From positions 32,220,019 to 32,284,018 of the forward strand of contig JAHRHZ010000019.1 of the NCBI GenBank assembly GCA_024137785.1: a stretch of 64,000 nucleotides of DNA, read 5' to 3'. The notes under the pieces were generated by a model, which ran no database searches, was not told where the DNA came from, and saw only the letters and a program-made list of their open reading frames with translations. The stretch is from Ginglymostoma cirratum (taxonomy: Eukaryota). Positions 1 to 64,000 of this stretch are shown here, in pieces. Position numbers and translations under genes: made by a program. How positions within the stretch are numbered: the stretch's first letter is position 1; the number at the start of each line of letters is the position of its first letter.

Positions 1-335
1 TGAAATTGAAACATAAGATCCTGAAGGGTAGTGATAGGATAGAAGGAGAGGATGCGTTTTGTCAGAACCTAGAACTGGGGTCACTGTTAAAAAGGGGTCA
101 TCCATTTAAAAGAGAGATGAGGCTTTTTTTGCCTCTCAGGAGGACAGTACTTTTGAAATTCTCTTCCTGGAAAGATAGCACACTCTTTGAATAATTTTAA
201 GGCAGAGGTGGATAGATTATTGGTCAACAAGGAGGAGGAGAAGAAGTGGCTATGTTGATTTGAGGTCACAATACTATCAGCCATGATTTTATTAAAATGG
301 TAGGGTAGACACAAGGGCTAAAGGTCTATTCCTTC
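1..335 (+). mobile_element. CR1 LINE 3' end, decayed
   Basis: Remnant of ETYKILKG.DR...RGH..K...EMR..FF.QR RT C-terminus. Confidence 0.7.
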
Positions 336-812
336 TGTACATTTGGACATTATAAATCAAGGTCAATAGAAACAGTTAATACCTTCTGGGTCCAAAGAGA
401 TTAGCACCAAAGCAACCTAAATTCAATACTGGTCTAACACCACTGTTGCCTTATTCTGGTTTGCACTCTGGCCGTTTGGAGGCTTGTTCAAGGCAGGACA
501 GCAAAGTCATATTGTGACATAATTGCAAAAGTCAGGAAAGTTGACCTTTTGAATTTTTTATAACACACAGAGTCTGAAGATCCTTGATATGCTGTGTAAG
601 TCAGCAGTCGAGAATGTTATTTTAATAGATCAGTTAAATCAACTACATAAAGGTCAGACTTGGAATGCCATGAATGACTTAAGACCCATAAGTCAGCAGT
701 CAATAGCATAGACAGAAAATTGGTTAATTAAAAGTAAGTCCTCTTGTTTGGTTGGCAGCGATTCTAACAAATACGTAAATCCGTTAGCAGGTTCAGGCAG
801 AAACAGAAATGG

Positions 813-1570
813 GACAAAGAACAAAGAATATTATGGCACAGGAACAGGCCCTTCGGTCCTCCAAGCCTGCGCCGATCCAGATCCTCTATCTAAACCTGTT
901 GCCTATTTTCCAAGGATCTGTATCTCTCTGCTCCCTACCCACTCACGTATCTGTCTAGATACAGCTTAAATGATGCTATCGTGCCTGCCTGTACCACCTC
1001 CGCTGGCAACGCGTTCCAGGCACCCACCACTCTCTGCGTAAAGAACTTTCCATGCACATCTCCCTTAAAATTTTCCCCTGTCACCTTGAAATCGTGACCC
1101 CTAGTAATTGAGTCCCCCCACTCTGGGGAAAAAGCTTCTTGCTATCTACCCTGTCTATACCTCTCATGATTTTGTAGACTTCAAATCAGGTCCCCCCTCA
1201 ACCTCAGGTCTTTCTAATGTAAATAATCCTAATCTACTCAACCTCTCTTCATAGCTAGTGCCCTCCATACCAGGCAACATCCTAGTGAACCTCCTCTGCA
1301 CCCTCTCCAAAGCATCCACGTCCTTTTGGCAATGTGGCAACCAGAACCGTACGCAGTATTCCAAATGTGGTCAAACCAAAGTCCTATACAACTGTAACAT
1401 GACCTGCCAACTCTTGTACTCAATACCCCGTCCGATGAATGAAAGCATGCCGTATGCGTCCTTGACCACTCTATTGACGTGCGTTGCCAACTTCAGGGTA
1501 CAACGGACCTGAACACTGTGCATCAGTTTTGCCCAGGGTTTTTCCATTTACCATATAGTTCGCTCTTGAA
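813..1570 (-). mobile_element. CR1 LINE 3' fragment, relatively young
   Basis: EYCVRFWLPHCQKDVDALERVQRRFTRMLPGMEG.SYEERL.RLGLF.LE; microsatellite tail. Confidence 0.9.
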
Positions 1571-2244
1571 TTGGATCTTCAGGATCATTTTTTAATATTT
1601 TCTGTTTTATTTTATTGGGACAAGATGAACTGACTTCCTCCTGAAATTGCAGTCAGGCAACCAATTTACTGACCAACTCATTATTGTAACATTTTTTAAC
1701 ATAATATGGAATGCATGCTCTTCACACACCCCTTTCAGCTAAATCCAGAGAACATGGGAAAATATTATTGAGAATCAAAGTTTTATGGACCCTAAATGGG
1801 CTCAGATGTCCATTTAATTTCAAACATGCAGGATGCCATCAAAAAGTATTTTTATGCTTGCCACTGTGTGTGAAGCCAGAACTACTTGCTGGAGCACAGG
1901 CTTGCAGGATTATCCGGAGCCAAGTGAAAATTCTAATTCAATCCCTGTGACAGATCTACCTTGCCAGGCTGTCTGCTGACACATCAACAATGCCCAAAAT
2001 TACAAGGGCATTCCCGACTCAGGTATCGGAGTACGGATTCAATTCATCCATGAACAAATGTCATTCAGAGCCAAATAAGTCTCAGTGCAGGTCTTACCCA
2101 AGGAGGATAATCTCATGTTATCAGTCAGACAAATGAGGTGACAATGTGAATGATTTGTTTTCAGATGCAAAAGTTTCTTTCCATGGGCAACAGTTTTAAT
2201 TTACAAGGTTCACAGGCACTGTACTTCCTATCTATAAACTGGTT

Positions 2245-2353
2245 TAATCAACCTTTTCAGACATGTTATGATGCACCTTTGGAGCTGGTGAGACTTGAAT
2301 ACAGGCCTTCTGGCTGAGAGATAGGGACATTACCACTGCATGTTAAGAGCCCT
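2245..2353 (-). mobile_element. Short SINE-like repeat (related copy at 60595-60856)
   Basis: Two dispersed similar copies in the window: tcaacc..ttcag.catg...ggtg.gac.t..acaggcct.ctggc..aga. Confidence 0.45.
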
Positions 2354-2444
2354 TTTAAACCAGTTTATACTTGGACAATGCCTTCCTGTTTCTGACTACC
2401 ACTGATTTGATTAACTGATGGTACATTCTCTACCTCTGTTTTAG

Positions 2445-2669
2445 GTGGCAGCGATGGTTGGGATCCAATATTTGCACACAGCTCTGGAGAGCATTGCAAA
2501 TCCTGAAGATCCTGAATGTGAAAGTGAGGGTTGGTTAATGGAGAAAGGTCTGAAGGAAACATTTAAATCTCTGCTGGAAAGTGTTAAAGAGCTAGGTAAG
2601 TTCAATCAAGTAGCGACAGCTGAAGAGGGGAAAAATGAAGATGGCACAACTGTTGCCACAGTCAGCTGA
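2445..2669 (+). CDS. PRPH2: Peripherin-2, last coding exon (end of TM4 and cytoplasmic tail)
   Basis: Pyrimidine-rich acceptor ctctgttttag|GTG, then VAAMVGIQYLHTALESIANPEDPECESEGWLMEKGLKETFKSLLESVKELGKFNQV...*. Matches the recalled PRPH2 tail ([28 protein letters not shown]...LESVKKLGKGNQV). Tail-to-tail with UBR2 as in human. Confidence 0.93.
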   Translation: MAAMVGIQYLHTALESIANPEDPECESEGWLMEKGLKETFKSLLESVKELGKFNQVATAEEGKNEDGTTVATVS

Positions 2670-2737
2670 AGAGACAGAGAAACAACATGCAGGGGGAGGG
2701 CAAGAAACAATTTAGACTATGAAGGAAATGAAAATTG

Positions 2738-2743
2738 AATAAA
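2738..2743 (+). terminator. Candidate PRPH2 poly(A) signal AATAAA (alternative ATTAAA at 3606-3611)
   Basis: Hexamer about 70 nt after the stop codon; actual use unknown. Confidence 0.35.
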
Positions 2744-2833
2744 TGTACAATACAAAACCAGATAAATAATTCCCTTTATTGTATGATATAAAAAGCATGT
2801 ACCCCAAGGACCTTATTTTCCTGTATTTGTACT

Positions 2834-2881
2834 TGTAATCCATTATACTGTGTAATCCATTATACTGTATAATCCATTGTG
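2834..2881. repeat. 17-bp tandem repeat, about 2.7 copies
   Basis: tgtaatccattatactg twice exactly (2834-2867), then degenerate tataatccattgtg. Confidence 0.85.
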
Positions 2882-4110
2882 TGATCCATCACAATATGTA
2901 ATTCATCTATTTACACTATTTAAATTATGTTAAGTTAATTGACAATTTATGCATTATTTGCTTTCATTGCTTTGTACTATATAAAAAGAGATAAATATAA
3001 CCAATGTATTGCTTCTGAATCTGGAAATATGGATTGTGCGACAACAGTACTTATTTAAAACAGTCCTGCCATTTTTAAAGTAGCTCAAATGCTATGTGAA
3101 GTTATATAGTTTGTGTCGTTACAAAATAGTAGCTTCCAAGACAAAAGGGCATTGTTCATGAAGTGAAGAATTTCCATGAATATTTTATGTATTTCAGTAA
3201 CTTCATGTTAGAAATACAAACCACAATCACATAAACGTGACAAATCAACTTTTACACAGAACTAAAAGTATTCTCTATTCAAAGCACAGCTACTAAAACA
3301 GACAACATGGATGGGAAAATTATGAAGGTTAGATCAGATTTCAGAAAATATATGAATTAAACACAGACAATGTGATGTTTCCCAATACTTTCTGAAATCA
3401 GCGTCATAAATATTAGGAGGTTCCTTTGTGGTCTGCAGTTAAATCTGTCAACATGTGTTTACAGCTATTCATTGGATAGGAGGTGCAGTTTACAAAAACA
3501 AATTGACTACACCACAATATATGTACAAGCACGGTCATTTTTTCATGATTTTGTAAAGCAATTACTTCTATTCATATCATATTGAAACTAAACCATGTTT
3601 TGTTCATTAAATGCGATTTTTATAAATAGCCTACTGTCACTGCCAAAATTGTAGTTGTATTTAGGATAGACTCAATGTATTTTAATTAACTACAAGACAT
3701 CAGTTGAAAAATATCTGGGTCATATCAATTCAGGCAGACTGAAAGCTTTCTGTCATATAATGGAATTTGAAACAATTTTATAGGAAGTCTCAAAAGTCCT
3801 TTTGATTATTTGAAACATTTCTGTTAACGTTTGAGATTTAACTGCCTACTGCAGCTTCAAGGATAAAAATCCTAAGTATGCTTAACATCAGTTTATAGGA
3901 TTAACTTCGGTAATTCTTTTCAAAGGAGAGACAACTAATTCAGCACGACATCTAAATACACAGAAATGCGTGATAAATGAGAGGAAAGAAATGATAAGCA
4001 TTGCAACATACGGGACAGTGTACAATTCTCAAGAAAGTAAACCGTTGCCATGAATTACAACTAAAAGTGTCAACTCTCTCCTAATCTTCATTTTACTTTT
4101 CTAAAAAAAT

Positions 4111-4510
4111 GTATTCATTCATGGGATGCGCACATCACTGACAATGCAGTGTTTATTGCCCATTCCCAATTTTCCCAAAAAAAAAAATATGCAGGGGAGT
4201 CTGCTCCTTGATAACCAATGGTTAGCTAGGCCATTGCAGAGACCATCTAAATTCCACCTCCTTTTCTACTGGTCTAAAGTCTCATGGAAGCCAGATAGGC
4301 AGGGATAGAGCAGATTTCCTTCCCCAAAGGACATTAATGTACCAGGAAAGTTTTAAAAAACAATTGTTAGTTACACATTACAAACTTCTTTTCCAAATTT
4401 ATTTAAGAGGCTGAATTTAAATTCCTTAACTGTCGTGATGGTATTGGAACTCCTGAATCCAGCTCATTACTCCAAATGTCTGGATTAATAATCCAGTACC
4501 ACAGCCACTG
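4111..4510 (-). mobile_element. Degenerate tRNA-derived SINE (DeuSINE/SacSINE1-like); head fragments also near 31610-31760 and 38790-38905
   Basis: Tail gggcaataaa..catcccatgaatgaat shared with local LINE 3' ends; tRNA-like head. Confidence 0.55.
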
Positions 4511-6895
4511 CTTCAAACAAAAAAACTCAGAAATTCTTCATAATCTATCAAAAAACACTTGTATCGGCAGAGCATCCTAAACAGAAATTAAGTGTCACAG
4601 GATACTTTATATAAGAAACAGATGGAACAGGATGGAAGAAACAGCAATGAGGAGAATACATTCTGAGCAAACTTTCAAAGACAAAAAGTGAAACAATAAA
4701 GCAAAAAAAGAGTGAGTCAGTTACAGTGAGGGACCTGCATTTCTGAAAGCTCTGTCACCAACGAGGGATGTTAGAAGGAAAAACAGAATACATAACTGGT
4801 CAAAATCCCCATGTCTTCTAACTGAGGGTATGACCATCTATGTCCAAGTACCTTTCCCTGATGAAACTGTTATCTATGCTTTTGCTGCTGCACAACTCAA
4901 CTTTCTTCACCAGCATCCAAACTCTATCGTGACACATTGTACCTTGCAGAAAAATCTAAGCTGACACTAAATTTACTTGATGTTCACTGCTGTTATCTCT
5001 AACTTCTTGAATCACTGAATTCAAAATTCTCGTGCAATTTTACGAATGTCTTCATGGGCTTGCCTCACGTTATTTCTACAATGTCTTTCATGCCGTGTGG
5101 TGAACTAGGATATCAAATTCAGTGCAACAAGTAGAAGCCATTGGAAACTGTAGATAGCAGCAGTGAATGACAAGTAGACAGTGTGGGTAAGTTTGTGTAG
5201 TGATGACCTCTGGATGCTGGTAAGAAAGCTGTGATGCCACAAAAGTATAGATAAAGGTTTGAACAGAAGGTGATACTCAGTCTTGGTGATGGATGGATCT
5301 ATCTTCAATTAGAGGAATGGAACAGCCCAGGACATGACTCTTTTCATAATACTACATTTTATATAATCCTGAATCAATTGAGGCAATAGGCACAGATTGG
5401 TGCTATGAATGCCTCCTCATTTCTTCAAATGTTCCTTCTCATAACAAGGAACTCTTATGGTGAAGCTCCAATGAAATACTGATAGGTGCCAGCTACAAAC
5501 ACTTATCTTAGATTTCTTGGATACAAGGCAAAAGCTACAGTATTTGCTTTTATGCTTTTCACAGTTTCTTTTTGATGATGTTGAATCCTTGACAGAATAC
5601 TGTTAACAGTGAACAGTGTTGTGTTTTATCAAATTGTTAATTTGGACACAGGAACAGATTTTAAGAGGGTTGAAAAGCTCAGTGTTAATATGCAATCCTT
5701 CTCGAAAAAAACAAACATACATAAATTATAACATTTTTGATTTGGAAATTAGCTCCCTTCATATCTGCACATGACTACAAATTGTGAACAAACTTGCGTC
5801 AAAGATTCATAAACAGGGCCATTCTAAAAATGAGATGAACCTATGCTTCCAGCAGAGTGGCTTGTTCCTAGTTCTTCAAATCTCAGCACTTACTTTGAAC
5901 TACATTTACATTTGCGTTGCACAAGTGCTTTCCCATGTCTTCACATGAGTGGGATCAGTAAGTGCTGCTAATTTTACAGTGAAGACAGGGAGACACCACT
6001 ATATAAAAGAAAATGGATGGAAGGCAAGAGAGCTGCAAATTTGTATTTAAATGCTGACACTTAAACTTTGTTTCCCCAAATGCAGTGATTGCATATGCAT
6101 GAACAAACTTGGCCTACATACTAACAACCTGGCAAATCAGCTTTGAATTAAATAGATAGAGTGAGGAAAATGGTGTTATTGTTAAGTGAACATCTAGCTT
6201 CATTAGCATAGATGTACGAAGCAGTAACATTTTATGGGAATCTATTGTTTGATCTAGATTGAAGAACAATTCCTTCAGGTAACTCAGTCAACATTTCTGC
6301 TGTAAAACTGAGACACAACTGATTATATTGAAAATAACAAGAAAATATACCAAGAACAAGGGACAGATTAATTTATTCTAAATCTGGACTTTCCACATAT
6401 GAATTCATTTAAAAGAGTATTAGCAAACTGAAAACAGTCAATATTTGAAAATAGCTTTTGTTTCCCATTGGCTAGAATAATCTCAACTGTAACCATGGTT
6501 AAGTGCAATGTTAAATCAATTTTTCTAAACAGCATTTTGTCAACACAAAGTAAGTGACTTGTGGTATTAGCATTTTCCTTAAAATAAAACTGTTTATAAC
6601 ATTTATTCTGAGCCCAAATTTATAATACTGCTAAATAACTGTTCAACAATGAACACCAGAAAGTGCAGGATGGTGAAGTGAGTAGATGGAAATACCCAAG
6701 AATGGTTCATCCTACCAGGGTTATTCATGGTAATGCAAAGGCAACAAACTCTGACAAGTTTCCCTTCATGTAAACTAACTCATACTATAATGCTTTCAAT
6801 TGGAGATCATAGGATCTCTCTCTGCAACTTGCAACAAACTAAGAGAGCTCTTTGATCCATTTTTCTTGTCACACAAAAGAACAATGCTGAAGTAA

Positions 6896-7114
6896 GAGAC
6901 AACAGTGTGGAGCTGGAGGAACACAGCAGGCCAGGACGCATCTGAGGAGCAGGAAAGCTGACGTTTTGGGTCGGGATTTTGGGTTCAGATTTCTGAAGAA
7001 GGGTCCTGACCCGAAACGTCAGCTTTCCTGCTCCTCAGATGCGTCCTGGCCTGCTGTGTTCCTCCAGCTCCACACTGCGCTGTCTCTGATCCCAGCATCG
7101 GCAGTTCTATCTCT
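6896..7114 (+). mobile_element. Fold-back Penelope-like (PLE) terminal-repeat element, copy 1
   Basis: Perfect 64-bp inverted arms 6903-6966/7014-7077, one-sided ~30-nt tail, 14-bp direct repeat caatgctgaagtaa at 6882-6895 and 7115-7128. Confidence 0.8.
6989..7024 (+). ncRNA. Putative minimal type I hammerhead ribozyme
   Basis: CTGAAGA-A-GGGT(CCTG)ACCC-GAAAC-GTC: core boxes, stem II and GUC triplet intact; stem I very weak. Confidence 0.6.
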
Positions 7115-8419
7115 CAATGCTGAAGTAACACCTTTCTCATATACACTACAGCACAAGATAGAATTGTGCAATTTTTGTAATATTAAGAAGGACCTCACCA
7201 TAATTGTTCATGACCAATCCTTTTAATCGATAACTGGTAACTTGAAAACTATAGTTATTCAGTATCTTTTGTCTATCTATTTAAGTCAACAGAAAAAAGC
7301 CACTAAACTTTAAACAGCTTTAACACTTCTCTGTATTACTGTTTTGAAAATACTAGCCAGTGAATGATGTATAAAACTATTGTACTACAAGTAAATAGAA
7401 CATATTCTATGATTTAACAAAAACTACTGTGGTTATTTCATCTCAGAACAGGAACACCCACGGAAACAACAACGGGCAAATGGAATAATGGAAGCAAAAG
7501 AAGCTTCATAATTTCCTACATTTCTTCCTCCTGTAGATTGCATTTATAACAAACAGGATGCAACAATACTTGAGCTCTCCCCCTGCTGAAGAGAATTTGT
7601 GCTAAAGGACTCCATGGAAGCAACAGCCCTTAGATACTTAGTGTGATTGGCCATTTTTGAGTGTGAACTTGATTCTTAGGTAGATCAATTCCATAACTGA
7701 CAAAGTTGCAGTCAAACTTTACTCTATTCACAGTGGCAATCACAAACCTTCCAGCAGAGGCAAATAAAGAAGGATCATGTGAAAATAGTCTTTTTTTCCC
7801 AAGCTATGAAGCAAAAACATTGAGAATAACTGCAGCAGACTTCTTCCATTGCAGTCGAGGGGCGAAACTCAAGGCAGCTTGGAAAGTGCAACTAAAATCA
7901 TGTTACACATGCAGGAACTGTCAAAATTACATTTGATGAAACAAATCAAAGTGCATTTGTACAAACACAAAAGCAGATAAATTTATAGTAAATCTAACTA
8001 CCTACAGTGCAGGTTTGTGTCTCCAACTGAGAAAATATTTGGAAAGGCCAAGGTCAACATCGCCTAAATATTCAAAACTGCAAAAGTTAATCTACAGAAT
8101 GGACGAAGTAAATACATTTAAACAAAAACCAGCTGAGAATAAATCTTCTAATTAAGATTTATTAACACAACATAAACTTATGCTTATCATAAACTAATTC
8201 AAAGTAACTTATTCAATATTATACAGTATTTCATTAATGCCAGCGAATTTTCATTTATTTTTTGCATCTTTTCAACTGTCTTGAAATGTTACTTCAAGGC
8301 GGAGTAAATAGGATTATATGCTAAGAAAATAATCATCTTACATTTCAAAATATCATTTAAAACTGCAACTGCAAGCTATGCCAGAATTATAGAAATACAG
8401 TAAGCTCATGACTTGACAG

Positions 8420-8862
8420 TTTGACAGATCTGGGCCACTCAAGGACAAGAGACCGCAGGTGATGTGGAAAAACTAAAAGGTACTTGAGGCTATTCTCCTT
8501 AAAGCAGGGAAAATTAAGGGGAGTTATGACAGACAGAAAAATTATGAATGCTTTTTTGATGGAAAGATGGCAATGTTTTCCAACAGGTGGAGGGTAACTA
8601 AAGGACACTGATTTTCGAGAACTGGCAAAGATCCGCAGGAGAGGTGATTATTTTGTAAATACATGGCTATAATCTAGAGTGTACTGTTAATAAAAAAAAA
8701 ACTGGAGAAAACAGATTTAACAGTAATTTCCAATAGGTCATGTACTTACAGAGGAAAAAGTTGCAGTACCATAGGCAAAAAACATGGAGTAGACAAACTG
8801 AACTTTACTTTCTCATAACTGGCACAGGCAGGATGGGTTAAATGCCCCCTTTCTGGCCTGTA
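8420..8862 (+). mobile_element. CR1 LINE 3' end, highly decayed
   Basis: LxLFSL..GKLRG-like remnant and 3' terminal motif. Confidence 0.5.
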
Positions 8863-9599
8863 AGTAAAGCTTGAAATAATTTAAACATTCATGCACAGGT
8901 TACAACACAAACATCTGAGCATAACGGTATTGCCCGAAAAAAGGTGAAATATAATATTTTCCTTAACTTAATTTTAGTATAGTTTCTCTGATTAATTGGA
9001 CAAATGCAAAATTGAATTGCTACAGCAATTTTGGAAACTGTGTCGGATGATAAATCTAAGATTCTGTTCTCTCAATGACCAAGAGAAATACACACCATAC
9101 CGGAAGTGACAATTCTAAATTACCTCGGCAAGATTGTTTGTTCTATTTGGCTTCAGTGACCCTGTAATGGAAAAGGAGGGATAAAATCCAAGCCACAAGC
9201 ATTTTATAGCTATCTAGCATGATTCTCAGCTAAGGATAGAATCTGAAGCTGACTGTATGACTCTTGACATCGTTCACAGTCAATAGAAACGGGTCTCAGT
9301 ACGAGTCACAGATGGTACACGAAATGAGATAGGTGTAGAAGAATTTTGAAAAGTAACTAAGGGTTTATTTCAATTATCTGCAAAACAAAGTCCTGCCATT
9401 CAGGTTTTCATCATTTACAAATTTGTTTATCCACACAAAACATTGTGTACACAATTTCACATGTCCTTTGCTGGCTTCAGAAACAAAAAACAGAAAACCT
9501 TTGAGAAACCATCAAGGAATGAAAAAAAGCTTTGAAATGAATGTGTTAAAAAAAAACTAAAAATGAGAAGATGTCTATGAAATATGGTACCCTTGGCTT

Positions 9600-9772
9600 G
9601 GGGGTTGGTTACCTAAATTAGCTAGACTGCTGGTTTCCAATGCAGAATGATGGCAACAGCATGGGGCCTGCACCAACAATGGTTACCACAAAGGACTCTC
9701 CTTCTTAACTTATCAGAGTTTAAGTGACCCTCAGGTTAAACGACTACCAGTCGTCTTTTGAGGGTTATGGCA
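9600..9772 (+). mobile_element. Degenerate tRNA-derived SINE
   Basis: Decayed A-box-like head and gtgaccctcaggttaaac body; family recalled, not verified. Confidence 0.4.
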
Positions 9773-10334
9773 ATTCCCTGGACTAGAACATGTGCATGGC
9801 TTGATCATGATCTGCATCTGGAGTGTTTAAAATGTGTGTTCTTGTTATGATCATCACATTCTAGAGAACCTTATAATGAGGCAAGTGTGAGAAATTTTAC
9901 GCATTTCTTATTTTACTAAGCCTTTTAGCTTACAGGACATTATATGCATTTAAACATTGCTGTTATTGATTCACATTTTCTACTATATACACACACACAC
10001 ACATATAAAGTATATAAGTCAAATATTTTGGATGGTTGGAACCTAGACAATTGATTCTCCTTATAAAATATATTCACCATTTGCGAATTCATAACGAGGT
10101 TTCCCAAAGCAATTCCTGCAAAAAGCAGGTCTTTACAGCATACTTGATTTATCTCAGTCTAACGTGTATAGCATAAAACCTAGCGGTGAAAGCTTTAAAA
10201 TTGAACAGCAAATAATTGGATGTTAAATGATCACCTCATTATTTTGAAAAATACTGACAAGTACTACAATTTAAAGGTTTCAGTCATAAAATGTATTTGA
10301 AGCAATAATTACTCAAAATTATAGACAGATTATT

Positions 10335-11440
10335 TTATTATTTGTTCATGAGATGTGGGCATTGTTGGTTAAGCCAAAATAATTGACTATCCCTAATTTT
10401 CCTTGTGAAGCTGATGAGCTGCCTTCTTGAACTGATGAAATCCTCGAGTAAAGATATGTCCAGAGTGTTGAAGGGAGGTCTAGCAATTTGATCCACGGAG
10501 GAGCAACAATATAGTTTCAAATCAGGATGATGTGCAGCTTGGGGGAGATCGTGGAGGTGGTCATGTGCCAATGCACCTGCTACTTTTATCCTTCCATATG
10601 CAAGAGGTTGGAGGTTTGGAAGGTGCTGTTGGAAGAGCCATATCACAGTGCAACTTGCAGATGTTACACATTGCCGCCACTGCGCAACAGTGCTGAGGGA
10701 ATGAATGTTCAAAGTGCTGGGAGGGGTGCCACTCAAGCAGACTGTCTTTCCTGGATGATATTGAGCTTCCTTGAGAGTTGTTGGAATGGCACCCACTCAA
10801 GTGAATCACAACATTCCTTCCCTATGCCTTGTAGATAGTGGACAGACTTTGGGGAGACAGGTAGCAAGCTACTCGCTTCAGAATTCTTGGTCTCCAACCT
10901 ACCAATGTAGCCATAATATTTACAAGTCTGATGCAATTCAAATCTTGTTCAATGGTAATCTCCAGGATGTTGATTGCAAGGGATTCAATGATGTCAAGGT
11001 CAGATATGGCCTTAATTTGGTAGTTGTCTCTGTGGCATGAACGTTATCTGACAATTACCAGCCCACATCTGGGATACTGTCCAACCTTGCAGACAGACAA
11101 AGGCTGCTTCATTATCTGAAGAATCATGAACGTAGCTGAGCTTTCATAGCCAGTGAACATCCCCACGTGACCTTATGATGGGGACAATCATTAATAAAGA
11201 GCTGAAATGGTTGGGCTTATGATGCTGCCCCAAGAAACGTGTGGGACTGAGACGATTGATCTTCAATAACCACAACCATATTCCTTTGTACTAGGTATGG
11301 CTTCAGCCAACAAAAGATTTTGCCCAATTGATTGATTTATTGTCACATGTACCAAAGTACAGTGATAAGCTTTGTTTACGAGCAGTAGAGGCAGATCATA
11401 GGAAGTAAAGAGGTTCGTTGAAGCCATACTCAGTCAAATG
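10335..11440 (-). mobile_element. CR1/L2-superfamily LINE 3' fragment
   Basis: Reverse complement of the same family seen at 19640-21120, 27830-29222 and 53880-54575. Confidence 0.7.
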
Positions 11441-11449
11441 CCATCATTC

Positions 11450-12150
11450 CATCTACAATAAAGGCCGACATTCCACTTGCCTTCCCTATTAACCGCTGAA
11501 TTTGGATGCTCGACTTGGTGATTCACGGATGAGGTCTCCCAAGTCTCTGTTCTGTAATTTTCTGCAATCTTTCTCCATTTAAATAATATTCAGCACTTTT
11601 CAATCCCGCCAAAGGACATAATCTCATTTTCTCACATTATTATCCAATTGCGAAGTTTTTGTCCACTTGCATAACTTATCTAAATCCCTCTGGAGGCTCT
11701 GTCATTCTTACCACACGCCTTCCTGCTATTTTTGTGATATCCACAAACCTGGAAATAGCACATGGACTTTCTTCATACAAGTCATTTTTACACATTGCAA
11801 TAATTATGGCCCCAGCAGTGATCCCTGTGGCACTTCAACAGTGACAGGATGCCATGCTGAGAAAAGCCCGCCCCCCTTCATCCTTCCTATTAGTTAGCCC
11901 ATTTAGCCATGCGTTCTTCAACACCATGGGATCTTCTCTTATTGAGTAGCCTAATGTATATGGTACCTATCAAACACCTTCTGAAAATCTAAACATATTA
12001 CATCCTCTACTTCCTCTTTTTCTGCTACTTAACACTACCACAAGGAATTCTAGTAGATCGGTCAGGCATTATTTACCCTTCACAAAGTTATGCTGGCTCT
12101 GCTTCACCATATTATGTAGCTCTAAATGCTCTATCATTACATCCATTTCT
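11450..12150 (-). mobile_element. CR1 RT fragment
   Basis: Decayed YLDFQK.FD.VP and VPQGS.LGP motifs on minus. Confidence 0.7.
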
Positions 12151-12369
12151 TCAAACAAACTTTGCCACCAGACCTCCCACTAATTCTTGCCCAGAACCTC
12201 ATTATCTTGGATACACAATTGTGCACATATGTTGCATTCTTCTCTGTTCTGATTGAAAACATTAACTTTGTTTCTCACTCCTCAGATGCTGCCAGATGAG
12301 TATTTTCAACACATTGAGTTTTTGGGGTTTTTTTTGCCTCCTTGCTGGCAGCCTTCTGATTCACATTCT

Positions 12370-12890
12370 GCAGTGATTTATCTGGAGTACTGCATCCAGT
12401 GCTGGGTGTCGAACTTCTGGGAAAGTATGATGGCCTTGAAGAAGATGCAGCACAGATTCATAAGAACATGGGGTTAAATATGCAAAATCATTTGCAAAAG
12501 GTGGCTTGCATTCCCTTGGCTTACAAAGTTGTGTGATTATGCATGTGAGGCGGTTATTAATCACAGGGTTTAACATGAATAAAGGATTCAATCTTGTAGA
12601 TGGAGAAATGATTTCCTTTGGTGAAGGAAAGATCTGGAACATCTAAACAATCTCAAAACTAGAGTTGGGGCTATTGGAGAATGAAATTGGTAATTATGCT
12701 TTCCACAGAAAAGCTGATAGAAACCTAGAAATTTCTCAAATCAAGAGGCTGTGGACACCAGGTCTGAATTGTTGGTTAAGGATATCAAGGGATATGGTAA
12801 ATTACAACTTCAGTTCAGCTACAGATCACAAATTAATTGAATCTTCACACAGACTTGATGGTCTGAATGACCTACTCCTGTTCCCGTAGA
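12370..12890 (+). mobile_element. CR1 3' fragment
   Basis: LEYCIQCW...ALKKMQHRF. Confidence 0.7.
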
Positions 12891-13479
12891 ATGGGTACAA
12901 AACCATGCGCATTCAACCTCAGGGAATCCAATTATTTACAATAATATTTGCAAACTGTGGACTACTGCCATGTAATCAGATATCACAAATTAGATGCCAC
13001 ATGATCAAACCTCCAGAATCATGTTAAAGCAGTGGAAAACCTACTGCCATATGATGGAAAGGAAACCAGCCATCTGCGACCTGATGTTCTCTTGGCAAAC
13101 AAACAAACACAATCTCGTGTCTCCTCAGTAACTCGGCTGGAAACAGAGAAGTTGGGAGCTGCATATATCAAGCTGTCCCCTACCATAAACTCAACCCTGC
13201 AGTACCTATTCTGAACCGTCACAGCCAACAGTTGAATACCAGGACTAAATGTTACCTAATTTCCACACACCTATATTGTACTGGTACTTTAAACAAGACA
13301 CTTGGCTAGTGATCGGGAAAGGAATCAGTGGCCCAATTTTCCTTCATTAGCCAGCCTTGATGAATGAGGTCAATTTCCTCTGAATTAAATAATCTAAAAT
13401 AGACTGAAATAATCTCTCAAAAGGTCAATAATCTTTCGATAAGTACACATTTAACATGACATGCATTAAAGGAGGAACA

Positions 13480-16400
13480 AAAACCTTTCAACACCAAAAG
13501 CATTTATTTTGAATTTTGAGCTTTTTTTTATACATATAGTACATAGTACCAATTATACATGAATTCAACATATATTAACAGCCCATTTATTACAAGTATT
13601 CTCTCAAATACTGAAAGTATTCCTATTTTATAAACATTTCTACAGTGAACGTAAATACATGCTAAACGGTTTCATGAGAGGAGAATGCACAATAGAAGAG
13701 AATATGGTTAACTTAAAGTATTAATACGACAAGGAAAAGAAAAGAAGGTGTGCTCTCTGTTTCAACAATACATACGTTAGTTTCAAACTAAACAGAGTTC
13801 TTGCGGCTTTGTCAGATTTTCATCTATATTTGTAACAGGGTCAACAAACAATGGGAAAACAGAACAGTGTCACTTTCACAACAAACTGTGCTTAAGTTGA
13901 ATGGAAACAAAATTATCTGGAAGACCAAACATACACTAATGTTATACCCAAATTGCAGCACCTGCGTATTTTCATGTTTATTCAAGCATTAAAAAGTCTT
14001 CCTGTCTTGACTCTATGTAAAATAGAAAATCTCTAAAAATGGACCTTCCATTTTTCAAAGATGCAGTAATGCACAAGATTTTATCTACTACTTTTACCAA
14101 TACACAAACGTAGTTAATCTATTTCATATGCCAGTGGCGTGAGGCCTGTTAAACAGATTCTGTGGTGGTCTATTCTTCGCATGGAAATAATATCAACCTT
14201 CATTGATCTCAATAACACAGTCACAAAGAAACAATGGGTTTTAAGAAGCATCAAAATCTTTTCCAACAAGAGACGATATTGTAAGTAGTACTTAGTTGAA
14301 GAACAGTAAGGTTTAAGTGTTACTAGAACAGATATATTGCTAGGAGAACGAAACAGCATTATGATCCAGTAAAAGCTTGAATCAAAATTTAGAAAAACAG
14401 ATGTGTTAAATTTATATGGTGTACCTCAAACTCGAGTTTAAGATTTGAATACACTGCTGGATTTCAAGCATTGTATATATAAAATTTAGTAATATATGCA
14501 TAAAAACTTCAATAAGTAATTCATGTCAAGCTATGGAAAACAAAAATGGCTACTTTCAAAGATCAATGTAGAACAAGACAAGAAAGTGCAGTGTTAGTTG
14601 CAATGAAAATCATTGGAGGATATAGAGTTGATTCATTTATTCTCAGCAACACAGAGGTCATTAAAAAAAGTGAAGAAAATACATCCTTGTGTTCCTTTAC
14701 AACCATGGAGACACACAAGCCTGAAGACAAGGCAGGAAAAAAGAAACACGTGTGGTTCTTGAATCAGCAGACTGAGTTATTAACAAGGACTGGGCCTTGT
14801 AGGATTGGAATAAGTTAAACAAGAGGGAATACAAGAGGATTGGTATTGAATGGATAACAACAGGACAGTATTATAAACTAAACCACGACAGTTAGATTTA
14901 AGGGTATTTACTCAAAGTAATAAAAAGCAATTTAACTGACATAACTGAACGGATTATTAGTTAGGGTTGCAAGAGTGTGAAATTGATCTGAAAAAACTAC
15001 AGAAGCTGTGACATTCAAACAGTAGGATCACTCTGGATGAATAAACTGAACAGCTTTCCTTGTACATATCGATCTTCCAAAATAATCAGAATTGTGAAGA
15101 ACGAGAACCAGTATGTAGTAACAAAAGTCTAGGTGTCAGCACTGAATGCAAATGTCAAACAGTTAAAAAAAAAAACACTTCCCTGATAGACATGTTGGAA
15201 AGCTATGTTTCCACAGAATTGAATTTTCTAGGTTCTGACAAATTTATAAACAAAGTTAGCTAAAAAGCCATAAAATTTGTTATTTTCCTCAAACTTTATT
15301 CACAACGGAAAATCCAATTATTACATTATGCTTAGTGTTACAAGTCCAGAACCGATTTTTTCCTTATTTAATTTTGGATGGCTACAAAACAGCATTATTG
15401 AAAATAATTCCTAGTTAGCCATGTTTTGTGCTGAAGATTTCCATCATACCTTCAGCAGCTGCCTTTTAAATGAAACAGGATTAATTATTTCCCCTTTGTT
15501 TAAATTGTCCATCTCAGGAGGAAATACTTCACATTCATGAAAATTCCAGAAAAAAATACTGCAGCACAAGCAATCCAATAATAATGGCTTTACTGCTTCA
15601 CCCGGGACCAGAAGGACGTTTGTCAGATTCCTCACCTCCCCCACAAAATTTAAAGTAGTAACACACATGAAGATCATCTTTGTTCCGGTTTTACTCACAT
15701 TTTGAACACCAATTTTTAACTGTCAACAACTTAGCTGAAAGTGTCAAATGGTGTGTTTCCACATTTAAACTGTATGCTGGAGCTGTTAATAGGACCAGAA
15801 AGACCACACCGACGGCTAAAAGCAACAAAATATGTTGCTTATGTTCATACGCAAAATTAGTTTTAAATCAATAGAAATTAGTATACTTACAAACACTTGG
15901 GCATTCATGACATACACAAGAACTGAATCATACCCATATGTGACCACATTTTATGAAGACTAAACACAGTTTTTGAAGTATTAACACAATTAATTAGCTC
16001 ATTTTACCACATCCTCAACAAAAGTGTTTCATGAAGTTTGATAATTATGGAGCAAAATGCTCCATGATGCCGTGCAGACTGTCTTACTTAAAATATACAT
16101 TTAATCATACCTACTTCATTTTGTTTGAGATGCTTCTTTACTGGCTTCTACAAAGCACTGTATATTGGCCGAATAATATGTGCTTGAAACAATCCATGAC
16201 CAACTCCAGCCAAAGAATAACAGAATCATTGAGTTTTGCAAGGTACATGTTAACAAGCAGGTTCTGACTAAAGTCTGAAGTGAACATTTGATAAAAGGAA
16301 TGCTCCAGATAAGCAAAGACAAAAAAAAATTAAAACTAGGAGCACTTCCTCTTGGCTTACCATCATTCCTATTAAAAGTATATTTCAAGAAACCTCTAGT

Positions 16401-17215
16401 TAATTCTTGCAATTTAGAATAAAATCACCGAGTTAACTGCCCTGATTAGAGCCACTGCTTGCATACGACTTTTTTAAAAAATAAATTCATAGTAAACTGC
16501 ACATTATAAAATAGCTTTATATATCCTTTAAATACATTTTACAATATATTTTTGATAGCGCACAAATAGTAAGATCTTTAACACAAGAAGAAGTGGCAAA
16601 CTGCTTTTTTAGCTGACGAAAATCCTTCTTATTCTGGTGACCACAATATTCAAAGTTTGATTAGTTGACTGAAACCAGATGCACACCTTAAGAAAGCACA
16701 TTCACAAAATCGGTGTAAAGTGAATAAACTACTATGGAATCAAGACAAAAGAGAGGGAAAGCAAAAAAAACTTCCAATTGAAGGCCAGCAATCTTTTCCA
16801 CATTTGATCCGAAATTGTTCATTAGACATCACTAACTATAGAGCACAGAAACACACTTTGGATGTCCATATTGTATTACTCCAACACCTGATAAATAATG
16901 ATGATTAAAAAACGGCGGCTTTGAGGATGTGGGCTTTATTATCCCAAAATGTTCCACCTTCGTGGAGAAAATTTCAAGTGCAAATAAAGTGAATGACATC
17001 TCTTTAAAATACGCACTTCACATGCAATCCACATTTTCATAATAACAGGTGAACAGTTATGTAGTCTTTTTTAAAATCACTGTAATTCTGAAGTAAGTGT
17101 TTCAAAATGGGTGGCCTGAGGTGTACTTTATTAAACCTGATCCTCTGACTTCCTGCAAGAGGACTGTTTTTTGCTTCAGGATGTGCCAAGTGCCTACAGT
17201 TCTATTAGGAATTAA
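13480..17215 (-). other. UBR2: Probable long UBR2 3'UTR
   Basis: AU-rich with no recognisable transposon. Minus-strand AATAAA at 17127-17132, 16935-16940, 15295-15300, 13586-13591 and 13503-13508; the last is followed by a U/GU-rich tract. Confidence 0.55.
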
Positions 17216-17357
17216 TCACAAGTGCTGCCAGTCAATGCCAACTAGCGTCTGATTTGCTTCTTGTGCATGACCAATCTCCTCAGTGATGCTATGTTGCTGC
17301 CACAGTTTCTGCAGCTTCCTGTACCGCTCTTTGCAGAGATGAAGGGGATTCCCTCGT
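17216..17357 (-). CDS. UBR2: UBR2 last coding exon (26/26) [46 protein letters not shown]
   Basis: ttcag| acceptor; TGA stop at 17216-17218. Confidence 0.97.
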
Positions 17358-20300
17358 CTGAAAAATGCAATTCAAGTAAGATTACCGTTGTCAAGTATTT
17401 AGCTTTATACATTCACCTTCTTCACGTCAAGGAGAGAAAACATATAATGCTCAAGAAATAAGCAGTCATAGTCAGTAGTATCTGGGATTCAGTAAGGGAT
17501 AAGCAAATTCATTCACGTTGACGTTTGTGTAGAGAAAAAGTGGATTAATAACCATTTGACAAATTATTGAGAATTAGCCTTGAGAATCATGTTAAATATT
17601 GCAGAGATAAACTGCTAGAATGGGCGAGAATATTCACTAATTAGCTATAATTTGATGACTTGTAAGATTGCAGAAATGCTCAAAACAGGGCCACATGTAT
17701 TAAAAGAAAACTTTTCTGGCATTATGATCAAGAAACAGGTAGCCTAAATAGAATAAATCACACAGAATAATATCTGTACAAAAGATTACATGACAAATAC
17801 ATGCAGACAATCGTTGGAACATTTAATAAAAAAATCTGAACTGGTGTATGTTCTTTCACTAAAAAGTGCAGCCCACATTTGTATTAAAAAATATTTTAAC
17901 TTTTTACCTCAGTCCCTGATCTGTCTCTCCATAATCATCAAGGTAAGGCGGTGGATAAAAGCACCCTTTTGTTTTTCCAGCCAGGAACAAAATCTGGCTG
18001 TCTCGAACTCTGAAAATGTACAACAACCATAACAATGTTAAAACTGTACACAATTTAGTTTTTTTTTTTTACAAAGCACTGTATTTGGGTATCAATTTCT
18101 CATTCTTCTATTAATAAAGAATCAAATCATCAGATGCTCTTATAATTCAGTTCTCTGACCAAACATTACTGAAATGCTGCCTTTTGGAACACAGTTGAAA
18201 ACTAGGGTTATAGTGTCCTGAAGCAAAGGATTTCAGTGCTTCAATTCTGAATTAACTCCACATCACAATTACAATGATTCATACTTCACCATGATTGTTA
18301 CTTGTGGAACTGGTGAAGATGGAAGTGTCTGTTAGGGGTTACAACAATAAGATTAAGGTTTTAACTCACCGCAAAAAAATTCCAACTCCACAACCACAAG
18401 TGTAGGTATGAGCAGTACAGGCCCCAACATCTTCTCCTTCCAGTTCTGTTTGACAGCAGTAGCTCTGAGAACACAGCATTCCCCCACAGACCAAGCAGAG
18501 TGTTGGTGCCCGACTTTTATCCCCACCTGATTTTGGACATCTATTTCAAATTGTAAAGAAAAGTAAAAACTTTGGCACAGGTGACAATTAAGTATAAACA
18601 GATGAAATTCACTTATTGATACTTTGATGGGAAAGAATGTGAAATGTTATTTGCCCCTTGTAATGGGAATTGTCTGCTAATTCAGCATCATTTTATGATG
18701 CGCTGGTGTGATGTCAATTTTATTTGGAACAAGTCCCCACTTTACAGTTATTAGAGGGCTAAGTCTAAAACTATACGTGACATGTCAATGAAATCATATA
18801 CATCATCACAGGACGTGGTGCAATGTCACACTATGGTGCCTTTGCTTGCAGACTCGGAAAGAGATGAAGCCAGACATAAGATACTTCTTTTAAAAAAAGT
18901 TAGGCCTAGAAATTCCAGTCAGGGTCAGAAGTCCTATTCTCAACAACAAAAACAGTAGTTTCTGGAAAAGGTCGGCAGGTCTGGCAGCATCTGTGAAGAA
19001 AAATATCAGATTTAGCGTTTCAGGTCCAGTGAACCTTTGTCTGAACAATTCTCAACCCTGGTTAGATTAAACATTTCTGGGCAGAAACGCCAGTTAGAAC
19101 CGAGCCAGGAATCCTGAAATCCAGTAGTAGGGAAGGTTATTGTAGAAACCACACCCTCTTTTACAGCACTAAGTGCTGTACTCTTCAGATTAAGTGTCAA
19201 GCAAACACTGGCAGCTACTGTGAATGGGCAAGTATCTTAGGTAAGTGAAGGGGTTAGGGTAGCAGGTTGGTAAGGGGTTAGAAAGGCAGGGGAGTACAGT
19301 GTAAGGAATCAGGGTCAGTCATGGAGTATGGTCTGGCAGAAAGATGCATATTGGCTTGGATGATGGAGGGTGTTGGGGGCCAGTGCAAAGGATATGGGGT
19401 GGTGTTCAGTGTGCAGCCAGAAGTGCCAAGTGGATGATCTATTTTGGGTCCCTCCTGAAGTTCCCCCCATTACATAAATATCAATACATTGCTAAAAGAT
19501 ACTGGATACTGCAAAGGCTTGAACAACAAATCCACAATCGTATTGAAGACTTGTGCTCCAGAACAAGCCAGGCCACAAGCCATGATGTTTTCGTGCAACT
19601 ACAACAATGCCATCTAGCCAACTTTGCAGAAAATGCCCCAAGTACGTGCAGTGCATAAAAAGTAGGTTAAATCTAACTTGGCTAATTATTGCCCCATCTG
19701 TCTACTCTCAATCATTAGCAAAGTTTTGGAAGGATACTATCATGCAGCACTTACAAAGGGATAACCTGCTCACTGATACTCAGTTGCATTCCAGCTTCTG
19801 ACCTTATCACAGCCTTGGTCCAAACACAGGTAAAGAGCTAAACTCCATATTGAGGTCAGAGTGACTGCCCTTCACACCAAGGCATCATGTGACCATCATT
19901 TAAGCAAAACTACAGTCAATGGTTATCAGAGCAAAATCTTTGCTGGTTGTAGTTATACCTAGGAAAAAGAAAAATAGTTGGGGTTGTTGAAGGTCAATCA
20001 TCTCAGTCCAATGACATCACTGCAGGAGTTTCTCAGGATAGTGTCCTGGATCCAACTACCTTCCTGTTCTATTAATGACCGTCCCCTGTCATCAGGTCAG
20101 AGGTAGGGATGCTAGCTGATGACTGTATGACATACAGCACTTTTCATGACTCTGCAGGTTCTAAAGAAGTTCATGCCTAAATGCAGGAAGACCTGGATAA
20201 CATCCAGACTGCAATGATAAGAGGCAAGTAACATTTTTGCCTCACAAATACCAGGCAATGGCCATCTCCAACAAGATTAATCATTGACCCTTGACATCCA

Positions 20301-23300
20301 ATGTCATTACCATCATTGAATCCCACAATCTCAACATCCTGGATGTTATCATTTAATATGGTCTGAAATAATCCCTTAGATCTAATGGAATGAGGAGACA
20401 GGTGATGGATATATTAATAAACTGGTTGGGTTAGAATTGGTAGTTTGAATATGAGAGCTGGTATTGGGTGAGGTGTGTTTTATGGAGTGTGGCCAATTGA
20501 AATAAAGTCCTCACGTAAAAGCATGGGCACGAATTTTGTTAAAATGCTGTCCTCTTTCGGAGTATAACACTGGAAATTACAATTGTCCAGAAACTGAACT
20601 GGACCAGCTACGTAAATGCTGTGAGCACAAGAACAGGTCAGAAGCTAGGAATTCTGCAGCAAGTGACTCAGCTCCTATCTCCACAGTGCGTGTCCACAAA
20701 TCACAAGCATGATGGAATAATCTCCACTTGCCAGACTCAGTGCAGAAACAACACGCAGAAATCTGGATGCCAAGCAGGACAAAGCAGCCTGCATAATTAG
20801 CACCCCATTCATAATCTTCAACATTCACTTGTATCACCACAGTGCAGATGTACTGCAGCAACTCACTAAGGTTGCTGCTTTGACAGCACCTACCAAACTA
20901 GTGACCTCTATGACTTAGAAGTACAAGGCAGCAGATGCATCACAGCATCATGACCTGCGTTTCCTCTCTCAGTCCCACACTATCCCCGACCTGGATGTCC
21001 TTACATCCCAAGGACTGCATTCATTCAAGATGACAGTTGACCATACCTTCCCCAGTGTAGTGAGAAATGGGCAATAAATGCTGGCGTAGCCATAGATTTC
21101 CACATCCCATGGATGCATTAGGAAGAGTGCTCCTTGATGCTCAACAACACTTACCTTCACTTTATTTCTGGAATTCAGTTAATTATACGAAGCTAACCAA
21201 TTCTAGTAGAATTGAAACTCCGCATTGAGCAATGGGTTATGTGTAAGCAAATATTGCTCAACAATGCTTCAAATTAGCCCTTCCATTGCTGATGGGGTAA
21301 TAATCACAGGTAGAAATGGCCAAATTCAATTTTGTTGCACAAGGACTCACGGCCCAAACCTTCCAACAGCAAGATCATCATTGCAGCCAAGTAGACAGGA
21401 GCTGCGCATTAATACCATCCAGAAATCCTGGCCCAGCCAGCTCTATGGCAATTAATTGAAGCTGAAAACATCTACTGGAACCCTCCAAACGAATGTATCA
21501 ACTCTGACTGACAGTTTTTAGAATTAGAATTAGAATCAGAATCCCTACCGTGTGGAAACAGGCCCTTCGGCCCAACAAGTCCACACCGACCCTTGCAGCA
21601 TCCCACCCAGACCCATCCCCCTATAACCCACACACCCCTGAACACTATGGGCAATTTAGCATGGCCAATCCACCTAGCCTGCACATCTTTGGACTGTGGG
21701 AGGAAACCCACGCAGATACGGGGAGAATGTGCAAACTCCGCACAGACAGTCACATGAGGCAGGAATCGAACCCGGGTCCCTGGCGCTGTGAGGCTGCAGT
21801 GCTAACCACTGAGCCACCGTGCCGCCGTTGGAGATGTGTAATGGCTCTGTCTGATTTAGCTCAAGAGATTCCAGGGAAAAGTTCAAGGAATGAGTACGTA
21901 TTCACCTCACTATGAAGGTGATCCTCCTGACTCTTACTTCACCACTTCCCAACCCTTCACAGACACCCAACACCCAACACCCAACACCCAACCTGGACCT
22001 CACCACCAACCCCACCACACCCAACACTGACCTGACTTTGATCTGACACTGCCTCTACACCCATGTCTCAAGGGCAACCAAATGTTCACAACCCAACCAA
22101 CACCCTCAACTCTCCATGACCTATCCTATACGTGCAAATTTTCCTGCACTAAATCAGGTAGTGGAGCAGCTATGGCACTCAAATTTGGTACAAACTTGTG
22201 ATAGAAACCATACATGGACAAAAACCTCTTCATTTCCTGATGAGGTTTAGTGGCAGGGAACTCTACTAATGCTTGCCCTTTTCTGATCTTGGCAACATTT
22301 GTCTGTGCCCTTTTATATGCCCTACATCAGCTACACTCACCCTTGCAAGGTTTTGGCAAGATTTATTACCCAAAAGAATGGACCGAAATTTCCTAAGCAC
22401 AGCTCCAAATTGTTCAAAGCAGTCCTCCCAAGTTATTGAAGTATCTGGTTGAATCATCAAGCTTAGGCAAAAACATCACTGGAAAATTCTAACTATTTTG
22501 ATTTGGTAAAGAGAGGTGTTTTTCCCGTCACATACTGAACTGCTTTCAACTATGAAGGCTTCTCCGAATGCAAGAGATGCAACACTGCTAGCTAACCAGG
22601 CAGGATGTCATTCAATTTGAGAATTCTGTAGGCCTCCTCTGTTTCATTTTCACTATCCCTTTTGTTCTCCTTCTTTGCTACCTGACACATCTGAACTTGC
22701 CTATTCGCATCCTGGTGATGATATTGCTTCAACGTATTGATTTGACAGTCCTATGATTTAACTGGTGATCTGTGGTGTCAATCAGATTATTTAGTTCACC
22801 ACTTATTTTGACTACTCAATACGGATCATCGACCACACTTTCACCTTGTAAAAAAGCAGTAATACTGACATCTAAATCCCTGGTTGAAATGTTTGGGATT
22901 TGGCATGTTTATCTACCCAGATTTCTTGAGCTACCCTGCATGTTCCTGTGAGCCATTCTCAGGATACAGATAGGACAAATTTTCCATATGAGACTTTGTC
23001 CTTGATGGTTTTCTTTGATTAATTTCAGAGACCTCTTAACTCATCTCCATAGACCTAAAAAATGATTAAAACCAGTCAACTCATGAGGGGACTCTCATTT
23101 AGCGCACAAAAGAAATTCCAGTCATTGCCTCAATCACAAAGATATTCTGGCCGGTAAAAATGTCAACTTCTATATCATCTGTACAAGTCTCAGTAACTAC
23201 CAAAGGCATTTTCACATAAAGAGGTGCAGTACACCTGGTCTTTCCTATTATTGTTTTGTGTTAGGCATCATGAGTGAGCTGTCATTTGTATGTTACAAGA

Positions 23301-26300
23301 TGGGAGGGGCACACTCTTGCTCCATGGGTCACAATGTGAAATATAAATTATGTAACCAAGTCCTGGCATGGACAATCTTATGCCATCACTATATTATAGT
23401 TTGAATGAAAAGATCCATTAACCAGGTGTCTTCAATAAATATAAAATTAGCAATTTGTTATAAAACATCGCCCATTCAATGAAAATGCAGAATTACTGAA
23501 CACTATTTGCAAAATGAAATTATGAATGTTAGTTACAAATATAAATGATAAAATGTTAAATATACATGTGACCAATAAATAATACAAAGGCATACACTTC
23601 AAGTAAAAGGGAAAAGGAAAAGATTTCTCTCTGGAGTGATTCACTTAAAAAGCACTTTCTGGCCTTAACGGCATTTATTCTTAAGGTAAGAAAGGTAAAG
23701 TGTAGAATTTTTCAGTCTGTCATCCTACATTCTTGTACATACAGTCAAGTCTTTAACATTGCACCATTTCTCTCGGATCCTGGTAGATCCCACTTGTTCA
23801 GAAAGTCCAAAATTGTTAAGTTCTTACAGTCACTTCTCACTCTTCCAGAATCACAACCAGTTTTTACCCTCTTCTCACAGCAAAGGTGCCTCGAAAACAG
23901 TAGTTAAAAGCTGAGCAGCTTCTTCTGCAGCAGTCTTTCCCTAACTGAAAATCCAAATAAATATTTCAAGCCTGCAGGCACTGCCCAAACAGGATAGCAA
24001 TGAAATAATTAAAATAGTCATACGTTTTCCCTCATGTGAGTTTAAACCACCAAGACCAGCAAAATAACTACTGCGGTTTTCTATAAATGCTTTGTTTAGA
24101 AGTATGTTGCAAGGTGACTTTTCACTGAGCTTTTAAAAATGATCCCAGGATCTCCACAAACTCAAGACACAGAAACTATAACGCCTCTTCATAACAAGAA
24201 ACATTTAAATTGACATGTATTATGATATAGTGCATCATCCATTACCAAAGCAGGAGTCAATTTTCAATGACTGTTCATTTATATTTCATAGTTCAATACA
24301 AACTGCGGTCTGCTCTCTCCCCTTCTGAACTATTGGCTTCTACAATGATGGGGACCTCAGGTGTAAGGTGAAATAATTTATCAATTTGACACTTCTGGCT
24401 GAAAAGAGGTGAAAACATTTGAGCCTGTTGTTTTTTTTTAAATCACGTGCTATGCTCTGTCAATATTGAGGCTGGGAAAGTTCACGATGCCTCCCCCGGT
24501 AGTTGGTTGTCCATGACTGAATATGGCAAAATTGCAAAACTCCGATCTCATTTGTTGTTTGAGGAATTACTCAGCTCTGTCCATAACTTGCTGCTTCTGC
24601 TGTGAACGTACATGGTGTCCTATGCTGTAGTTTCACCGGGTTGACATGTCTCATTTAGATACACCTGGTGCTGTCCCGGGCATGGGCAGAGATGAGCAAA
24701 TTAAGCCTCAAAATAACTTTATAAAAGGTGCATGCAGCCACAAGAAAATCTCTCTGTTCTTATGGTTCAGAAGTTGAAATGTGGAGACAACTACTTTTCT
24801 TCAATCTTGTTCACAAACATCACGATAATAAACTCCACGACTTTCAGTGTAATTAAATCAAATTTCAGCAGCTCATGATTCAGTTTGCAACAGGTCATTG
24901 TTAGATCCAAATACAAAGATATTTGTATACTCACGTAAAACAAGATGCTCGGTTTATGAGGCAACTGTAATCATCAGGAAGTTCAATTAACTTGTTTGGC
25001 TCCCTAGGATAGCTGGAACAGGGGGTAAGCAGAAAGCAAAAGAAACTTAAAGAATAATAATATTTATTTGCCAATTTTATTCTATCTGATCACAAAGCCA
25101 CAAGGTAGGAGCCTACCTAATCGCTGTTCTCTCTCCTTTCACAAAGCTCTGCACTTCTGCAACACCACACCATCTACAATTTTAAGATTTTATTTTATAA
25201 GGATGTTATTTTCCATCAATCACCATATTAATATACACAAAGAATCTGTGATCGCATAACAATGAATTTACGGTAAAATTTAAAACATTTTCTAATGATG
25301 AAAAACAACTAACTCATCTTCAAAAGAGAAAGCAGATAACATTTTGAAAGAAAATTTTCATTGTCACTTGTAAAATATCATAACTAATAACTCAACTCAT
25401 GTTGAAGTTTCATGGTGGCATATGTTCTTCAGTTAAGGAAAGACCAATCATATAACATTTATTTCTGGATCACAAAACAGATTATTTATTCAACATAAAA
25501 GTATTTGTTGTTCATAAATTTTACCTTTGTATCAATGGCTCAATTGTATCATTCTCAGTTTTGAAAAGACTCATTAGATTTGTTGGGAGGGAAAGATAGC
25601 GGCATAACACTTCAAAGTGGTGTGGTCCATTCTCTGAAATTGAATAGAATCAGGTCCACTATCAAAGCCTTCTAAGCATATACATCTCAAATGCAATATA
25701 AACATCTCGTATCATAAAAGCTTCCATTATTTTGAGAAGTTTTTCACAGAGTATTGGAAAATATAGGATGATTATGGCTTTGGTACAAATAATCGAGTTG
25801 CATAAATTACGATAAAGAATTAAATGTCTTCTGTATTTGAGTTAGTAGTGTTTTTATTTTGCAGTAAAGGATTAAAAAAGAGAATATGGATATTTGGATT
25901 CTGGAGTTTTAGACGTGGAGAAATATTTTGCAATGCTTATCTGAGAAAAGGTGAAAAATGTGTTTTAATACTTGGAAGAAAGGCTTGATCTCAAAGTGCA
26001 GAAGTTCGAGCAAACTACTACAAGATGTAATTCATATTTGGAAAAAAATTACCTTGCAGTTCAACTGGAGCTGGAACGTTATTGAGATAATGAAAGAACA
26101 AGGCAGAACATCGTAGATAGGGTATTATACCAGTCTTGATATATTGCCACAGGTGCCAACCTGAGGTCATTGAATTCAAGGCACTAATAGGGAGATTAAA
26201 AAAAGGACCGTCAACTCTTTGAGAAGTTTTAAAAAAATGCACTTTGAACAGTTTAGTAACATATAACATTGTGCTCACGATGTAATCAAATCTCAACTCC

Positions 26301-29300
26301 AGCTCACCTACTGATAGCCATTTCTATTACAATGACCCAATCTAGTTTCAATACATTCAAGGAGCTTGTGTTAGCTTCATTTATACTGAAACCTATTTGA
26401 AAGAAGCTTGCCTCACCAAACATGCTTAGAAAAATCAACTATGAATCAAATCAGCAAGAGGACATTACTATTTATCAACAATTTGGTACAAATTCCATTG
26501 GTTGATGTGTTTTGTTACATTTTCCATGTTCCACATACAACTCTGCCCATTCAAATCAGGCCCAAATAAAGGATCCTTCATAATGAGTTCATGCTGTAGA
26601 CAATGGCAGAATATTGTGGCAAGATGGGCAGCACAGTGGCTCAGCAGTTAGCACTGCTGCCTCATAGCGCCAGAGACCCAGGTTTCATTCCAGCCCTGGG
26701 CAACTATCTGTGTGGAGTTTGCATATTTTCCCCCGTGTCTGCGTGAGTTTCCTCCCACAGACCAAAGACGTGCAGGTTAGGTGGATTCGCCATGCTAAAT
26801 TGCCCACAGTATCCAGGGATGTGCAGGCTAGGTGGATTAGTCATGGGAAATACAAGGTTACAAGGATAGGGTAGGGAAGTGGGTCTGGGTGGGATGGTCT
26901 TTGGAGGGTCGGTGCGGACTCAATGGTTCAAATGGCCTGCTTCCAAGCTGTAGGGTTTCTATTACTCTATGATGCAACGATGCTGAAATTGGAAGAAGAT
27001 ACCAAATGGGGCCTATTATGACTTGGGACCAGTAAAGACTTTTTTGAAGTTGAGAAAATGCAGACAATAGAGCCACAAGATGCCATGAAATAATGAACTT
27101 CAATACACAACGTCAGAACTATAATACAATCTATAAGACAAAGAAAATTACATTCTAACATCGAGAATTAACACGAAATAAACATGAGTTAGAAAAAGTG
27201 ATCAAATAGTCAACAGAACACATCAAAATAACAAATAATCAAGACTGACACCAGAAATTTCTCAGCAACTTTCTCCAGGCATTAACAAGAGTGGTGATCA
27301 TCAAACCTCATTGTATTTCACAAGGGATGACAATTCTTCACTTGGATGATCTGGCCTTGAAACTCCCTCAAGAGCCACTCCATCATGGATGGCCTCAACA
27401 CCTGTACAAATTCTAGTTGATCACCTGCCTTTCCTGGGACCACACTGCCCTGAATTCTGGAAACTCTACTTGTACTTATTCAGACACAACTGCAAATTTT
27501 CACCAGGCTAGTTACGTCTCAGGGTTTTTCAGAATTCCAATCTTGCTCAGTTGGATCAAGCTGCCTCTGTCACACATTGCCTTAGCAGTGGGTCCAGCTA
27601 CCTATTGGGCTTTGAACATCTCTTCCTTAACCTTTGACTGCTTGTAATGGCCTATTAAAAATCTTCCAATAACACCCCCAACCCATCCCTTGTTCTTATT
27701 TGGACTCCAAAAGTAAATTGCATCTTAAGCTAGCTGGCCATATGGAAATCCTGTCTACAATAAACAGGACAATTAAAACTGAGCCATTTACTTTCATGAC
27801 AGTCTACTCTTCATTATCAAAGAGTTATCACCAACAATGCTGTCAAGTGACACTTGCTCAGCAATATCCACTCCCTGATGCTTCGTTTGGTTTCTGCCAG
27901 AGATGCCAGTGTTAGTTCAAATGTGGACAAAAGAATTGAATTCCAGAGTTGAGTTCAGAGTGGCTGTGTTTGACATAAAGGGAGCATTTGACCAAGTGTG
28001 GCACCATGGAGCCTGAGCGAAACTGAAGGCAATCAGAGTCAATGGAAAAACACTCTGCTGGTCAGAATGATAGCTGGCACAAGGGAAAACAATTATGATT
28101 ATTGGCAATCAATCATCTCTATCACCGGATAGCACTACAGAAGCTCCTAAGGGTGGCATACTAGGCCCAACAATCTACAGCCCCGATATCAATGACCTTT
28201 CTCCCATCATAAAAGTTAAAGTATTCACTGATGATTGGATAAAGCTCAGCACCAATTGCAACTCTTCAGATACTAAAGCAGTCAGGATCTGTGTGTATAG
28301 GAGGTGATTAATGGCAATTAACATTTGTGTCAAAGTAGCGCTGGTCGATGGCTATCGCCAACAAGAGAATTTAACAACAGTGTGGAGCTGGAGGGAACAG
28401 CAGGCCAGGCAGCATCGGAGGAGCAGGAAAGCTGATGTTTCAGGTCGGGACCCTTCTTCACCTGACTCGAAATGTCAGCTTTCCTGCTCCTCCGATGCTG
28501 CCTGGCCTGCTGTGTTCCTCCAGCTCCACACTTGTGTAATGTGACTCCAGCATCGGCAGTTCTTACTATCTCTGAGAATTTAACAATATCGCTTTGCAAT
28601 TCAGCGGTATTACCAGCAGTGAATCCATCACTATCAACGTCTTTGGTCGGACCACTGATGAGAAACTGAACTGGATAAATACACGGCTACAACAGCAGGT
28701 TAAAGGCAAGTAATGCTGATGCAATTAACGGATCTCCTGTCTCTCCAGTGACTGCCCATCATCGACAAGGCACAAGTCAGAAATGAGAAAGCATACTCTC
28801 CACTTGCCTGGATGGGTGCAGCTCAAAACAATACTGAAGCAGCTCAACACAATTCAGAACAAAATAGCCCTCTTGACTGGTATACCATCCACCACCTCAA
28901 CATTCAGTCCCTTTTCCAGCAATACACAGTAGCTGCAGCAACGACAAGTTGCAAACCCACAGCCTCTACCATCTGAAAAGGAGATGGGCAGTGGGTGCAT
29001 CCCAACAAGTTAAACTCAAAATTACACACCATCTTAACTTGGAACAACATCACCCTTTCTTCACTGTCACTGGAATTCCTTTCCTTAGACTAAGTAGAAC
29101 GATCTGGCACCTCAATGACTGCAGCGGTTCAAGAACACACATCATGGCAACCTTCGAGGGCAATTAGGGGCTGGTCAAGAAATGCTAGCTGAGCCAATGA
29201 CACCCATTTTCCGTGAATAAAGTTTTAAAAATTACAGGACAAACCACAACATAAAATTCACGACAATAAATCTTCAGTAAATGTGAGTGCCCTTTTATGC

Positions 29301-32300
29301 TGAAAATTAATGTTATAGCTTGTATTCTTAAAATAGGTTTCTAACATTTCTACATTTCAAATTTTGCAGACCAGAAGTAAAATATCCATTTCCCATCCAC
29401 CAATCTTGCATGTAAGCCTGCCAATCAAGAGGATATTAATTCTTTTCTCATCCAAGCTACCACCAGATGGAGCATTTCATCAGTCAGAAAGCTTCATTCA
29501 CAAGCCAAATGCAACCATACTTCCTGATACAAAGTGTCACCTCTCATCCATCGAAAAGAACACAGTGATAAAAATATTTGTATGAAATGAAACAAAGTGG
29601 TAGTGGGAGAAGAGAATGCAATTAGCAACCGTACAAAAAATTTTTAACTACATTTTTGGCTCAAAATTTGTGTATATTTGTCTTTGCAAAGTATCACATT
29701 TTGGTTTGAAGGTGGCAAATTACAGTTCTGTTACTGGCCTGAGTGAAATGAAGCTGTTATTTTATAAATAGTAATTCTGACAAAGGGAATGCCACATGAT
29801 GTCACAGAGGCAGATATGACTTCTCTGGTAGGAAATGGTCATTCCCTGATACACATTTTGCAAATACTAGTTCCCACTTAAAACGTCCAAGATTTTTTGT
29901 GCACGGGCTTGAATTTACAAGCTTGACTACTTAAAGAACTGTGAATGGAACCACTGTGAAATTGCTTGCATCAGCTTCACTTTTGAACTTGTGATCAATG
30001 GAAAGCCATTGATAAATCAATGAAAAATATTTATGCTGAAGTTGCTACCATGAGGAAATCCTGCAGTGAAGGCCTGCAGCAGAGATGATTGGCTTCAATG
30101 ACTGGAAACACTTTCCGCCATGCAAGGTACTACTTCACTGGGAAATGTTTCTAGCACTCGTTGGTCTCACTTAATCAAATTCTTCAATAACAGATTAGTT
30201 AAATCTTGAGGTCATCCAAAACTGCTAACTGGCACCAGGTCCTGTTCGCTGCCCTATGTTGGCTGAGTTAAGCAATGCCTCAGTTTAAACATTCTCATCG
30301 TCCGCATTATTTGCAAATCCTGACATGGCCTCTTCCCGCCTTGCATCTGTGAATTCCTCCAGTCGTACAATCACTAAAGATTGTTACGCCTTTCCAATTC
30401 TGACCACTAATAATTATAATTAAGGATCTTTTGAGATGTGAAGGTGCTGGTGTTGGACTGGGGTGGACAAGGTCAGAATCACACAATACCAGGTTATAAC
30501 CCAACAGCTTTATTTAAAATCACAAGCTTTTGAAGCACTGCTCCTTTGTCAGGTGAAGGTTCTTTGTCAGGTTTCAAATAAACCTGTTGGACTATTACCT
30601 GGTGTCACGTGACTTCTGACCTTAATTATTAGTGGCCATGCCTGCAAAGGGCCTAAGCTCTGTAACTTCCTCTCAAAATGTCTTCAGCTCTCAACTGATG
30701 TTCATTCCTTTAAAGATGCTATTTAAAAGTTCATATGACCTAAAATCTCCTTGTCTTTCAGCCAATTTTGTGATGCACTTTAATACTTTATGCAAGTATT
30801 GTATGAATACAAGTTAGTTTTGGACTATATATAGGCATCCCACGTTTGCTTCACCATATGAATTCATCTCATGTCTATGTTTCAACCAAGACTGCAACCA
30901 AATCAGAAACCAAATGGTTTTGATGGAATCCAAACTTTGCACACTGGACAAAATAAGCACAGGCCCTTGAAATTACCTGCCCATAGTACTGAGGACTTAT
31001 GCTCCATAATAAGCTGCACCAATGAATTAGTGGCTAAGTGCTATTTGATCATTGTTAATAAATCTTTTCATAGTTCTTGCATTCATGAATGGAGCAATGA
31101 TGGAGCTAAGTTGGATTTGCTCTGCTGAGGACAAAATATGTATGTGTCTATTTTCTACATTGTTGGATAGATGCTCATTTGCATCTACCGAAGAACACTT
31201 AAAGCTGCAGCTAGCTTTGGAGCACATATCATCAGCATTATAATGGGTTACTGCTGTGGTGCTAAGCCCTAGCTTTGTCCAAACCATTTGATGTTATGAG
31301 GAATGAAATAAACTGGCCAAAAACTGGCAGTTGTAACAGTTGGCCCCTCAGAAGCAGATCAACACAGATCACCTACTGATCAATGGATGAAGATGGTTGT
31401 AAACATCTCAACTTCTACTTTTATAACAAAATGCTGGATTCTTCAAAAGCAAGAATGGGGTTGTCCATACAAGCTGCTTCCTCCCATTAGGTAGCATACA
31501 ATTCAGTCCAATTTTGTTCCTTTCCGACAGCTTCATAGCTTTACTAGATCGTTCAAAGTCATTCATGTTAGTATGAAACTTATGACAGACATAGAAAAAG
31601 GAGACCTGATGAAACCAGTTGGATTTTTATGACAGTCCAACAGCATCACGACCATTTTCACCAGAACTTTTGATGTTACAAATGGTTTTCAAAACTGAAC
31701 CTAAATTCTCAAGCTGCCATGGTGGGAGATGAATTCATTTCCCCAGATTCTCCGTTAACCAGGAAACTTTTTAAACAAACAGGATTCAAGAAAACCAAAG
31801 TATTTGTATAATCCAAAGATGACACAGGAGGGCATATGTCCTTCATGAAGGTCCCACTCAAAAGATCTGTTCTCTAACTGAACTGCAACAACATGCATAG
31901 CATCTCAAACATCATGAAACATCCCAAGGAACTAAAACCTGCAATACATTTCCAATTTAGTTTTCCAGAATCCTATGTTTCTGTAGAACAGCAAAATACA
32001 TGTCTTCAACTGCATCTTACCTTCCTGAGTATTGCCTGAGTTTGTCGTACAATGTTAAGGCAGCAGCCTCTTCATCTCCGTCAGTACTTTCCTGGTCCAT
32101 AGTATTTTCCTCTAGAAGCAGTAAACCACTGAGTCAAGATACTCATTTAAACATGCCAAAGTGAAGTTTTACTGGGACATCAAAGACAGTGTTTTTTGTG
32201 CTGGGGAGGGGTGGAATTGGAGTTTCAAATATCACCATGCACTGAAGATTGGTTAACAGTAGGAACAAATGAATCAGTCTGTTTTTGCAGAATGTAATTA

Positions 32301-35300
32301 GGAGGATACCATAAGAATCATTGCTTAGGTCTTAGCTAGTAACTATATACAAGAAGGACTCAGACGACAAAGTTGAGCATAATTTGTCTAAATTTGCTAA
32401 TGACACAAAATCAGATGCGAAAGTAAGCTACGGGGAGCAGCAAAGAGGCTACAATGGGAGCATACTAAAAGTTACGCTTGGTAACAATGGAACATAAAAT
32501 GGTGGGAAATCTGAAATTAACTTTGGAAAGGAAACAAAACCAGAATCTGTCTTAAACGGAGATAGTGTGGAAAATGTTGGCAGAGGGGCAAGGGATGCTT
32601 TTATATGAATCACATGAAGTTAATGTGCCAGTATAACAAGTTACTAGGAAAGCAAATTCTATGCCTGCTTTTCTAAACGGGGGTTAATGTATAAAAGTGA
32701 AAAAGCTTTGTTTCAACAGTGTTTAATCTTAATAAGGCACCACTTGTGCAGTTTTGACCTCCTAACCTCAGGAAGGACATAACTGACCTTGGCCAGAGCA
32801 CAATAAAAGTTCACTGGAATAATCTCATGGATGAAGAGAAATGCTGTGAATAAAGAAACATTTTGAAGTTAGTTTTCTTAGATTACCTGTTGAAGATGTC
32901 AGTAAAATCTGTACAATGTGTGCTGTCGTAACCAAATGGAAGAGATGAAGGTGACCAACAGCTAAGCTAACTCCTGTGAAATCTTGGCAGTGCAGAGCTG
33001 GGTAAGAAAGCACGAGGCTCACCTGTAGGGAGAGCAACTGTTACAAAAAAATGCTATGGGAACACTATTTTAGAGGGAGGAATGAGGAAATAGAACTTCG
33101 AACAATTAACTCAAACATAACATTGGAAATAAATAAAATGGCAGCTGGCTGTACAATGGACAGCTGCCAAAATGTGAAGATGATGCCAAAATGATGGCAC
33201 AAAGAAGGAGGAACATGGCTGTAAGATTTTAAGCAAAATAATGCAGGAGAAATAGGAGAAAGACGTTTCCTAAAATCAGCAAGTAGGAATGACTAAGAAG
33301 GCACCGCCTACAGAAGGTAGTGGATGCCACGACAAGCAATGAATTCCAAAGTTAAATTAGAAAGACAATTAAGGGAAATACGCTTCCAGAGCTAAGGGGA
33401 CAAAATTGGGAATGAGATTAAATGAACTGCTCTACGACGTGTAGGCATAAACTCCAAGGGCCAAATAGTTGTCAAAGTGGATTATAAAAAAGCCAGTTCA
33501 AGTGCTTGAAAGGATCCTTTGAACTCAATAGATGATGTACAAAATGCTAACACACACTTACTGCTAAAATTCCATTGCTGTCACTCACTCCAAATGTTGC
33601 TGGGCCAAGCAGACAATACAAGGCAGGATAACAAATTTAATTCAAGATCTGACAGTGGAATTAGATCATGATGGAAAGAGGAAAAGGAACTGGCCCATAA
33701 ACCTTTGTCATTATAATTTTAGTTAAGAAGACTGTACTTGTCAGAAAAAATAAGGATATGATTTTATTCAAATTTGATTCAAACATTAAGGTGATATTGT
33801 AATAAACCCTCAATATCACCGATTTCACACAAAGGAAAAACCCTTACGTGTTTTCTAAAATCAAAGCCACAAACGAAAGAGTTTGATGTTCCAATATTAA
33901 ATGTCACTTAAAAATGGATGTACTCTTCCTGTTAATGTCAGTTAAGTTTTGAAGAAACTCCATGTTATTTTAGGGAACATGAAAAAGGGTATCAAATTGG
34001 TTTTGTACATACATCAATAGTACTTCCAAGTAACTGAAACAAAATAGTTCACTTACTAAACCTAGTCTCAGTGAATAATCACAAAAGTTAAGAAATTACC
34101 TACCAATAAATGGAACATGTCTACATCAAGAATGGATGGAGAAATCTGAGTCTTATCATCATCAGGTATCAGAACTGAAAGGGAAAAATCCATAGAACAC
34201 TAAGTTTCGTTTCTCCATGCCAAATACTGCACACCAATTTATTAAAACTGCTTTTTGATCTATGTTCAATTAATATCAAAAGCGGCAAATGACTTGTAAA
34301 TGAGCTTTCTGAAGTTATAATTATAATGGTATACACTTATAGTCAAATATCCAAATGATACAGCACACAAACCTGATAATAGTCGAGCATATTGTTTCTG
34401 GACCACAGACAAAGAACTCACAGTCCACTGCGACGCGGCAAAACGAGTTAATGCCTTCAGACAGTCATCCTATAAAACACAATTCTAGCTGCAGAAAACA
34501 TCTGAAAATATAGCTCATTACAGAAACAGCAAAAGAACTTGCATTCAGGTGGTGTCTTTCATGACCGGTGAACATCCTAAAGCATTTCAAAGCCGATAAT
34601 TTACGCAGGTTAAAATATAACAATAACGTGCATAATTTCTGGAATAACCTGTATTAACTAAATTCTGAAGCACTTTCCAATGACCAAGTATCTTAATTCC
34701 TTACACCAAATAACAAGTTTAAAAACAGAACAAACTTGGAGACTGAGGTTAAGCCACTGCGAATAAGGAAATGGGAGTTAAACAGATAATTTACACCAGT
34801 CTTCACAGTGATGATACTTCAAACAAACCATTAATATTTAAAAATAAGGGAGGAGGATTTAAGGACTATCACCATCATGAGAGAAGTAGTACTAGCCAAA
34901 CTGATGAGGCTAAAGGCAGGTACATTCTCGGACCCTGATGGCTTGCATCGTAGGACCCTAAAAGAAGTGGCAACAGTATTAGCAGATGCTTTGGTTGCAA
35001 TTTTCTAAAATCTGTAGATTCAGGAGAATTCCTGGAGGATTGGAAAACTGCCAATACGACACCCCAATTCAGAAAGGGAAGAAGGCAAAAAGCTGTTAAC
35101 TACAGGCTAATTATCCTGTTGAAAAAGTGTTGGAATCAATTAATAAGTAATAGCAGCCCATTTGGAAAATCATAATCTAATCTCAGTCAGCATGGCTTCA
35201 TGAAAGGGAATTTGTGTCTCACTAATTTATTAGTTTTTCAAGGAAGTATCGACCAAAATGGATAAAGGGGAACCAGAAGATATATTGTATTTGGACTTCC

Positions 35301-38300
35301 ATAAGACATGCAACAAGGTACCTCACAAAAGGTTAAGTCATAAAACAAGGGCCCCTGGTGTTGGAGGCAGTATATTGCCATGGCTAGAGATTTGGTGAAT
35401 GGGCAAGAAACAGCAAGTGGAGATAAGGGACCCCTTGTCAGGTTAACAATCTGTAACTAGTAGGATTCCCCAGAGATCAGTGTTGAGTCCGTGACGGTTT
35501 ACAACATGTATTAATGATTGGAGGAAGGAAGCAAATATACTGTAGCCAAGTTTACAGATAACTAAAATAGGTAGAAAGGCAAGATAACAAGGTGTGGAGC
35601 TGGATGAACACAGCAGGCCAAGCAGCGTCATAGGAGCAGGAAAGCTTGACGTTTCGGGTNNNNNNNNNNNNNNNNNNNNNNNNNNNNNNNNNNNNNNNNN
35701 NNNNNNNNNNNNNNNNNNNNNNNNNNNNNNNNNNNNNNNNNNNNNNNNNNNNNNNNNNNNNNNNNNNNNNNNNNNNNNNNNNNNNNNNNNNNNNNNNNNN
35801 NNNNNNNNNNNNNNNNNNNNNNNNNNNNNNNNNNNNNNNNNNNNNNNNNNNNNNNNNNNNNNNNNNNNNNNNNNNNNNNNNNNNNNNNNNNNNNNNNNNN
35901 NNNNNNNNNNNNNNNNNNNNNNNNNNNNNNNNNNNNNNNNNNNNNNNNNNNNNNNNNNNNNNNNNNNNNNNNNNNNNNNNNNNNNNNNNNNNNNNNNNNN
36001 NNNNNNNNNNNNNNNNNNNNNNNNNNNNNNNNNNNNNNNNNNNNNNNNNNNNNNNNNNNGGGTCCAGGCCCGAAACGTCAAGCTTTCCTGCTCCTATGAC
36101 GCTGCTTGGCCTGCTGTGTTCATCCAGCTCCACACCTTGTTATCTCGGATTCTCCAGCATCTGCAGTACCTATGATCTCTTCGGTAGAAAGGCAAGTTAT
36201 GACAGGGATACTAAATGTTTACAGAGAAATAGTGATAGGTTAAATAAGTGGGCAAAAAACTGGCAAATGAAGTACGGTGTAGGAAAATATTAAGTTGCTC
36301 ATTTTGGAAGGGAGAACAACCAACACCATTATTTAAATGGAGCAAAATTACAGAATGCTGCAACTCAAAGAGACTTCAGAGTACTTGAGCACAAAACATA
36401 GAAAGCAAACACAAAGGTGTAGCAGGAAGGCTAAAGTAAAGCTGGCCCTTATTTCAAGGAGGTTGGAATACAAGAGGAGGGAAGTCTTACTGCAATTGTA
36501 CAAGGTGTTGGTGAGACCAGATCTGAAGTAATGAGCGCAGTTTTGGTCCCCTTATTTACAGAAAGACATAATTTCATTAAAGTTATTTCAGAGATGGTTC
36601 ACTAGCATGATCCCAGGTATGGAGGGTTTGTTTAAATGAACAAAGACTAAACAGGTTAGGACTTCATTCGTTGGAATTTAGAAGAATTAGCAATGATCTC
36701 ATTGAGACATAGTGGATTCTTAAAGGACTTGACAGGGTAAATGCTAGGATGATTTTTCTCCTCATAGGTGAGTCCATGGCCAAAGGACATAATCTCAGAA
36801 TAAAGGTGCCCCAACTTAAGACTGAGATGAGGGGGGAAATTTCTTTGTTCACAGGGTCGACTGTCTTTGGAAATCCCTGCCACACAGAGTTGTGGGGGCA
36901 AAGTCCTTCTGCGTATTTCAGGCTGAGATAGATAGATTCTTGATCAGTAGAGGAATCAAGGGTTACCAAAAAAGTGGATGTGAGGAATGCTGGATAAGCT
37001 ATGTTTTAGTGAATGGCAGAACTGGCTCGAGGGGGGTGAATTACATACTCCTGTTGGTACTTCTTATGGCTATGGTCTTATATACATATTCTGCATGCTA
37101 AGGTTTTCCCAGTAAGACTGTTGACAAATTTGTCATCAGCATTTTTAAAATCCTTCTTGAAAAAAATTCAAAAGCTGTTTACATTTTCCAATGTAATCTC
37201 TCATTCATTGTTTGCTCAACAGTCCTTATACATCTTCATCATTCCTACCTGCCGACATGGTAGATGACCAAACAGTGGCTTTTCTTCATCTGCTAGGAAA
37301 CGCTCTGGAAAAGAAAGAATAAAAAACATTTCTAAATGCTTACTCTAGTCTTGTTTAACATTGTTAAATTCAAATATTAAACTTTGCTAAAAGGAAATAA
37401 GTCAGCTTTTAAGTTCTGTACTACGAAGCAATTAATTTCAGATGTCTATACAAAATAGTCCACCACTTGGTAAATTTTACACAACATACAACTCTTACTT
37501 AATGTCAGTTTTATTGAATAAAGTCAACAAGGTTTTCAAATTATGACTCAGACGACAGTTTACTTAGCAAATAAAGCTGCTTATTAAAAGTAAATGCACT
37601 TAAATTTTGTTAATAGAACATTTAAATAAACATGTTGATTTAAATAGAGTACGCATTCTCTGAGGCTCACCTATTGCTTGTACTGTGTACGCACAGCTGC
37701 CCCGGCACATCATAGGCACTCGTGGATCCTGTTCATTGGGATGAACCTTGAGACCCACTTTGTATGTTGCTGTAGCCAAGGTTGTAAGCATCCCCTTGAT
37801 GCTTTCTGAGAAAGGATTCCTATTAACAGAAATGAAAAGCCACTGCAAGAAACATCTCAACCAGAAATATCTAAAAATGCTTAAGTGCAATCTTCAAGGT
37901 GTTTTCTTATTCATTCAGAGGATGAAGGCATTGTTGGCCTAGCCTGTATTCGATCCTCCAGCCAGAGGTCTGCTGCTTGCCGGCTCCTTTTCCTTGCTTT
38001 CTTTTTCTCCCCCCTCTTCCCACCATCCCCCAATTTGTAACTTCTTAAAGTACCCTACCTGGAAGGAATGGAGAACGGAGTCCAAGACCAGCCTAACGCA
38101 GAGGCGGGAGCAGAGCGAGTTCGGGCCAACTCCTGGAAGTGAGCCACAGCCAGAAGGGGAGCAAAGCTACTGTGGACCAAGTCCCGGAAGTGAGCCACGG
38201 CCAGAGCTTGAAGCAGGAGCGAAGCGAGCGCAGGCTGAGTCCTGGAAGTGAGTCGAGGCCGGAGCCCAGAGCGGAGCACAGCAAGCACAGGCCGAGGCTT

Positions 38301-41300
38301 GTAAGCAAGCCACGGTAGGAGCAGCAGCAGAGCAAGCATGGGCCAACTCCTTGATGTGAGCCACAGCTAGAGTGGGAGCTGAGCTAGTGCAAACCAAGTC
38401 CCGGAAGTGAGCCACGGCCAGAGCCTGGAGCAGGAGCACAGCGAGTGCAAGCCCGGCAGGGGGACAGAGTCCTAGAGGTGAGGCCGGGACAGATACCAGT
38501 GCATGGAGACAGTGAGGCCTCGAGTTCTGAAGCCTAGCGGGGCACGGACTCAGTGGAAAACGACTATTACTCAAGTACTTGAAAGATACTTTTTATAATC
38601 ATTCCGGACTTTTTAAACCCCGTATTCCCATATTAGTCTATTTTTTTCAATTCTCTAACAACACAAAATATCTATAACTAGGTACCCTGTACCTAAGATG
38701 GTGCCGAGAGGCAACATTACAAACTTTTCACTGCACTCATTTAAGTACATGTGACAATAAAGGTTAGTCTATGAGACTCCATTTCCAGTATTTATTGAAT
38801 CCAAATTCCACCATCTGCCATGGTGGGATTTGAATCCAGGTCCCTACTACATTACTGGGGTCTCCGGATCAACAGTCTAGCGATAATAGCACTGGGCCAG
38901 CGCCTGTCCATATCAAGCCGACCGAACTTGAAAGAATAATGGTTTGATGTTGTAAATGGGTGCATTAAAGAAATCTGCTTAATTTGCCATAAAGCTGATT
39001 TGTTTTCCTCAACAATGAAGTCTCCAGTATCTTTACTGTGATATCAAGAAAGACTAGGAACAATCTGTGGCTGGAAAGATTGCCAAAAGATAGGATGTCC
39101 TATAGATTAACACACTTATTGCCGAAGAGCTGACATCAGATGCAAATGACCTTAAAGAAATAAAGGATAACAAGGACAGAACTCCAAACTCAATTCTCTG
39201 CACAGGCAGTCCGACAATGATTGCCACAGATTAAAAAAAAAGGTGGTGTTCTATAAATGTTCGCTTTGGTTTTAGTCCCCAGATGGAATATCATATTTGA
39301 AACGATAGAAGGTGCAGCTCTAATTTATGATTTCATAACAAACCGTAAAGATAAAGAAAATTAGGGCTACCTTGAAATTAATACAACTGTTGATTGATCA
39401 AGTTACATACTTTGGTTTTATATCGGGTTGAAATCCCTCAGGGACCTCCATTCCTTCTAGGTGGGTGTTGGAAAGATTATCTGAAAGGAAAAATAAATGG
39501 AGATACTGTGACTGATCTGGTGATCTTGTAAAGCTATTTTATGTTGCAAATTTATAAATTAGTTATATGCTCATACAATGAAGCTCATTTAAAGCCAACT
39601 CTGAAAACTCAAATCAAGGGTGGGCAACTAAATAAAATTTAAAACCACATGGAAACCTTGAAATATTTCTTTCCTTTATAAAAATAATCATTTTTCTAGC
39701 ACCTCGAATATATATAAAAGAACCTGCATGTCATTTTGGGTCATGGAAGTCAAAACCTTCCCAGGTTAATTACTACTGTTTGATGTATGCCCGTCTTGTC
39801 AAGTGCTTCCAGAATTCTGTTCTTAATCGCATATTAACATTGGCAGGGGAGGGTTTGCAGAACATAAATAGACAGAATAAAAGTAAATGTATATTCCAAA
39901 ATTGAATTTTTGAATATGATTAATGAAATTTAGCAATTTTTAAATAAAAGAAAGCACTACATCAGTTAGTTTGAACTTTGAGTAGTGAGTTCGACCTGAT
40001 ATGAAGGGTCCTGGTTCTTTCTCCATAGAAGTTAACTGGCCTGCTGAGTAGTTCAGATTTCCAGGATTCACAGTATTATGATACAATCTTAACTGGAGAC
40101 AAACATACACAACTCACTTCCATTGTTGAATGACAGGAGTTGGGGCATTAGCAATGAAGTTTTCCAGATCCTTTAATAAATTGTCATGACTTTGCTCATG
40201 ACTTCATATTGTTTCACAACACAGGATTTTAGCAAACATGGTTCAAATTCAAGAATTTTAATATGGGTGAAAATTTGACTTGCGTTTCTTCTAACAGAAG
40301 AACTGTAGCCTGAATGGCACACAATGAGAAACAAATATGATCACATATAACCCATTAAAATAATAAACTGTTTCTTCTGAGGCATTCGATATTAGATTCT
40401 CAAACGTGAGATCAAGTTAGGGTTCTTTAGGTGAGAGCTATTTTATGATGCTCATGAGACAGGAATTAGGAGATATTCTGAAGTTTTCATCACTTATTTT
40501 ACTTGTACAATAACAATTTCATCTTGAAAGATCTATATAGATGGGTGACCTTTTATAGATAAATGTCAAACAAACTTGATTGTTCAACACAATATCACAG
40601 GCAGAAGTATAAATTATCTTTCCTATGAAAAATCTCCCTTGTAATCATAGAAATTTGTATCTTGCAGCAAGGTATTTTTCGCTTATATTCTCATTTTATT
40701 GTATGTTTAACAAAAGGACATGAAACAAAAATTAAGCGTACATCTGATTTTCGTTTTGAAGTACCTGTTTGCTTTTCTTGGATTTTCTTCAGGGCCTTCA
40801 ACTGTTGCAATGTACGTTTCAGCCAATTCGATAAAACAGGAACACCTGCATTGTTTTTTGAACTGTCACTGAAAACAAAAGCACAGGTTTAATTAAACTG
40901 GTAGATGCGCCCAAGTTTCCTCTTAAACCAAATATTTTGCTCCAGTGTTGCTTCTCGAACTGAGTCAAGTAAAACATACAATAACTTGAGCATTTAAATG
41001 AACAAAATCTCAACATCAATGTCTCAGGAAATTAACTCAAGAAAAAATACTGAAGTTTGCAAACCACAATCTTGAGGGATTTTCCAGAACGGCAAGCACA
41101 CAATCTTTTGTTTTACTTGCCAAAGTTGTCAATAAACAAACTCAACATTCAACTACTTAATGTATGTATTCAATGAAGACATTTACAGGTAAGTACTCCA
41201 ACTGATACAGATTAGACTCAGGAGCACGATATGATGATTATGTCTATGGAGTTGGTTGAAGAAGAAATGGCCCAGATCTCTGGCACTCAATACTGTTGGA

Positions 41301-44300
41301 GACCAGGCATCTGTTCAGCCCCAGGCAGAAGACAATTCTCTGGTCACAGCCATAAATGACTTTGTGCAAAGGCACAGGCCCCACAACAGCCAACTGTTTA
41401 GCTAGTATGGAAAGATCCCAAAATGTAATTTTCCAGGAATACATTTTCATCTACAAAATACCACAGTATTTTGACAATATTGACATGCAATGAGGAGGCA
41501 TGCATTATGATATTTTACAGCAATTTTTTTTCCTTGAAAATTTTCTTCGTTTTTTGGGTTTTCTTAAATATTCTTAAGGGTCAAAACTAAACCTTTTACA
41601 TCGAACTTACCATGACTTATCCAGTTTTACACCATTCCAATAATCTCTTGTACTAACCTGTTTTGTACAGCCTTGGCCCTGTTCAAACCATTGACACTGC
41701 AACCAGGGCAAGTCTCCCAATTATTTTCTCCTTTCTTGTAACTACAGTGCAACAGCTTCATTTATTCTGTGTTTGTGTAGCACTCTTCAACACATCTAAA
41801 TATGCAATTGTATTGTTCAGTGGCTCTATTTCTATTTGTCCTAACACAACTGACACCATTCCAGCAATGTTTCCTCCTCCCTTTCCACATGGTTATCTTG
41901 GATAACTGCAACATTTCATCCTTGATATTTTCTGTATGTATACTGTTGTGACCCAGCTCTATGCCTCCAATTCCTTCAGCCACCTTTATTAAAATATCTA
42001 GGATTAATTCATCAATGAAAAACAAGTTTCTTCAATTGAGCATTTGGTCCAGATCAAATTACATATGAGAAATCCACTCCAGAATCCTAAAATTGCTGGG
42101 AAAAATTTACTCATGGGGTAACCAGATAAAAGTTACTCCCTTGAATAGAATGGAAGGCAATGGTGAGGAGGCACACTTGTTGACTACTGCTGCTCATCTT
42201 GCTCCTCCAACCACAGGGTGATTCCTTGCTTACTGCTGACAGGTTCACTGTGAAATACAGAGAGCTGGAGAAACTCAGCAGTCTAGCAGCATCAGTGGAG
42301 AGAAAAAAAATAAAGTTAATGTTTGGAGTCTGATACAACTTCTTCTGAACAGGCTCACTATGAACCATTCATCAGCAAGTGTGGAAGAGAACCAGTCTGT
42401 GATTGAAGCAGTGAGTGGCCACTGGTCAACAAAACAAGAGGTATTGAGGGTGGTAACAGAAGCAAAGGTGGGCTGCTGGGCAAAGGACCAAGAGTAACAA
42501 GCAATGCTAACAGGCCTGGGGGTGGGATAGCTGTCAGGGGTTGGACAGGCTGCAGAGTAAGGGTCAGGCAGACAGACTGTGAAAATAAGTTCGGGTGCAG
42601 GAAAAGAAGAATTGTCAAGGGGAAGTGGGGGCTCCTAAAAGGTGACAAATATGTTCTGGAAAGGATGAGATGCATCTGAAAGGGAAGAGTGGGCCTGCAA
42701 AAGGAAGAACACAGTTTTTGATTTTCGTTAATAGAATACTCACCGAACTGGGCACATGAAAACTGAGGTAATGAACTCCTTACAAAGTAGTGTGAAGTTT
42801 CTAGATTTAAAATGGGAGTTCAGGAACGACTAGAAAGGGGACATGTGATGGAGGCTGTTATAATGAACATGATGTCAATTGCATAATTTAATATTACACT
42901 GTTGTATTTCATAAAGCTTTACATCTTGTTTTATTATAGCTCAAGTCTTCATGTTCTGAATTACTGGAGATGCAGTTTTACAACAAACATGCCTGTTTTG
43001 CTGAGACCTTGCCCGACAACAAAAATTGTTTTTACAGTAATGGTGTCTTGAGCATAGAGGCATATCAGTTTACTAAAAAAAATAATGATTACTAACTTCT
43101 GCCTATTGTCTTATGCCAATTTAAATATTGCAGTACACAAGAAATTAATGGTTTCCTCATGAGTTGCAACGTTAAGTTTAGTGGAGTGGTGATGGAGTTA
43201 TTTGAATTCTGCTTCTGAGAACTCAAATGCACCATATAGCCACAAAAAAAAAAGACAGATAGTATTGTTGCTCAATTATTGAACTAGCAAATGAACAAGT
43301 TAGTGAGACCGAGAAAAGGAGCCAGTGAAAACAAAAAGCAGCCTTTGAAAATTTAGAACTAGTCCTCAAAAGAAAGCAAGAGACCATGAAGAAAATAAAA
43401 AATTAAACCATGATTCAGTTCTTATACCATGGCAAAGTCAGAGAATGACATTTGCAATGTTGGTCAGAGTTGTTTTTATGCATTGGGAGCAACGGGCATT
43501 TGATTGGAGGGATTTAAATAAAATTTCAGGAAAGATGGACACAGACCTGGCGGACAGCAGAGTTGAGGGCTTTGAGAAGTAAAGGGATATTGGGGATGGT
43601 GCATCTATTGGAAAACCAAGCAGGCAAATTCAGTCAAATACTTCTACAAGGAGATATTATAGGAATCTTGAAAGGCAGGAGTATAAAAAACCATTTATGT
43701 CAGTGGACGGTTGGGAAGTTCATGGAAATAGGTTCATGGGTACAGGGACAGGTTTCATAGCTGACAGCAATATGAAAGATTGACATTAGAAAATGTTGAC
43801 AAAGTGTGGCATTCACAAAAAAGCCTGGGCAAGATTTAGTGAAGAGGAAAGCAGTATAAATTTCTGCGCGGATATATTTCAGTAACAAACAAAAACACAG
43901 CAGTAAAGAGGCAGAGGACGGGAAAGGACTTCAAAGTTATTTTTGCACGTCAGGATATTTCTAGAGTAGTGTCAAAGCTTTTGTAAAGCAGAGATGTGGG
44001 AGATAACAGATGAATAAAAACAGCCAAATTAATTGCAGTGTGAAGTGGACAGACAAAAGTTCTATCAAGCACCAATACCAGCTAGATTAGGAACATAAAG
44101 CTGGAGTACAGTAGGCTATTTATTCCATTAATGTAGGTAATGCAATAATCTAACCTGTTCAATGGGTTTCTAGGAGAGGGAAGTAACGGAATAACAGTGT
44201 TGCTCAAACATTCACACAGTGGACAAAGAAATTCTCCATTCTCCACATCATAGCTTGTGTGCACTCTTAACCGCTGCTGTCTCCGCTGCTCCTTTGCTTG

Positions 44301-47130
44301 AACTGCATCAAAGTAACTGGCACATAAAAAGAACAATGCTTCATACATTACAAACAGTACATGAAACACACTGTAAATACATGATTCGATTAGAAATGAC
44401 ACTATCTTTAGAATTTGAAATCTGAACAAGAACATTTTGAAAATAGCGTAAGTGAAAAGTAAAAACCAAAAGTCTCTTAAAACCATGAGCCTCTGAAATT
44501 GTCAGAAAAATGTTACATGGAGCCAATGAAAATTAGCAAACTATACTTATCTTTGCAGTTGAAAGCCTACATGGCAGAAACGTGACACTACAGCAGGCGT
44601 TTAAAAACTTCAGATACATTCCTCCACGTTTTGAATATTTGAAAATCATTACTGATCAGAAGCAAAATGGTTGAAAAGTCATGCTCCTGTCCGCTAGATT
44701 GGACTTGATAATTACTCAAAAACTCTGGACTGCGCAGAGACTCTTTGAACAATCGTTTCATAAAATAGACAAAGTCACCTTGCTTCCCAAAAATAATCCT
44801 TTGGATGAATTGACAAAAAACAATGGACAAGTAAAGACTTGGGCATGGCGGCTGACCGTTCACTTCTTGTCTTTTGCTAGCATATAATTTACAGAAAATT
44901 AATTCGAACAGTCAATCTCAGGAGCTTACTGGTTAAAAAGTATTTGCTATTAGTGCTTGGTACTAACCTCTGCCAACAGTGGGCGTGCATGATGTGTCCA
45001 CAGCTACCTATATGGGTGCCACAGGCCAAATCAGGTGGCATGAACAATGGGTCATGGTTTTCTGATAAGGAGAAAAAGAAATCATACTTCAAAATAAGTT
45101 AAATTATTCAACTTGAAGTTGATAAAGAATATTTTCTGGTACTTGCAACCTGGAAATATTGGTGCTGAACTCCACCTATAAACAGGCCCATGTTTTTAAG
45201 ACCTTGGGCAACATCTATAATATATGCCCCTTATGGTATAATGATACAGTTCTTAAATATACATTGCAAATCACTCGGCAAAATTTAAATATTTAAGGTT
45301 ATTAAGATGCAAATAATATTACAAATTTGTAAAATTTTCCAGCCTACTGAAGTAAAATATAAAACCAAGTTACAGAAGGTCCAACTTCACAGCAACTGTA
45401 ATGTAGTTAATGTAAGAACTTTTACTTTCTACGATCATAAACAACAATGTGAAAAATCACCAGGATCCTGGAAGGTCCTTGTTCTGTTCTTGGACAAAAC
45501 TGTTGACCTCTGAACAAAGGAAGCCAAAACCATTGCTTTGTTGTTCATTCTAATCTCCTGTTCCTCTTGGCACAAAATGCACGTAACAACTTGCTTCTCT
45601 TCAAAAACCCTGGTTTGTCTGGGACCTAAAGCAATCAATGCTGCATCAGGAACTATAGGGCTAGAAATAAAATAAAACAACATTAACACCGTATCAAAAC
45701 AGATTTTATAGGTTACATATATTGCTGAGTAGTAATCATCTAAGTAATCATATTACAACAGCAATTACTATTCAAAGAATACTCACAATTGGCTGAGACA
45801 CTTTACAACATCCTGAAGTAGTGAAGGGCGCAATAAAAAAAGCAAGTATTTTTATACTTCAAAATTGTATACATACATTTAAAACAAATGAAAAAAATCT
45901 CTTTCTGTAGCATCCGCTATCAAGCAACGTGCTTGAGATTGTCTAAAAACTGAAAGACCTACAAATGTTGTGAATCAGAAACAAAAACAGAAATTGGTGG
46001 AAAAGCTCAGCAGGTCTGGTAGCATCTGCTTGAGATTGGATTTTACTTAATGCCTTCAGGTGGTCAAGGAAACCTTTTTTGAGAATCAAACTCTAAAAAA
46101 AGTCACATCTTGTAAGGCTGCAGCTCATATCACCAAGATCATTTGAGGATAAAATTTTGAGATAACACTTCAGACCCTCCCAAATCAATTCTTACATCAT
46201 CTTGAAGCAATGTTGTTCCAGTAATCCAGCATGGTTATCTGGATAGGACACTAATGTAGCAATATGCGGATAACTGGTGACTCCCACTTGGCAAACGCAA
46301 ACATCAAAATGCCAAATGACCAAACCATCACAAAATTCGGAAAGCTTTTTATTCTTTCAAGGAGTCAGTATCCATCAGAAACCTTCTAGTTGACAAATTC
46401 ACGGCACTTCATCCTGCCTAGAAGCAGTTTCTCCATTGATCACGGCAAAATTGTTATTCATTGCTCTCCTATACTACCGTAAGACCGTATGTTTGACTTG
46501 ACTTGCTCGTCTCAGGGTCAAACACTATTGGTCAACTGATTGCAAGCTGTTAAACATACGTCAAAATCCACTTCAGCAGGTTCATTAAGCAACTCACTAA
46601 AGGACTGCAAAATGTATTTAAGGTTAAATGCATCAGGAACTCATTTCCTCTGCTTCCATATTTATGTTCATCACTTGTTGTATTGGATAATGGTCGCATT
46701 GGACCGACAGCTGTTGATAGTCTCTGGAATGACAACACTCAACAGCAAACAGATCAAGGCTGTCCTGAAGTGCAACTCTGAAATTGCAATGCAAGCTATC
46801 ATAGGGCAGATAAGGAGACAAATTTGGTATTCTACCTGAAAATGATTATGTGTATATCACACAGCTGTAGTTTTGATTTATGATCGGATGGCAAAAAAAA
46901 AAAAAAAGGTAGAGTCCTGCTACCCGGATCAAACTCCTCCAAAGGCAATCAGACTAGTGACCAAACATGAAGCAAACTACGTGCTATTCTGCTTTTATCA
47001 TTTCCCCTATACTTTAACCAGGCCACACTTGTATTCTTGATCCCATCATAAGGCATAAAACTCACTTGCACAAATGAAGACACTGATCTCAATTCACTAA
47101 GTATGAAGGGGACAAACTTTCCACTACCAT

Positions 47131-47174
<44 letters not shown>

Positions 47175-50100
47175 TAATTCTTTGATACCATGCCAAGCGC
47201 AACTGCCTCTTCAGAAAATCATGGGAATTTTTAAGAATAACATATGCCAGCACTAAGTGTTCTACGGCTTAGAGCCAGTCTTCTTTGATGTTCATGTTTC
47301 AGCTACCCATTGACATGTTTGTGGCATTCGGTCTTGCATGCCTAATTATTGGGACATTTTTTTTCTTTGCTAGGAAATAGTCAATAATCCTACCCATTGG
47401 ATAGTCAGTATGACTCACCCACATCAAGTATGCTGCTCATCATTTCAATTATGGATCTCTATTCCAACATGTGCTTGGGTATGTTAATGATTTTTGAGTG
47501 AGAAGTTACAGCAACTTCTTTCCTCATCATATTTTATCTTTCATAAGCAGTGATTTACAGCACCATCATTTCTTCTGCACACATCCTTGGCTTTCAACAT
47601 CAAGTTATATCAGAAATGCAAGTGAATGCTGAGTGGTTTTGTTGCAAGTTGATTTTACAGAACACTAACACATCACAAATGAGAAAGTACCCAACATGTT
47701 GTGCCTGACTTCCAACAAATGCAAATGTTACCAATCCTAGTCAATTAGGACCACTTTTGTTCTATTGTTAGGATGCTGATGATCCTAGCTGTATATCAGA
47801 ACATTTGAAATGTCATTTGGTCATAGACTGCATCCTTACCTGCAACCCGTTCAACTCAACTTTAGCAAGATATTGTGTTAAACCTGTTGGAGATATCTGA
47901 TGTTTGGAATTTGGATTTTTAAAACTCGAGTAGCTGGGATTATTTTCAGTTCTGTGATTTTTTTCTTACTTTTTGAAGAGGTCAGAAAGTCAGTCAATCA
48001 GAATACTAAGCTTAACACATCATTTCCAAGAAAGCATGTGATTCAGTTCAGTGCTGAGCACTACAGCTGTGATGCTAAATGATGAAATAGTTATACCAGT
48101 GATTATTATAGATAAAGAAAGCACTCATTCCATTTTGACTTTAGTTCAGAAGAATAAAGAGATCAGTTTCCTCCTAACAGAAAAATTCCCCTGTTCAGGA
48201 GAAGAACAGTCTCTCTGGTTGAAGAGTGTTAGTTTGAGAAATCTCCAAGGCGTGAGAGCTTGTATTGAATTTTTCAAGTTAGAGCTATCGAGTTGTCAAG
48301 GTCACCAGAACTGAAAAGAAGTGTGAGCCATCACAAGAGGAAAATCAGGCAACAGGACTGGAAAGCAGTTGTAGAACTGTCTCAGCAGTCCAAGGAGAAG
48401 AGCTGAAGAGAGTCCATCAAGAAAGAAATTAAGACATGAGGCAGTAGCGTTATTTCTCTGCAATTTTGTCTCTACAAAGGTATATTTATGGGAAACAGTT
48501 TCAAAATTCTTTCTATTTTGGTAGTTTTGCTATTCATGTTCATATCTTTCTAAACTGTCATATTTGCTTTTCTTTTGTATAATAAACTTGCATTCATTTG
48601 TTAAAAAATTTGCATCACATGAATATATTCAGTGGCTAACTACCCATGGTAATATTTTGTGGTTGGTTCCAATTATCATTTATCAAGGCAGTTTTTACTC
48701 TGGGATCTGGCAGAGGCAACATTACCTTCAATTGAGATCATCAGTCTCACCCTGCTGGAGAAGGGAAGAGGGATGTTCGAGGCTGGTGTGCCTAGCTCCT
48801 ACAAAGGTTACAGCCAAGTTAAGAACAATGAGGAACAGTTTACCACATTCACTCAGGATGCACCTTGTGCGTTGGATTGGTAGTAAAGGGGCATATTTAA
48901 ACCTCTCTTATCCAGAATAGCGGCGACAGATCTGGGAGATGATAATACACCAAGGATTTGAGGAGAAAAAGGAAATTGCAGCTAGACTTGTAATTTGGAG
49001 AGGCAAAGGTAAAGGTCAATTCTTTTGTAAAGATATTATGATGCTGGCAGATTTGAAAAGGAGGACAATGTCCAAGGTTGTGAACCATTAATAATATGAG
49101 GTGACATGGGAACAGAGGTTTGGTGGTTCGTAGTTTAGTGGAAATAAGGTCAAGAGAACAGGAAGCGAATGGTATGGATAGGATACGCTTACGGAGGGGA
49201 GATTGTGAGATAGAACAAAAACAATGAAAAAAGTGAGCTGGGTGGGAGAAACCTTCAGGAAGGTTTGACTAAGGGAAGGAAAGGAAAGGAAGCAGCAGAA
49301 GCAGCTGAACAGATGGTTTCAATATACGTGAGAAAGAAATCTACGAGCTCCTCACATGTACTCTTGGTATTCAGGGTGGAGGTGGTGGTGAGGGGGCTTA
49401 AGAAAATGATTTCACGGAGAAGCAAAGCTTTGCGTTGTTTTAGCAATGCAGTAGCAGTTTGGAAAGGAGAGTGCAGGTTCTGATAGTACTTCACCACAAA
49501 TCTGGTGACTAAGTTATCAATATTTCTCCACAAACTTTAAAATCTGTATTCCGTAGTACTGAGAGACCAAAATAAGAGCCACACTGGGAGCCCAGCCATG
49601 GTGAGGGATTAGAATAGTTTTATGGAAAAAGGGCAACAGTGGAGGTGAAGGTGCGATTGAGCATGAATTAGAAAGTGGGAAAGTACACTGACATCAGGAG
49701 AAAAGGAAGAGCATGACACAGGATGAACAACGTTTCCATGAAGGAAGATTAACTTGGTTGATGTATGGTGTTGCGTTAGATAACATTTGCTCATAAGCAA
49801 GTGGTCTCAGTTTAATGACTTGTTAAAATTGCAAATGAAAATTAGACAAAAACATAGCCATTCATTCACTTTTATTTTTAGCTCCACACCTTGTTATCTC
49901 AGACTCCAGCATCGGCAGTTCCTACTATCTGAGTGAATTTTTAGGAGGGAACTGACTCTCAGATCTTTGTCAGTTGCATCCCTGAAAATGCCACTACAGG
50001 ATGCACAAGCCCAGTGACAGCATCCTATTTTCATTACTTCCTCACTAGTGCCAATTTTTCTGTTGAAACATTTGTACTTTGAAGTTCGTAGTTCGGGTGC

Positions 50101-53100
50101 TAACACGATGTGATTAATGATAATGTGACACAATCTAGACAAGAATACAATTTTCCTTCAAAAGTTACTAAAACATACAATGCAACAAACAAATGTCTGA
50201 TATACAACACCTATATGTTTACCCGTTGTCAGTGACGGTGGAAGATGAAGCTTCTAGTTCTTCTAATGTCTGTTGAAATAACTCTCTATTTTCATCTATA
50301 AAATGTCTCTGCATTTCTGACATCTGGGCCAATATCTTCTCCCTTCGCAGCCGGGCAATTTCAGCTTTCCGCTTCCTATCTGCTTTATCTTTATCTCTTG
50401 AACACTAAAAAGGACAATTAACAGTGTGACCAAATACAAAACATAGTTTGCAATGTAATACTTTCAATCTCAAAGGGAAGTGGGAGGGGACAGTTTACTG
50501 GAAGGCAGAAGAGAGAAGCTCACTGCATGTTAAGCATTCTTAGATTGATTAAAAAAATGCTTTAGTCAAATGATAAAGTATCTGGTTTCAATGAAATTCA
50601 ATATCTTGTCATGGTATGCATTGTCCAGTAAAAAAAAATTACAATTTTATCTAATATAAAAGTAATTGTAGACATATAAAAATGCTCATCGATATTACAG
50701 ATGTCAACAAACCTGTAATGAAACAAGTTTATTAATTTAACTTTAAATCACAATCCCTTCAATGGGTCAGGCAGCTTATTGAAGACTAAGCCAAAATTAC
50801 AAGCAAGGTCTCAAAATCAGAAATGGTTTTTGTTTCTGAATTAGCTGCTGTCAGTAGTGCAATGCTGTTATTTCTGGTTTCAGACTTGGAAGTGCTGAGG
50901 AATAAACACTAGGGGTGCTGCCCCTGGGTGTTCTCAAGATATTTAGGTCAATATCAGGTGCCTTGTGCCTACAATTTAACATCAAGCGGGTGTTTATAAC
51001 CAAAGTACACACAAACAAACAGGCATTTCGACGATATGGTGAGGCCTGTTTATGGTACGAACACTAGCAGCTTAAAGAGCCAATGCCTCCAGCAGGATAC
51101 GAAAGGGAAAAGAAGGGAAGGAGAAAAGAAAAATCACAAACAAAAATGAAAAACTGTAACTTAATAAATGATGGGAAGACACAACTGGAAGGGCAAATTT
51201 CAACCAGATCCTGTTATACACAAAATATCCCAAAAATTACAAGAATTGTGACTTTTACAACTGAAAAATTCGTATACTATTAACAAATACTTCTGAAGGA
51301 TTACAATAATTTTTGTGCTTCAGCACATATTTTAGAAAGTACCTTCAAATTTAACAGCTGTACAAAGTCTTGCTTTCTCTTTCAGGAAAAGAAAATGTTT
51401 TAAATGGTCTTACTGTTATGACATTATCTTACCTCTTCTATGCCATGCCCTTCTGTTTCTACAATAGGGGCCGAATTGCTTCGTTCTCTCATCTTTTTAA
51501 CAATTCCAAATAGCTTTAAAACAAAATTCAGTCTTGTTAGAATTGAAAGCAAGTTAATAATCCATTTTATTACTGTTATGTTAACACTCAGTTTTTGCCT
51601 TTCACGTTTCATAAATTTGTGTAATCACAGATGAGGTATACTAGTGTTCACTGTTCTAGGTCTTCCAAATAAAAAGGCCATTTATTTGCTGCTTTGAAAA
51701 TGAATTGGACTTCTCCAAAATACATTTTCAGAATTGAACCTGATGCTCTCATGCCAGTAGCATGAATTATCACAAACTGGGCACAGAATGCATATTCAAA
51801 CAAAAGGCAAATATTAGGGGAATCAGTGGAAGAGCCCAATTCAAAAAGGTAACTCAGGCAATTAACTTGAACGTTTTCTATGGAAAGGTTTTGGACAATC
51901 TGAAATAAGGCTGTCAAAAACAATGATTTCCACCACCCCCACTCCAATTAACTCTAAGTTCTAAGTAACTTGACATGCAGCAAGGCTATGTATCTCAAAG
52001 ATTGCCCAAGTAGCAAAATCCTGTTGCCAATTTTCCTACTTGCTTTTATGTTATGTGCAAAACAACGTAGCAAGTTTTATTATTGGTCCATTAATTAACT
52101 TTAGACTGTTTTACAAATTAAAACTGCGTTTCAATCCATTACATCACTATAAATACATTGTTGATCTTCATACAAAGATGACATACGATGAGGACACATT
52201 TGATAATTGCTTTCTGATTAAGTGCTCAAATTAGTCAAGATTTTCTGTCCCGGTGAATTACAAGCATTTCTTTTTAAAAAGTAATTCTATTTTTATATGG
52301 TACTTGACAGACTGCAACTACTGTCATTGCAAAATGGAACATCTTTCCTCAAAGGTTTGCACATGTTGGAATATGTTAAAAAGCACAGGCATTACAATTT
52401 GCAGGTGTCTATTACATGAAATACACAAGTTGTTTAGGTTACGTAATTGTCACAGAAATCGCTGCTTTTCAGTAATTGCAAATTGTCAAGAAAAATAATC
52501 AATTAGTAGTTTTTAGTTTCAATATATTTCTCAGCTTTGAACTCTGATTGTACCAGTGGTGGCAGGATGAGACTCTTCTTAAGTGAGCATTAATTATCCA
52601 CTGAATTACCCACGGTGAGAAAGCATTCACGAGCTTTCCTGTACAGACTTAATCATGCAGTGGTTGGAAAGTGGTAGGATCCTGACCCCACAACTGTCAA
52701 CCTGCTGAATCGCATGACCACTTCAAAATTAATACCAAGGAAGCATTAAGTTTTATCTGAAGATACTGCAAATGAGTATGGTTAAGTGAATGGGTCAGTA
52801 GTAGGCCAAGTAGAATAAATGCGGGGAAAACGTAAATTTATTCACTTCGGTGGGCAAAAAAAAATAACAAAACCGCACATCTTTCAGCAAGAAGCCAGTA
52901 AATATTGACGGTCAATCAGATTTGGACATCCTTGGACAGTCAACATACCAGTACAGTATCAACTAGGAAAGCAAATTCTATGTTGGCCCTTTTTAAGCTT
53001 GGAGTACATCAAGGGTCTTTCAGCAATTGTACAGGATTTTGGCAACACCACACTTGAAGTACTATGTACAGTTTTGGTGCCATATCCATAACTGATGCAC

Positions 53101-56100
53101 TTGTCTCAAAATGGGCACCACAAAAGTTAACTAAATTTAGCCTTGGCATGAGAGAATTGTCCGAGAAGTAGCGACCGAGTAGAGGGGCCAATACTTTCTA
53201 CAACAAAAAAGCATCCTAACAGCATGAGGGAATAGCCAGTCTGGGCTAAGATGAGAAATTTCTTCACTCAGTGGGTTGTCAAATTTTAGAATTCTGTAAG
53301 GGTTTCTGAAGGCTCAGCAGTTTATAATCTCAAGGAGGAGACTGATCCATTTTTAGGCACTAAAGGAATCAAAGGGATACGGGACTAGGCAGGAAAATGG
53401 AGTTGAGCTCAAGAATCAACCATGATATTATGAAATGGCAGAACAGGCTTGATGGACTTTCCTGCTCCTCTGATGCTGCTTGGCCTGCTGCCTTCATCCA
53501 GCTCTGCACCTTGTTATCTCAGATCCTCCAGCATTGGCAGTTCCTACTATCTCTCTTTATGGACCATTACATTGTTTTTCCAAAACCACAGGGATTAAGT
53601 GTTTAGTGTTAAACATTGAAAGGTACCTATCAATGATACGTGGTTTCTCTCTCATTTGTTCTGAGATTTTGGGCAAAGCTGCATTTATTGCCCAATTCCA
53701 GGTTATCATGAAAAGATGATGAACAGCTCCCTCCATGACCCTCTTAAGTCCTTATACTAATGGCACCTACACTATCAGAGCAAATACGAACAAAGAATTG
53801 GTATTGTTTGTACTAGCAGCGTATAGCCATAAGGATGGTGTGAGATTTAAAGTGGAACTTGCAAGTGATGGTTTTCTCTCAACACTGCTGCTGTTACCAT
53901 CATGGAATCCCCACCATCAACATCCTGGGGATTAACGTTAACCAGAAACTCAACTGGACTCATCACATAAACACTGCAGCTACAAGAGTAGGTCAGAGCC
54001 GAGGAACACTGCGAGTGAATAACTCACCTCCTGACTCCCCTGACCCTGTCCACCACCTACAAGACAGAAGTCAGGACTGTGATGGAGTACTGCCTACTTA
54101 CTTGAATGGGTGCAGCTCCAAGAACACTCAAGCAGCTTGACACCATCCAGGACAAAGCAGGCCACTTGATCAGCGCATCAAGAAACATCCACTACCTCTA
54201 ACACCGACACTCATAATCAGCAGTATGCACTGTCAACAAGATGCATTGCAGAAATTCAACGATTCTTAAGACAGCACTTCCAAACCCATAACAACTTCAA
54301 TCTAGAAGGACAAGTGCAGCAGATACACAGGAACACTCAAGTTCCTCTCCAAGTCATTCACCATCCTGACTTGGAAATATATCACCATTCCTTCACTGTT
54401 GCTGGGTCAAAATTCTGGAATTCCAGCATTGTGGATCAAGCTACAGCACATCAACTGCAGCAATTCAAAAAAATAAAAAAAGCAGCTCACCACCACCTCC
54501 TCAAGAGCAACTAGGGACAGGCAATAATTGCTGGCCTGCCGGTGACAGCCCACATCACACAAATGAATTAAAAAAAGATATCAAATGAAAATTCATATTT
54601 TACTGACATTATACCAACATAGTATGAAACCTAAGCAGTGACAGTGCACCAGGAACGACTCTCTCATTTCTTAGTTTAATGGCATTCCCATCAAATTGGG
54701 ACTCTTGCATTATGTTATCAATTCCACATCAGTGCAAACCTGAAAATAGACTTGTTTCCTTCTGGTGCAGATGAGGTAGTGTAACTACAGTCCATGACAA
54801 CATAACAGATGGTTGAATAAAAATGGAAAATAATGTTGGCTTCGGCTGCGGCACTGTTAGCTTATAAATCAGTTAAAGAGGTAAAAGGTACCCTTTCTCA
54901 CACTGAGAAATAAAGACAGGAGCAGAAAGATAATACCATTCCCAAAATGCTAAGTGCCAGTGATTGCTCCTTCAAGACAGATCTGCTTCCGTACAAATCT
55001 ATTTTCTGATAACATTGAATCAGAACAAAGAAATTCAACTGATTAGTATTGGCATATACCTTAAGTATCCATTTGATCATGTCCTTATAAATCTCCAAAT
55101 GAGGAGAATTCTGCAAGCTTTCTAGCATTGCCAAAATGCTAGGTGTGTTTTCTGGAGCCTCCCCGGGACCTGTCAAATAATTCCAAAGCAAACTTAAATG
55201 TCAATATGCAAATAAGCAACACTTGCATAACTTCACCTGATATAGCACACCTTAATAGAATTATTTAAATTATTCTGATGAAATTTATAGAATTTTTCAT
55301 TGATACTAATTTTCATCAACAGGCAGGGGAAAGATGTGAATGTGGGGTAGGAAAGAAAAATTTAAACGACTGAACCAAATGAATAAGTAGCACCTGTCTC
55401 AATTTGGTTTTCTTTTATGTACCAAGCAACAGAATTTTTGACAGAACTAATACATACATGAAAATTTTGAGGTGAAGTTAAAGGTCACATCACTGTCTGC
55501 ACTCGCACTTTCTATTTGTTGTTTCTCTTCATTTAAAGCCATTCCAATCAAGTGCAAAACCTAGGTGAACAGGATTATGACATAGTTAAACCTATCTATT
55601 CAAAGACAGCCAAAATAATGAGCCATAAACAACAATAAAGGGCACAGTGCTCATTGGCATTTGATTAATTTCTGTTGTGGCAAACTGCACATACATAATT
55701 CTCAAAACATAGTGGCACCCTGATATAAAATACCAAGTACTTTTCAAAAAGGACAGAAGAAAAACCAAAATCAGGTCAGCTTCCAAACATAACTTGGTCA
55801 TTACAGTAAGAGAACTGTATATGAAGAAGACTGAGCTATGAATATTTCCAACAGTCCCCATTATTCATGCATGATAGGGACACTGTCTTCCTGCCGATAA
55901 TAAAAACAATGCAGATACCACTCCTATGTACCACAACAGGACTGCAATCAGTTTACTGAGGCAGACTGAACGAGACAAAGATAGGGTCTAGGGCTGACCT
56001 CATGAGTACATGGATCGGTGGGTAGTAAAAGCAGATTCGCAAATTATGAAGACTATGTAAACAAAGAAATTTATACAACTCTTTTCATGTTATTACATCA

Positions 56101-59100
56101 AACATTCTCACAAAACATGACCATCAAAAGCATGACTTGAACCAAATACATTCCAGGAGCCTTTGCCAGCTTAAATTCACTAAATATTCTTCAAATGGGA
56201 TTTCAGAACAAAATGTAAATTCATGAGAGCATGTAATAGGCAATAATTAGCACTAGAAACACAAAAAAACAGGCAGATGACCTGGCCCTCAAATCTGTCC
56301 CAATTTGGTTGACTGAATTCCAATAGCTGTCCTTTGTCAACTTCAATCTTGACAATTTAGAGAGCACATTGACGATTTTCATTATACTATGAAAAATGCT
56401 TTGAATTTCATGCTTTACTAGCCAAGTTTGAATTATAAGGTTGTACCACAAAAACAACTTGCTGGTTCTTTTTTGGTGAAATCAAAGGCGTCACCCAATT
56501 GACTGCATTCTACTGACATGGTCCTCAGAACCCTCTCAAAATGCAGTACGAATGCATGCATGTAACACATCAATCCCACTTCCACGTGCAATTTAAACAT
56601 GTGAGCAAAACAGAGCACACATACCAAACATCCTGTCCAAAAACTGGACTCTACTTTGTATCTCCGAGTATATAGGGGTACAAACTTCCATTCAACTTGC
56701 TCTGGATACAAATTTGGCCCTGATTCTACATTTACAGCACTTTTTCTGTCAGTACCAAGTGAGAACAGGCTTGCATTAACATTATAATTGGGAAGCAATA
56801 TACAACGAAAACAGTTAAGACAACAAGGAAAAACAAATGCAACTTTTAACCTCAGTTCTGATAATAATACCAAATATCAGAGACAGCTTCTGTTTTGGAT
56901 GAGAGGGTAACAAACTCCAAAAGAAAAAAAAAAGTTATTAATTAACTTTTAAATGACTGTATTTTTCAATAATTCTGAACAATTCCTTCCATTCTGATCG
57001 ATTATTCGTTCCTTATAGCCATGAAATGAGTCTGCTCCAACATAGTTTCTGATGTTTCAACACAGCAGGATTAATCATTGAATTGGAAAGAAGTAACAAA
57101 GTTACCCTCCATTTTGCCATCTCAAAACTAGGTTAAACTCAAACAAAAATTTATTTTCAACTATGAAGAGACAAGATAAATTCCAAATAATGAATGCGTC
57201 TGACTTTGAAATGTAAAGAGATTAGCAAAGCTTACCCTTTGTAACATACTTTCAGTCCAAGCATGTCCATTTGGTTCCACAACCCATTGTAGCACTGTTC
57301 TCAAGATATACACAAAAACATCTGACTGAAGGATGTTTACCAGACTGGCAAACAGGGGGCAAAAATGCGGAAGGACAGGAGGTGGAAGAGCTAAAACAAA
57401 GATAGCTTCATGAATATTGTTATTGCAAAATAGCTTCAAGTTGTGCACACTGGCTCCAGTTCAAATATAAAAAAAAGTATTCAAAATTAATTCTTCACTT
57501 TTGGACACGATCGACATGGATACAGAAGTTGTCAATGAAGTTACTCAGCTCAAACCAGAGGTCGGCATTGGGTTGTGATATTTTTACACGCGAACAGGAG
57601 CACTAAAACACTGAATCCTGAACAAATCCCAAGTACTTTCAAGATAAATTCTTAGACAAGTTCAACTTTTTACATAACATGGTTATCAAAGGCAATTTTT
57701 TTTAACTGCACCCTAACTTCTAAATAAACAAGCTAAGTTAGCTTCCATAATCAAAAATGTTCTCCCAACACTGCTGAAAAAAAGCCAGAAGAAGATTAAT
57801 TTCTGAAAGCATTATCAGCAAATGAATGTTGCGTTGAATATCCCAATTCATACGTCATCTTTTTGGCCCATTCTTGCTTCCTATTGACTATACCACGCCA
57901 GAAACCATTGTTAAAGATAATTGACTGTCTTGTCTAAAGCAAATGAGAATACCTGGTTAATTACAATTAGAGATACAGGCAGTATATTCCCTTCCAGAGT
58001 CTATTCAACTGTCAATTTGCACACAAATTATATATTGTAGGACAACTTAAAACGTCCATCCCCACGTCCAGGAAATGTTCTTACAACCGAAATTTAAAAT
58101 TATACCCTTGTATGGGACTCTGTTCATTACTTGGATGCTTGTAAACCTGAAGGCCATAAATGAAACTCAAACTGTAATTTAGTTGCATATTATGCGCAAA
58201 AATGAAGTTATTTCAAAACTTGCCTATCTACACCTCTCAATCCTGACATGATCGATTCGAAAGAAAAATAGAAGTTGTTAGTGCACCTAATATTAACACT
58301 GTTCACTATCCTGATTTGTCCAATGTGGAAGATAGTGAATGGAAGTAAAACCCAACCCAAGTGAAAAACAAAGAACTCATGGAGCCAGATTAACTACTGT
58401 GTCGACAACGGTATGTGAGCAGACCGTCTCCCAATCCAAAATGAAATGAAATAAAATTAACTTCAAAATGAGATGGAAGTGGAGAAATTTTAACATACCC
58501 ATGTCCTCTCCATTTTGCTTCCTCAACTTTCTTTGGGCTTCTTCAGCCTAAAGTAAAATAAAACAGTGATATGAACTTATTTTCAGTGAGCACAGTTAGT
58601 AAGCACAACTTAAAAAAAGTTTAAAAGAACTTTGAAACCTCGTAAAATATATACTTATAAATTTCAAGTAAACGTGAAACCCGGGCTAAAGAAATACACT
58701 AAACAGATTGCGGTTGAATTTCACCAAGTTGTTCAATATGTGTGTCATAAGTAGTTTGAAGAGACAAATTCAAAAATGCCTGTCAAACAGTAATAAATCA
58801 ATCAGTTCATTATTCAAGTCATATACGTTGTACAGTGACGAGATAACAACAGAGGGGGGAGGGGAAGAGTGGAGGAAGTAAAGAAAGGTGTAACAGTCAG
58901 TGAAGAACAAGGCCATAAAAGGAAGGGATGATTGTGTTAAGCATCTTTACCAACTTTTCTTCTGACATTGGATGCTTTAAAATCTATGGTTCTCTTTCCC
59001 CTTTAAGGGTCAATATACAAATACTCAATAGGAATATGAGTCAGGAAACGTAGCACACAGTTCCAAAAGGAGTCACTGCTAATTGACATCCTTTCACTTC

Positions 59101-61198
59101 CCAAGACATTTCTTTACTTTCAGTTGCTGACGTCTAAGACCAGAGAAGATGTCTGTGTATAATTGACTAGCTGTGATTTGTCACGATGGGACCAAGGCTG
59201 CTGGGCCTTTAGAGGAAAAGATTTGAATAAAAATTCAGTTACAAAAGCTTATCCATGGCATGAAAACATCATCTTTGATTTGGGGTCAAAGACGAGAAAG
59301 CATTTTTAAATTGTGTTCAACAGAATTTTCTACAGTACTGTGAGTCAAGTTCAACAAAAATGGAGTCACTTCGAGAACTGGTCCTTGGGAATAAGATGGA
59401 CCAAGCGTCAGTGGCAGAGCATTTCAGGGCCAGGGATTCTTATAAGGTTTAAAATGACAGTGTTATAGGGCAATCCATAGTAGGAATGATTAACTGACAA
59501 GGAGCCAACTTCATACTGTAGCAAGAACAGAATTGGACTGGATAGGCTGGCAAAGACTTGTCAGAAAACCTGAAGCTGAACAACGTGTTGCCATCAAAGA
59601 GCAGATGGCTCAAATACAGTACGAGTATACCCTCAAAATGGAAAAGCAGCACAACTGAAACTCTCCAGCTCCCTGAATGAAAAATAAAATAGAAATTAAG
59701 ATAAAGAAATAGCGTGCTTATGCATGGTGTCAGGTCAAATATAAAATTGAGAACAAATCTGAACACAAAATGTACAGTAGGGAGTGGAAAAAGTGAGAGA
59801 AACAAAAAGGGATTATGAAAAAAGACTGGCAGATAACAAAGGGTAATCCCAAGTCTTTTACAGGCGCATAAAAAGTAAAAGCCATGGTAAAAACCCAATT
59901 GAAGACCAAAGAGGATTCTCATGGAGGCAGGGGCACAGCTAAGCTATTAAAAGGGATATTTCACATTTGTCTTGACTAAGGAAGCAGATGGTGCACAGGC
60001 TGTGGGTAAAAGGAAAGGAATCCCAGTCACGAGAAGGGTTCAAAAACTGCTAAGGAAATGGTATTGAAAAATGGTGATGGCACTTGAAGAATTAACAAGA
60101 TGCCATGACCTGATGGCATGCATTCAGGTATATCAGAGTAAGAGTCGAAAGTACAGAGGCACTGGTCATAATACCTCAGTCTTCCCTGAATTTAGGGGTA
60201 GTTTAGCAAATAATCCAAATAGAGAGTGAGAAAAGAAATATTTTCACAAGGCAAGTGGTTAAGGTTTGGAATGCATTGCTTTGACGTGGAGGCAGGTTCA
60301 ATCAAGGTATTCTAGATGATTTGAACAGAAATAACACAGTTTTGGAAAAAAAGCGAAACATGGCATTACACCATGATGGTCACTCAGAGCTGATGCTGAC
60401 ATAACAGGCCAAACATCTTCCTTCCACAACTGCATAATTTTGTGATATTGAGAGAAGCATGAGATGCATGATTAGATGGGGAATATTTCATGTGAAGAAC
60501 TATAGGTTTTGGTGCTCCTTATTTTATCCTTTGTACACATCGCTGATTTGGCTTTAACACAAGACAGTAGATAATCCATGAATTTTTTAAAAAAATTCAC
60601 TCAACCTGTTCAGTCATGAGACGACAGTCTACGCGGCAGGTGGGACCTATCACAGGCCTCTGGCCCAGATGGTGGACAGAGACAGAGACAAAGTAAATTG
60701 ACAAAGGCGGAGCAGTAGACTTTGTCTATATATGTGCTTCAATAAAGCACTCAATGAGGTTCCACATTGCAGACTGGTCAGTAAGGTTAACACACATGGG
60801 ATCCAGGTTTATGGACTAGAGACAGAGACAAAGACACTTTCACTATTTAAGACCTTCAATTAATTGTTGAAGTATTGATACACATACATTCTGCATTCAA
60901 TCTATACTAAATGGACTTATTATAGTTTACCTTGGATTGGTCGGCCCTAGAATAATGGTAGAAGAAAACATTAAATTCCTTGGCACATTCAGGTTTTAGC
61001 TCATAAAGCCCTCTTCCTGTTAATCCTGGCTTCCTGTGATGGAAAAGTCATGGGATTAACATGCTAGTAGACATACAGTGACAATAAAGCTAATTCAATT
61101 CTATATCGCACTAACGCAGCACTTCACTTGGAACTGTATACTTACTTGAACGAGGCTACAGATTCAATAACCTTTTCCATTCCAGTCTCTTTATTCTC
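17216..61198 (-). CDS. UBR2: E3 ubiquitin ligase UBR2, 3' portion: 26 coding exons, 951 aa, 5' part lies beyond the window
   Basis: Manually spliced exons give one open frame (2856 nt with TGA). Contains RING-H2 residues [17 protein letters not shown] and the UBR2-type C-terminus GIDWQHL. Adjacent to PRPH2. Confidence 0.96.
17908..18009 (-). CDS. UBR2: UBR2 exon (25/26) [33 protein letters not shown]
   Basis: ttcag| ... |gtaaa, 102 nt, phase 2->2. Confidence 0.96.
18370..18540 (-). CDS. UBR2: UBR2 exon (24/26) [56 protein letters not shown]
   Basis: aatag| ... |gtgag, 171 nt, phase 2->2. Confidence 0.96.
18943..19047 (-). mobile_element. Older related PLE-terminus fragment (similar pieces near 12250-12315, 39990-40077, 42262-42350, 45977-46028)
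   Basis: Shared ctggaaaa..cagcaggtctggcagcatctg..cgtttc motif, diverged. Confidence 0.55.
19640..21122 (+). mobile_element. CR1/L2-superfamily LINE RT plus 3' end, decayed
   Basis: GVSQDSVL.P and ADD motif remnants; gggcaataaatgctgg..cacatcccatg tail. Confidence 0.75.
21518..21826 (-). mobile_element. HE1-type tRNA-derived V-SINE
   Basis: A box TGGCTCAGTGG, B box GGTTCGATTCC, V-domain-like gtttgcacattctcccc..gcgtgggtttcctcc, CR1-like 3' end with (attcta)n tail. Confidence 0.85.
21963..21992. repeat. (ACACCCA)n heptamer repeat, about 4 copies, within a C/A-rich tract to ~22110
   Basis: acacccaacacccaacacccaacacccaac. Confidence 0.85.
24935..25012 (-). CDS. UBR2: UBR2 exon (23/26) [25 protein letters not shown]
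   Basis: tccag| ... |gtgag, 78 nt, phase 2->2. Confidence 0.95.
25117..25173 (-). CDS. UBR2: UBR2 exon (22/26) [18 protein letters not shown]
   Basis: tgtag| ... |gtagg, 57 nt, phase 2->2. Confidence 0.92.
   Translation of the reverse strand: MVWCCRSAELCERRENSD
25525..25633 (-). CDS. UBR2: UBR2 exon (21/26) [35 protein letters not shown]
   Basis: ttcag| ... |gtaaa, 109 nt, phase 1->2. Confidence 0.94.
26053..26183 (-). CDS. UBR2: UBR2 exon (20/26) [43 protein letters not shown]
   Basis: attag| ... |gtaat, 131 nt, phase 2->1. Confidence 0.95.
26626..26970 (+). mobile_element. HE1-type tRNA-derived V-SINE
   Basis: Same family as 21518-21826, opposite orientation. Confidence 0.85.
27760..29222 (+). 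mobile_element. CR1/L2-superfamily LINE, interrupted by PLE copy 2
   Basis: [27 protein letters not shown] remnants. Confidence 0.75.
28378..28573 (+). mobile_element. Fold-back PLE-type element, copy 2, nested in a LINE
   Basis: ~70-bp imperfect inverted arms, same tail, 13-bp direct repeat gagaatttaacaa at 28365-28377 and 28574-28586. Confidence 0.8.
30433..30623 (-). mobile_element. Second fold-back PLE-type family with decayed hammerhead
   Basis: ~50-bp imperfect inverted arms (aaggtcagaatcac...tttattt / aaataaacc...gtgacttctgacctt), a one-sided tail, and minus-strand cac-ctgacaa-aggagcagtgcttc-aaaagct-tgtg. Confidence 0.65.
32021..32111 (-). CDS. UBR2: UBR2 exon (19/26) [29 protein letters not shown]
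   Basis: tctag| ... |gtaag, 91 nt, phase 1->2. Confidence 0.93.
32225..32830 (+). mobile_element. CR1 RT fragment (a further 3' piece near 33240-33470)
   Basis: SKFANDTK remnant. Confidence 0.6.
32887..33022 (-). CDS. UBR2: UBR2 exon (18/26) [17 protein letters not shown]...[12 protein letters not shown]
   Basis: tacag| ... |gtaat, 136 nt, phase 0->1. Confidence 0.95.
34104..34174 (-). CDS. UBR2: UBR2 exon (17/26) [23 protein letters not shown]
   Basis: ttcag| ... |gtagg, 71 nt, phase 1->0. Confidence 0.93.
34373..34469 (-). CDS. UBR2: UBR2 exon (16/26) [32 protein letters not shown]
   Basis: tatag| ... |gtttgt, 97 nt, phase 0->1. Confidence 0.92.
35584..36182 (+). mobile_element. Fold-back PLE-type element, copy 3, nested in a CR1 RT region, loop unresolved
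   Basis: Perfect 77-bp inverted arms 35582-35658/36069-36145; 14-bp direct repeat ggtagaaaggcaag at 35570-35583 and 36183-36196. Confidence 0.8.
35660..36059. other. Assembly gap (400 N)
   Basis: Run of n. Confidence 1.
37249..37304 (-). CDS. UBR2: UBR2 exon (15/26) [18 protein letters not shown]
   Basis: tccag| ... |gtagg, 56 nt, phase 1->0. Confidence 0.93.
37671..37819 (-). CDS. UBR2: UBR2 exon (14/26) [49 protein letters not shown]
   Basis: aatag| ... |gtgag, 149 nt, phase 2->1. Confidence 0.95.
38050..38765 (+). mobile_element. GC-rich internally repetitive element with retro-type tail
   Basis: Repeated tccYggaagtgagccacRgccaga; tail ttttcactg..gtacatgtgacaataaa also present inverted at 11333-11374. 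Confidence 0.55.
39411..39480 (-). CDS. UBR2: UBR2 exon (13/26) [22 protein letters not shown]
   Basis: ttcag| ... |gtatgt, 70 nt, phase 1->2. Confidence 0.88.
40765..40868 (-). CDS. UBR2: UBR2 exon (12/26) [34 protein letters not shown]
   Basis: ttcag| ... |gtactt, 104 nt, phase 2->1. Divergent but matches the W..T..QQ.KAL pattern. Alternative in-frame acceptor 6 nt inside. Confidence 0.85.
44155..44316 (-). CDS. UBR2: UBR2 exon (11/26) [17 protein letters not shown]...[20 protein letters not shown]
   Basis: gccag| ... |gttag, 162 nt, phase 2->2. Confidence 0.95.
44968..45061 (-). CDS. UBR2: UBR2 exon (10/26) [30 protein letters not shown]
   Basis: atcag| ... |gttag, 94 nt, phase 1->2. 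Confidence 0.95.
45461..45660 (-). CDS. UBR2: UBR2 exon (9/26) ...[11 protein letters not shown]...[12 protein letters not shown]... (start of RING-H2)
   Basis: tctag| ... |gtgat, 200 nt, phase 2->1. Confidence 0.95.
47137..47169. repeat. (CA)n microsatellite
   Basis: Direct observation. Confidence 0.95.
48900..49815 (-). mobile_element. Decayed LINE (L2-like) fragment; similar purine-rich remnants near 42360-42710 and 43440-44060
   Basis: Minus-strand [17 protein letters not shown] linker-like peptide. Confidence 0.5.
49880..49930 (+). mobile_element. 5'-truncated copy of the same PLE-type family
   Basis: gctccacaccttgttatctcagactccagcatcggcagttcctactatct matches the right arm end plus tail. 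Confidence 0.75.
50223..50404 (-). CDS. UBR2: UBR2 exon (8/26) [45 protein letters not shown]... (basic region)
   Basis: tttag| ... |gtaaac, 182 nt, phase 0->2. Confidence 0.95.
51433..51513 (-). CDS. UBR2: UBR2 exon (7/26) [27 protein letters not shown]
   Basis: taaag| ... |gtaag, 81 nt, phase 0->0. Confidence 0.9.
52745..53456 (+). mobile_element. CR1 3' fragment
   Basis: W...N..K...IHFG and LxYYVQFW remnants, FFTQ.VV.. Confidence 0.65.
53457..53556 (+). mobile_element. 5'-truncated single-arm copy of the PLE-type family
   Basis: Right arm plus tail; possible 6-bp duplication atggac at 53452-53457 and 53559-53564. Confidence 0.75.
53880..54577 (+). mobile_element. CR1/L2-superfamily LINE 3' end
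   Basis: [20 protein letters not shown]; poly(A)-like tail. Confidence 0.8.
55060..55169 (-). CDS. UBR2: UBR2 exon (6/26) [36 protein letters not shown]
   Basis: gacag| ... |gtatat, 110 nt, phase 1->0. Confidence 0.94.
55458..55560 (-). CDS. UBR2: UBR2 exon (5/26) [34 protein letters not shown]
   Basis: cctag| ... |gtatgt, 103 nt, phase 0->1. Confidence 0.93.
57236..57390 (-). CDS. UBR2: UBR2 exon (4/26) [23 protein letters not shown]...WTESMLQR
   Basis: tttag| ... |gtaag, 155 nt, phase 1->0. Confidence 0.95.
58499..58547 (-). CDS. UBR2: UBR2 exon (3/26) [16 protein letters not shown]
   Basis: tttag| ... |gtatg, 49 nt, phase 0->1. Confidence 0.93.
59060..60430 (+). mobile_element. CR1 LINE, internally deleted and decayed
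   Basis: GNPK.F...IKSK linker remnant joined to a 3' end (FF.Q..V..WNAL). Confidence 0.6.
60931..61033 (-). CDS. UBR2: UBR2 exon (2/26) [34 protein letters not shown]
   Basis: cacag| ... |gtaaac, 103 nt, phase 2->0. Confidence 0.95.
61146..61198 (-). CDS. UBR2: UBR2 exon (1/26 in window) [18 protein letters not shown]
   Basis: cttag| ... |gtaag, 53 nt, phase 0->2. Confidence 0.92.
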
Positions 61199-62159
61199 CT
61201 AAGAGGAGAAAGAATCAGCACGTTGTACATCACTTAGAGAACTACTTATTATATATGCTTTAAATGCTGAGTATCCTAATCTACAGTTTCATTTTGGGAC
61301 TATAAAATGTTCAATCCTCAAATCATCTTTACTTTTGTGATCTACATATTTGTATTGCTTTGAACAGGTTAGGAGTGGTGAACTGATTCATCTCCTTCTC
61401 CCAATTTTTCCAGTGGCCACAACAGACTTGGAGTTTAAAAGGGAGGTGACACTGTTGATTAAATATATTTATAAATTGTAGCTTAGTACTGTATTAGAAA
61501 CAAGGCAGCCTGTTCCTCATTTAACAAGGTTAAGCTTTACTTTTTCAAAAAGCTCGAGCAAATATGCAAAAATTAAGAAAAGGTTTAAAATATGCATATA
61601 TATTCAACAACCTTGGCTGAAAAGATATTCATTCCAAGCTTGGAAAATTACAAAACATCGCAAAGCACTATCTTAAAAGGATTTTGGATGTGTAATTGGT
61701 AAAGTAATTAAGAGGAGATTGTGACAAATGCTAGTCCATAGCTGAAGTAATTTCCACACTGACTATGCTTCTGTCAAGATTACCTCCAGTATTTGTGTTC
61801 AGTGCATGAACCTCAGAGGTCTGTGGACAGCAGCAACTTCTGAAACCAGAAGTTTATGCATTGGTGGCATGCCGAATGACATTGTCAATGACAATGACAA
61901 TGACCTTGGAGCAGGTGTACAGCTTACAGAGAACATGGACTTCTCCCTGGGCCATATATGGTCGGTTCTTCAAGATAGTGGTGTGGATTCAGACTTCTAC
62001 TTTATAAACGCTGCATTTACAGAGACCAGGTTGTTCAATGGGAAAACTCTCAAACTTTGATGAGAGGGGTTGATTCGGCAGGGGAGGGGGGGGGTAGTAA
62101 AGGCTGTTGCTGCTGTGGCAGATATTCTATGTGCTTTAAACAAAACTATTTTACAGCCT

Positions 62160-63335
62160 CAAGTTGATTGAGTTTATTGAAGAAGTAACAAAGAAGATTG
62201 GCAAAGCAGGAGCAGTAGACTTAGTCCATATGTGCTTCAGCAAAGCGCTCAACAAGGTTCCACATCGTAGACTGGTCAGTAAGGGGAGATCACACGGGAT
62301 CCAGAGGGAGCAATACAAAAGGACACAAAAAATTGGCTGGAAGGCAGGAGATACAGGGTGGTGTTAGAAAGCTCCTTTACGGAGTGGACGCCTGTGGTTA
62401 GTGGTGTGCCACAAGGATCAGTGCTGGTCCACTGTTTTTCATCATTTATATAAATGCTCTGGATGTGAATATACAAGGCATGGTAAGTTAGTTTGCAAAT
62501 GACAGCAAAATAGGTGGTTTAGTGGACAGCGAAGGTGGTTACCTCAGAGTACAACAGGACCTTAATAAGGTGAGCCAATGGGCCAAGGTGTGGGAGATGG
62601 AGATTAATTAAGATAAATGTGAGGTGTTGCATTTTGGTAGGGCAAACCAGGACAGGACTTATTCAGTTAATGGTAGGCCCTGGGGTGTGCGGCTGAATAA
62701 AGACAGGTAGGAGTGCCGGTGCACAATTCCTTGAAAGTGGAGTCACAAGTAGACAGAGTGGTGAAGGAGGTGTTTGGCACACTTTCCTTCATCGGTCAGA
62801 ACATTAAGTAAGGAGTTATGGTGGCATGTTGCTTCTGTACAGGGCATTGGTGAAACCACTTGTAGAATATGCATACAATTCTGATCACCCTTCTCTAGGA
62901 AGGATGGTGTTCAACTGGAGAGGTGCAGAAAAGATTTACAAGGGTGTTGTTGGGATTGGAGGATTTGAGCGACAGGACAAATCTGAACAGGTAGAGCATT
63001 TTTCCCTGCAGCATTGGAGGCTGAGGGGTGACCTTATAGAGGTTTATAAAATTATGAGGGGCATGAACAGTGTGAATAGCCAAGGTCTTTTTCCTAGGAT
63101 GAGGGAGTCCAAAACTAGAGGGCAGAGAGTAGTGCATGTATGGAATGAACTGTCACTGGTGGGTACAATTACAACATTTAACAGACATCTGGATAGGTAT
63201 ATGAATAGGAAGGAAGGAAGGGTTTACAGGGACATGGGCCAAATGCTAGCAAATGGGACTAGGTCAGATGGGGATGTCTGGTCAGCACGGGCAAGTTGGA
63301 CCAATGGGTCTGTTTCTGTGCTCTCTGACTCTATG
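62160..63335 (+). mobile_element. CR1 LINE RT and 3' end
   Basis: LIEFIEEVTK..FSKALNKVPH, SGVPQGSVL, RLRGDLIEVYKIMRG. Confidence 0.9.
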
Positions 63336-64000
63336 TGTCCCCTCTCACAGTGTTACAGGTTCAGTCCATTCAAGCAGTTCATGTTCTTTGCAAATGTAAC
63401 CCTTTTGCTGCAGAAACCAGTGCCCTTCCTTCTGAAAGGTTTTCTATTGATAAAGTTCAAGACGCATGCATGTTTAGATGATTATATTGTAAATTAATCA
63501 ATCAATACATTTAGCCACTGCTATTATAAGTCAGCTTTAAATAATATTTTCGTAACAATATAACAGTTCAGAAAGATTTCCAGAACAAAATGATCAACAA
63601 ACTATAGGACAAATGGTGTGGCATGATGGCAATGAAACTTAAACTCCTTGATCTGTGCTGAACCAGACAATTCCAATTAAGATAGTGGCGCCCTCAGTGT
63701 CTCCTAATTCAGTAAAGCAGCGAGAGACCTGGGCTCCAATCCCTGAATGATACACAATGGCTATGATAACCATGGGATATCAGCTAACAATAGGTTGTGG
63801 CTGATTGGCTCATGCCCCTCCAGTTGAATATACAGAACTGTACACCTCAGTACAAAAGGGTTGAATAGGGAGAATTCAGAAGGAAAAATTGGTAGAAAAT
63901 GAATCAAAACCTAAGGCAGAAGTCATTCAAGCAAGATAATAGATATTTTTCTTATGTTCAGAGTCTTAGAGATTTACAGTACAGAAAAAGTCTGTGTCAA

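Follow-up and report, generated by a model that had tools for sequence, protein, structure and literature searches.

Fold-back repeats identified in a 64-kb window of the Ginglymostoma cirratum genome (the whole stretch of DNA analysed, 64,000 nucleotides) are, with high confidence, derived from Penelope-like elements (PLEs). On sequence grounds they are probably the terminus of an endonuclease-bearing PLE of cartilaginous fish, likely affiliated to the Neptune clade. The reading preferred here, held with moderate confidence, is that they are extremely 5'-truncated ends of an ORF-bearing PLE, folded back by priming from both target ends. The link to PLEs had already been suggested in an earlier note based on the letters alone, and it was supported by the one-sided tail, the inverted pseudo-LTR (pLTR), the variable target-site duplication and a putative hammerhead motif. 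The coordinates of all features are detailed in Table 1.

Table 1. Coordinates of the repeat units, the hammerhead motif and the host gene exons in the 64-kb window.
Feature	Position	Strand	Details
Copy 1, left target-site duplication	6882..6895	+	14 bp; in-register likeness to antisense tail, 9-11 of 14 bases
Copy 1, inverted arm	6896..6989	-	without tail; to fold-back centre near 6990
Copy 1, sense arm	6990..7086	+	
Copy 1, one-sided tail	7087..7114	+	28 nt
Copy 1, right target-site duplication	7115..7128	+	
Minimal type I hammerhead motif, sense arm of copy 1	6993..7020	+	sequence descriptor match
Hammerhead core	6993-6999		
Hammerhead extra A	7000		
Hammerhead helix II	7001-7004 with 7009-7012		
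Hammerhead GAAA	7013-7016		
Hammerhead 3' part			palindromic ACGU; predicted cut after 7020
Copy 2	28365..28586	+	fold-back insert 28378-28573; 13-bp duplications; 41-nt tail; in decayed LINE RT, UBR2 intron
Copy 3	35570..36196	+	arms flanking 400-N gap; 13-14 bp duplications; 39-nt tail; in decayed LINE RT, UBR2 intron
Copy 4	49880..49930	+	51-nt tail-end fragment; no convincing adjacent duplication
Copy 5	53448..53564	+	non-inverted 97-nt insert 53458-53554, inside LINE 3' end; 10-bp, one-mismatch duplication
Sister remnant	12235..12324	+	helix II region deleted; no duplication found
Sister tail-less unit	18934..19056	-	unit 18945-19045; decayed hammerhead core; 11-bp, one-mismatch duplication
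Sister tail-less unit	42239..42364	-	unit 42255-42348; decayed core; 16-bp, two-mismatch duplication
Sister tailed 5'-truncated unit	45930..46038	-	unit 45942-46026; exact 12-bp duplication
UBR1-like winged helix exon	60.9-61.0 kb	-	Pfam match
RING-H2 finger exon	45.0 kb	-	Pfam match
PRT6_C exons	26.1, 18.4, 17.9, 17.3 kb	-	Pfam match

Fold-back copies, sister units and their genomic context

Fold-backs were confirmed at 6896-7114 (copy 1), 28378-28573 (copy 2) and 35584-36182 (copy 3). All three had been described as complete, which could not be upheld for copy 3: positions 35660-36059, 400 of its 599 bases, are N, so that neither the completeness nor the shortness of this copy is established. 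The inverted arms are real and measured, without gaps, 74 nt (97% identity) in copy 1, 53 nt (91%, longer with gaps) in copy 2 and 77 nt (100%) in copy 3. Over a 52-nt core, the arms within a copy were 100, 96 and 100% identical, versus 81-94% between copies. Copy 1 has an almost symmetric centre on a short palindrome (6984-6997); in copy 2 the inverted arm exceeds the other by about 17 nt and the centre is asymmetric. In the gap-free copies 1 and 2 the arms show differences, several of them at CpG sites. The fold of copy 1 reached -184 kcal/mol (z -22). The fold-back sample comprises three copies, one of them gapped, and the identity of the arms within a copy could also stem from later conversion inside the palindrome.

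Each fold-back is flanked by its own exact repeat, of 14 bp in copy 1 (6882/7115), 13 bp in copy 2 (28365/28574) and 14 bp in copy 3 (35570/36183), where the length may be read as 13 or 14 bp, the final base being common to the arm. The chance of an exact repeat, estimated from 20,000 random position pairs, was 0.0003 for at least 13 bp and 0.00015 for at least 14 bp. Across the site of copy 3, a codon spacing of 60 nt is seen in a related reverse transcriptase (RT); the window sequence gives 58 nt if one repeat is counted, 72 nt if both are and 44 nt if neither is. This fits one original repeat, and the repeat of copy 3 is thus a true duplication. When empty sites were compared at the DNA level with LINE paralogues, two repeats outscored one at copy 2. 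The insertion targets were only mildly AT-rich (50-77%).

An extension of about 30 nt on one side only had been claimed. It is indeed one-sided in the three fold-backs, but its length is 28, 41 and 39 nt, so that 30 nt represents the low end. The five tails all lie on the plus strand, as had been observed, yet the bias itself is not significant (1 in 16 by chance, two-sided), and three of the four sister-family remnants described below are on the minus strand. Two copies had been thought to keep only the tail end. This is correct for the one at 49880 (copy 4), where an 8-bp repeat was found in a non-adjacent position only (chance about 0.03), but not for the one at 53457/53458 (copy 5): a 10-bp, one-mismatch repeat adjoins both of its ends (chance about 0.04), and it is probably an intact, plain 5'-truncated, non-inverted insertion. 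The 3' ends of the five copies are within a few bases of one another and their starts differ.

A profile built from nine arms, four sister remnants included, was scanned over the window and over the reversed window. Four further, older remnants were obtained at 12.2, 18.9, 42.3 and 45.9 kb, together with one weak match at 40.0 kb; the reversed window gave no profile matches. The ends of the two tail-less sister units are placed near the start of the inverted arms of copies 1-3, and one sister unit is tailed. Tailed as well as tail-less ends in the sister family would be expected if reverse transcription began at two sites. A PLE 3' UTR was considered for the C-rich DNA at 42.4-42.8 kb and rejected, the unit there having its own duplication. 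The duplications of copies 1, 2, 3 and 5 were 14, 13, 13-14 and 10 bp long and those of the sister family 11, 16 and 12 bp, and their length is therefore variable (10-16 bp); no convincing duplication was found in two of the nine units of both families. Self-BLAST of the window detected no partial head-to-tail tandems (direct pLTRs), although the gap of copy 3 could conceal one.

According to Pfam, a UBR2-like gene is represented on the minus strand of the window by its 3' half. Its RING exon was nearest to UBR2 among the PDB matches (E 2e-16 vs 4e-11 for UBR1). Copies 2-5 are located between UBR2-like exons, and copy 1 about 10 kb past the last PRT6_C exon. Decayed LINE RT frames are broken by copies 2 and 3, and a LINE 3' end by copy 5; we take these hosts to be CR1-like and L2-like from their motifs. 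Of the statement that two complete copies sit inside older LINEs, the location of copies 2 and 3 stood and the total did not, copy 5 being a third LINE-nested copy. The UBR2 host gene, the hammerhead motif and the second related family had been missed in the earlier note. PLEs have been reported in whale shark introns (10.1101/443036, PMC8455134).

Hammerhead motif and search for an autonomous partner

A single strict match to the minimal hammerhead was found in the 64-kb window, at 6993-7020 in copy 1. Shuffled windows contained on average 0.17 strict matches, and 16 of 100 had one or more; the weight of this match thus lies in its position inside the element. The motif agrees with the published PLE hammerhead consensus at every listed position and carries the four marks given by Cervera and De la Pena (PMC4209133), namely an extra base after A9, the G10.1-C11.1 pair, a palindromic helix III remnant and a NUH cut site. 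Among the rows of Fig. S3 of that paper that were examined, none of them chondrichthyan, the closest printed motif belongs to a Neptune PLE of Acropora digitifera, with which copy 1 shares CUGANGA plus the extra A, the G-C closing pair, a 4-bp helix II, a 4-nt loop and GAAACGUC, then AGCUUUC. The 5' strand of helix I is UUU in copy 1 versus GCU in the metazoan PLE motifs, leaving only two pairs. Closely spaced hammerhead pairs on opposite strands have already been described (PMC4209133). Copies 2 and 3 retain helix II, with G-U variants. The motif of copy 1 fits a minimal PLE-type hammerhead, a putative ribozyme.

Rfam gave no match in the whole window at the gathering threshold, and an E-value scan of 6960-7060 returned eight weak hairpin matches and no hammerhead. 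When eight single arms or parts were folded, no z-score was below -1.2, and the hammerhead monomer fold was not recovered (z -0.47, helix I of just two pairs). The hammerhead-like dimer, at -12.7 kcal/mol, was less stable than the best dimer fold, at -25.9 kcal/mol, and folding thus lends no support to ribozyme activity. The hammerhead would be cargo of the PLE terminus, and in a fold-back transcript it would be locked within the long hairpin.

No RT or GIY-YIG domain was detected by Pfam in 157 both-strand open frames of at least 68 aa or in 222 shorter ones from the minus strand, a set that left out four short frames overlapping copy 1; the scan returned the UBR domains and two unrelated single matches. 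No PLE ORF remnant was found in the window by tblastn with five PLE-related proteins, a bacterial genome scan yielded no stray copies, and the terminus peptide had no usable match in the ESM Atlas.

Protein searches with the terminus peptide retrieved 30 distinct predicted proteins, a number that includes an unrelated low-complexity repeat (P0014); the named ones with the translated repeat were from Stegostoma tigrinum and Rhincodon typus. An antisense arm followed by a sense arm was read in 8 of the 30 gene models, which indicates that fold-backs are common elsewhere. None of the 30 proteins showed the terminus continuous with an ORF for RT and GIY-YIG. P0013 joins the start of a PLE GIY-YIG to the terminus and was rejected as the autonomous partner: its ORF stops mid-domain and the related P0018 continues into a different end. 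Given the broken ORF, P0013 probably reflects an insertion nested within a different PLE family. Searches of the shark PLE protein against PDB gave nothing below E 0.08.

Three gene models (P0030, P0006 and P0023), all spliced predictions, link the terminus in sense or antisense with a YIDD RT-like stretch. In P0030 this stretch comes after an antisense reading of itself, with a score of 52 versus a shuffled maximum of 6, and the antisense RT-like reading scored 33 in P0006, 29 in P0023 and 18 in P0028 (29 models tested). The RT-like stretch is near eukaryotic ESM Atlas clusters, two of which (scores 0.88-0.89) have RVT_1 in 19% or PF26215 in 11% of their members. The stretch of P0030 had no significant match in Pfam, NCBIfam or PDB or with the shark PLE protein P0018; the YIDD motif may be that of a Neptune-type RT. 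An RT gene linked to the terminus is a lead provided by these spliced gene models.

Proposed mechanism and alternatives

In the preferred reading, a PLE RT/GIY-YIG protein, the presumed enzyme, would nick the target with a stagger of 10-16 bp. Reverse transcription would start either at the end of the tail or some 30-40 nt further into the RNA, as the tailed and tail-less ends suggest; two such starts have been demonstrated in vitro for an anole PLE (PMC11167929). Both target ends would be extended, one from each start site, giving a pair of antisense cDNAs that copy one and the same end of the RNA; they would run to about the first helix of the ribozyme and join head to head to produce a fold-back with a one-sided tail. 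Priming of a single target end would leave a plain short copy. Fold-back copies 1-3 reach upstream of the predicted cut site and would derive from uncut RNA. Inner priming may be aided by short complementarity between target and element: the target of copy 1 matches the antisense tail in register at 9-11 of 14 bases (P 4e-3 to 9e-5 depending on the reference used), and the shared stretch is about 6 nt in copy 2 and 1-2 nt in copy 3. With only three sites, this gives a slight hint of target pairing at the inner junction.

For the two-ended step only, one PLE cDNA could instead fold at its 3' end, copy itself and halt about 30-40 nt before its start, a possible but unlikely course. The near symmetry of copy 1 around its palindrome would be explained equally well by such a snap-back, the arms of each copy are near identical, and self-priming from junction palindromes has been argued in PMC3846280. 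However, it accounts less well for the asymmetric centre of copy 2, the tail-less non-inverted copies with duplications indicate that the inner site primes without fold-back, and both strands were extended in vitro (PMC11167929).

The 5' ends cluster at one point and are not scattered, an observation against plain truncation. Relative to the ribozyme core, the 5' ends of copy 1 and of three sister remnants are 1-3 nt upstream, on the 5' strand of helix I rather than at the cut; copy 5 alone begins just past the predicted cut, by 2-3 nt. This helix I register is also the starting point of seven of the 30 gene models, which carry unrelated residues upstream. A splice acceptor within the inverted arm could yield such clustering of gene-model starts. 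The clustering of 5' ends would be accounted for by transcription starting at the helix I 5' strand or by a short master RNA.

A master RNA of this kind, non-coding, about 125 nt long, extending from helix I to the tail and copied in trans by a PLE protein, would define a dedicated non-autonomous family, which we regard as doubtful. It would be in accordance with the shared 5' ends of copy 1 and its three sisters and of the seven gene models, with the fact that no upstream PLE sequence was seen, and with published non-autonomous PLE derivatives (PMC8557442, bioRxiv 10.64898/2026.07.22.740005) and trans-mobilisation (PMC3846280). Nevertheless, the gene-model clustering is possibly a splice-acceptor artefact, copies 4, 5 and 45942 begin further downstream, the copies, being 81-94% alike, show no sign of a single master, and a fixed stop would also arise if the RT copied a normal PLE transcript right to its 5' end.

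Tentatively, shark PLEs might shed a defined short cDNA, strong-stop-like or from a dedicated non-coding RNA, spanning from the tail to a fixed stop on the 5' strand of hammerhead helix I, with two of them inserted head to head at a cut staggered by 13-14 bp and the inner one target-primed. If this were true, MITE-mimicking retro-hairpins would be abundant, and thousands of junctions would record integration steps of PLEs that are still unresolved.

A MITE or fold-back DNA transposon with long terminal inverted repeats is highly improbable. The units do look like one, being short and non-coding, with long inverted arms and flanking duplications, but this look is deceptive, as the earlier note had argued. 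The fixed short duplications and symmetric ends that it named as marks of a DNA transposon were not found: the inverted repeat stops short of one end, with the tail outside it, and the duplications, of 10-16 bp, are long, variable and neither fixed nor short. Moreover, plain 5'-truncated, non-inverted copies exist, the arm starts vary and the ribozyme motif is of the PLE type. That the inverted arms are duplications made in scaffolding is scarcely credible, for although the arms of copy 3 are 100% identical around a 400-N gap, copies 1 and 2 are gap-free with arms that differ, several times at CpG, the duplications are exact and distinct, and fold-backs occur in gene models.

For annotation, the preferred reading means that units such as these, MITE-like on a dot plot, are retroelement ends. 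The origin of the inverted repeats, tails and duplications of PLEs is considered still open (PMC8557442, PMC11167929). If minimal insertions with long, clear duplications are abundant in sharks, junction counts would separate two-ended priming from snap-back. Intronic fold-backs such as copies 2 and 3 would yield long double-stranded RNA, a function of which is not evidenced.

Comparison with known systems

In L1 twin priming both target ends prime, the 5' part is inverted, a duplication is formed and microhomology is seen at the inner primer. The inverted part of L1 is upstream sequence, whereas that of the shark units is the same RNA end again.

The inverted pLTR, the one-sided tail, the variable duplication, the ribozyme and very short insertions are already published PLE traits. 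The tail of 30-40 bp is one-sided in the general scheme of PMC8557442, a scheme also presented in PMC8969392; a repeat of 34-37 bp was described in PMC2377424, junction palindromes and trans-mobilisation in PMC3846280, and a median length of 128 bp for new PLE insertions in PMC9977147. No published account of this particular shark family was found in the literature searched; it may well be included in the Repbase/Dfam catalogues and may be in the supplements of bioRxiv 10.64898/2026.07.22.740005.

In that preprint retrozymes are described as PLE derivatives, one chondrichthyan included. The shark units are similar to these non-LTR retrozymes in being non-coding, in their type I hammerhead, in their kinship to PLE pLTRs and in their presence in chondrichthyans. 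Non-LTR retrozymes are, however, head-to-tail tandems, and the shark units are single or head-to-head, with a tail and long duplications; self-BLAST of the window revealed only single or inverted units, and no retrozyme-type array of at least two head-to-tail units each with a hammerhead.

With regard to Poseidon PAc of Anolis carolinensis (PMC11167929), the PLE protein cuts and extends both strands in vitro, uncut RNA is the main template and reverse transcription begins at two sites bounding the tail. These two start sites, the uncut template and the two-strand extension fit the shark ends. The clade of the shark element is likely different, no ORF start in the ribozyme is shown here and its targets are only mildly AT-rich.

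The elements Pen2/Pen2a of Adineta vaga (PMC3846280) have an inverted pLTR, an optional 31-bp tail, duplications of 8-10 bp and solo pLTRs. Unlike them, the gap-free shark copies are without an ORF, the unit is of about 100-125 nt per arm and the duplications are of 10-16 versus 8-10 bp. The shark units resemble them in the head-to-head inverted terminal repeat, the one-sided tail of about 30-40 nt, the variable duplication, the junction palindromes and the solo pLTRs.

Host gene and surrounding repeats

The features located in the window are listed in the table. Copies 2–5 of the short terminal-repeat units, which are probably Penelope-like (PLE), lie in introns of the UBR2-like gene. The two copies of the repeat that we take to be SINE-like share 197 nt at 84% identity. 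All RT-like matches obtained in the LINE search (9/9) were on the + strand, antisense to UBR2.

Features located in the window
Feature	Position	Strand	Remarks
UBR2-like E3 ligase gene	17219-61047	-	exons at 17.3, 17.9, 18.4, 26.1, 44.2, 45.0 and 61.0 kb
Presumed SINE-like repeat	21538-21826 and 26627-26960		two copies in opposite orientation, flanking a UBR2 exon
Decayed LINE copies	34900-37050, 53000-53456, 60700-63400
Direct duplication	38109-38452		~127 nt, 83% identity
Possible extra remnant of the same kind as the PLE units	39987-40058	+	very decayed; arm-profile E 0.0009

Junctions and hammerhead core

In the fold-back copy 1, seven bases (6977-6983) replace six of the inverted arm near the fold-back centre and repeat the immediately upstream sequence, resembling a product of template slippage. 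The tail-end fragment, copy 4, has a complex junction (region 49866-49945): its left flank matches, inverted and over a short length, the bases directly following the tail, and there is in addition a direct repeat of 8 bp whose two copies are out of register by 6 nt. Two tail-less units of the older sister family both carry A instead of U at position 4 of the hammerhead core (19040-19045 and 42343-42348, both on the - strand), which is the centre of a 7-nt near-palindrome. This shared A may be an identical change that arose twice independently; alternatively, a small inversion where the 5' end joins the target may have produced it.

A second PLE lineage in sharks

The protein P0018 of Stegostoma tigrinum is a PLE protein with RT and GIY-YIG domains and represents a second PLE lineage in sharks. 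Judged by eye, the codons of its C-terminal read-through are compatible with another, different minimal hammerhead end.

Follow-up and report, generated by a model that had tools for sequence, protein, structure and literature searches.

Hammerhead Ribozymes and Insertion of Penelope-Like Elements

Penelope-like elements (PLEs) carry minimal hammerhead ribozymes in which, according to Cervera and de la Peña (2014; PMC4209133), an additional base stands between positions 9 and 10.1, the pair 10.1–11.1 is G–C, and positions 15.2–16.2 are palindromic. In fishes, coelacanth, and Xenopus, single genomes are reported there to contain thousands of these motifs, most of them solitary or in opposite-strand pairs. 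Moreover, minimal PLE hammerheads with longer stems than the one described here are already poor cleavers, the monomer giving no cleavage and dimers low cleavage (PMC4209133). Cleavage by hammerhead dimers is also attributed to Lünse et al. in a review (PMC6765202), and a hammerhead has been described in the 3' UTR of rodent Clec2 (PMC6155905).

An inverted truncated copy, a one-sided tail of 30–40 bp, and a flanking duplication are the standard products of PLE insertion (PMC3846280, PMC8557442, PMC2377424). In the Poseidon system, the purified protein nicks and extends both DNA strands, reverse transcription starts at two internal positions of the RNA, one at either end of the tail, and insertion proceeds without need for ribozyme cleavage, the ribozyme cutting only in the presence of the protein (Frangieh et al. 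2024; PMC11167929). Penelope-like repeats are reported to have expanded in a shark genome (bioRxiv 10.1101/443036), and hammerhead retrozymes have been reported in one chondrichthyan genome (bioRxiv 10.64898/2026.07.22.740005). No direct description of shark PLE hammerheads was found in the literature searched; sharks are unnamed in the examined text of PMC4209133 and in two of its three supplementary files, and supplementary file 1 may list shark examples.

The locus described here lies in a 64-kb stretch of carpet-shark DNA, hereafter the window. It holds a 219-bp hairpin that is likely a dead stub of a Penelope-like retrotransposon, with a complete minimal type I hammerhead inside that is predicted to be masked and non-cutting. 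The motif is most likely an ordinary passenger of this known class of elements.

The Hammerhead Motif

No conserved base of the minimal type I hammerhead is missing at 6993–7020 on the plus strand, where the core CUGANGA ... GAAA ... UH is complete. Its parts are the following:

6990–6992, plus strand: 5' strand of stem I and centre of the palindrome
6993–6999, plus strand: core box C3–A9 (CUGAAGA), from the sequence and the descriptor match
7000, plus strand: additional unpaired A that separates A9 from G10.1, characteristic of PLE minimal hammerheads (PMC4209133)
7001–7012, plus strand: stem II, 4 bp with a 4-nt loop and the closing pair G10.1–C11.1 (G7001–C7012)
7013–7020, plus strand: G12-A13-A14-A15.1, the palindromic loopless stem III (ACGU), and H17, which is C7020
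7021–7022, plus strand: 3' strand of stem I, 2 bp

The two strands of stem II read GGGT (7001–7004) and ACCC (7009–7012) on either side of the 4-nt loop, G12 to A15.1 is GAAA (7013–7016), and the stem III palindrome ACGT occupies 7016–7019 with no loop III. Cleavage between 7020 and 7021 is a prediction from the consensus. Stem I consists of 2 bp, U6992–A7021 and U6991–G7022, followed by a U/C mismatch, beyond which three weak pairs are possible that add no predicted stability. The original prediction, made from the letters of the window, had the core and its coordinates right (CTGAAGA at 6993–6999, GGGT/ACCC in stem II, GAAA, ACGT, and C7020), as well as the stem I of about 2 bp, and its assignment to the PLE-type minimal type I hammerheads agrees with the features given in PMC4209133; in its layout of the core, A7000 between A9 and 10.1 had been missed.

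In a hammerhead motif search, as it had proposed, a strict descriptor matched once in the 64-kb window versus not at all in 300 local 2-mer block shuffles, and a relaxed one matched twice versus a shuffle mean of 0.47 (maximum 4, 100 shuffles). The Rfam hammerhead families do not recognise the motif: there was no Rfam match at the gathering score over the whole window, and no hammerhead family was among the ten matches obtained at E ≤ 10 over 6850–7160. All ten are sub-threshold hairpins of the miRNA-precursor kind, and identity as a miRNA precursor was rejected, since the matches lie below threshold and reflect the long hairpin only. A pattern scan of viral contigs for further copies gave no match, and two pattern matches in metagenome contigs were rejected as family copies because their likeness is confined to the 26–29-nt pattern.

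The Fold-Back Insertion and Its Relatives

The motif is contained in a 219-bp head-to-head fold-back insertion (6896–7114, copy 1) located between PRPH2 and UBR2. The insertion and the two other fold-back copies of the window comprise the following features:

6882–6895, plus strand: left copy of the target-site duplication (TSD), 14 bp, an exact match to 7115–7128
6896–6989, minus strand: inverted (left) arm, a tail-less element copy with a decayed second hammerhead (inverted repeat of 74 nt, 97%)
7023–7086, plus strand: main portion of the direct (right) arm, the complement of the left arm
7087–7114, plus strand: one-sided 28-nt tail absent from the inverted arm, the PLE "tail" (concept from PMC3846280 and PMC11167929)
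7115–7128, plus strand: right copy of the TSD, 14 bp
28378–28573, no strand assigned: copy 2, a fold-back with a 13-bp TSD, a tail of ~41 nt, and both hammerhead halves broken
35584–36182, no strand assigned: copy 3, a fold-back with a 14-bp TSD, a 37-nt tail, a 400-N gap at its centre, and identical arms

The direct arm as a whole spans 6990–7114 and extends 28 nt beyond the inverted arm. In the hammerhead of the left arm, G12 has become A and the 5' core is replaced after CTGAA; at 6965–6984, an 8-nt direct duplication occupies the place of the purine-rich part of the core, which suggests template slippage at the fold-back junction. Pairing of this upstream antisense arm with the ribozyme, as originally proposed, is borne out by predicted folds, to which it can be added that the arm is itself a decayed second hammerhead.

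An exact TSD of 13–14 bp and a one-sided tail (28, ~41, and 37 nt) accompany all three fold-back copies. Copies 4 and 5 have TSDs of 10 and 9 bp, each with one mismatch, and the inverted arm is absent in two of the five family insertions. Copy 4 (53457–53555), which has no inverted arm and an imperfect 10-bp TSD, begins ~2 nt 3' of the cut-site position, and this start could reflect either a cleaved template or chance truncation. In copy 3, the assembly gap (35660–36059, 400 N) covers the 5' half of the core, the arms do not differ at any of 77 nt, and the visible 3' core halves on both sides of the gap are intact. It looks younger than the other copies, and two intact cores may lie head to head in it. 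Ribozyme remnants had been claimed for copies 2 and 3; the term suits copy 2, in which both halves are broken, but not copy 3, which cannot be called a remnant because its centre is a gap of 400 N.

In total, the window contains five insertions of the family (eight arms) and six weaker profile matches, some of which look like a related decayed family. The matches at 42261–42332 (minus), 18962–19027 (minus), 39995–40050 (plus), 45955–46028 (minus), and 12249–12295 (plus) look as if they belonged to another repeat family, older and with hammerheads whose cores have decayed, and a long pyrimidine-rich stretch lies upstream of the one at 42.3 kb. Six degenerate tandem copies of a 51–58-nt unit are found at 38101–38452. 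A motif scan of the window for a PLE ORF gave only scattered chance matches, and PLE membership thus rests on architecture.

In a DNA run, the depth over the element exceeds that of the flanks by about five orders of magnitude, a figure that is a summed contig depth and not a measure of copy number, and that fits a family of very high abundance. From both flanks, contigs of a second organism enter the element (6580–6924 and 7094–7384), and the insertion is therefore older than the species split; the flanks of this organism differ from the locus at 59 of 1,629 bases (3.6%).

Predicted Folding and Masking of the Ribozyme

The element has a minimum free energy of −184.1 kcal/mol (z −22). In the ensemble of the full element, the probability of stem II is 0.000 and positions 7009–7022 are paired to the left arm at P ≥ 0.997, the 5' core being held in a small central hairpin of the predicted fold. 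When the left arm is removed, the probability of stem II is still only ~0.006. The predicted energy of the active dimer is −1.3 kcal/mol versus −17.4 kcal/mol for two free 44-nt monomers, and the penalty for forming this dimer amounts to 22.7 kcal/mol without the left arm and to 87.5 kcal/mol with it. Since nearest-neighbour energies omit tertiary and protein stabilisation, the gap between these two penalties is more trustworthy than either number. Capture of the core by the left arm is predicted once transcription reaches 7010.

Copy 1 is predicted to be non-cutting because its own mirror-image arm would pair over the motif. The folding model points to a ribozyme masked by its antisense arm and unable to cut, and to an active dimer that would be disfavoured even without that arm. 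The suspicion that this copy may be inactive can be sharpened to probable inactivity, given a modelled stem II probability near zero and a dimer penalty of 87.5 kcal/mol. As for the proposal that the fold-back locks the ribozyme, masking by the upstream arm is retained as a folding result, and a lock with a function is not, inverted 5'-truncated arms being a usual by-product of PLE insertion (PMC3846280, PMC8557442). The masking is real as a prediction, and nothing points to selection for it.

Decay and Conservation of the Core

Six arms of the family cover part of the core; one is complete, three are broken, and the remaining two run into the assembly gap. Comparison of the two arms within each of copies 1 and 2 gives seven differences in the ribozyme half, six of which are CpG transitions that include G12, 11.1, 15.2, and 16.2; the observed/expected CpG ratio of the window is 0.28. 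The chance that 15 key bases survive is 0.54–0.21 at 4–10% divergence and, with core CpGs being lost from the sister arms, chance alone would be expected to leave one core intact. This comparison lends no support to a special status of the intact core or to selection on it, as 21–54% of copies would be expected to be intact. The core of copy 1 is probably intact only because its two CpGs have not decayed so far.

The covariation check proposed for stem II, run on the eight arms of the window, showed no compensatory changes. The pair count gave one U–A/U–G change, with letters on both sides in four of the eight rows, two rows being misaligned and two truncated. The same U–G variant appears in stem II of the family read consensus, and a second subfamily with an intact core and this variant is seen in 1,415 loose-end reads. 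Gene conversion between arms was rejected as unneeded, since two differences in 74 nt fit the 3.6% divergence of the flanks.

Proposed Steps of Insertion

A PLE reverse transcriptase/endonuclease encoded elsewhere would make a 14-nt staggered cut in AT-rich DNA, and an uncut pseudo-LTR RNA would be copied from both sides of this cut. Copying would start at two internal sites bounding the tail, 7086 and 7114, and both copies would stop at the front edge of the ribozyme, where they would be joined in head-to-head orientation. The motif likely acts as a slow, protein-assisted dimeric hammerhead when it is part of the parent element. In any plus-strand transcript of copy 1, the antisense arm would emerge ahead of the core and pair with it while the cut site is still to be transcribed.

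The arms themselves bear on the state of the template. In copies 1–3, all six arms extend 5' of the predicted cut site, which argues that the template did not end there. The two arms of one copy share copy-specific variants, and the junctions differ between copies. Among the best 15 of 184 joints from other genomic copies, seven resume at 6987–6995 and none at 7021 ± 2; in the other read set, 12 of the best 15 of 173 joints lie within the element, and five of these 12 resume at 6987–6995, again with none at 7021 ± 2. This pile-up is in part an edge effect, because the locus stops matching the family at that point. Loose ends at 6990 (1,599 reads) show an agreement of 0.35 and heterogeneous A/T-rich flanks. 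The start of copy 4 near the cut site, in one of the five family insertions, counts against an uncut template, as a cleaved one could be conceived there. Longer family copies, as seen in the loose ends, carry a C-rich tract upstream of the ribozyme at 6989, and its G-rich complement might stall reverse transcription where many copies stop. The shark family offers a useful natural record of PLE insertion: its arms end where the ribozyme begins and not at the cut site, in keeping with the copying of uncut RNA by PLEs that has been found in vitro.

Genomic Setting and RNA over the Element

The insertion lies downstream of a retinal gene, of which one exon is contained in the window:

2445–2669, plus strand: last coding exon of PRPH2 (match to 7zw1_A, E 1e-16; 97% to carpet-shark peripherin-2a)

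Carpet-shark peripherin-2a is the best named match of this exon (97%), followed by other cartilaginous fishes, and with the exon at these coordinates the position originally given for the motif, ~4.3 kb downstream of the PRPH2 stop and on the strand of this gene, is confirmed. On the minus strand, a UBR-family gene ends near 17220. From synteny and the C-terminal sequence, it is presumably UBR2. It has an apparent 3' UTR of 3.7 kb (13518–17220, minus), and UBR2 and PRPH2 stand tail to tail with their stops ~14.5 kb apart. The UBR2 3' UTR was rejected as a transcript over the element, as its contig ends at 13518, 6.4 kb away.

Two of the sequencing sets, X1 and X2, come from the same study; X1 is not recorded as RNA, but behaves as RNA. 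One X1 contig (2443–3789, depth 9.7) joins other sequence at the PRPH2 splice acceptor, and another covers the UBR2 3' UTR deeply (13518–17359). Around the element, locus-specific contigs without differences span 5629–6897 (depth 4–11) and 7065–7429 (depth 2–4). Across the element, depth falls from 11 to 2–3 in X1 and from 6.4 to 4 in X2, and it is zero over 7431–7950 in both. The raw poly(A) reads of X21, apparently unstranded, reach a depth of at most 2 on both flanks, X22 contributes two reads, and 22,860 of the 12.9 million X21 reads examined belong to the family. No pile-up of read ends, at the cut site or anywhere else, was found in either read set, a low-power result given fragmented poly(A) RNA and a depth of at most 2 on the flanks.

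With locus-specific contigs on both sides and no pile-up of ends, some RNA probably extends by read-through to the element and in part beyond it. The read-through RNA that had been anticipated over the site thus does appear to reach it, at a low level. The fall in depth across the element could be due to a cut, to the long hairpin, to low coverage, or to a nearby 3' end. RNA-like contigs at 5629–7429 are found as far as 4.7 kb downstream of the PRPH2 stop, with a depth similar to that of the last exon, and a long PRPH2 3' extension is possible from them. The X1 contig at 7065 matches 7065–7185 exactly but opens with 30 letters that have no alignment to the hairpin arm, for which editing or a template switch are possible explanations.

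Alternative Explanations and Significance

The palindrome might be a self-contained, non-autonomous mobile unit of a retrozyme- or MITE-like kind, in which the antisense arm is a selected switch that frees the ribozyme only on unwinding of the RNA. Such a unit would suit the presence of three TSD-flanked fold-backs within 64 kb, the very high depth of the family in DNA and RNA runs, and the strong predicted masking. However, junctions and arm lengths vary from copy to copy, which a single mobile master would not give, two of the five insertions lack the inverted arm, and the tandem units that non-LTR retrozymes require are missing, so that this explanation is very unlikely. An ordinary PLE stub might instead cut at a low rate in cells, acting in trans with other family transcripts once helicases or proteins have opened the hairpin. 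The complete core, the 22,860 family reads in X21, the second intact-core subfamily with its 1,415 loose-end reads and U–G variant in stem II, and the protein-assisted ribozyme of Poseidon (PMC11167929) speak for such cutting, but the dimer interface would be restricted to 2 + 4 + 2 bp, at −1.3 versus −17.4 kcal/mol for two free monomers, and even with the longer stems of published minimal PLE hammerheads cleavage is poor (PMC4209133); cutting in trans is accordingly held to be highly improbable.

Co-option by the host would place copy 1 in a long PRPH2 3' extension, where cleavage or the 87-bp hairpin would set the end or the stability of the RNA. The element is on the same strand as PRPH2, contigs run from the region of its last exon to 6897 at a depth of 4–11, drop to 2–4 after the element and to 0 past 7430, the insertion is common to a second species at 3.6% flank divergence, and Clec2 offers a precedent in rodents (PMC6155905). 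Nevertheless, RNA goes on past the element in X1, X2, and X21 with no pile-up of ends, the contigs may come from separate RNAs or from the other strand, a long hairpin alone can lower library depth, an intact core is expected by chance, and none of the listed contigs of the second species spans the core; the chance of co-option is judged to be very small. In its most elaborate form, an insertion fixed before the split of the two sharks would now act as a self-masked ribozyme switch in the 3' extension of this retinal gene, off until it is unwound or edited, with the cut then ending or destabilising the transcript. Such a switch would account for the drop in RNA depth seen over the element, and is just as improbable. 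Cutting of PRPH2 read-through RNA would, if true, lend copy 1 greater weight, because host-recruited hammerheads in vertebrate 3' regions are few. As a dead PLE stub, copy 1 is one of very many in shark genomes, and it illustrates that a hammerhead core of a vertebrate may look intact without this being evidence of function.

Comparison with Known Systems

As in the minimal hammerheads of PMC4209133, the shark motif combines a full core, the extra base between 9 and 10.1, the G10.1–C11.1 pair, and a loopless palindromic 15.2–16.2 segment, and the copies are likewise single and dispersed, with nearby opposite-strand pairs. Its stem II is shorter than in Schistosoma (4 bp versus 7–8), and its stem I of 2 bp compares with 4–5 bp in Schistosoma and 2 bp in D. 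virilis, at the lower end of the published range of 2–5 bp (PMC4209133). The element shares with non-LTR retrozymes its short length, non-coding nature, type I hammerhead, and derivation from PLEs (bioRxiv 10.64898/2026.07.22.740005). However, these are tandem head-to-tail units, each with a ribozyme, whereas the shark element is one head-to-head fold-back, and the defining arrangement of at least two tandem units with complete hammerheads was not found at it.

The insertion itself resembles those of Pen2a in Adineta (PMC3846280; scheme in PMC8557442), with a head-to-head inverted 5'-truncated copy, a palindromic junction, a tail on one side only, and a TSD around the whole unit. In contrast to Pen2a, the shark unit contains no ORF and measures just 219 bp as a whole; the TSDs of the fold-back copies are also longer (13–14 bp versus 8–10 bp in the Adineta examples of PMC3846280), and the 28-nt tail of copy 1 is slightly short relative to the usual 30–40 of PLEs. 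Poseidon of Anolis carolinensis (PAc; PMC11167929) differs in being autonomous and tested in vitro, and the likeness to it is one of layout. In both, copies seem to be made from uncut RNA, with no RNA-seq ends at the cut site, and the ribozyme lies shortly upstream of two start sites that bound the tail, at 66 and 94 nt from the cut site in the shark element and at ~85–92 nt from the cut site to the main start site in PAc.
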